From assembly GCF_000497125.1 (NCBI RefSeq), contig NC_090599.1:992001-1056000 (forward strand): a stretch of 64,000 nucleotides of DNA, given 5' to 3'. Made by a program: the position numbers and the translations under genes. The DNA comes from Spironucleus salmonicida. Its lineage: Eukaryota. Below the pieces are notes generated by a model. The model made no database searches, was not told the DNA's origin, and saw only the letters and a program-made list of their open reading frames with translations. Below, one piece after another: positions 1 through 64,000 of the stretch. Every line of letters starts with the position of its first letter. The stretch's first letter is position 1.

Positions 1-71
1 GGAACTTTGACGGGAAACCTCAAGATACTCACCAGCCAGCTGGCATCGGGCACTTTGCATGCGGGTCTGCC
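1..71 (+). repeat. Left arm of a ~71 bp inverted repeat (may extend beyond the window edge)
   Basis: 1-71 is the reverse complement of 1405-1475 with 2 mismatches. Confidence 0.9.
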
Positions 72-130
72 CACCGCTCCCCGTTTTTTCTGCGGCCCGA
101 GTAGAGCCCGGTCTACGCGGCCCGCTCCTC

Positions 131-270
131 ATGTTACGGGTTCTCGCGCACGCCGTGTTCGTCGCCGCCGCCCTGCTGCTCGCCGCGCCGGACGACCCGA
201 TGCTGGAGTTGCTGGACGGCGTCTGCGCGCAGGTGGACTGCGGTCTGGAGGCGGCCTTCTGCGGAGGCAT
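131..270 (+). pseudogene. Possible N-terminal fragment of a secreted/membrane protein
   Basis: ATG at 131 follows a C-rich tract. MLRVLAHAVFVAAALLLAAPDD looks like a signal peptide with GC3-rich codons, then runs into the antisense of the minus-strand gene. Confidence 0.3.
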
Positions 271-1334
271 AAGCGTTTCGGAGAAGGTGTTGTTCGCGAC
301 CAGCAGGGGGACTGCCGACAGGGACTCGATGATGACCATGTAGACGTTCGGCATCTCTCCCGGCTGCTCCCTGCCTTGGGGCGCCGGGCCTCGCACTGGT
401 TGAACTGGCAGTAGCTCGCCTCGTCCCCCACCACGAACGGGAACTGGACGCTGTCGCGGTTGTCGATGTAGAACAGGCCCGGCGGCAGCTCAACGCTCTG
501 GCGCTCGTCCCGGATCAACGCCTGCAGCCTCGCCTCCGGCAGGTGGTAGCGCGTCAGCGACTTGAGCATGTTCCAGTGCCCTGGCGCCGCCTCGGCCAGC
601 TGCCCGTAGGGGAAGGCGATGAAGGAGGCGAATAGTGCGACCGCGACGAGGGAGAGCAGGGCCCCAACAGGGCCGGCCGCCCGTCGGACTCTCCGCGTTG
701 CCGAGGATATCTTGGCGGTCTGCATGTCCATCTCGCTCCCGAGCCCGGCGCTGACGGCCTGCAGCACAAAGTTGTGCGGGGCAGCTGGCCGGACCAGAAA
801 CGAGGATACTACGTGCTTCCGTCCGATCAGCACCAGCAGGAGCGCCAGCCCGACCGAGCCGATGACGATCGACGACAGCAGCACCCAGTGGATGATGTCC
901 CTTCCGATGGCCAGCAGAAGCGTGGCGAGCGTGTTGGAGGAGGTCTTCTCGCCCGCGACTAGCAGCGTGCTGGGGAACAGGGTCGGCACGCCGAGGATGT
1001 AGCTCTTGAACAGCGAGAACCTGGCGATGCCCTGCATCTCGCGCCCCAGCTCGGTGTCGTAGATGCAGACCACCATGAAGAGCACCGCGAGGTAGAGCAC
1101 CACGCACGTCGGGACGGCTCTGGCGACCTTCGCCTTGGCGCCAAGCAACTGGAGCGCGGCGAGCACGGACGCCAGCAGGCACGCGTCCAGCACGTTCACG
1201 AGCACCGCGAGCAGGAAAAGCGCCCGCTGCGAGATCTGCTGGTTCTCGGCTGGCCCTAGCATGAAGCACTTCAGCCCTGCGATGAGGGAGGTGAAGACGG
1301 CATAGAGCACCAGCACAGACAGCGCCGCATGCAT
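270..1334 (-). pseudogene. Multi-TM sulfatase/LTA-synthase-like membrane protein, frameshifted and truncated
   Basis: ATG at 1334 (MHAALSVLVLY...) and about 5 hydrophobic helices. The alkaline-phosphatase-superfamily motif PNVYMVIIESL (~352-320) lies in a different frame, so there is a frameshift near 360-395. The rest of the catalytic domain is not recognisable. Confidence 0.55.
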
Positions 1335-1404
1335 ATTATGGAGCGTAGGGTGTAGACCCGGCGGCGGGCTAGAGCGGAGCGCTGGATGGTTGCCATGCAA
1401 ACCA

Positions 1405-1475
1405 GGCAGACCCGCATGCAAAGTGCCCGATGCCAGCTGGCTGGTGATTATCTTGAGGTTTCCCGTCCAAGTTCC
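1405..1475 (-). repeat. Right arm of the ~71 bp inverted repeat
   Basis: Reverse complement matches 1-71 at 69/71 positions. Confidence 0.9.
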
Positions 1476-2687
1476 GTTCCCTATGCCGCTGCGCCAAGCC
1501 GAGGGTCCCGCCGCGGTGCCTTTGGCCGGCATGCGAGTCGGAGGGAAGAATTACCTTCTCTGGCCGCGCCGGAGGTAGCAAAATTCCACCAACGGCAACT
1601 CTATTTGCCCATGCTGGTGTGCAGCTAGCCCATAGTTACGTGCTTCCGTGCTTTGGCCAGGCTAGGGGATTGCGCTGGGGTGGCTTCGGAATATGCGGCT
1701 GCTTGCTATGCTGGCACCCTGTTCGTATGCCCGGTCCCGCAAAGCGCTCGTGCGGTTATGGAGCTGGCAGCCGGGAGCTGGGTGAGGAGTCATGCCAGCG
1801 AGGGTGCTGGCTCAGGCTGTCCGTCCAAAAATGGCGCACACTTATTTATTGCCTCTCCTAAAAAATTATCCATATTAACTAATACCACCATGACAACTTC
1901 TAAACCTCATAATTTTTATAAAATCATATATTTGATACTAATCACTTAATATTTTTACTAGGTCCTACAAAATCTTTGTGTAAAGGAAGTACGTGTAGTA
2001 TTAGAGGAAGCTTCGGATCAGTTCATGTATATTCAGTTCATCAGATGGATTTAGTTATTTCGATAGAAAATGCCTATTCTCTTTTCTAGCTGTTTTAAAG
2101 ATATATATTAAATGAAAGTTACTGAATCAAATTGCAAATAAGATTGTAGTCTAGTTACAATCATCGCTGTAATTCATAGAAAGATCAAACATTAGCTATA
2201 TAATCCATGTGATTTCTCACGCCAGTATCGTTATGAAAGCTTTTTCTTTTTACTCTGCTAAATTACTTATGATGTGTAGGCATAGCAGTTGTAAGTTACC
2301 AAAGGGAATGATTTAATTGAGTTTCGACCATCCACGTGTTGCAAAGCACCGAGGCTGTCCTCGAACTTAATAAAACAGCAATATACCGGCCGTCTGGGCA
2401 CGCCGACGGCGTAAATTGGCAAATTGAAAACTATTCATAACCGCACCCTGACCAATGCAGGGCAGCGAGGCGCGTCTATGGTGCGAAAGGACTAGTCTGG
2501 CGTAAGCCTGCAGCGTGCTCCCCGGGAGGCTACTGTACGCCCAGGACGCATCGGCTGCAGCAGTTGCCGAGTGCAAGCACAGTCCCGCGCCCCGTGGTGT
2601 CTACTACACATTTCTCCTAGAGCCGCAAACCCTCCCGGTCCGCTCGCGGCGACATCCCGCACCGTGTGCAATGAGTAACCAAACCGC

Positions 2688-5600
2688 TCACTTGCTAAAC
2701 ATGTTGTGCTGGGTGTAGAACTTCTTGGGGCGGTGCGTGTAGTAGTAGATCAGGTAGCCCACGATCGCCACGATGGTCGCTCCGGCGGCGACGCAGCCCA
2801 CCACGTCCCAGGGGCCCAGCGCGGTGCTGGTCTGCTGGAGGATCTCGCACACGGAGGGGAACTCGTGGATGAGCTCGTAGCCCGCGTCGCAGTTCTGGCA
2901 CGAGCCTTGGACGTTCTGCACGTAGCTATCCAGGCAGCCGTTGCACTTCTTGTCGACCGTGCAGCCCAGGCAGTTCTGGCTAGTCCCGCATTTGCACTAT
3001 GCCTCCCCGTTGCAGGCCGAGCAGACCTCTGTAAGAACGTCACAATATTACCCGTCCTCGCACGCGTCCAGACTGCTGCATTTAACGACGCAAAGCCCGT
3101 CGGCGAACGTCGCGCCGGGGACGCAAATCGCGCATTTCGCGCCATCGCATTTCGCGCAGTTCAGCACCAGGCGGTCATTAGCGCATTTGCAGGACATCCC
3201 CAGGCTCAAATTCGTGCACTCCACGCACTGCCCAAAGACCTTGCAGCCGAGGTGCTCAGCGCACCACTTGGAGGTACCTAGGTCGTCGCAATTTCCGGTG
3301 TAGCCTGGGGGCGTGAAAACGCAGATTCCGCTCATGAGCGTGTGGTCGTTGAGGCACTGCTTGCACTGGTCGATTTCAGGCTCGCAGTTCGCGCAATTTG
3401 CTGCAATCTGGCCATCTGGCGTCTTCAGGCAGTTGCAGGAGTGCTGCATGCTGCTGATGACGAGCGGGTTCGTGGAGCAGTCCTGGGGCGAGTTGGGCGC
3501 TGCGCAGTACTTGTCCCGGTCTGCGGGAATGGTGCAGATGGGGATCTTGCAGTTGCCGTTCGCGTCCTGCAACCAGCCGTTTATGCAGTTTAGGCACGCG
3601 CCCTGTTGGCCGCAGTTCTGGCAGTTCACGGCCTCGCCGCAGGAGCAGGCGATCTGCTGGTCTAAGCAGGTTTCGCAGGTCAGGTTGTTGCAGTACTGGC
3701 CGATGGGGCAGGGCAGAATCGCGTTGCAGTTGGGTGGAATTACGCACATTCCGTTGATGAGGGCGAAGCCGCTGATGCACGTTTGGCATTAAGTGTTTAG
3801 GGGAGTGCAGGACTGGCAGTGTGCGGCATCTCCGCAGTTGCAGAGCTCCTGGTTGTCCAGCGAGCAGGGGCGGCACGTTGTGAGCGTGGAGCCGCCGTCC
3901 GGACAGAAGAATCCGGGCAGGCAGCTTTTCCCGTCGTCGCCGCACTTGTTGGGGACGCAGATGCCGTTAATGGCCTCGTAGCCCCGGACGCATGCCTGAC
4001 AGTAGATTCCAGCGCAGAACTGGCAGTTCTCGATCAGCTGGGAATCGCACTTGCAGCTTTTCGCCTCCGGTAGGAATACGCAGGATAGGCACGTGTCGCT
4101 CTTGTTTCCGTCACAAAAGTAGTTGTTGAAGCACTCTGCGGACGACTAGGCAGCGTCGCAGATGTTGCTTCCGGTCTCCGGAATTACGCAGGAGAGCGTG
4201 CTGGGGTCCAGCACGAGGCCAGACAGGCAGTCCTGGCATGTATTTGGGGTGAGGCCGCAGGTGGCGCAGTTGGATGCGCCGCCGCACTTGCAGGGCTGGG
4301 TCTGGTTTTTGGCGCAGATCGTGCAGGGGTCGTTCTCCTTGCTGTCTTTCTTGCAGTAGAAGCCGCTCGCGCACTGGGTGTTGGAGAGCTGCTTATCACA
4401 TACGTTGACTTGGCACACGCCCTTGATGGGGTGGTAGCCGGTGAGGCACTTCTTGCAGAGAGAACCGTCGCACTTGACGCAGTTCTGCAGCAGGTTGCCA
4501 CCGCAGTTGCAGGAAAGGTCCGTGGTGATGTTCGCGCAGGTTTTACACTTGTCTAGGAAAGAGCCGCTGCAGAAATTCTCCTGAGTACAGAGCGAAGATG
4601 ACCCGCTCTAATCGCATATGTTGGGGATCTGCGTGCATTTTCCCGCAGTAGCCTGCTCAAAGCCCCGCAGGCATGTCGCGCACTTGGCAAAATTGTCATC
4701 ACAAGTAGCGCAGTTGTCCTCGACCCCGCAGTTGCAGGCCACAACCGACTGCTCAAAACACAGCAGGCAGTTCGTGGTCTGTCCCGCGGGAGTCACCGGA
4801 CAGTAGTTGTTCAGCGCGCACTACGTCGATTTCTGCCCGCCAAGACACGTATTTGGTGTACAAATGTTATTTAGCGGATACAAACCAGTCCTGCAAGCGC
4901 TGCAATTTGAATCGGTGCACCGAGTACAGTTTTAAATCTAATTTTGACCACATTTGCACGCACTATTGTAAGTTATCGCCGAGCAGGAAACGCACGAAAC
5001 GCCGAACGCGCCGTTGCAGTAATAGCCAGTATTACAGAGCGCCGAGTCGAAGCTCTCGCCGCAGCTGTTAGTATCCCTCACGCACTTGCCGTCCTTGATG
5101 TGGTACCCGACGAAGCAGGAGCCGCAGGTGTTAATAGCATCCCCGCAGGTCTTGCAGCCGAGGATGGTCCCGCAGTTGCACTGCTGGGTCTCGTCGCACG
5201 CGATGCAGACCTGGTTCGGGGAGGAGCCGTCCTTGCAGAGGTGGTTGAAGGCGCAGTTCAGCGTGTTCTGGATCTGCCCGCAGGTGTTCAGCTGGCACCG
5301 GCCGAACTGCACCGCGTACTTATCCAGGCACTCCGAGCAGCCATTGGAACCGCACTTGACGCAGTTCTTGACCTCGCCGTTCGCGCACTTGCAGGACTGG
5401 TTGAGCTGGAGCTTAGCGCAGAGCTCGCACGTGTCCCCGAAGTCCCCGTTGCAGTAGGAGCCGTCATCGCACAGGATGCTCTGCCGGAACTGGTTGCAGA
5501 TGTTGTTCTCCAGCACGCAGTTCCCGTCGTCCAGCACGAAGCCCTTCAGGCAGGCCCCGCACTGCTTCCCGCTGCCGTCGCAGATCGAGCAGTCGGCCTT

Positions 5601-5957
5601 TTTCCCGCACTTGCAGGGCGTGGTCTGGTTTCGTGTGCAGGCCTGGCAGTCGGACCTGTCGATCGCGTTTGCCGGGCAGACCTGACCGTTCGCGCACTGG
5701 CTCACGTAGGTCGAGCAGAAGTTGGGGAGGCAGGCGTCCGCGTTTGGGGATAGTAGGTAGAAATCGATGCACGTTCTGCAGACGTCGCCATTGCAGTTTT
5801 CGCAATTTCCGAAATGGAGCCGTCTGTTGCATTTGCAGCTGAATCCCTCCCTTAGATACCTGCACGGGGTGCATGTGGCGTACGGGTTTGGCGACATGCA
5901 GGAGTAGTTGTTTCTGCAGCCGTTATTGGACAGATTTAGGTCGCACTATCCTGCCAT
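2688..5957 (-). CDS. Cysteine-rich membrane protein (CRMP, VSP-like), 1089 aa
   Basis: ORF pieces 2688, 3048, 4146, 4608 and 4938 share one frame joined by TAA/TAG=Gln. Dense CxC/CxxC motifs, C-terminal TM, tail HRPKKFYTQHNMFSK, stop within AGTGA. Confidence 0.92.
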
Positions 5958-6356
5958 TTTTTGTAAAATTGATAAATTAGCGATTATAGTAAATGGAGAC
6001 GATTTTTAGAGGTTTATTTAGCGATTTGTAGTGTAACTGAAAATTGCGATAAATTCAATTTAATACTTAATATTTTTTACACGTAGAACATGAATTTTCT
6101 TATATACTTTAATTATTTTTAGTAAAACCATGTTATAACGTGATAATAGATGCTATCTTTTTCGAACAAATATAAAAATTCATTATTTACTATTTATACT
6201 AACTTTATTTACTATTTGTACTCAATAGTAAATTTATATAAACGCATATATAACCAATTATATATCGATTTCCACTCCTTTTATACGGACTTTTACTTTA
6301 CTCAACTTAATGTTATATATTATTATACCCTTTTAATTCTTTTATAACCGACAGTT

Positions 6357-9300
6357 ATGACAGCGCCACCAAACTATTTCGGTAACTGCGCTAAGAACCT
6401 GAGCTTCGAACTCAACTCAAACGACTGCGCCCACAACTCGTTTTGCCCGATCCCGAACTTCAAGGACGACGTGATGTGCCGCCCCTGCGGCCTCGATATG
6501 CTCCCTGGCAAGAGCTGCAACTGCAGCGACAACCTGCGCTAAAACTGCGCCCAGTGCAACGGAATCCACTGCTAAAGCTGTATTAGAGGCTATTAGCTCA
6601 TTTAAAGCTCCTGCGAGCCCACCAAAGCGCCCTGCGAGGGCCGCTCCGAGAACTGCCCCCACGAGCATTTTTGCGACGGAGACGCCTGCAAGAAGTGCGC
6701 CCAAAACGGCCTCTACGCGACCTGCAACTGCGCCGGGCAGCAGGTCCAGGGCTGCGCAGCCTGCGAGGGCGATTTTTGCTCTAAGTGCCTCGGGAGCCTC
6801 ATTTTGGCGAACGGAAAGTGCCTGGAAACGGTCCCGGAACGGAAATGCAGCAATTCGATCGACTGCCCGGTCGGTTTTTCCTGTGAAAATTACAAGTGCC
6901 GCAGCTGCAGCATGTCGGAAAGCAAGACTGCGGTGTGCAATTGCGAGAATATGGAGCAAATTAAGGGGTGCTCCGTTTGCGACGTTGGCGGCTCCGGCTG
7001 CAGGCAGTGCGTCTCAAATTGGCTCTACGGCATCGTTTTCGGCACGAATTATCGAGAGTGCCAGGACCCTAAAACGTGCTTCGACAGAAACGGCACTGGG
7101 CCGACTAGCAGCTTCTGCTAGAAATAGTTTTACTGCGACGAGAGCGTTCCGATGTGCAGACCTTGCGAAACGATGTTTCTTGACGAGGGGTGTTTTTGCA
7201 ATCCTCATCGAAAACTGTACAATTGCATCAAATGCAGGGGTGCTTCATGTTAAGAATGCGGCTATGGGTACTTTTTGTCTTCAATTAGCACTGGAACAAA
7301 TTGCATTCCAAATTATTGTACAAACGATGCAATTTTGTGTTTGGACGGATATGCCTGTCCAAAATGGACCTAAGGAATGGCTGCATGTGAAGAGTGCGTA
7401 GTGGGCCAAACTGTACCATGTTAATGTTTTTATTTACAAAATTGTGAAACTTGTGATAAAGTTAATTAGCATTGTAAAGCTTGCTTACCAGGATTTGAAT
7501 TTAACTCAGAAACTCGTTGTGTTGCTAAATAAAATGTGTGTAGCCCTAATAAAGAGTCATTTACATGCAATAGTGGTAATATGTGTGCTGGAAATTCAGG
7601 AGATAATTGTTTACCATGTTCTGGGCTTATAGAAGGTTAGTTCTGTAATTGTAATATGACTCTTTAACAAAATTGTAAGGTGTGTGAAGGTACTGTTTGT
7701 AAAACATGTGTTGATAAATATTTACCTATTGGAGGAATTTGTGTTCCAAATATGTGCGGCGAGCCTTAAAATACATATAATTGTATTAATGGGTACTATT
7801 GTCCTAATACTGCTACATCAGGTGACTCTGTTTGTCAGGAATGTAATGATTAATAATAGGAATGTAAATGTGGTCTTGTTCCTAGTTGTTAAACATGTGG
7901 AAATGTATTAAATACTTGTGGAAAATGTTTCTCTGGTTATGACCTATTAGAGAGCACTTCTTTATGTGTTTTATAAGGTGATATATGTGATTTTGCTGAC
8001 GGATCGACTCTTTGCATCACTGGAAATTATTGCTAAGGAAAATTTGGGGATAAATGTTTATCTTGTACTTTGATCGTTAATGGAAAGTCCTGTAAATGTG
8101 GAAGTGTTTTGCTATAGAATTGTAAAGAATGTAATAGCGATGGTGTTGGATGCAAGTCTTGTTTAGATGGATATTATCCTTATAATAATATTTGTGTTAC
8201 AAATTCTTGCATTTCCGGAGGCCCTTCTAGTACTTGTGCAATTGGAAATTACTGTCCTGATGGCGATGGAAATAAATCTAATTGCTTGACTTGCACTAAT
8301 GTCTCACCAAATGCCTGCTAATGTGGAGCAAACTTTTGTTAAATTTGTGGCAGTACTAATAACACTTGTGGATCCTGCCTTTCTGGTTATGAATTAGATA
8401 GTTACAGTTAATGTATTATAAAATCAAATATTTGTGATGTCAATGATAGATCAACATTATGTAACGACGATTTCTTTTGCAATAGCACATTTGGCAAACT
8501 TTGTGTCACATGTAGATAAATTTAAATTAACGAATCATGCCATTGTAACGGATATAATATTCAAAATTGTAATAACTGTAATAACAAGAAATGCATTAAT
8601 TGCTTGACTGGTTTTGAATTAGTTCAAGGAGAATGCATCGAAAATAATTGTGGGGATGATCTAACACCTCTTAGATGCCTACCTGCACATCACTGCCCTC
8701 CAAACTCAAAAGTTAATGATAAATGTGAACCTTGCGCTGTTAATATTAATGCCGAATGTAATTGTGGAATAGCCAAAAATTGTAAAACATGCGGAGTTTT
8801 ATAAGGAACATGTTAAACGTGCTTAAATGGTTATTTTTTCAGCTAATCTACATTGTAGTGTATAAAAATAGATGATAATACGTAAAATATATGTGATAAG
8901 AACAATTAATCTTTGAGATGTAATAATTCTTTCTTTTGTAATGGGTATTTCGGTGATGTTTGCGTTCCATGCAATTTACTTACCAGTGGGAAACAATGCA
9001 ACTGTAACGGAAAATTAAGAGAGAATTGTCTTTTCTGCTAAGAATAATAATGCAAACTATGCATTACTGGCCTTCTTTTAATTGATGGTGCGTGCTAGCT
9101 TAATAAATGTGGTCCTACAGCAGCATGTTTCAATGGATTTTTCTGTCCATCAAAACTTGAAGAATCTGAGTGTTAACTCTGTACTACTCTTACTGAAGTC
9201 GAATGTAACTGCAGAGATGCCAAAAATTGTTAGACATGTTCAATTTACTAAGACAGCTGTTAAACTTGTTTGAATGGTTTCCTTCTAGTTAATGGTTTTT

Positions 9301-10307
9301 GTTAACCAAAACTTCCATGTATTTAAACGAACGACTGTCCATTAAACTAATATTGTGTAATAGAAAAAACAGAATGCGATATTTGCGGTACATAAAGTAC
9401 CCAATGTAATTGTGGTATTTCGATAAATTGCTTATCATGTAGCACTTCAGGCACATGTTCTAGCTGCCTACCTGGTTATGGCCCTGATGCTTATAACTCT
9501 TGTTCAGTACCAATTTGTAGCATTGAAGTTCCTTTAGGAAGTTATTGCAGTGGTCCAAATGAAGTTAAAGTATGTCCTGCAATTAAAAATTAATGCAATT
9601 GCGGCAACGCTTAAAATTGTTCCACATGCACACCAGATTTTAACGCTTGTGCAACTTGTATGGGAGGCTCTATTATGATTAACGCATAATGTCTTGTTAG
9701 CCCGCCTGGATTTACTGGCATCTGTGAAAGCACACCAGATTCATCCTTCTGTATTCCTGGACATTCTTGTATTTTAGTTCCCTCTTGCTCTCCCTGTAAA
9801 TACGTTTCCCCTGGCTATTTTTGTAATTGTGAAGGTAATTTGTACGATACGTGCACTAGCTGCAATCGCGATAAATGTGGTAGCTGTTTTATAGGTTACG
9901 TTCTTCTGAACCAAGCTTGTGAAATAAAATGTGAATCTGATAATGACTGCAAAATTGGTGAAATGTGCGCAACTACACAGACTTGTATGCCTTGTGACGG
10001 CGCTCAAACCTGCAATTGCAGTGGCATGAATAACTGTGTTAACTGCAATCACCAATAATGTATTACCTGTGCAGCTACTTGGCAGTTAGGCCTTCTAAAC
10101 TAATGTGACATGTGCCAATCCGGCTTTGAACTCATTGAAATGCAGTGCCTTCCGGTTTAGAAAGAACCTAATCAGGTCCTTATCGTTACCAATATCGTTG
10201 GAATGATTGTAGCCTGCATAACAGCGGTGGGATTCATCACTGGAGTGGTCGTATTTTACGCAAAGCGTCCTAAGAAATACACCTTCTAGCACGCCATAAC
10301 TCAATGA
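6357..10307 (+). CDS. Cysteine-rich membrane protein (CRMP, VSP-like), ~1316 aa
   Basis: ORF pieces 6357, 6804, 8604 and 9840 are in frame. CxC/CxxC modules, C-terminal TM, tail KRPKKYTFQHAITQ-TGA. Start codon uncertain. Confidence 0.9.
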
Positions 10308-10400
10308 AAATTTATTTTTTACTATTCTAATCCAAAATTTACTAGGTTTTGCATGATGTGAAAGTCAATCATTCCCTACTTTATACATAATCAAAAGCGC

Positions 10401-11135
10401 TCACAAAACATAAATTTAGGCATCTGGGCACAGCGCGCATATCTCAGCCACGGCCTCGCCCTCCTCTTTGTGCTCGAAAATGCATCTATTTTTCTTGTCC
10501 AGGAAGCTCCAGTCTATAACTATCTTCTCCACCTTCTCATGCTCGATACAGCTCTTTTTTAGCAGCTCCGCCATTCTCCGAACGGTGCAGATCGCAACCT
10601 GGCAGTCTTTATATCCACCATATGCCATCATTCGCACGTGCTGCTCCAGCTTGTAGTGCACACCGAAAACGCTGCAAACGGCCAGATTCTCCGTGCTGTG
10701 CTCCAGATCCTGCACGCGCGTCACGCTTCCACAGAGCACCAAGACCTTGAACTGCTGCTTCTGAGGAGCAATCTCGTTATTAGCTTGTTTAGATAATTTT
10801 GCTTTCTTGATAATTCGCTGCTACTTGATTTTGTTGTTCATAGACGAAATTTGACACGTTCGAGCTATAAAACGGTGGAAAATCGACATGGATTCTGGGG
10901 TGGAAACAATGGGTTTGGGGGCGATGAAGTTTGGCGTCTGCTTAGTGATAAAAGTGACCGGTCTAAGCTGATTCATCGCCAGTTGAAGATGAGTAGAAAA
11001 ATTGAAATCTTCCGGAATTGGGGACGGTAAGCGCTTTCCCTGAGTTGTTAAGTTTGATATAAGCTTTTCTGTTTTATCGTGGCGTTCCTGTCTGCGCTGT
11101 TACTATTTCATCGATACTGGGGTTACTTCTGACAT
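10401..11135 (-). CDS. CMS1: CMS1/CMSS1-like 90S pre-ribosome factor (helicase-like fold)
   Basis: VCSVFGVHYKLEQHV, AICTVRRM and IVIDWSFLDKKNR parallel the CMS1 family motifs KLFAKHxKL, GTPGR and DW..D.K.R. CCACTT motif upstream of the ATG. Confidence 0.75.
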
Positions 11136-11298
11136 TTTTGTGAAGTGGTGTGCGAAAAGAAGAGTTAATATTATATAAATAGAGAGGAAATATTCAGTAA
11201 AAGTTATTAAAATGTATAATTATATATAATATTACAATTTGAATATCATACATCTATTATAATATATAATATTATAAAAGTTATGTTGACTGTTTAAA

Positions 11299-12099
11299 AT
11301 GCCTCCTTACCCATCGCTGCATGACGTTGCAACATCACCAATTTTATCTTCCTAAATTCTGTATAATTTAAGAATGACATCTTTTATAGCGCATATAATG
11401 GTTATAGTGTTAGGTATTTACACTAGATTTCCAGTTTTCTTTGTTTAATTTACAAATTGGACTAATATGATGTCAACAGTTTATGCAACTTTTGCACTTC
11501 TATCTAGCTATTATTTTGCCAGACCTAAATTCTACAATGATGCTTCTTTGACCAAAGTTTTTGTACGCTCTCGGCCCTCCAAACTTGCGCATGCGACATA
11601 AATTCTTCTACAGTTAACCCTTCCGTTACATGGTATTGTTACTAGTGTTTTTTGGCCTTTAGTATTTCCAGAAGCAGATACTTCCCATGGAGGCTTCGAT
11701 TATACATACTTTTTGCTTTCCCATGGAACTACACTGTTTTTGCTTATATTGGAAACTTTATTTAATAAAGTGTAATTTGATAGAAAAATACTCAAATTTC
11801 ATGCGATTTATATATTTGTTTATGCCTTACTTGCTCTTTTTCTTTTGTATAGATATAACTTCGCTGTTTATTCATTTGTGGATTTTCGAACATCCAAATT
11901 AAATCGTATAATCTTAGCTTTCATACCACTATTAGTTATAATTTTTAATGAATTTGCTATTCTTCTTGCTCTTTTAAGAAATAAAGCCGTTAAAAGTGCA
12001 CTAGACATTGATATTCCTAAGATTCAAAAAAGATACAAACGATTTATTAGAGAAAGGAAAAGTTTTGCAAATGAAAGTGACGGTAGTAGTTTTGAGTGA
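11299..12099 (+). CDS. Multi-pass membrane protein (rolling stone/FAR-17a-like), 266 aa
   Basis: About 6 hydrophobic segments with FTNWT, VFWP and HG motifs. Stop within AGTGA. Confidence 0.7.
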
Positions 12100-12432
12100 A
12101 TGCTTTATGCAAGAACACAGTATTTTATATGATTAATGTGTTTATTTTATGTCTTATATTAACAATTACGTACAGACAATACTTATTTTCATGAAATTTT
12201 TTGAGTATTATTCATACAGACTATATAATGTTATTAAAAATAATGTTTTAACCAACGTATTTATACAGGAAATAACTCTTAAAATCAGCTTGCTAATTAA
12301 ACAATTAAATTAATAGTATTTTTAGAACATGGTTTATATTTAATATTAATATATTTACAATAAATAATAAGATACAAATTCTATATAATACTTATTACTA
12401 CGTAAATTTTTGTCCACTTCATAAAATTTGAA

Positions 12433-24381: not shown

Positions 24382-26028
24382 TCACTCGCCCAACAATCTA
24401 TCATATTCTTCAATAACGCCCTATAATATTTCTCCTTCATTCGCAATTTCAATTTCTTGTATCTCCTCTTTTTTCACTTTATTACCTTATTTACTTCTCA
24501 TTTCTAGCGTCTTTTCTCTTTTACTTTCTCTTTCAAATAATAAATTTACCCATTATTTTTCATATCTTTCTTGAGCAGGATTAACACCTTAAACAAGTCC
24601 GTCAGAAAGTTAACATACACAGCACACACCATCATTGCCTCCGACAACAATGAATCTACCAGAAACATCAAAATCCATGCAATTTGCTTCTGAAGTATTG
24701 AAAATTTAAATTTAAACACTTGGGCCTGATAAGCTTCTAAACATATCATATACATCTAAGAAACCATTTCTACGAATTGCTGCAAATACAGCTGGTCTAG
24801 TCTAAGAGAGCTATAAATCAACATATTAACTATCAGAAACGAAAGAAATCAAAGGTGTTCTGCAATCATCTGCGAAAAATTTAACACACCAATCGCCACA
24901 AGTAGCGAAAAATTTCTAGTGGAAGAAATGGCGTTAAATCTATTTTACAGCACCATGATGGGCAAGGAGTTAGTCAATAGTTTTTGTTTTCTTATTAATA
25001 TTGAAAATATGACCACTTTGTGATCCAGCAAGCACTTTCATATCTAAGTTCAAAGAACAAAGAGGGTATTATAATTGTTCATCATTTTCAAAGTTCATGA
25101 CGTAATTTTCAACTGGTTTTTACATATTTCTATAGTCCCAGAATAATATTTAACCATCAGCACCTACTGTAGCAAATTCACTTCCAGATTTCGACTTCAT
25201 GATTTTAAGTTCAGAAACTTCGCTTTTATGCGAAAATTATATTTCTGATACTGAAATTGGGTAAGAACCTTTTCTTAAATCATACATAGCAACAACTCCA
25301 GTTTATAATCCGCACAATATAATATGCTGATCTTTTTATGAGAATTTTAAGCATGAAATAGGAAATTAAGAGTTAAGAGTAAATTCTGGTTCATTGGAAT
25401 TAGAAATATCAAAAATATAAGCGTTATTAGAAACAGTAAGTTTTTGATTAGATAATTTAGATTCAAGAGTATTGAGTTCCATTTAAGAAAGATTTTAACT
25501 ATAACAAACAGCAAACTTTCTTGGGTTTTTGTTCTATTCAGGCATAAATACTACCTAAGAAACTTGTCTCTTAACAATTTCTGGATCTTTAAAAGTAGCT
25601 AAAATTCTGCAAGTTTCAGAAGTATTCTAAAGTGTTTTTTTAGGCTTAAAATATTCTGATGTAGGATTTTATGCATTATTAAGAAGCAATGCAGGAGATG
25701 AAATAGTCACAGACTTCATGACTGTAGATGTGAAATTAGCCTCTCTTTCAATTTTTTTACGTAGTCTAAGAGTCTATTCAGCATCCTCGGTTTAAGAGCG
25801 TGATTAAGCTTCTGATGTTTTTAATTCTACGGTTACTGTATTGAAGTTGTGTTCGGATAAAAATTAAACATGCGACGAAGAACGATCTTAACGTGGTGCT
25901 TCTGTGAAATTTTAAAGGTCGGCAGGGTTAGGCATAATTTCCAATAATACCTAAGGTTCAAGTTTCTATACCGTACGACGAAGACCAAACTCTTTACGCT
26001 ATTTAGTATAAACTGAAGATATTTCCAT
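24382..26028 (-). CDS. DNAI2: Axonemal outer-arm dynein intermediate chain 2 (IC70/IC69, WD40), 548 aa
   Basis: MEISSVYTKQRKEFG N-terminus, WD40 repeats (HHGAV..., FATCGDW), charged C-terminal coil, stop within AGTGA. Confidence 0.88.
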
Positions 26029-26216
26029 GAAATTGCGGAATGAATTGAAGTGGATAATTTTTAAGTTAATTACATATAATAATAATATATTAACTAAACT
26101 TTTAATTGATATATCTTAAATAATAATGTATACTCTATAAAATTTATCTAAGCTAATAGTAAATATAAATACTAATAATTATATAATAATAAGACTATTT
26201 AATCATTCCGATTTAA

Positions 26217-27281
26217 ATGGGATGTGGACCTATTGACTGTGTGATTAAAAAGAATCAGTCTCTAGTTTAATAACCAGTTGAATCAAATATCAATGATTCA
26301 CTAAATATTAATACTTTATTAACATCATAGGAACCATAAGGTTAATGTCAAAATAATGAATACCATTAGTAATAAAATTCTGATATTCCATAACCATTTA
26401 ATAATGACTTAGATAATACTAAAACTTGGATTAATACTCCAGAACCGCCAATAAACTTAGGAGATGAAGAGGAAGAAAATGAAATCTAAACAGTTAAATA
26501 ATTTTATTTTACCTTGTAGCCAGAACCTTTACCTCCTATTCATTTTGCTAGTACATTTTTAGTATAAAAACAGGAACTAAAACCATATAAAATTATCAAA
26601 ACTAAAAGTATGTTACTAAATGAACAATAATAGATAGCTAATATTGAATAAAACGAAGCAGATACGATGAAATAATAATTATAAGAAAACAACGAATCTA
26701 TTAATGGCAGTACTTCTTAATCAATGAACACTCCTTTGAAAAAGAAAAAGAAATTAACAAAAAGAGGTAGCAAACTTAATGTTTAGGTAAGTGAAATTTC
26801 GCACAAAGAAATTGAAAGCTCTGATAAAGAGGAAAAGGAAACTAGTATCTAGTCTATAGAAGTGTAAATTGAAACGTAACCTAATTAAAGACTAAAACTA
26901 TAAGAAGATGAAATCAAGCTAGCAGACTGTAATGATGCTGTTGATGTTTATGTTGAAGAAGCGAATGAAAGCGATGAAGAAGAACATATATAAGTTGTTC
27001 CTTTATCATAAGGCTATATTTTAGCTGTTATAGAGAAGAATGACCCAGTTGATGAATATATAGAGGATGAAAAATTATATGATGGATCCGAGCATTCAGA
27101 AATTATAGAACAACCATTAGTTTAAGGATAAAATCTAGCTGATATTGAACGTAACGATCCAGTTGATGAATATTTAAGTGAATTATCAATAAAATAGGAT
27201 AACGACAGCGAAAATTACGAGAAGGAACTAACCTAAGGTAAATAATTTTAATTATTAGATGAAAATTAAGAGCAAGAATGA
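26217..27281 (+). CDS. Acidic low-complexity protein with MGC N-terminal acylation motif, 354 aa
   Basis: MGCGPIDC start, E/D/Q-rich, internal repeat NDPVDEY twice. Confidence 0.75.
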
Positions 27282-27282
27282 C

Positions 27283-28065
27283 TCATTATATAGTTTGCTA
27301 TTAAATAATTATATTTTGAAGTTTTGTTATTTTGTTTTTATATTTTGTTTCCAATATAGCATATTATTTATCTTATTATGACTTTAAATATACACTCGTA
27401 TCATCATCAATGGTCTACTATTATTCAATTAAGTATTTTATGATAATAGTCTACTCTTAGTCTACCTTTTTCATTGATTGTAATTAGCATTCCTTGTCTG
27501 ATAGTTAAAGCATTGCTATTTAAACATCATTATCTGATTCAAATAACTATTCCAATAATGAATCTTTAATAATTTTATCGTTATATACAAATTCATTATT
27601 TCTAATAGATTAGTTCTCAACCACCAATCGATCTATAATATTAATCAAATCTTATTCTTACACTAATTTAGATTACAAACTCTATGATATATTAAGCAAT
27701 GAATTATCATCTATTTCCTATTCTAGTTATAATTATTTTATTTCTAATGATGATATTTGGTCTTATTTTTTAATCATTAAAAATTGATAAAGCTGTATTT
27801 ATTTTTACAATTGTTATAATGACTATAAAATATTTTGAGATGAATTTATATGATTCTATTACTATTCAACTAAATAATCAATAATTTTTTGTTACGTTTA
27901 AACTTAAGAATTTAGTTAAAAGTTATCTTGTTTTAAGGTATTAAGTATATCCATATTGTCAGTGCGATGAATAATACTTTCTTAATTACTTACTTATGTT
28001 GCAACGTTATTAGATAATAACTTACTTGTAAATAAATACTGTCTGAAGTAGTTTAAATATTTCAT
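27283..28065 (-). CDS. Hypothetical Gln-rich coiled-coil protein
   Basis: Open frame in the TAR=Gln code ending at TGA 27283-85. Start uncertain (28065 or 27954). Confidence 0.55.
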
Positions 28066-28696
28066 TATATACTTACGTAAAGTATAAATGTATAATATTA
28101 TATATACCCAAACATCACTTATTATATAGATTCTCATTAACTATAATGTTTTGACTTAAATAATTAACGAATATACAGAGGCTGATAAAATAAATTTCAT
28201 TAAATTATGGTAAATATAATTATATATAATTTTTCTAAATACTTCTATCAAGCTACACACCTACTACTGATAAAATTATATAAAATTAAATATAGTCCTT
28301 AGTTTTTAAAAACCTAATGTTAATAATTGCTAATAATCTCATGCTATCATAGAATTAATCTCATTAATTTAAAAAAAAACTATTGAAATTAGTCATTTTA
28401 TTGTCAGTACCTTCGGTACCATTTAGTGCTAATTGACATATTAATATTACAATTTGGTATATACTAATGACGAACATAAAAAATACGCTTACTCGTAAAA
28501 ATACGAACTTTTAATACAATAAGATTAATAATTATAAAATATAAATGAAAATATAATTCCATTCTTAATGCAAATAAGAATTTTTGAACCTGTTGAAGTT
28601 GACTTATTTTAACGAAACCTTTACAATCATCAACGTTCAGAAGTGTTATAGTCAAAAGTTATTGATTAGCATTTTCTATTTCTAACAAAAGAACGA

Positions 28697-29551
28697 ATGA
28701 TTATTTATAATTATGAGTTTATTGTAACCCGTGAAATTGAGAGTGTAGAAGCATTTTATGCACTTACTAATTATGTAGTTGTTGTATAGCGGATAGATGA
28801 TTTCGTTATTATTTCTAGTCTTAATCTTGATGATTATTAACTAGATTCAAAAATTACAGTTCCATTGTCAGAACTAGTAGCCATCGAATTTCACGATATG
28901 CTTTTTGTTCTCTAAGATCGCCAGTACTATAGAGTATTTTAAAATTTTACATTAAAATTAAAATTTCTATCATCAAAGATTCGTATTTTAACGTTATATA
29001 AAAGTGGTGTTACAATTATTAACAATAAAAATATTTTAATTTAAATTGACACAAATTAAACAATTTTATATAAAATGTTACTTAAATTTTAAGTATTTAA
29101 TTAAATGTTCTCTACAACTACACATTGTGCTTTGGTTTGCCCTGATATCTTAATACTAAATTTTAACACTAAAAGTTGTATAAAAGTAGCCTTTTAGTCT
29201 GGTCCAATAAAATTCTATTCAACAAAGTTTCCTGACCATATATTTATACAATCTGGATATAATGTTTATCTTATATCGCTCATCTCATAAAAAGTAATTA
29301 AAAACCTATAAATTTCCTCACCAATTTAGTTATATAATAATTTTATTACATACTAGACTTTTTATGATTCAGAATATTGCTTATCATATATTTATCCGAC
29401 AAATTCAAAGATTAATATATTGCTTAAAATTGATAGACATCTGACACGTTTAATTCATATCGAAGATGACTATCTCATTATAGGCCGTTTTGATGGTGTT
29501 TGTCAAATTTACTCTTGCGTTAATTATGATTGTTAGCCATTTAAATTATGA
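28697..29551 (+). CDS. Hypothetical protein (beta-rich, possibly a divergent propeller), 284 aa
   Basis: ATG to in-frame TGA with protein-like composition, ending IIGRFDGVCQIY. Confidence 0.65.
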
Positions 29552-29609
29552 TCTTAATTATTATTATATATTATAATATTTATTTTTCCCTCCACTCCTC
29601 ATTAACCAA

Positions 29610-30866
29610 ATGCGTCCAATTTTAAATTAAATTTTGCTTTAAAATTTCCCTCATCAGACACATACTGCCCTTTAATTACTTGAAAATCCACTGCAAACCC
29701 GTTCCCATTACAATACACCAGATTTTGACAAACACTTCGCATTCCTTTCAAATTTTGGAATTGCTACTATTATTAAAGTGCCAACTTCCAGAGGTTTGCT
29801 AGACGTATACTACCTGTCACAAGCCGAGCTGCTAGCCCTCATTTCGCGCTCCATGGCAGCCCCATTTTTACCAGAAATTTTCCTCCAGCTTTCGGCTAAA
29901 GGCAGCGGAATTCCGTCGGAATTCCTCAACAACTCCCGCTCAGGCACCCAACAGGCAATTAACAACGATTTTGCGATCCTGTCGCAGCTCTAAATTTTGC
30001 AGCAAAACAAGCTCTTTATCCTCCAAAAACAAGGCATCACGAGCTTCATAGAAGCGAATTCGATCTCCTATGACCCCCGTACGGACTCGTTTTTGAAGCA
30101 CCAGAGCAACAAAAAATCTGTCCTCTGCGCCGCCTCGACAGCCGCGAAATTCTTCAAAAACGAGGAATTTTTGACCGAAAGCTACTTCGTGAACTACCAA
30201 AACGTCCAGAAATTCGCGCAGCTGAAGCTCGCAATTCAGCAACTTTCAGTGAATTTCGACGAGCAATTCGCCAGAATTCTACAATTTGGAGCGGAAACGA
30301 CGCAGGCACACCTGAATTTGGGAAAGAAGTTCGCCATCAAGGACATAATAGATATGTGCCAGTACCAACAGCAGACGATTTCCGGCATTTTGCAGACCGC
30401 GTTCCAGCAGAATCTCGTCGTTTTGAGCGGCGAAAGCTACGAAATTAACGTCGAGGAGATGATATAACAACTGCAATTTGCGAGCTGTGCGAAGATGCTC
30501 AGCAACCGCAACGGGAGCGCCGGAGGGCGTATTTTTCGACTTCTGCTGAATAGGGGCTGTTTGGACGAAAATCAGATAGCGCAGGAAGCGATGATCTCGA
30601 CGAAAACGGCTAGTCAGACCGTCCAGGAGCTCTTCAAATAGGGGTTTTTGTCCTGCAGCAATTTGCAGCGCGGCGAGCTGAACGAAAATAGCATTGTTTT
30701 GTACAGCGTCGAGAGCCAGCAGATGCGCAAAAACTGCCTTGGGGCCTTTAGCAGCGTCCTAGCACGAATTATGGTCAACATGCGGGAGGAGCGCGATAGC
30801 TCGAAGCTGCAAAAACTCTAATATGCGTTTATGAGGGTTTTGCAGGGATATGTTGTATTTCTATGA
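29610..30866 (+). CDS. RPC3: RNA polymerase III subunit RPC3 (C62/C82), 418 aa
   Basis: C-terminal winged helix GSAGGRIFRLLLKQGCLDENQIAQEAMISTKTA matches the POLR3C pattern RIFRL....E.KQ....AMI..K.A. CCACTCC motif upstream. Confidence 0.8.
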
Positions 30867-31963
30867 GAATTGGATAGAGTGAGGTGTTTGTTAGAGTATA
30901 TGTAAAATTTAGATAGTTTGTTGATTTAGATTTATGTTTTAGGAGAAAATGAGGTTTCGGTAGAAAAGTTGTGAATGGTTAATAATTATTAATAAAAATC
31001 TGAAGCTTCTTTATGTGTTGTTAACTAGCGGTATTACTTGTTTTGGAAGTTGATAATTGACTAGTTTCATTTATTTATGGCATGTTGGTGAGTTTTGAAT
31101 ATTTTATGTAGGGGATATGGCTTGATATACTTGTTTATAGGATTAAAATTGAAAAGAAAAAATTATATGCAACTGAAGAAAACTGTGTTCTAAATGTTAA
31201 TTTATAGCATTCTTTATATAGATATAGTAAACCTATATATAATAAATTTCACTGATAAAAAATAAGATTGTATTATCTAAACTGAGGAGGCAAATCTCTA
31301 CTTTAGTCAAAAATATATTAATTAATTTTGTGGTAAACTTGATATTTTTAGTACATAATTATTATTCTTATATTTCAGCTGGATAAAATTTTATATTATT
31401 TACATACTAGATTATTTTTTAGTTAAAAATTCTTAAATCAATAAAAATCTATATGATAGTAATGATTTGATTATAAACAAAAGATGAAATAGTATGCTTA
31501 AACCACTATGATAATAACTACTAATTAATTATGTAAAGAAATTTTACTTATATTTCCTTCAGTAAAATTGAATTATAAACTGAAAACATTAAACCTGATA
31601 TACAATTAAATATCAGAAATAGAAAATGGAACAGCTTAAACTTATCAATAATGGATATTGTAAAAATTGTAAAATTATTAATTTTTCAGCGGTTTTTAGA
31701 GCAGAATTTAAGGTAAGGCGCTAATTAATATATAATTAATAACTATTTTATAGCTAAATATATTTTTAATATAGTAACTATTGTAATGCAAAAAATGATA
31801 TAATTGTTTTAAGTATTCTTAAATAAAGTAGTATATCATATAATGTACTAGCTCTGTAATATTATTTAAAAATTAACATAGTAGTTACTCTCTAAGATAA
31901 TTTTAGCAGATAGAATAAACTAATTTATAATATTATTATTTTAATATATACTTTCGGAAAAAT

Positions 31964-33604
31964 ATGTCTGATGATTCTAATAATAAGGAGCCAGGAAATA
32001 TAGAAGTTCTTAGTAGTTTAGTAACGTATAAACTTTTAAACTAGTCTGATTTAAAGAGGGTAATCATACCTTAAGATGTTTAAGTTTGTTTGATAAAAGA
32101 AGTTTTTATATAACAACTGAAATTTTCTACACCAGAACAACTAAAACATCTCACTTTATGTGGTTCAAGCAGGATGTCAAAATAAGAAATAGATTTTACT
32201 TTACCATAATGCCTCATTACTCTCACATTATAGAATATTTGTGTTGAATAATTGCTTATACCATAAAGTGTAGAAAATATGAATCTAATTAATGTTATAG
32301 CTAATCAAGTTTTTATCTTATAAGATGCTAATATTTCAAGATTAAATCTTATTGGTTTGTATCTAATCAAAGATAGTTCTTAAATAATTAATTTTATATA
32401 AAATGGAACAAGTTTAACATATTTAAACATATTTAGAGTTAATTTAAAGTATCTGGTTATTTCTTAGTCATTAATTTATGTTTATTTAAAAGAAGTAAAA
32501 GGTAATATTTTATTTTCAGAGTGTTCATAAATTTAATAATTATCACTTACTTCATGTTAAACTTAAAACTTGCTTATACCAAACTCTGTTAATACTTTAA
32601 TTTTATTAGATACTCTCCTTAATAATTTAATAATTTAATAATAGAATTCTATATATGATTTTACATTTGAATAAGCATATAATATTAATTCTCGAGGAAT
32701 AATAGAATAAATATAATTTTTTATGAGATTTAATACGAAGTTAAATAAAATTTGTTTATCTAATATAAAATTTACTGATTTATAAATCCCTAAATATATT
32801 TTTAAATGCTTTCTAAATAATTTAAGGTGTGAAATATTAAATATTCTATCAGAGAATTTAACTAATATTTCATTAGTGGAGGTTTATGTAGTTTATTTTT
32901 CAGATTATAATGAATAGTTAAGTTCATCTTTATGTTAATCTAACTAACTATCTTAACTATAAATAGGTTCAGTATAACCGGATAAAGATGAACTGGCAAC
33001 TAGATTCATTGCTAATAATTATAAATAAATATCATAATTAGAGCTTAATTTATAATAGTCTATTTAAGATACCGTTTGTCTCAAAGAATTGTACCTTTCA
33101 AATATTTCTGTGAACATGCTTATTATTTAATAATCTATTTAAATATTAGTTCTTGATAACGTAAAAATAAATTATCTTACACTCAATAATTATACAAGTT
33201 GTCAAAAGCTACATCTTAACACGAGTAATGTAATAATATGCAATTTTATGGAATTTTTATTTAACTCAAACTAGGATATAGAAATTGTTTTATAAAATTT
33301 TAGGGTTAACTAATTTTTACTACCAAGGAAATTAAAAACCATATTACTCATAAATTGTTTCACCAATTTTATTACCGTCGCGAGAGACGGTGGGTATTTC
33401 CAATACCGCGTCCTTGCCGATACCGCCACAGTCGACTTACAGAACGACATTACCAGAGCGGTAGAAAACGAAGTCCTCCAGCACCCAGTACGCCTTACGT
33501 TCCCCACCCATCTAGCCGCCTACGTAACCTTGCGCACCCAGAAGTAGCAGGCCGTCGCGCGTATCCAGAACTTTCTAGCCCAAAGCGAGTTTATCCCAGA
33601 CTGA
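31964..33604 (+). CDS. Leucine-rich repeat-like (FNIP/BspA-like) protein, 546 aa
   Basis: Repeating L.IP.SV..L.L units (LLIPQSVENM, LLIPNSVNTLIL). Frame spot-checked. Confidence 0.65.
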
Positions 33605-35983
33605 GTATTTTATATATAGCACTTTCGCTCCAAATGGAGTTCCTCAGGCACTTGCAATCCTCACCAGCCCCGCTGACGAAAACCGTTAAGTACACCAGGC
33701 ACGTACCAGAACTGGCCAAAATCCACTCACTGTCGCCCCTGATCTACTCGACCCCCACGCACTTCTGCAGCGGAGACGCGAGCCTCCCGCTGCCTAAAAG
33801 CACGATGGTCACGTTCGCAGCGCCCGGCATTCTGGCCAGAAGCGACAACACGCTCTTCCTCTACAGCCAGGAGGGCGCGCGGGTCAATGTCCGCGTCAGC
33901 TTCCGGCGCGTCCAGCACGCCGTGACGCAGGCGCAGCTCTACCAGGACTTCGTCTTCGCGCTCACGCGGAACACGATCTACGTCTCGGACCTCGCGAACA
34001 CTGCGAGCCGGGAAATCCACTTCGAGCACGACGTCCGGCAGTTCCAGATCGTGGACGGCCGGCTGCTCGTCCTGAGCAACAGGCTCTGCCTCTGCGCGCT
34101 GGACGGGACGGTATAGATGGAGTGGCTCCTGGAGGGGGCGGAGCGAATGGAGGCCACCCCGGAGGGCATTCTCGTCGGAGGCGGGGGCAGGGTGTGGCTC
34201 GTCCGGGAGGGCGGCGTGCGGAGCGTCGAGATCGCGGAGCCGGTTCGGTTCCTGAGGTTCCCGCTCGTGGTGTGCGCTGCGCGGGCGTTTGGCCTGAGCG
34301 TGGGGCCTGACGGCTCGCTGGGGGTAGCGAGCGTGTTCGAGGGCTCGCTGGAGCTCTGCGGTGACCTGTTCGCCCGAAACGGGGGCCTGGTGGAGGCCGT
34401 GACGCTGGCGTGCAAATGAATAAAGTAGAAGCTCAGAGACGACTCGCCATGCAGAGGTATGCCATCAGCCCGATTCCGGTGAACACAAACACCAGTCCAG
34501 CGATCACCGCGAAGTGCGTGTAAATGTTGGAGAAGTCCGAGAGCAGCAGCACGCTTGGGAACGGAAATTCGTTTTCCGACTGGACGAAGTTGTAGAGGTT
34601 GGTGTGGTTCGCCACCATCTTCTCGTAAATCACAGCTCGCTCCGCCACGGTGCCGGGCATCGTAACCCCAAATGTATGGTCTTGATACGTTGATGTGCAC
34701 TGCAACTTGCCGTTGAACACGTAGTCGATGACGAAGCTGAACGCTATCTGCCGGGACTGGTACGACTCCGGCTAGACACCGAGGATGTAGTTCGCCACCG
34801 AGTGCCCTTGCGTCGAGCACTTTTCGGAGTCGTACGTCTAGATTTGCACGCAGAGCTCGTCGCGCCTAAAGAAGGCCTGAATGTTCTGGAAGCAGCTGAG
34901 CTTGGCCTCCAGGAGAACGGACTCCTCGTCCAGTATTACGTCGTTCTCGTCCCTGTAGGTCATGTAGCTGATGAGACTACCAGAACCGATAGCCTCGAAC
35001 CCTGGTATCGCGACATCGAGCCTCAATATGAACCCCACCTTATTGATGAACTGGTCCTTCGTGTTTATCTCCGGGGCGGACGAGTAGTTGAAGGCCTCCG
35101 TGATGACGCGCAGCTGGTTGTGCACGCTGACCGTGTTCTGGTTGCATTCTGTATGAGTAGAAAACATCACGTTGTTACTGAACGCCAGAATCTGTGTCGC
35201 GGAGATGTAGCCGACGGGCTTCAACTAGGAGTAGCACGGGCTGGCGATCGACAGGATGAGGTGCGGCTCAGCCAGAATAACTTGGTCCAGTTTGTTTATC
35301 TTCGTCACGAGGTGCAGCCGCGTCTGGATGGTCCGGTTCCGCTCGAAATGAACGAAAAATTCTTTGAAGGTGGCGACTTCGGCCGGGTCCGTCAGCGTGC
35401 TGAGCGGTTGTTTGAAATGCTTTGTGGCCTTCTGGTCGAACGCTTACGTGGAGTCGTAGTAGCCAGCCTCCCCGCTTACGCCCTGGACCCCGAAGGATCT
35501 CCACCGCTCCTCGGCGAAGTACTCGAATTTGACCACGGGTGCCGTGATCTGGCAGTCGAGCGGCGTGCCGTCCATCTGGAGGAACTCGTGGCCCGCCGAC
35601 CGGTTGTAGCGGAGCACCAGGTCGTCCCAGCAGTTGGTCGCGTTCATCTGCGTGTGCTGGATGGTCTGGACGGCCCCTGGGGACTCCAGGGAGCCCACCA
35701 GCTTCACCTGGTATGACAGCAGCGATTTCGCAGCGATGAGGGTGTATTTCGCTACATCTGAGGATAGGTCAAATACTATGATGTTTGGCACGCTCTGAAA
35801 GTACGTGAACTCTGAGTCTATGGTCTGGACCTTATTCGCTGAGTCAAGATACTCTAGCGAGCATGTTGACACGCGGCCATCAGCTGCTACGCAGAGCTCA
35901 TCGTTCTCAGGAGCCGGCGTCAACACCAATTTGAATATCTTCGATTACGTGTCACCTTCAAGTACTGCGTTGTCCTGGAAGCA
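33349..35983 (+). repeat. Outer inverted duplication, copy A (~2.6 kb)
   Basis: Reverse complement of 54445-57079 (coordinates sum to 90428). Mirrored ORFs with only scattered substitutions. Confidence 0.97.
33634..34419 (+). CDS. Hypothetical protein, 261 aa (copy A)
   Basis: MEFLRHLQSS..., reads through TAG 34114, GC3-rich. Confidence 0.8.
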
Positions 35984-36013
35984 TCGTATTTCCTCTGCAA
36001 CAACCAGAAACAT
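34433..36013 (-). CDS. Type I membrane protein, 526 aa (copy A)
   Basis: Short leader MFLVVAEEIRCF, Cys-containing ectodomain, C-terminal TM FAVIAGLVFVFTGIGLMAYLCM. Confidence 0.85.
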
Positions 36014-36654
36014 TTTATTTAGTTTATACATTATCATTATAAATATAGATATTTACTCGTTATTTATCGAAGTTAAAATTATAATTTGTTTAAAAATAAT
36101 AAGTTGATAAAATATCATAAACTTTTTTATAGTTCATCTTATGATTGTTATTTAATTATTTAGTTAATAAATAAATAAAATTAGAATTCTAATATATTTT
36201 AAGATAAAGTTCATACTTATAAATTTAACTTTTAAAGATGTACTCGAAGCCTTTGTGATAAAATAATATTTAAATATTTTTGATTTTAAGAAAAGCTAAC
36301 TATTATAAAATACTTTATTCTTGAGATTTTAGAATTTTTGAGTATATAGCACAAGTAGTAATAATAATATATTTGTAAACTGATAATATTCTACAATTAT
36401 GCGATTCAAACTTCTCATAACAATAAAATTAAAGAAACATTCTACTATAGTTACAATAAAGTAATAATTCTAGTAAGCTTAACCAATATACTCGTAAATT
36501 ACTTATCCTATACTCGTAATACGCCTAATTAATGCAATAATTTAATTAATTTTTACCAGAGAACATTTTTAAGCAACAATAATGCTTATTTTATTTGAGT
36601 AAAGATATTCCTTAAAATATTAGGTTGAATTTAATAATTATATCTAATATTTAT

Positions 36655-36726
36655 TCCCAAATGGTATAACGGTTAGCATTTCTGGTTTTCACCCAGGAGA
36701 TCCGGGTTCGATTCCCGGTTTGGGAG
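36655..36726 (+). tRNA. tRNA-Glu (TTC)
   Basis: TCCCAAA/TTTGGGA acceptor stem, loop TT-TTC-AC, CCGGG-TTCGATT-CCCGG T-arm. Confidence 0.95.
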
Positions 36727-36925
36727 TAATTTTATTTTAGATCATTAAGACGTTATATTATTATTAACCAATAGTAATTTTTATATTGGTCATACGGGCG
36801 TACGTATTAATATTATTTAAATTTTAATTTGATTAACATTTATCACCCAATATTAACAATAAAGTCATATTAAATTAATTAATGTTTTACTTATTATTAT
36901 ATGTTGGTATGTATTATATAGTTAG

Positions 36926-39900
36926 AATGACATAAATTTGTAGCGCAGCCGCTGACTGCGGGTCCTCCCACTACAGTGTGTGCTATAGGACCACCAGTGG
37001 AACTATCCAGCTGGTTAATCTAAGATCTGAAAATGTAAGTTCTAAGTAACCATCGACTGCGTATGTCTCGATAGAATTCACTGACGTAAAGCAGCTCCCC
37101 CCAGACAGCATTTACTATGGATCATCACCACCAGATACGTTGAACTACGCATTCTTTCCTAACTGGAAGAACTACTTCTTCGATGCTGACGAGATAGTGT
37201 GCTATCCCAATGTTCCCTCAGTCCCTTCCAAGAACCACCGATCGATTCGGGTTACCTGCGCCAGTCTTTTTGAAGGGTTCATGTTCCAAGCAGTAAAAAG
37301 TGTTCGCTGCGCCTCCGGCTTGGACACCGTGGAACTAGCATTCTTAATACCAAGTGTGGCTCGCGCCCAGCACCTCGACTTCATTAAGCTTTGCGCGTAG
37401 TCGGTTGAGAAGAGAACTCCATGCAAAATAACATTGATATACGAAGGTAAAGCTGCACTGGGATCTGCTGAGGCAATAGGTGATTTTGGCGGATTTACAT
37501 TCGATAAAGCCACTAAGTAAAATCACGAATCATGCAACCTGGCAGCTAGTAATATTGACAATGTAGTTGATCAATTAGTACGTGCTGATTTTGTAGACTT
37601 GCGTTTCCACAATCGCCATCTACTTTACCAAAGAATCATGGAATTGAAAAATGATTATACTAGTGGTGATGTTTTCTTAGATCTTACTGGAATTTTTGAC
37701 CCGTTTCAATTCTATGGCCACTATGCCTTATATAGCTGGTTCAAAGAGCGTGGCACCACGGATGGATTTGAAAATGGAGCTAAATAATTCCTTTAAACAA
37801 TACCATTCTATGAAGACGGGGAACGCTGTTGCTCATAATATTTCCATTAAAGATAAATTTCGATGACATATGTTGATTTCAGATAATAAATGCTAGAATA
37901 TATTCGAAACTTTAATGATAGCTCTGAATTCAAGTTTATTAAGCCATGCCAGGAATTTAATAAACTGATAAAAATTGTATAAAACCGCAAAGTCCTTAAA
38001 AAAGTGCTAACATAGGCACTTTGTTTCGAAGACTTTAATAGTAATGAACGTATAGTGTGTATTTGTTAGCAACTAGTATCCAGCCATTCTTAATAATATC
38101 AGTCTTTATTATATAAAGCTGTCGCTGACATATCTTTATAATAATGGAAAAAACGACTTAACTCTAATTTTTTAATTATTATGGGCGAATTTCAAAGCTA
38201 AACAATTATAGAGAGTTATAAATTCAGTAATGATAAAATTGGAATAAGTTTACCTTCTGGTATTTACCAGCAAATATGTACAGCTGTCTGTGCTTAGCTA
38301 GCAAATAACTTTGGTTTATTTCTTCAATCAAATAAATGCAAAACATTTAAAATTACTGGAGGATTTTCTTAAAGTCCATTTTTACTAAACTAATTAGCTC
38401 AAAATTCATATATCTAACAAATTACCAAGAAAAGCAAGGATAGTTTGATATAACATATTAAAAAATCTCTCATTATTCCTCCTTATGAGATTGTTAAAAA
38501 TGCAATTGGTATGAAATAGTCTATGACAGATTCCGAAAATTTAATATATAAACACTACTATCTAAATATTGATAAAAGTGGTAATTTAAAGTATGAAGAG
38601 GTGAATGTTACTACTTCGCACAAGAATCGAGTCTGCATTGACGAGGGAACATCTGGATCACTGTTAAGCTATATACCAGCGGGTCATAAGTACACAGATG
38701 ATATGACTATCAATGATTTACCTGCATAACAGGATAGGATCCGTAAGATAGATGATGTTGAGTTTAAAGCTGGCACTAAAACTCCTTCATTTTGCGTGGT
38801 AGATATTCCAGCAGCCTATTAGCTAGCCACGTCTGGACTTTCGTTATAACATAGCGAAGATTTATCCAATTACCAATAAGTGTTCGATAAATATTTTACA
38901 TTATAGATGCTTCCAATTTCCGATATTCGTAGAATATTTCTTTTTGGAAATGTTAATAAAGATGCCTTATCTGAATAGTTATTATCTAATAATCATGATG
39001 ATGCAACACTGGTATAGAGTTCAAAGCCTATGAGTGCAAAGGAAAAGTTACTACGCAAAAAGTAAGAGGCACAAGCAAAATAAGAAGTTGAACCAGAACC
39101 AAAGTCAACCTCAGTCGAAGAGGTTGGGCAAAAGCTCACTGCAAAATAAAAGATGGCACTAGCAAAGTTATAAAAGACGTAACAATAGACTACGGATGTA
39201 TCACCGTCAACTAGTGGGGTCCATATTAATGAGTTCCTTATTGTAGATTATTGGAAGAGATATTTGTATCAAAACTAGCAAGTCTAATATCCATTAAACC
39301 CATAGATAGTGTAACGTTATACATTTAATGGTCAGTCTATAGAACTAAAATTACCAGTTGCATATTTCTATATTTCTCATCTTTCTCATTTTTATCATAC
39401 TTTTATATAGGACTAAGGTGATATGGTAAGTTATTACAATTAGCTTGGTCTTACGCTTACAGTTCCTTGCGCGGCAAAATAGTAGCATTTAACTTTTTTG
39501 CGAGAGTGTTGTAGAGTAGCGAATCTTCCTGATGATATAGTTTTTGTATATGAACCAAATTCAGCATTTTCTTTTATTTTTCATTAAGATCGACTTCGTG
39601 GTACCAATATATTTAAGGATGGATACGTTATTGTAGTTGATGTTGGCGGTGGAACTACAGATGTATCGCTGCTGAAGGTAGATACAGAAGGTGGTACATT
39701 TAATGTTATTAATTTTTATGAAATCAACTATGCAGGAAATAATGTCATAGACAAAGTTTTTGAGAACCTTGGTGTATAATCAGGACTGCTACAGTAACTT
39801 AGTTCAGGAACAAGATCACAATTTCGTGAGTCTGTGAAATCTTAAATTGAGCTTCTAACAGTATTAAACTCTTCTGATAGAAATGTTGAAGAGGTTATTA

Positions 39901-40369
39901 TCGTCATAGAAAGTAAGAAAAACAAAACTTCAGATGCTGAAAATTTGGCTTTAGAATAATTATATGCGATACTTGATGGCTTGTCATCATGTTATAATGA
40001 TTCAGAATAGAGATTAGTAAAAATTAGGGAGTATTAAATTAGCTCAAAGTTGTTTTATGATTCTATTGGTTTTGTTTAGTAATAGATTTAAGAAAGGACG
40101 TTAGATTTTTCTGATCTAAATAGAATACTTGAAACAAATTATAAGGTATAAATAGTCTGTGCTGGTGGAATGGGTTCATCTTTAAGCTTTAGATCCAGTT
40201 TTACGGAAAAAATTAAAACATTAAAATATAGTTACATAAAATTATAAGAGACTCCCAATTTCTAATCTGCTATTGCCAGAGGTGGATTATTCTTAAAGTC
40301 TGAAAAAGACTATGTTGATTTTGGTGCTCCGTTTATACAAAGGGGCAGTGAGGAAGAGGAAAAATTCAT
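36926..40369 (+). repeat. Palindrome left arm (~3.44 kb)
   Basis: Reverse complement of 41685-45128 (sum 82054). The mirrored ORF-track entries are identical. Confidence 0.97.
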
Positions 40370-41015
40370 CGATAACAATGAAATTCTTATGAAATCTACT
40401 GTTCATATTCTTACTTTCAGATATATTTAACTAGCTCTCAGTATTCAAAAATCAACGTTTATAGAATCTGGTAAAAGATGGTCTTAAGGTGATGTTAATA
40501 TTACAGCTACTTCCTCATATAATGGAATTTCCTTTGCTGTTCATGTTGAACATAAATGGTCTGTCATAGGAACCACATCAAATTATTTTTATTTATGCCA
40601 AGTCCCTCTCGAATATATTAACTTGCTACACCCATAAGAAAATAGTACACCTGCTGGTTGGGTTTAGTATTTGTATGATATTAATATTACACTTTCAAAA
40701 CCTGATAATATATTAAACATTTTAACTGATATTGATAAAGACAAGAGACCTTTTGCTGCACTAACTGTAGATGTTAGTTTAAAAAACTCTTCGACTTGTA
40801 TAACTTCCAATTTTAACTTGTTTAGATATTTTCCTGTAGATTTATAATCATTATAGCTTGAAAAGGAAAAAGGGAAAATATTTATTTCATAATGTTGTGT
40901 ATATCATAATTTAGTACAGTATATAGATAATGTTAAAAAAAATTATGGTAAACATACAATACTATGTAAAAAATGTGTTTTAAAGTTACCTATATAGAAG
41001 TGGAAACTTAAGTGA
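36927..41015 (+). CDS. Divergent Hsp70/HSPA12-like protein with two tandem actin-fold ATPase domains, 1362 aa (copy 1)
   Basis: Domain 1: AADCGSSHYSV, LIPS...YEGKAAL, ITGGFSQSPFL. Domain 2: LTVP...YEPNSA, VVDVGGGTTDVS, AGGMGSS, SAIARGG. Stop within AGTGA. Confidence 0.8.
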
Positions 41016-41035
41016 ATGAAAATAAATCATTAATC

Positions 41036-44000
41036 TCAAATAATTTTCCAATGTTATCCTGGTAATTAAACAACACATTTATTAAAAATAACAAGAGAGT
41101 TATCATGTTAGGCCTATAAATCAGAAATAAATTATGCTAACTTCGGGTAATAAATTGTGTCAGTAATAAATTTTTCCCCATTTTCAGAATCTAATTTAAA
41201 TCCTTTCATATCTAGTGGTATATATCTAAATAGATTAAAATTTTATGTTATTTTAAGTTTCGAATCACCAGCAATATTAACAGTGAAACAAATATTGCAA
41301 AATGGTTTTTTCATCGAATCTTCTCCTTATCCCACTAAAAGTGTAGTAAGAGGCTTTTATATATACGTTTCAATCGAATATACAAATTAAGGTACACCCA
41401 TTTATGTTATAGTTTCATTAGGATGTAATAGATTCACATCTTCTATAGGAATTCTGACTAAGTAAAAATAATGATCTGTTAATCCAAAAATTGAGTATGT
41501 ATGATTAACATGAATTATAAATTCAATGCCTTTATTCCAGCACTATACAAAATTATTAGCTGTTTATTAAGTCCATCGTTATCCACCTTAAATGATATCT
41601 GTTTTCTAATATTGTGACTATAAACCAGCATTTCTAAATGTTATAATTTGTAATTTACTTTCACATAAAATTTTGCTCTATTTAATGAATTTTTCCTCTT
41701 CCTCACTGCCCCTTTGTATAAACGGAGCACCAAAATCAACATAGTCTTTTTCAGACTTTAAGAATAATCCACCTCTGGCAATAGCAGATTAGAAATTGGG
41801 AGTCTCTTATAATTTTATGTAACTATATTTTAATGTTTTAATTTTTTCCGTAAAACTGGATCTAAAGCTTAAAGATGAACCCATTCCACCAGCACAGACT
41901 ATTTATACCTTATAATTTGTTTCAAGTATTCTATTTAGATCAGAAAAATCTAACGTCCTTTCTTAAATCTATTACTAAACAAAACCAATAGAATCATAAA
42001 ACAACTTTGAGCTAATTTAATACTCCCTAATTTTTACTAATCTCTATTCTGAATCATTATAACATGATGACAAGCCATCAAGTATCGCATATAATTATTC
42101 TAAAGCCAAATTTTCAGCATCTGAAGTTTTGTTTTTCTTACTTTCTATGACGATAATAACCTCTTCAACATTTCTATCAGAAGAGTTTAATACTGTTAGA
42201 AGCTCAATTTAAGATTTCACAGACTCACGAAATTGTGATCTTGTTCCTGAACTAAGTTACTGTAGCAGTCCTGATTATACACCAAGGTTCTCAAAAACTT
42301 TGTCTATGACATTATTTCCTGCATAGTTGATTTCATAAAAATTAATAACATTAAATGTACCACCTTCTGTATCTACCTTCAGCAGCGATACATCTGTAGT
42401 TCCACCGCCAACATCAACTACAATAACGTATCCATCCTTAAATATATTGGTACCACGAAGTCGATCTTAATGAAAAATAAAAGAAAATGCTGAATTTGGT
42501 TCATATACAAAAACTATATCATCAGGAAGATTCGCTACTCTACAACACTCTCGCAAAAAAGTTAAATGCTACTATTTTGCCGCGCAAGGAACTGTAAGCG
42601 TAAGACCAAGCTAATTGTAATAACTTACCATATCACCTTAGTCCTATATAAAAGTATGATAAAAATGAGAAAGATGAGAAATATAGAAATATGCAACTGG
42701 TAATTTTAGTTCTATAGACTGACCATTAAATGTATAACGTTACACTATCTATGGGTTTAATGGATATTAGACTTGCTAGTTTTGATACAAATATCTCTTC
42801 CAATAATCTACAATAAGGAACTCATTAATATGGACCCCACTAGTTGACGGTGATACATCCGTAGTCTATTGTTACGTCTTTTATAACTTTGCTAGTGCCA
42901 TCTTTTATTTTGCAGTGAGCTTTTGCCCAACCTCTTCGACTGAGGTTGACTTTGGTTCTGGTTCAACTTCTTATTTTGCTTGTGCCTCTTACTTTTTGCG
43001 TAGTAACTTTTCCTTTGCACTCATAGGCTTTGAACTCTATACCAGTGTTGCATCATCATGATTATTAGATAATAACTATTCAGATAAGGCATCTTTATTA
43101 ACATTTCCAAAAAGAAATATTCTACGAATATCGGAAATTGGAAGCATCTATAATGTAAAATATTTATCGAACACTTATTGGTAATTGGATAAATCTTCGC
43201 TATGTTATAACGAAAGTCCAGACGTGGCTAGCTAATAGGCTGCTGGAATATCTACCACGCAAAATGAAGGAGTTTTAGTGCCAGCTTTAAACTCAACATC
43301 ATCTATCTTACGGATCCTATCCTGTTATGCAGGTAAATCATTGATAGTCATATCATCTGTGTACTTATGACCCGCTGGTATATAGCTTAACAGTGATCCA
43401 GATGTTCCCTCGTCAATGCAGACTCGATTCTTGTGCGAAGTAGTAACATTCACCTCTTCATACTTTAAATTACCACTTTTATCAATATTTAGATAGTAGT
43501 GTTTATATATTAAATTTTCGGAATCTGTCATAGACTATTTCATACCAATTGCATTTTTAACAATCTCATAAGGAGGAATAATGAGAGATTTTTTAATATG
43601 TTATATCAAACTATCCTTGCTTTTCTTGGTAATTTGTTAGATATATGAATTTTGAGCTAATTAGTTTAGTAAAAATGGACTTTAAGAAAATCCTCCAGTA
43701 ATTTTAAATGTTTTGCATTTATTTGATTGAAGAAATAAACCAAAGTTATTTGCTAGCTAAGCACAGACAGCTGTACATATTTGCTGGTAAATACCAGAAG
43801 GTAAACTTATTCCAATTTTATCATTACTGAATTTATAACTCTCTATAATTGTTTAGCTTTGAAATTCGCCCATAATAATTAAAAAATTAGAGTTAAGTCG
43901 TTTTTTCCATTATTATAAAGATATGTCAGCGACAGCTTTATATAATAAAGACTGATATTATTAAGAATGGCTGGATACTAGTTGCTAACAAATACACACT

Positions 44001-45127
44001 ATACGTTCATTACTATTAAAGTCTTCGAAACAAAGTGCCTATGTTAGCACTTTTTTAAGGACTTTGCGGTTTTATACAATTTTTATCAGTTTATTAAATT
44101 CCTGGCATGGCTTAATAAACTTGAATTCAGAGCTATCATTAAAGTTTCGAATATATTCTAGCATTTATTATCTGAAATCAACATATGTCATCGAAATTTA
44201 TCTTTAATGGAAATATTATGAGCAACAGCGTTCCCCGTCTTCATAGAATGGTATTGTTTAAAGGAATTATTTAGCTCCATTTTCAAATCCATCCGTGGTG
44301 CCACGCTCTTTGAACCAGCTATATAAGGCATAGTGGCCATAGAATTGAAACGGGTCAAAAATTCCAGTAAGATCTAAGAAAACATCACCACTAGTATAAT
44401 CATTTTTCAATTCCATGATTCTTTGGTAAAGTAGATGGCGATTGTGGAAACGCAAGTCTACAAAATCAGCACGTACTAATTGATCAACTACATTGTCAAT
44501 ATTACTAGCTGCCAGGTTGCATGATTCGTGATTTTACTTAGTGGCTTTATCGAATGTAAATCCGCCAAAATCACCTATTGCCTCAGCAGATCCCAGTGCA
44601 GCTTTACCTTCGTATATCAATGTTATTTTGCATGGAGTTCTCTTCTCAACCGACTACGCGCAAAGCTTAATGAAGTCGAGGTGCTGGGCGCGAGCCACAC
44701 TTGGTATTAAGAATGCTAGTTCCACGGTGTCCAAGCCGGAGGCGCAGCGAACACTTTTTACTGCTTGGAACATGAACCCTTCAAAAAGACTGGCGCAGGT
44801 AACCCGAATCGATCGGTGGTTCTTGGAAGGGACTGAGGGAACATTGGGATAGCACACTATCTCGTCAGCATCGAAGAAGTAGTTCTTCCAGTTAGGAAAG
44901 AATGCGTAGTTCAACGTATCTGGTGGTGATGATCCATAGTAAATGCTGTCTGGGGGGAGCTGCTTTACGTCAGTGAATTCTATCGAGACATACGCAGTCG
45001 ATGGTTACTTAGAACTTACATTTTCAGATCTTAGATTAACCAGCTGGATAGTTCCACTGGTGGTCCTATAGCACACACTGTAGTGGGAGGACCCGCAGTC
45101 AGCGGCTGCGCTACAAATTTATTTCAT
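41036..45127 (-). CDS. Divergent Hsp70/HSPA12-like tandem ATPase protein, 1363 aa (copy 2)
   Basis: Mirror of copy 1 up to EEEEKFI, then a homologous but diverged C-terminus ending KCVVQLPGQHWKII. CCACTT motif upstream. Confidence 0.8.
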
Positions 45128-45128
45128 T
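41685..45128 (-). repeat. Palindrome right arm
   Basis: Reverse complement of 36926-40369. Confidence 0.97.
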
Positions 45129-45262
45129 TTGAAAAGTGGAAGTTAATAATATGATAATATTATACGCTAATCAATCAAGTTATACCAAATTAAGATATAA
45201 TTTCAATTTATGTTTTATCACTCAATATTGTTAAATACTATTAAATAATGATAACCATCAAA

Positions 45263-46357
45263 TCATAAATTAATAAGCCTCGTAAGCTCTAGTAAGCTCT
45301 CTATCTATACACCTTCGACCTCGAGAGTTTGCAAGATATCTACAAAAATACGTTTATCCTTCCTCATAGCTCCATCAACCATAAAAATACAGCTTTAACA
45401 GCACGCCAGCCTTACCTCATCGTATCCTGATTTGGAGCATTGCCGCAATCCCTCTAAAAGCAGTTCTAAATTTGCACCGCTAAAGTTCTAAACAACTACA
45501 AATGGACAGAGATTTATCACACGTCCCAAAAACAAGCATGCCTGCACCTAAAACAGCGAATTATACTTTTTGAGCCCTGCAACTGCCTGATTAAGAATGT
45601 CACCTTATATATAAAAATTAGCGTTTTTAGGGTCCAAACTGAGCATATCGTTCAAATACTGAAAAGATACCGCTAATAATCCTGTATCCTGGTTAGCCTT
45701 AATGACATCTAGAAGCTCACGACTGATTTTTCCGCTTTCGCTGACTGTCTCGATGCTGATGCGCGCTATTAGGTAGCAGGCGTTTAGAACGTGCTGCAGC
45801 CCCTCGATTTTTGCGGCGCTGAACTCCTTGATGTACTACAGTGCCTTTTCGTAGAAAATTGACTTCTAGTCTTTGATCAAATTCACGTCCTCTGTGAGGA
45901 CTTGAAAACACTGTGAAAGGATCGGAAAGTCGTTGTAGAACTGCAGAATGAAGGTCGTGAAGTCGTCCAAAAGCTCCGAATTGGCGTTCTGAAGCGCCGA
46001 GAGTGAGCCGTAATTTTGCGTGAAATTGGCTATAATTTGGGCTATAACTACGCGGAATTCGGCGTTCGCCGGGTTCCTAAAAAAGGTGTTCAGGACATTA
46101 AAGTTCACCTGTGATGAGAAGAACTCGACGGTCGCCAGGGGAGATTTTGCGTGCGAATCGAGCTGGTTAAGCGCCTCATGTAGGGACTCCTTCGTGAGGT
46201 TTTTGGCATTATATTCGTTCAGATGATTATTGAATTTTTGGAAGAAAACGGGGTCGTGGGGGGATGAAAACGTAGTATTTGGTTGCGGGAGAGGGTTTTC
46301 CTTGATATCACGGAAATACAGGAACTGGTTAGTCGAAAATGCAGTATCGAGCGGCAT
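45263..46357 (-). CDS. ARM/HEAT-repeat protein, 364 aa (weak Fes1/HspBP1/SIL1 resemblance)
   Basis: Amphipathic helical repeats. EALNQLD...EFRVVIAQIIANFTQNY recalls the R..AA..IG...QN motif of Fes1/HspBP1. Confidence 0.6.
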
Positions 46358-46476
46358 TTTTTAAATTGCGGAAAGCTGTGCAAAAATATATAATAATAAA
46401 TAATATATATATATAATTCTAATGATTTTATAATATTATTATTCTATAATAATAAATACATAATTTTTAGTAGAAA

Positions 46477-49400
46477 ATGGATATTGCAGCCCTTTTTAAT
46501 AACATATCAGCATAATCTTTACTCATGTTAGAATCATTGTTTGTTTCTAAAGTAAATCCATAAGAATATATAAAATAGCAGACTTAATAAAAAGTTTAAG
46601 ATGATATTGATCCGTTTGTTTTATTGCGTTCTAATAATTTTACTACAAGATCTATTAAATCTACTAATATGCATTTAAGAACTCCAATTATGTTATAAAG
46701 ACCATTGAATAATAGATCAAAATCTGTTCCTACCAGGAATACTCTACTTAAAAAATCTCACTCATTAGACTTTCAGGAATTTGTTAGTGCTATGACATAG
46801 TGTCTTAATGCTCCAATATATGCATCATCTGCTGTATTTGGACAAGTATGTAAAGGTGATCCTCTCACATAAAATCCATTATATTAGAAAATTTGTTAAG
46901 GGTAATTAGATATCTTAAATGAATAAGCAATTTCAATTTTCAATGGATGCTAAATTTTTTGGTTAGATCTACTGAATTTTATTACTACTAAAACTACTAT
47001 TATTTAGGCAAATAATGATGTTCGATTAAAGGTTAAAAAAGTCCCTAATAATTTTTGTCATAGACTTACTATTGAAAATTGTTAATATGTGCCTTAGCTG
47101 GGAGTTTATTATACAGCTGGTAGAGATGGGTTGGCTTAGTTTTGGAGTTCCTAAAATTTAAATGATATAATGTAGTTTTAAAGTTTGGAGGAAATGACGT
47201 TTGGGATGAAAGATGAGGAAGTGGCGTGTCTTGTTAAAGACTGGACTGCTGCAAGTGATAATAAAGGACTTGAAAGAATTTAAAATATCTAGGTTCTCAC
47301 TGGTGTTGTAAATGGTTAAATTGGAATAAATAATATTAAAAATGAAAAATCTAGATAAAAAGATCAAATTAAATTGCCATTCTAACTTGTATTTTCTTTA
47401 ACTGATCCAAAACTAGATAAAGCAGCATTTCCTTTAAAATAAGATACTAGTAATTATTCCCATGACCTAGTTGTTGCTTGCAGAAAAGCAGATGCACCAC
47501 TGCCTTCAGGGAGACCTATGCCTGAAAAAGTATGGAGATCCATTAAATTTAATGGTGGGATATATAACTTTTCAAAGCCATAGGAGAGTAAATATGGATC
47601 TGGTGGTGGTTATACACTTTATAATGACTGTAAAGGATTTTAAAGATCTAAATCATAAAAAGTGAAAAGATTTAGAACTACAACGTCTAAAAAATCGCTT
47701 GATGATTTATTTTAATCTGCATTTTCAGATGAAGACAATAATTTTAACTTTTTTGGATAAGAACATCCAATTTATAAATAAAAGTAAGCTATAGTGGGAA
47801 AAATGGCTATAGAATAGGAAAATGAAGAAAAGGCTGATTCAGATATTGAAATGGATTTATAAAAACATCGAAAACTAGATCTTAATAATTTCAAAGTATC
47901 AGGTAAGGGAAATGCATGGGCAACAGCTATGTGTTATGATCATCATAGAAGAAAAATATTTATATCTTCTGCTGGAGGAAAAATATTAGTCTATCATCTT
48001 AAACTAAATGGTTTAGAATTAGCTGAAAAAATAAATGTTACTGCTGTAGGAGTTAAGAAAATATAAATTTGGGAAAGATAAATCACTAGATTGTAAATTA
48101 ATAGAATAATTGATTCCTTTGGTAGAGATAGAAATTTTAATATATTAGATTACGTACCCGGCTGTTAACTAGATGATATTCCAGGAACTGGAGAATCATT
48201 TAAAAAGATGAACTATGCTGTTGTAATGGCACCTGCGTCAATTTCTTTTATAAATCTTAAAAACAATGTTGTAGATCTAGATCTTGATGTTTCAGATATT
48301 ATTTCAGAATTTCCAGGTTAGTTTTTTAGTACTATGGGAATATTTTAAGAAAAGCTCCTGTTAGGTTTAACAAATGGATATATTATTTCATTGGATTAGT
48401 TCTCACTTAAAGTTGTAGAAAAACTCTAGGCATTTGAAACTGAAGTTTCTGATCTTACATTTTACTATTCTGCCAGTTTATTAATTGCTTCATGTCTAAA
48501 TGGTAAAATATCTATATATAACTATGAATCAAAGCCGCATTTATTATAAGAATTACATGACTCTGGTTGTATTTTAAATGTATTTGCTAGTGAAAAATAT
48601 GAGGTGTTTTTAAGTATTTGCAGTAATGGAGTTATTACAGTTTGGAGTAGTAAATAGTATAACCAACTTCATAAGGTATTTACGAATGAAAATTTAAGTG
48701 TATCCATGTGGGATGAATAAAATGGCTTGCTTATTGTAGGAAACGTATGGCTTAAAGTATTTTAAATTATTGGAGTTAAAAAAGAAATTAAAATAGAAGA
48801 GGTAATTTAAGAGAAAACTATACCATAAGCACACTATGTATAAGTTGTATCTATTATTAATTTATAACGACCTGGATTATCATTAAAATAACCTAGTTTT
48901 CTTCTAGAAGAATTGCAATCGCCCGAATAAACAGATACGCTTCTTCTTTCTTAAATAAGCTAAGATAATTCCCCCCAGGAAAATATATAACTTCCATAGA
49001 AACAGATTCAAAAGTTATTTATAAAATAAGAAGATAAAGATAAATATTATCATCCATTACCTTTAAATAGACTGGAACTAGAACATCGACCAAAATTTTT
49101 AGATGAAACAAATCCATGTTAACCACAAAAAAATATCACCGATTAAACACCATTTACTCTTGTTAATTAAGATAATGCAGTAGATCCATCAATAATGTCA
49201 CTAAATTACAATAAATTACCTCTATAACATAAGTTTGCTGAGATTATACAAAGAGAGAATTTTAACATGTTAAATTATAATTAATATATGAAAAAAGTAG
49301 AAACAGAACTTCGACATAACTAACAAAATGTTACATTTAAACGTAAACGAGTATTTTCTAGGAATTAACAAACTGGATAAGAAATAGTTTAATTTATTTA

Positions 49401-50796
49401 TTCAAAAACAGAAGCAATTCTTGAACCTGACTCTTAGATGTTAGGCTTTGTAACAGTTGATGTAGAAGGTAATCTTAGGCATTGGGTAAATACTACTTTA
49501 TTATCCACCTATTAAATTGAGCTTCCTGATAGAATCACTGTTGATTCTGCAGGATATGACTATCAAAAATAAATTCTAATTCTTAATCTATCTAATGCAC
49601 AAACTATGCTGTTCAAACTAGTGACATCTGAAATTTAAGATATTTTCAACATTTAAAATTGTGCTAAAGCAGCATTTATTTTAAGCTTTTAAGGGGTTAC
49701 GCAAACTAATGGTATTTAAACAGATGAATTTACAGAGTTTCTTAAAGATTACAAACCATAAAAATATGAAAGAATCAATACCGCCGTAAATTATTAAAAT
49801 TTAATAGCAATTTCTTGTGGAGAATTTATTCTTCTCTATTCGTACAACTCTAGAAGATTATCCTAAAATTTTGTTGAAAATCTTCTGCTTTCAGGTGCTA
49901 AAATTGCTAGATCACTCATTCCTGGTATGAATAATCCACCAAGTCTTATTTTAAAAGGTCACGAATCTCCAATTATAGCACTTTCAGCTGCTGGCAAAAA
50001 GTTAATTTCCTGCGATGAGCAAGGAGTTTGCTGCTTTTGGCTTGGTTAAGGAATCGCAAAATACATTATCCGACTCAAAAATGACTATATCTAGCAAGTT
50101 TTTGCCAGCTTTCGACCTGAACTTTGGGGCTATATTTTCTTTAAATCCGGAGAACTTATATAAATAGACATGAATAAAGGTCAATCTCCGCTATTAACTT
50201 TCTAAATTGACGGAAATACGACTGCAAATTTCGCTGTTGACGAACGTGAAAATGGAACAATTTATGCATTTTCAGACAAGAATTTAGGATTCATTTTCGT
50301 CAAAAACGAGATATATTGCACATTCAAACTGCCCTGTAATTGTAAAAATATTCAAAAAATTGAATTCTGCGATCAAAAACTAGTCGTAGGCTGCAACGGT
50401 GGTCATGTTTTCCTGAACGAAATCATTAGGAAAAGTGGAACAAAAGGTGTGTTTTTGCAAGGGAGCGACGGCATTATATAACGAAATATGGACTTTGATG
50501 ACGAATTTGACTCTGCCGAACTGCTATAACTTTCGCCTTTGTCGGTTAACATTATCGACTAGCAGTAGATTGGGAGCGAAATCAACGTCGAAACTGAGCA
50601 GTTTTTCGAGCGATTAGCGCAAAGTCAGATAAGGATCGAAAAAACACTAATATTAGAACAGAATAGCGACGTGCGGCTGCTGAGCAGCAAGGTTGTAGCA
50701 GACAGCGTTTAAATCAGCAATATGCTAGTTAACGAGGACACTATTGAAGTTGCAAGGCGAGAGTAGATGCTAAGCATGAGGGTTTAGTTCAAATGA
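46477..50796 (+). CDS. Large WD40-repeat protein with N-terminal EF-hand-like segment (WDR49/WDR64-like), 1439 aa
   Basis: SLDFQEFVSAM, YYTAGRDGLAQFW, GH..PI..L and other WD-like repeats. Start and stop are in the same frame. Confidence 0.75.
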
Positions 50797-51456
50797 AGTG
50801 AAATATTGTTTTTTCACTCTATGCTTAATTCTGCAAGCGATTTTAAAGACATTGTAGTAATTGAAAGTTGAAACGAATCTTTTTGAGATATTTCAACGGA
50901 AAGAGTATTTTATGGCTAGATATTTAACTATGGTTAAATTGGTGGCAAAGTGTAGTGTCTGCGTAGCTAGGTCTTGAAGTCTTTTAGTTTTAGTTTAATT
51001 CTCATTTTTGCTATGTGTTTTTAGTAAAATATTTAAATGATGAAAGTTACTTCCTAAAACAATTTAATGATGTTTAATAATTGTTTGAGGAATTTATTTA
51101 GTTTTTATTATTAATATTTTGTATAGTTTACTGATTCAAACATATGTTAATATAAGGAATTACTCTATAATAATAATTTAAATTAAGTTATTTAAATATA
51201 CTTCGAAAAGTTTTATTACTAATGTGAAATTTTTCAATGTATAGAAATAGAAAATTCTACTTACATTCAGTATTTATGTAATAGTTATATTTATGTAAAT
51301 CTAAGTAAATAAAAATATTATATGATAAATATGATTTAGTTTAAGGTTTCCAATGTATAATTTGTGAGAAAATTTAATGGCTAATTAATAAGTTTTACTG
51401 AAAAAGATTAATGTGAATAGCAATTTCAATTCCTAATTTATGATTAAATAGAAATT

Positions 51457-51527
51457 CTTCCAAATCGGTACTCGAACCCGGATCTCCTGGGCGGAACCAG
51501 AAATGCTAGCTGTTATACCATTTGGGA
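51457..51527 (-). pseudogene. Decayed tRNA-Glu copy
   Basis: Aligns with the 36655 tRNA but has a 6-nt anticodon loop (TTCCGC) and substitutions in the D-loop, T-stem and acceptor stem. Confidence 0.85.
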
Positions 51528-53907
51528 TTACAGATATTTCATTTAATATTAGTTCATAATTCAATTTTAAAAGTTATGCGAATGTTTAATCAAAATTAAT
51601 TATATCATATATTACTCAATCACTTTAGCTTATAGAATCCAATGCATGCATAACGATATTAACCTGAGACAGTTAAAATGTATCGTGAGTCTTAAGCTTT
51701 CTTCGTGAGCAGGAATCATCCACATTAAACTATTCGATATGAACAGGTGGGAATGTGTAGTTCCTAAGTAGTTTTTTATACTGTGATTTAAAATTATGGA
51801 GCTTTAGTTTCATTTATAAACACGTATAAGTATAGTATTATTATTAAATGAAAATAATATATTAGTTAGTTTTGCAAATTTATAATTTGTCTATATTTTC
51901 AATAATAAATTATTCTATCATTTATTAAATATCACAATTCTTGTAAAATTTTATAAAAATATATTATATAGTGATATATATGTTCATTAAAACATACTTA
52001 TATTATTAAAAAATATTAAATAGTGTAGAAAGCAAAATAACATTAAATATATTATATTTAAACTCCCCTCTATTATTTAGCTAATCGTAAAAAATGCCAG
52101 TTTATCTTCATAATATTTGAGCATAAAATTTATTAAAACATGACTCAGCCTATACTATTCTAACTGCCCTACGTTATTAACCTTCAAAAACAGCAATATC
52201 TCTAGCAAAATCATCGGTGTAATATTCTCTTTATACATACATATAAATAATATTATTAACCATTCATTTCCCCATAATTTGCTTTAGAAACCTACTAATG
52301 CTATTTTTATTTTCTTATTCCAGCCACTTTCCTCGTCATTTTCCTCGTTTCTCCTCATAAAAAATCACTAAAAATAAAATTTCCACTAGTCATAAAATAA
52401 CCCCAATAACACTCCCTATCCTTATTTTACCTTATTTACATTCTATTTCCCCATTACTAAATTTCGGTAACGCGTTTAGCACATTCCAATTTCTAATATT
52501 CTCCGGATTTTTGCTCACGGAATCTTCAAAAAGTGACGCCCTGCACGCAAATGCCACAAATTTCACTTTTGCAGCGCTGGAAATTTTCAGAAAAACCGCA
52601 TTTGCGCGAATTCTGCTGGCCAGTAGTTCAGCATTCTGCCGCGTCCCGGAAGCACTTAATTCGTCATCGGCTAGACCTCAGAAAATCGATTTGCGGGCAT
52701 TTGTCGCCATCACCTCCCGCCCGATGGAAGTGGCTGCACGTTTCAGCGCAGTTTTGGCGACCATTTTAAGCGATAAAATTCCGCCATCGCAGGCGGCGCA
52801 GATTCAATTTTTGGCTCAATTCGCGCAGCCGTTCAAGTTCTCCCCAGGAACTTACTAATTCTATCCAGCGGCGTTCTAATAGTATTCTTGGCACTGGCGG
52901 CAGCGCAGTTTGGGGTCTGAAGAATTTTGAATTTTTTAAGTTTTAGGCAGAATCCGATAGGGCACGACGTGCGGCGGTTTTCAAATAGCAGAACTTTATG
53001 GGCGGTTGGCGAGAGTTTGCTTTGAAGCATACTTCCGTGCAGCGATTATTGGCATTTTTAAGCAGATTTGGATGTTCTTGCTAAACTGATTATCGTTGGA
53101 AGCAGTGGATTATTAGGATTTGGATTCAAATATTACGTCGTCAAAAATACAATTTGAGCAATTAGTGCTGCTTAAGTTCACATATTGTAGAACCAGTATC
53201 GCACGTAGTATAAAGCTGAGATTTTCAATCACAGAAATTCCTATATCTGCACTGGTCATTACTATAAGATGAAAATGTATATTTATCTAGCACGGTTTAA
53301 TGATGATCTTATTCGAATACTGCACATGTGAGTTGGTCACTAGTACAAAGTTCACAGTATCTTATCCTACAATATTCACGTTACCATCATATAAATATCC
53401 TCTGTCTTTACATTTAACACAGGTGTCTTGACATAACCATATGTTTAACATTCTTCTTTACAATGTTAAGTTGAGTTTCAACGATTCAGTGGCGTTGCTG
53501 TTATTTTGTAATTATTGTTTGATCTTTATATGATTTAAAACTTAATAAAATAGTAGCCAGTGTAAATTTTAATTTTTACTCAAATATAATATACTTGTTT
53601 ATATATAAGTAACTTTCAAATAGATTAGTATTAACATTTTATCTATAATGAACATAACAATAATACAATAGAGGAATTTCAATTATCATTAATATTTCTT
53701 CAGACTGTTAAACATTAGTATGTAAAATATTTGTTTATTGATACGTTCGTCTAATATCGTATAATAAGTATTTCATTAAATTATATTGCAAAAGCATCTA
53801 TAATATAACTAGAAATAACTTTCAACTTAGAGAGAATTAAAAATATGGAATTCATTTGATCAATCTGCTAAATAGCTTAATATAATATTGACTATGTGAT
53901 TTGTACT

Positions 53908-54249
53908 TCACTCTTTAACTTTATTAATCTTTTGTGATAATATCTCTAGTCGGCTTTCTAGAAGTTTAACTTATTCAGAAACGTCTAGTCCCACACAGTC
54001 ATCTGGACAATCATTGAGAGAAATATCACTAAAAATTGCAGCAGCCTTAGATCTCTCTTCTTCTGTCATCATAACAACATCATTTATCTAGCGTATTATC
54101 CCTGTAACTTCATTTATTGGTTCATTTGTATAAAAATAATGTGGTCTAGGCAGCTACTGAAAAAAATCATCAATAGATTCAGATATTGGTGTGGCATAGT
54201 TTTAGAACAAAGATAATTGTGTAAATGATTCAAGCTTTAAAGTTTGCAT
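53908..54249 (-). CDS. Hypothetical protein, 113 aa
   Basis: MQTLKLESFTQ...KINKVKE, stop within AGTGA. Confidence 0.7.
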
Positions 54250-54414
54250 ATAATTTAGGAATGAAACGTTATTATTATTATCTTTATATTTTATAATAAG
54301 TAGTATTTTCAAATTAATATAATTATATAGAGGTTATAATCTTACAGTATAGTACTTTAATTTTTTTATCTAGTGAATTACCTGTAAACACAAGTATATA
54401 ATAATAATCCAAAA

Positions 54415-55995
54415 ATGTTATTGGTTTTATTAGACACAGTCAGGTGTTTCCAGGACAACGCAGTACTTGAAGGTGACACGTAATCGAAGATATTCAAATT
54501 GGTGTTGACACCGGCTCCTGAGAACGATGAGCTCTGCGTAGCAGCCGATGGCCGCGTGTCAAAATGCTCGCTAGAGTATCTCGACTCAGCGAATAAGGTC
54601 CAGACCATAGACTCAGAGTTCACGTACTTTCATAGAGTGCCAAATATCATAGTCTTCGATCTATCCTCAGACGCAGCGAAATACACCCTCATCGCTGCAA
54701 AATCGCTGCTGTCATACCAGGTGAAGCTGGTGGGCTCCCTGGAGTCCCCTGGGGCCGTCCAGACCATCCAGCACACGCAGATGAACGCGACCAACTGCTG
54801 GGACGACCTGGTGCTCCGCTACAACCGGTCGGCGGGCCACGAGTTCCTCCAGATGGACGGCACGCCGCTCGACTGCCAGATCGTGACCCCCGTGGTCAAA
54901 TTCGAGTACTTCGCCGAGGAGCGGTGGAGATCCTTCGGGGTCCAGGGCGTAAGCGGGGAGGCTGGCTACTACGACTCTACCAAGCCGTTCGACCAGAAGG
55001 CCACAAAGCACTTCAAACAACCGCTCAGCACGCTGACGGACCCGGCCGAAGTCGCCACCTTTAAAGAATTTTTCGTTCATTTCGAGCGGAACCGGACCAT
55101 CCAGACGCGGCTGCACCTCGTGACGAAGATAAACAAACTGGACCAAGTTATTCTGGCTGAGCCGCACCTCATCCTGTCGATCGCCAGCCCGTGCTACTCC
55201 TAGTTGAAGCCCGTCGGCTACATCTCCGCGACACAGATTCTGGCGTTCAGTAACAACGTGATGTTTTCTACTCATACAGAATGCAACCAGAACACGGTCA
55301 GCGTGCACAACCAGCTGCGCGTCATCACGGAGGCCTTCAACTACTCGTCCGCCCCGGAGATAAACACGAAGGACCAGTTCATCAATAAGGTGGGGTTCAT
55401 ATTGAGGCTCGATGTCGCGATACCAGGGTTCGAGGCGATCGGGTCTGGTAGTCTCATCAGCTACATGACCTACAGGGACGAGAACGACGTAATACTGGAC
55501 GAGGAGTCCGTTCTCCTGGAGGCCAAGCTCAGCTGCTTCCAGAACATCCAGGCCTTCTTTAGGCGCGACGAGCTCTGCGTGCAAATCTAGACATACGACT
55601 CCGAAAAGTGCTCGACGCAAGGGCACTCGGTGGCGAACTACATCCTCGGCGTCTAGCCGGAGTCGTACCAGTCCCGGCAGATAGCGTTCAGCTTCGTCAT
55701 CGACTACGTGTTCAACGGCAAGTTGCAGTGCACATCAACGTATCAAGACCATACATTTGGGGTTACGATGCCCGGCACCGTGGCGGAGCGAGCTGTGATT
55801 TACGAGAAGATGGTGGCGAACCACACCAACCTCTACAACTTCGTCCAGTCGGAAAACGAATTTCCGTTCCCAAGCGTGCTGCTGCTCTCGGACTTCTCCA
55901 ACATTTACACGCACTTCGCGGTGATCGCTGGACTGGTGTTTGTGTTCACCGGAATCGGGCTGATGGCATACCTCTGCATGGCGAGTCGTCTCTGA
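54415..55995 (+). CDS. Type I membrane protein, 526 aa (copy B)
   Basis: Paralogue of 34433-36013 with the same length but a different leader, MLLVLLDTVRCF. Confidence 0.85.
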
Positions 55996-57079
55996 GCTTC
56001 TACTTTATTCATTTGCACGCCAGCGTCACGGCCTCCACCAGGCCCCCGTTTCTGGTGAACAGGTCACCGCAGAGCTCCAGCGAGCCCTCGAACACGCTCG
56101 CTACCCCCAGCGAGCCGTCAGGCCCCACGCTCAGGCCAAACGCCCGCGCAGCGCACACCACGAGCGGGAACCTCAGGAACCGAACCGGCTCCGCGATCTC
56201 GACGCTCCGCACGCCGCCCTCCCGGACGAGCCACACCCTGCCCCCGCCTCCGACGAGAATGCCCTCCGGGGTGGCCTCCATTCGCTCCGCCCCCTCCAGG
56301 AGCCACTCCATCTATACCGTCCCGTCCAGCGCGCAGAGGCAGAGCCTGTTGCTCAGGACGAGCAGCCGGCCGTCCACGATCTGGAACTGCCGGACGTCGT
56401 GCTCGAAGTGGATTTCCCGGCTCGCAGTGTTCGCGAGGTCCGAGACGTAGATCGTGTTCCGCGTGAGCGCGAAGACGAAGTCCTGGTAGAGCTGCGCCTG
56501 CGTCACGGCGTGCTGGACGCGCCGGAAGCTGACGCCGACATTGACCCGCGCGCCCTCCTGGCTGTATAGGAAGAGCGTGTTGTCGCTTCTGGCCAGAATA
56601 CCGGGCGCTGCGAACGTGACCATCGTGCTTTTAGGCAGCGGGAGGCTCGCGTCTCCGCTGCAGAAGTGCGTGGGGGTCGAGTAGATCAGGGGCGACAGTG
56701 AGTGGATTTTGGCCAGTTCTGGTACGTGCCTGGTGTACTTAACGGTTTTCGTCAGCGGGGCTGGTGAGGATTGCAAGTGCCTGAGGAACTCCATTTGGAG
56801 CGAAAGTGCTATATATAAAATACTCAGTCTGGGATAAACTCGCTTTGGGCTAGAAAGTTCTGGATACGCGCGACGGCCTGCTACTTCTGGGTGCGCAAGG
56901 TTACGTAGGCGGCTAGATGGGTGGGGAACGTAAGGCGTACTGGGTGCTGGAGGACTTCGTTTTCTACCGCTCTGGTAATGTCGTTCTGTAAGTCGACTGT
57001 GGCGGTATCGGCAAGGACGCGGTATTGGAAATACCCACCGTCTCTCGCGACGGTAATAAAATTGATGAAACAATTTATG
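54445..57079 (-). repeat. Outer inverted duplication, copy B
   Basis: Reverse complement of 33349-35983. Confidence 0.97.
56009..56794 (-). CDS. Hypothetical protein, 261 aa (copy B)
   Basis: Near-identical to 33634-34419. Confidence 0.8.
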
Positions 57080-57165
57080 TGTAAGAGACAGTTAAATTTA
57101 TTATCTTGTCGTATTTTGCTGAAATAAATTGAAAATTCAATTTTATTAGAGTTGATAATTTACAT
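56824..57165 (-). pseudogene. 3' remnant of the LRR-like gene 31964-33604
   Basis: The last ~85 codons are duplicated. Upstream sequence is unrelated or diverged, with an in-frame TGA just before ATG 57165. Confidence 0.6.
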
Positions 57166-57689
57166 GGTTTTCGTTCAGAAATCAGTGGAAAGTACTAAGT
57201 ACAATATATTATAAATTAAGTATGTTTTATAGAATACTTTTAGTAGTGAAATTTTATATATTTACTTAATTTAGAGATTAATACAATATTGTAATAAACA
57301 TTTATTAAAGTTTCATTTCATATTTCTTATTTATCAAATTTGTCCTATAGTCAAATTAATAATAATCAACAAAAACCACGGAAGCATTTAAAATCTAAAG
57401 AATTTGTATATTGATTATGTGAATCAAGGAGTATTTATTAGAAGATAGAAGATAAGCATGCATGAATAGTCAAAAACAAAAAGTACTCAATCCAAAGTAT
57501 TACCACTTAAACTAGTAAGGTCTATTAAATTAACATAAAATTATAGATAAAGTATGTCAATTGATTAAATATATATCTCATAATATAAATAATAATAATA
57601 TAGACAAAGTTGAAATTTTAAAAAAATTATTAAAGTAAATGAATATAGTCGAGTATCTAGTGGGATAGATTATAAATGAATAAATTAAA

Positions 57690-58313
57690 TCAGCCTAAAA
57701 TATCTTTTATTTAAGCGCTAACCTGAGAAATAGTAGAACCATCTACAGATAATTTTTTAACCTAATCCCCAAATACCTCATGAATACCAGCACATTAATC
57801 ACGATAAATTTAAAATCTCTCCTTAATAATTTCAATCTTGTCATCACTTCTAACAATGCAACGTTCTGCTATGGCAACAGGAGCGGGGTCATTCACAATA
57901 TGGTATGTATCTCCGGTGATAGGATCAAATCTTCTTCCTGACATGCGCTCACAAATTGTATCTTCATTAACTAAAAGCTCGATAATAGAGGTAGGAGTTA
58001 AAATAGATTATTTTGTGATCTCTAAAGCCTGCGCAGCAGTTCTTGGAAAACCGTCCAGTAACCAACCTTTAGAAGGATCTAATGTCTTGATAAACTTAAC
58101 AAGCATATCAATAACTAATGAATCAGGCACTAGAGCACCTTTATCGATGAAGTCCTTTGCTTTTGCACCTAGCTCAGTTTTACCTTACATTTCTGCTCTA
58201 AGCAAGTTTCCAGTAGAGATATGGGTTAATTCATAATTCTATACTAAAAATTTCGCCTGAGTACCCTTACCAGAACCAGGAGGACCAAGAAGTATAACAT
58301 GATGTGGATTCAT
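57690..58313 (-). CDS. ADK: Adenylate kinase (long form with LID), 207 aa
   Basis: [15 protein letters not shown]-loop, [40 protein letters not shown]. Confidence 0.96.
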
Positions 58314-58381
58314 GAATTTGTGAAAGAGAAGAAGTGATAAAAATAATGGTATTATGATTATTATATTTATTACATAAAATA

Positions 58382-58987
58382 TCATTCATTTAAAAACTAT
58401 AGAATTTGTTTTTCTAATTATTCCATATCATCCACAACACAGTCTCCTAAACTGCTTCCATGTTCAACGCCAAAGCTAACACCGATAAATTAACAGTTTC
58501 CATTTCTAGCCGTCTGTAAATCTGTTTAAGTATCTCCGACAAACACCTTCTTTCCACTGCATTCTAACATATTTGGGTTTGGTTTTTAAATCCATTTTGA
58601 CCCAACACCACGAATTTAATCAAAAAGCTCAGTGATATTCATTTTTTCGCATATTCCTATAATAGCATCATAGTTTTTATTAGTTGCCAAAATAATTTTG
58701 ATACCATTTGATCGAATATTTTTTAACATAGTGATAGCACCAGGAAAAATTGTAGGAAGATGAATTTATGCTTTTTAAACATATTTTAAAATGTTTGTTT
58801 ATACGTTTACACCAATAAAAATCTCGATATATTCTTTTGTTGACAAACCAATTTTTCCACGAACTTACTGGAAATCTTCAGGGGTTAAGTTAGATAAATT
58901 TTCTTCAGCTCTTATTTGATTGATGATAAGCTGAATAACTGGAAAAGAATTAACTAAAGTTCCATCAAAATCAAAGATAGCAGTCAT
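58382..58987 (-). CDS. HAD-superfamily hydrolase (phosphoglycolate phosphatase-like), 201 aa
   Basis: Motif I AIFDFDGTLVNS, motif II ATNK, motif III KPNP, motif IV FVGDT..D. Confidence 0.92.
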
Positions 58988-59222
58988 TTTATATTTTTGT
59001 ATGCAAAAATATTTAATTTAAATACTTTATATTATATATAAGATACAAGACCCGTGAAGCTATTTAAACTAATATTTAAATTTCATAGTATACAAATTAC
59101 CTGGCAGCATTATTATATTATAACATCAAAATTTCATATCAATCAAATCTGCAGTCATGGCTAAAATCCCTAATCACTGTCGATTTATTATGAATTTGAT
59201 ATTGAAAATATAACATATTTAT

Positions 59223-59294
59223 TCCCAAATGGTATAACGGTTAGCATTTCTGGTTTTCACCCAGGAGATCCGGGTTCGATTCCCGGTTTGGGAG
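59223..59294 (+). tRNA. tRNA-Glu (TTC), identical to 36655-36726
   Basis: Same 72-nt cloverleaf. Confidence 0.95.
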
Positions 59295-59661
59295 AATTTT
59301 TATTTTCTAGTGGTGCCAGGGACCGTTCAACGGCAGAGTCCAACCCTGGACAACCACTCTCATAAATTCCGACTGATTAAATCACTTATCGCATATATGC
59401 TTAATGCCCCTACCCGTGCTATCGAGGATGCGCGCACTAGGAATTCACAGGTGTCACTACAGACGCAGGAGTTTAACCGCATTGCTAACACCGGATGCCA
59501 TTCTAGGCATCCTGGACTGCAGCTGAATAGCTGCCTCTGAAGTTCGCGCACAGTACTATTGCCGTGGCATTTACCAATCGATATACCCTAGTGGCGGGCC
59601 CTGCCGCTCAGTCCGGGGAGAGACAGTCCAGTGGGCCAGGCTACTGCTATACAGCTACCAT

Positions 59662-59744
59662 ACCAACTTGGCCGAGTGGTTAAGGCGTGTGACTTAAGAT
59701 CTCATGGGCGTCAGCCCGCGTGGGTTCAAGCCCCACAGTTGGTA
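59662..59744 (+). tRNA. tRNA-Leu (TAA)
   Basis: ACCAACT/AGTTGGT acceptor stem, TGGCCGAGTGGTTAAGGC D-arm, CT-TAA-GA loop, long variable arm, GTTCAAG T-loop. Confidence 0.93.
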
Positions 59745-60746
59745 ATTTTGCTGATAGGCATCTACGGGAAGCTGTAAAGCTAGGTAACCTGGCACATAGC
59801 TGACAACCTGCTTTCCAAGGTTGAGGCAAGAGGGCCGCCCAGGGTGAGGCTGGCACCCTAGCGCAAAACAGTACGATCATGCCATGTTATCCCGAAGCAA
59901 TTACGCTTTGCGACTAGCAGCAAGCGTGCCAGTCCTGCTAGGTTGCCACATCGCCAGGTATAGTTTTGCACACAGATAGAAGACGCCTTCCTATCAGCTG
60001 ATACTCTTCAGAAACACTAATTAATAATCTGAAGTGAGAGAAGTAATTTTGCATGTATCCCAGCTTCGAAAAAACTTGTTTCGATTGCTATCCGCAGGTT
60101 AGGGATTGAGAAATGGGCAAGCTTTTAGATAAATTTTCAGCCGCCATAAAATACCATTCGAGACAAGTTACCAACTTAATGTAAAATATTTAGAATTATA
60201 TGTTATAGAATATACATTTTATTATAATTTTATAGTAGGTGTACACTCAGAATTATTTTAGGTATATCGTATTTATTCTGCTGAGTTCGCCTTCCTTAGA
60301 CCAAAAGTTTAATCTACGATAGTCAGCTTTCTAGCCACGCTTCGATTAAGCTGAATGGAATGACTGGATGCCAACAATTATCGAAGTAATTGTATTGGAT
60401 GGCAAAGTCAATAAATATATTGTATCGTCTATATATTTTAGATGCTAGACACTTAACAAGCTGTAGAGGTTTATCACAAGTTGGGATCGCAATATATACT
60501 AAATACTAATGCTTGCGCATAATTAACATTTATTGCCCACTTTGACGATATGGCTTCCCACCAGCCCTGCATTGGTTGAGTTCTGCAAATCGCCCAGGCC
60601 TGGCCCTCATTTACCCTATTGTGGGGGACACGCCTGGCCTCTCCGCTGGCCCTGGATGGCGGACTCTGGGCTGCCGCATGTCCAACGACTACGCCCCCAA
60701 GGCGCGTACCGGGTGCGAGGAAGTCTCCGCCCCGGATACCGTTCTG

Positions 60747-61079
60747 TCACAGCTCCTGCCGGAGGTCCAGGATGGTCGCCGCCGCCGCGTGCTAGAAGTC
60801 CGGCCGCGGCTGGTACCGGAAGACGACGCGGTGGTAGAAGTCCCCCATGCGGGTGATGATGTCCTGGTTCCGCCTCGTGCCGCGGAGCCGGAACAGGGTG
60901 TGGGAGGACGTCTTCACCTCGAGCGCCTGTGCGGCCTAGCACGCCACGGCCTGGGAGAGCACCAGCAGCCCGAAGAGCTGGACGCGCAGCGGGTTGGAGT
61001 TCTGCACGCTGAAGACCCACACGCGGTCCCCCACCTGCACGCGCACGAGGCGCCGGAACTGGTGGAGCGAGAGTTCCAT
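60747..61079 (-). CDS. Hypothetical protein, 110 aa
   Basis: MELSLHQFRRLVRVQ...ILDLRQEL. Strong GC3 bias in this frame, two TAG=Gln codons. Absent from the ORF track. Confidence 0.7.
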
Positions 61080-61195
61080 TCCGGCGGGCTCCCGCGAATA
61101 TTATGCCCAGCATATATAGTTCACCCCGCGCGCCGGAATGCGGGAGGCGACCGCGGCGGTAGTGCCAGCCGGGCGCGGGCGTCTGACGAAATAGC

Positions 61196-61471
61196 TCACT
61201 CCCAAAACAGGTCGGCGTCGAACAGCTCCAGCGCGAGGTCCGAGTCGGCCTCGCTCATGGGCCACAGCAGGACCGGCGCCTTGGCCAGGGCGGGCGGCGC
61301 CGCGAAGAGCAGGGGGTCCTCGCGGCGCAGCTTGTAGTACGCGTTGCGCAGCTGCCGCTTGGTCATGCCGCGGAGGACCTTGCTGCTAATCCGGTCGAAG
61401 TCGGCGCCGTAGGCCGCTACCGCGTCGGCGAGTTCCTGGATTTTGTCGAAGGACCATACGTCTTTCGGCAT
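61196..61471 (-). CDS. Small Myb/SANT-domain protein, 91 aa
   Basis: W.......L..AV..YG.DF..I....L.G.T..QLRN.YY pattern. CCACTCCCC motif upstream, stop within AGTGA. Confidence 0.88.
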   Translation of the reverse strand: MPKDVWSFDKIQELADAVAAYGADFDRISSKVLRGMTKRQLRNAYYKLRREDPLLFAAPPALAKAPVLLWPMSEADSDLALELFDADLFWE

Positions 61472-61904
61472 TTGGGGAGTGGCGGAGGCCCAGGAAGCTA
61501 TTTCCGGACGGTGGTAGAGTCAGTGATTGTAATGTGGAAACTAAGTGGCTAGAATAGGGATATCGCCAATTTCTGACGTTCAAGTACGCGCAAAAATCTG
61601 GTATTCTATGTGTATTAGGGAGGTTCCAGATCGGCCGCTCCCGTAGTGGGATATTTCGGCGAATGGGCCTGGTCGAGGCAGAGCCCGCACTGTAGATGTT
61701 GGGGGACTAGCAAGGCACCGGCCCCATTCGCGGAATTGAAATCACTCCGAAACCGAAAACGAAGTTTACAGCAGTTTCCGGTTCGACTAGGGCGGTGCGC
61801 CTGGGTTGACCGGCGAAGGGAGGGAGGGAGGAAGGAAGTGAGTACAGTAAGGAGTGCAGTGACGGAAGAAGAGGCAGTAAAAGAGTGGAGGGAAGGCGCA
61901 CCGC

Positions 61905-62207
61905 TCACTGGCCCAGCGCCGCGAGGGCCTGGATGGTGCCGCGCACCCGCGCCCTGTACTGGGCCATGTCCACGCTCGGGACGATCACGCCGCCGTTCCT
62001 GGCGATGTTATGCTGCAGGATGGACCGGGTGGCCTTCCCCTTCGGACCAGAGACCGCGGCAACCTTGGCCTTGAGGGCCCTCGCCACGATTTCCTGCACC
62101 TCGACCTGGCGCAGGTCGTTCGTACAATGCTGGACACTCTCCCCAGCGCGCAGCAGGTGCTCGTGCACGGCCTGCTGGATGGCTGCCTGTGAGGCCTGGA
62201 TTGACAT
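61905..62207 (-). CDS. Hypothetical protein, 100 aa
   Basis: CCACTCC motif before the ATG, GC3-rich, stop within AGTGA. Confidence 0.72.
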   Translation of the reverse strand: MSIQASQAAIQQAVHEHLLRAGESVQHCTNDLRQVEVQEIVARALKAKVAAVSGPKGKATRSILQHNIARNGGVIVPSVDMAQYRARVRGTIQALAALGQ

Positions 62208-62916
62208 TTAGGAGTGGTAGGCTGGAAAGGGCAGGACGGGACCATGCCGGCAATAAGAATTGCCGCCGAATAGCACTCCTGGCGCCTCTACTGCAGATAA
62301 ACTATTACACGGAGGGCGGAGAACCAATTCCACGGGTCCCGCTCCGCCTGTCCCCCCGCTCCGCAAGAACCCCCTTCAGTTCGGCCCAAAATTGGTTGTA
62401 TCACCTCTTGCACGCTCCTTACACCGCTCCTTCCTGCAGAAATTTCGCCCGCCAAACCGAACGAGCAGGCGCCGCAGAAGCGGCTCTAACCGCCTTCAAG
62501 CTCGCACAAATCTAAGACGCACATAGGTTAGATTTGATACAAACTTCAACATTGTGAGAGCCTTTTGAGTGCCTCGAATCTAGCGGATAAATTTGGCAGT
62601 TCGTTGATTGGAACTGCTGCCTTATATCATTAAATTCTGGAGTTCGAGGAATAAACGGCAGGAAACGGAGCGCACGGGCTAGAATTTCACGAATTTGGTG
62701 TGAAATAAGTGCGATAACAAGAAAATATGTGTTTGCCAGAGCAGTTCATTCAGGGTTGCGAAAACTTGGCAAAACAATGCAGGACCAAATAATAGTCCAA
62801 AAGTTGATATAGACAATAAAAGATATATAATAATACGGTTATAATTATATCCAATTTTTTACATATTTCTCTTTAAATTTATATAATAATAATATTAATC
62901 ATCTACCTTTCATTAA

Positions 62917-63615
62917 ATGGACTTACCGCTTTAGGCCACAATTGAAAAACTCAGGGATACGGTTGCGTTAATGCCGCCAATACCAGCTCATTTTCTTGAT
63001 TAAAATTTACCTCTGACAGATTTTAAGCTTATTTCTGATCAGTGCGTAGTCTTTACATTTAAAAATTTCTAAATTGCATATCTTGAAGAAATGAAATAAT
63101 TTTACTTCAATAGAATAGGAGATGCTTTTGTAACAGTATTCAAGGATTTTTATGATGATGAAAAGCTCAAAAAACTAGTCGAAATTTCAAGGTAAAAATT
63201 CAACTTCTTTTTCGAAACGGAATTCAAAGCTATGACAGTTGGAATCAATAGTCAAAAGGACTATAAGGATCTGGAGCTCATGAAGTCATCTTAACATGCT
63301 AAAATACCCATGTTTCTCGAAAGTGAAGTTCTGATCACCAAAAATAACGTTGCAAAATAGTTCCAGTAAGTTGTCACAGTTACGTGTGAGAATTCTGAAG
63401 GGTTGTGCCAAGTTACGTTCGTCTAGCAAACTAAGAAATGCAATGCGATTCCGCTAAAATGCATCCCAGACGGTACGTATGTTGCGGTCTTGTACGGCCC
63501 GCAGGACCTCGGTAGCGTCTCGGAATCAGGTGAGGGCCTTGGAATCATTTTCTGTGAGGATGGCCTGGCAGGCTTCATTTTCGGCGAAAGCTCGGCGTTT
63601 AAAGTGATCCAATGA
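62917..63615 (+). CDS. Hypothetical protein, 232 aa
   Basis: AAATG start, open to TGA 63613 in the TAR=Gln code. Confidence 0.72.
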
Positions 63616-63619
63616 GTCA

Positions 63620-64000: not shown

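Follow-up and report, generated by a model that had tools for sequence, protein, structure and literature searches.

Inverted genes A and B of Spironucleus salmonicida: identical 5' parts, diverged tails and a probable history of gene conversion

How can two genes that lie tail to tail be the same, base by base, over most of their length and be strongly diverged from one codon onward? The question is raised by a palindrome in the window analysed here, i.e., the whole stretch of 64,000 nucleotides of Spironucleus salmonicida DNA, in which two convergent genes (A and B) are read under translation table 6 (TAA/TAG as glutamine). We consider, at a probability of roughly 0.7, that they are paralogs of long standing in tail-to-tail order, and that the part coding for the ATPase is in concerted evolution through gene conversion. 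Gene conversion as the mechanism, a selection that keeps the tails different and a function for the tails are what we infer from the arrangement described below.

The palindrome and its two arms

The first-pass annotation described about 3.44 kb of inverted identity that starts near the ATG and ends at 40369/41685. Compared base by base with the reverse complement of the other, each arm of 3444 nt matches at 3443 positions, in agreement with this description; the boundaries listed in Table 1 were obtained by the same comparison, which trimmed an inverted-repeat call of 36926-40424 / 41630-45128. The sole mismatch is at 36931 in codon 2, where gene A has ACA (Thr) and gene B has AAA (Lys), and there are 0 differences over 3438 nt of the arm. 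The N-terminal 1148 residues of the two proteins are therefore equal save residue 2, and the identical part makes up the first 84% of the pair. An inverted repeat of 3.4 kb with such exactness cannot have originated by chance. The arms have the highest identity of any repeat in the window, yet they are mostly AT-rich. In the translations of both genes TGA is the stop and TAA/TAG are glutamine; under table 11 no open reading frame of at least 80 amino acids lies over the arms. The stop codons, at 41013-41015 in gene A and 41036-41038 in gene B, are separated by the 20 nt of 41016-41035, the spacing first noted for them. An entry identical to the gene A sequence is present in public protein collections, and gene B falls into the same 90% cluster. 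Besides the tRNA gene given in Table 1, a tRNA-like stretch at 51455-51525 received no call from ARAGORN or from Rfam at gathering score.

Table 1. Positions of the genes, the palindrome parts and nearby features in the window.
Feature	Position	Strand	Description
Gene A	36927-41015	+	1362 aa, 69 in-frame TAA/TAG; giant, Hsp70-like, A-type tail (translation)
Gene B	41036-45127	-	1363 aa, 79 in-frame TAA/TAG; B-type tail (translation)
Left arm	36926-40369	+	Gene A codons 1-1148 plus 1 nt 5' of ATG
Right arm	41685-45128	-	Gene B codons 1-1148 plus 1 nt 5' of ATG
Spacer	40370-41684		1315 nt; A codons 1149-1362, B codons 1149-1363, 20-nt gap
GC-enriched first 200 codons	36927-37526	+	Mirror 44528-45127
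Inner boundary	40350-40369	+	15-nt purine run GAGGAAGAGGAAAAA (40350-40364), codes acidic linker SEEEEK
tRNA-Glu(UUC)	36654-36727	+	199 nt 5' of gene A, in non-repeated left flank (ARAGORN; Rfam tRNA 55.3 bits)

An assembly or polishing artefact had been feared for this identity, i.e., that the arms really differ and were equalised by consensus polishing, or that one arm is absent. The relevant passages of PMC9509377 give PacBio data at 161x (2.6 Gbp in 267,495 reads, which works out at about 10 kb per read) and state that Pilon was run with short reads to polish the long-read assembly; such a procedure could homogenise repeats in principle. Contigs and unitigs assembled from raw short reads, none of which bridges a 3.4-kb arm, speak against it. 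In the DNA run X1 one unitig (36932-40369) accounts for the arm, with a depth of 24.9, the spacer being at 11.2 and the flank at 14.9; in the DNA run X3 the corresponding depths are 396.6, 163.3 and 136.9, and the arm is thus 2.2-2.4 times as deep as the spacer in both runs. The break points of the arm unitig are precisely 36932 and 40369. Fixed differences between arms would give 1:1 bubbles; X1 has none and X3 has one minor bubble (depth 26 versus 335). The spacer forms one 1375-nt unitig (40340-41714) in X1 and X3, with 30 nt of each arm and hence both arm junctions, and contigs of X3, X5 and X6 lead from the right arm into gene B's own upstream flank, with the loose end ...CTTCCACTTTTCAA. 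An arm unitig that is unbranched and about twice as deep as spacer and flank is not a polishing artefact. Please note that X1 is possibly the source sample and X3 is from the same sample, which limits their independence from the reads used to polish the assembly. The RNA-like runs, which belong to a different study, are in line with two real arms; no listed run is recorded as RNA, and for X5-X8 this nature is a guess. Probable RNA contigs were found over both tails in both runs examined, and RNA-like contigs go past the gene B ATG on its 5' side, by 57 and about 1200 nt. X5/X6 give no cover of the left flank at 36400-36757, of the surroundings of the stops (about 40915-41056) or of the 5' junction of gene A, and no conclusion is based on these gaps; the contig depths of arm versus tail in RNA-like runs cannot rank expression. 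Both junctions are also present in the older gene models, of which P0033 holds the arm only, P0003 the arm end with the A tail and P0034 the arm end with the B tail. With the unitig structure, the approximately twofold depth in two DNA runs and these older models, the artefact is already largely refuted, and we regard it as extremely unlikely.

The shared Hsp70-like part and the two tails

Genes A and B may represent a lineage-specific family of giant Hsp70-like proteins in diplomonads, a kinship that the sequence comparisons hint at rather faintly. The probable layout is a degenerate Hsp70-like ATPase, a charged linker, a second Hsp70-like ATPase with an intact DVGGGTTD and the tail. This DVGGGTTD phosphate motif aligns with DLGGGTFD of Hsp70, and it is where Pfam HSP70 (PF00012) matches, at residues 897-929 only and with 15.4 bits, under the cut-off of 20.6 (E 0.0057). 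The best sequence match in PDB is Hsp70 1B with an E-value of 0.33; remote phmmer matches (P0013-P0032) carry HSP70 above the Pfam cut-off. An AlphaFold model of residues 760-1362 built on an 8-row alignment has a mean pLDDT of 45.3, and a Foldseek search with this low-confidence model places DnaK, BiP and Ssz1 on top (E 1e-10 to 1e-8; TM 0.25-0.30), so that the predicted DnaK-like structural alignment over about 590 columns is taken as a lead only. The same applies to the ESM Atlas features of residues 1-620, a lead only, for which the nearest clusters are Hsp70 (score 0.93, 139-142 shared features). When residues 1-600 were compared with residues 760-1148, the best BLASTP E-value for an internal duplication was 0.11, which is not significant.

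The last ~215 codons were called homologous and strongly diverged in the first-pass annotation, and the peptides that it quoted (KCVLKLPIQKWKLK / KCVVQLPGQHWKII) are the C-termini of the two genes. The tails comprise 214 (A) and 215 (B) codons, and their comparison bears out that description: 79/214 residues are identical (37%), the nucleotide identity is 53% (47% at third positions), and dS is about 1.17 with dN about 0.66. The dN/dS of the C-termini, a check proposed together with that description, comes out at 0.56; as dS is close to saturation, this value cannot serve as evidence that divergence was selected for. Both tails retain YFYL, NLLHP, NFNLFRY and G-x-x-F, which they have in common with each other and with Hexamita relatives, and since these shared motifs are kept in both, both tails look functional. 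Over 34 tail residues of the putative orthologue P0006 an alignment count gives 13/34 matches to A and 9/34 to B, i.e., about equal distance. We consider the tail as a beta-rich domain of about 215 residues that is possibly client-binding. Its AlphaFold fold was set aside with pLDDT <50 throughout, and a search of the ESM Atlas with the tail gave a best score of 0.85 (DUF5716_C), below the usable level.

Fragments from relatives (P0005, P0006 and P0008, which are short, putative orthologues) are 49-65% identical to the arm, against 100% between copies A and B, a much greater likeness than either copy has to these short fragments. A search of 1.84 billion representative proteins gave 30 matches at E <= 0.001, with no third paralog among them that could be a tail donor, and a word-based homolog search returned the query's own cluster alone among 8000 scored candidates.

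Gene conversion and its alternatives

Both ends of the arms are abrupt. Just outside the outer edge (36901-36925) 19/25 positions differ, and just inside the spacer (40370-40400) 18/31 positions differ. The promoters had been described as unrelated, which is what we see: 5' of the two ATGs the match is 20-40% in 25-nt windows, the level of unrelated AT-rich DNA. The arm identity stops 5 nt past the purine run at the inner boundary, and the conservation among diplomonad relatives ceases at APFIQ, right before the acidic linker. The junction of arm and tail is in frame and at a homologous codon in genes A and B, and because of this position an exchange guided by homology is required. Neither arm end has a divergence gradient; this is the pattern of one recent event and is not in itself proof of repeated conversion.

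The base composition of the arms is uneven. GC3 is 0.51 in codons 1-100 and 0.48 in codons 101-200, falls to 0.17-0.34 further into the arm and is 0.16-0.17 in the tails; the overall GC of the arm is 0.35. The window contains a second inverted repeat (33329-36016 / 54412-57099) with a GC content of 53-69%, which starts 3 nt before a start codon and extends more than 1 kb beyond the stop codon of its gene into the neighbouring gene. Its mismatches per 300 nt (9, 3, 0, 2, 1, 4, 2, 10, 27) are crowded at the arm edges, the pattern expected of conversion tracts. According to passages of PMC9509377, GC in S. salmonicida is 44.7% in duplicated regions versus 30.7% in the rest. If long-term conversion had a GC bias here as it has elsewhere, GC-richer arms would be expected, and the AT-rich arms count against the conversion reading. 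Either long-tract repair in the palindrome has a weak bias, or homogenisation reached most of the arm only lately.

In the preferred reading, gene conversion within the chromosome, from one inverted arm to the other and on repeated occasions, would keep the first 1148 codons identical, with a latest event that may have been very recent and may have covered the whole arm, and the tail domains would have escaped the exchange long ago. Neutral sites of the tails have on average over one substitution each and those of the arms have none, and the earlier suggestion of an old inverted duplication, homogenised by conversion while the loop escapes, fits these values. The tails are now too different to recombine, and the boundary would thus sustain itself. 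As its place is the acidic linker that follows the second Hsp70-like ATPase domain, it seems that only the beta-rich tail domain escaped. The outer boundary would coincide with the start codon, beyond which there is no coding constraint. Two proteins with a common ATPase part and two different tails would then be made in the cell. The absence of any gradient and of any mismatch in 3438 nt is what a single recent event would leave, in which the 5' 3.44 kb of an old, diverged, convergent paralog were overwritten once, or a recent inverted duplication of these 3.44 kb was fused to the tail of an older paralog; the arm, mostly AT-rich like unique coding DNA in its GC3 and unlike the GC-rich repeat nearby, also speaks for it. 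Against it, homologous exchange needs similarity and the long-separated tails are 53% identical only, a joint formed without homology needs luck to fall in frame at a homologous codon, and the GC enrichment of the first 600 nt points to exchange of an earlier date there. We therefore consider a single event unlikely.

Identical inverted arms of 3.4 kb are a good substrate for crossover, and if such crossovers flipped the 1.3-kb spacer often or under regulation, the tails would be swapped exactly in frame between the unrelated upstream regions of genes A and B. Such an invertible switch is very improbable in our view: Pfam on 23 neighbouring ORFs of the window detected IFT122, CMS1, POLR3C, adenylate kinase, HAD and WD40 proteins, none of them from a recombinase or transposase family, the arms consist of long stretches of coding sequence and not of short sites for recombination, and probable RNA contigs cover both tails. 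Moreover, the proteins would be unchanged after a flip but for residue 2; since the arms are identical, a flip would merely exchange which promoter drives which tail. Homogenisation could also be templated by a transcript, a cDNA of one gene repairing the other, with a tract that begins at the transcription start by the ATG. Diplomonad 5' UTRs are very short, and the identity sets in 1 nt ahead of the ATG in genes A and B and 3 nt ahead of it in the second repeat, as such a template would predict. The second repeat, however, passes its stop codon by more than 1 kb into the neighbour, which an mRNA would not give, RNA-like contigs extend far 5' of the gene B ATG (57 and about 1200 nt), and no reverse transcriptase is among the 23 scanned ORFs, all of which leaves this reading next to negligible. 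Decidedly unlikely, too, is a working device, either for domain exchange by arm crossovers that flip the spacer at an appreciable rate or for read-through over the 20-nt gap that gives a 3.4-kb hairpin RNA. If the former were true, cells would differ in which unrelated promoter drives which tail of the shared Hsp70-like ATPase, a eukaryotic and recombinase-free counterpart of bacterial shufflons; the hairpin RNA, if formed, could feed RNA interference.

Known systems and what the gene pair means

Concerted evolution by conversion between inverted arms is a known process, and the A/B palindrome is most likely a clean but ordinary instance of it. In the palindromes of primate X and Y chromosomes and the inverted hsp70 pairs of Drosophila, conversion within the chromosome holds the arms on either side of a unique spacer at about 99.9% identity. 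Those arms are tens of kb to Mb in size whereas A/B is on the kb scale, and the spacer of A/B consists of the genes' own diverged 3' ends. The bacterial invertible segments by which C-terminal coding cassettes are swapped, namely shufflons and the phage tail-fibre systems Gin/Cin, have a site-specific recombinase of their own with short sites, and a single promoter serves the alternative tails. A/B is like them in having a constant 5' part and alternative 3' parts in inverted orientation, and unlike them in being two complete genes with two promoters and 3.4-kb arms, with no recombinase in the 23 ORFs.

In S. salmonicida itself, duplicates with a length of 2 kb or more and an identity of 95% or more, mostly single genes, make up 19.2% of the assembly, and the authors propose gene conversion for the surface-protein families (both from passages of PMC9509377). 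Compared with the duplicates in those passages, which have 44.7% GC and are mostly single genes, the A/B arms have 35% GC, and the pair is duplicated in part only, with an identity that ends at a domain boundary; those passages of PMC9509377 hold no description of the A/B locus. Among diplomonads, identical VSP gene pairs of Giardia muris (five tail-to-tail, two head-to-head) are described in part of PMC7641422, where recombination or gene conversion is invoked. They share with A/B the inverted identical genes and the intervening sequence, but they encode surface antigens and are identical over the whole gene, whereas A/B is Hsp70-like and identical over the first 84% only. That one part of a gene pair can diverge strongly while the pair undergoes conversion is known from theory and from examples, such as the primate red/green opsins in the passages of PMC3924837. 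As in those opsins, most of the A/B pair is homogenised and one functional part has diverged; the opsin genes are, however, in tandem with a small diverged exon, whereas A/B is inverted and convergent, its diverged part is a saturated domain of 215 codons, and selection is only presumed.

The palindrome accounts for the three partial gene models at this locus in the older assembly. Being AT-rich and at the same time the most identical repeat, it is a puzzle for the view that converted repeats turn GC-rich in S. salmonicida, and it may help to tell long-tract repair from GC-biased mismatch correction. A conversion that halts at a protein-domain boundary would make this gene pair a very clean natural example. 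The tail is marked as the likeliest carrier of the functional difference between proteins A and B, and a shared ATPase with two old tails gives a handle for the study of an unknown protein family.

Anatomy of the palindrome and support for its arms

The automated repeat search returned a single inverted repeat here (36926-40424 / 41630-45128), and base-by-base comparison trimmed it to two exact arms with a sole mismatch at 36931. Beyond the outer arm end 19 of 25 positions are mismatched, and at the inner end 18 of the first 31 spacer positions are, so both ends are abrupt. No long ORF was found across the palindrome under translation table 11; in-frame TAA and TAG are abundant, and table 6 gives two convergent ORFs, A and B, with 20 nt between their stop codons. 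Under table 6, further ORFs in the window give matches to eukaryotic families, namely IFT122 (E 1e-36), CMS1, POLR3C, adenylate kinase, HAD and WD40 proteins. Proteins A and B are the same over residues 1-1148 save residue 2 (Thr/Lys) and diverge thereafter in what we call the tails. The first-pass annotation had described convergent genes with identical 5' parts, diverged 3' ends and nearly abutting stops, and the arm comparison, the ORFs and the stop spacing bear out all its factual statements.

Features of the locus and its surroundings (window positions)
Feature	Position	Strand or orientation	Properties
Cysteine-rich membrane protein	2688-6131	-	1147 aa, GC3 0.78 (GC-rich), no Pfam match
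Cysteine-rich membrane protein	6150-10307	+	1385 aa, GC3 0.36, no Pfam match
IFT122 gene	12433-17037		
I2, second inverted repeat	33329-36016 / 54412-57099	inverted	2688 nt, 58 mismatches
tRNA-Glu(UUC), two copies	36654-36727 and 59222-59295	direct	22.5 kb apart, equal Rfam score
Arms of the A/B palindrome	36926-40369 and 41685-45128	inverted	3444 nt each
ORF A	36927..41015	+	1362 aa, 69 TAA/TAG codons, table 6
ORF B	41036..45127	-	1363 aa, 79 TAA/TAG codons, table 6
tRNA-Glu-like stretch	51455-51525	-	X3 contig aligns to tRNA-Glu at 36655-36737, 11 differences and 1 gap
tRNA-Leu(UAA)	59661-59745		

Contigs of four public runs were aligned to one arm plus the spacer, and none bridges an arm. 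In the DNA run X1 the arm is an unbranched unitig (36932-40369, depth 24.9), the spacer unitig (40340-41714) has depth 11.2 and the left flank 14.9; in the DNA run X3 the arm unitig (37406-40369) has depth 396.6, the spacer unitig (40340-41714) 163.3 and the left flank 136.9. Unitig breaks coincide exactly with the arm ends, and the spacer unitig includes 30 nt from each arm. Fixed differences between the arms would be expected to produce 1:1 bubbles; the X1 arm unitig has none, and the X3 arm has one minor bubble (~37369-37405, depth 26 vs 335) whose minor variant differs by 2 letters. X1 lacks this bubble, and an allelic difference, a subpopulation or an error could account for it. Please note that X1 is a possible source sample and X3 comes from the same sample, making this support not fully independent of the assembly. 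X5 and X6, RNA-like runs of a separate study, yield the same arm unitig. Public collections also contain three older partial protein models, which between them span both arm-to-tail junctions: P0033 (1140 aa) covers the arm alone, P0003 joins the end of the arm to the A tail, and P0034 joins it to the B tail. For these reasons the assembly or polishing artefact feared in the first-pass annotation is very unlikely as the source of the arm identity.

Kinship of the encoded proteins

The only Pfam match is one to HSP70 below threshold, at DVGGGTTD, and a PDB sequence search finds Hsp70 at E 0.33. A full HMMER scan of residues 163-1362 against 1.84 billion representatives gave 30 matches at E <= 0.001. 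Besides the protein's own fragment and a Hexamita protein with 28% identity (E 1e-23), these are short fragments that are 38-65% identical and a set of remote proteins. Among the 12 of these 30 scanned with Pfam, all 10 remote proteins carry HSP70 above the cut-off, which was not found in P0004 and P0011. Foldseek with the model of residues 760-1362, itself poor (mean pLDDT 45.3), places DnaK, BiP and Ssz1 chains at the top (E 1e-10 to 1e-8); language-model features set residues 1-620 nearest to Hsp70/HSPA12-like clusters, and direct comparison of the two protein halves found no significant similarity. We read A and B as lineage-specific giant members of the Hsp70 superfamily, with one clear ATPase domain, one probable, and a predicted beta-rich tail. 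Their nearest named relatives are two Hexamita inflata proteins, P0004 and P0035 (1106 and 1107 aa), i.e., there too the protein exists in two copies, on different contigs; by eye, their substitutions are scattered over the full length and not confined to the tail.

Old tails and probably homogenised arms

Aligned over 214 codons, the tails share 79 of 214 residues (37%), with 53% nucleotide and 47% third-position identity; dS is ~1.17 and dN ~0.66, and the resulting dN/dS of 0.56, resting on a nearly saturated dS, proves little. Judged from these values the tails are old paralogs, whereas the arms are indistinguishable. Motifs common to both tails, partly also to the Hexamita proteins and P0011, argue that both are functional. 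Identity stops after residue 1148 within the acidic stretch SEEEEKFI, 8 residues after the last family-conserved block, APFIQ, and at the DNA level a 15-nt purine run precedes the boundary; on this layout exactly the tail domain seems to have escaped homogenisation.

An in-frame joint at a homologous position between a tract of zero divergence and a saturated one would require homology-guided exchange. Since copies as diverged as the tails would be unable to recombine, the arms were presumably never far apart, pointing to repeated gene conversion (concerted evolution), with the latest event probably very recent and covering the whole arm. Theory and the opsins provide precedents for gene pairs that convert while one part stays divergent (PMC3924837). 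I2, whose arms lie 18.4 kb apart with the whole A/B palindrome between them, supports this reading by its start position, 3 nt upstream of an ATG, and by its mismatches, concentrated at the arm edges (9, 3, 0, 2, 1, 4, 2, 10, 27 per 300 nt). Both repeats end where coding constraint ends, which fits arm edges that would erode slowly until selection on the protein halts the erosion. I2 carries a divergent gene pair for membrane proteins of ~526 aa, and its far end falls inside the 3' end of the gene at 31964-33604.

The base composition is harder to place. Duplicated regions of the S. salmonicida genome have 44.7% GC vs 30.7% elsewhere, according to the genome report (PMC9509377), and the I2 arms have 53-69% vs 17-24% in their flanks. 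The A/B arms, at 35%, do not fit neatly with such GC-rich duplicates; GC3 is 0.51 for codons 1-100 and 0.48 for codons 101-200, 0.17-0.34 afterwards and 0.16-0.17 in the tails. With the arms separated by only 1.3 kb, long-tract repair between them may be little biased towards GC, or possibly exchange is rare over most of the arm. In the latter case a single recent event, which we consider unlikely, would fit in place of long-term concerted evolution. The first-pass annotation had also raised a possible invertible switch. By its geometry, recombination from one arm to the other would invert the spacer and exchange the two tails without loss of frame. The data give this putative switch no support: no contig spans an arm, none of the 23 window ORFs scanned matched a recombinase family, and X5 and X6 each have contigs over both tails. 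A flip would leave both proteins as they are save residue 2 and would alter only which promoter drives which tail.

Neighbouring genes and known parallels

The two large cysteine-rich genes are arranged head-to-head, and CxxC-type repeats are found in both proteins, as are a single membrane helix at the C-terminus and a short basic RPKK tail. Composition shifts inside the IFT122 gene, from ~31% GC at 12001-14000 to ~50% at 14001-18000, which may mark another repeat boundary with its partner outside the window. The tRNA-Glu-like stretch is probably a decayed tRNA copy, because neither ARAGORN nor Rfam at gathering score calls a tRNA there.

Inverted identical gene pairs in diplomonads and near-identical S. 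salmonicida duplicates have already been described: Giardia muris VSP genes form five tail-to-tail and two head-to-head inverted identical pairs (PMC7641422), and near-identical single-gene duplicates are abundant in S. salmonicida, whose published assembly has nine chromosomes and 14.7 Mb (PMC9509377). No description of the A/B locus was found in the literature passages searched. The interest of the locus is modest and lies in how cleanly its boundary follows the protein domains and in its GC puzzle.
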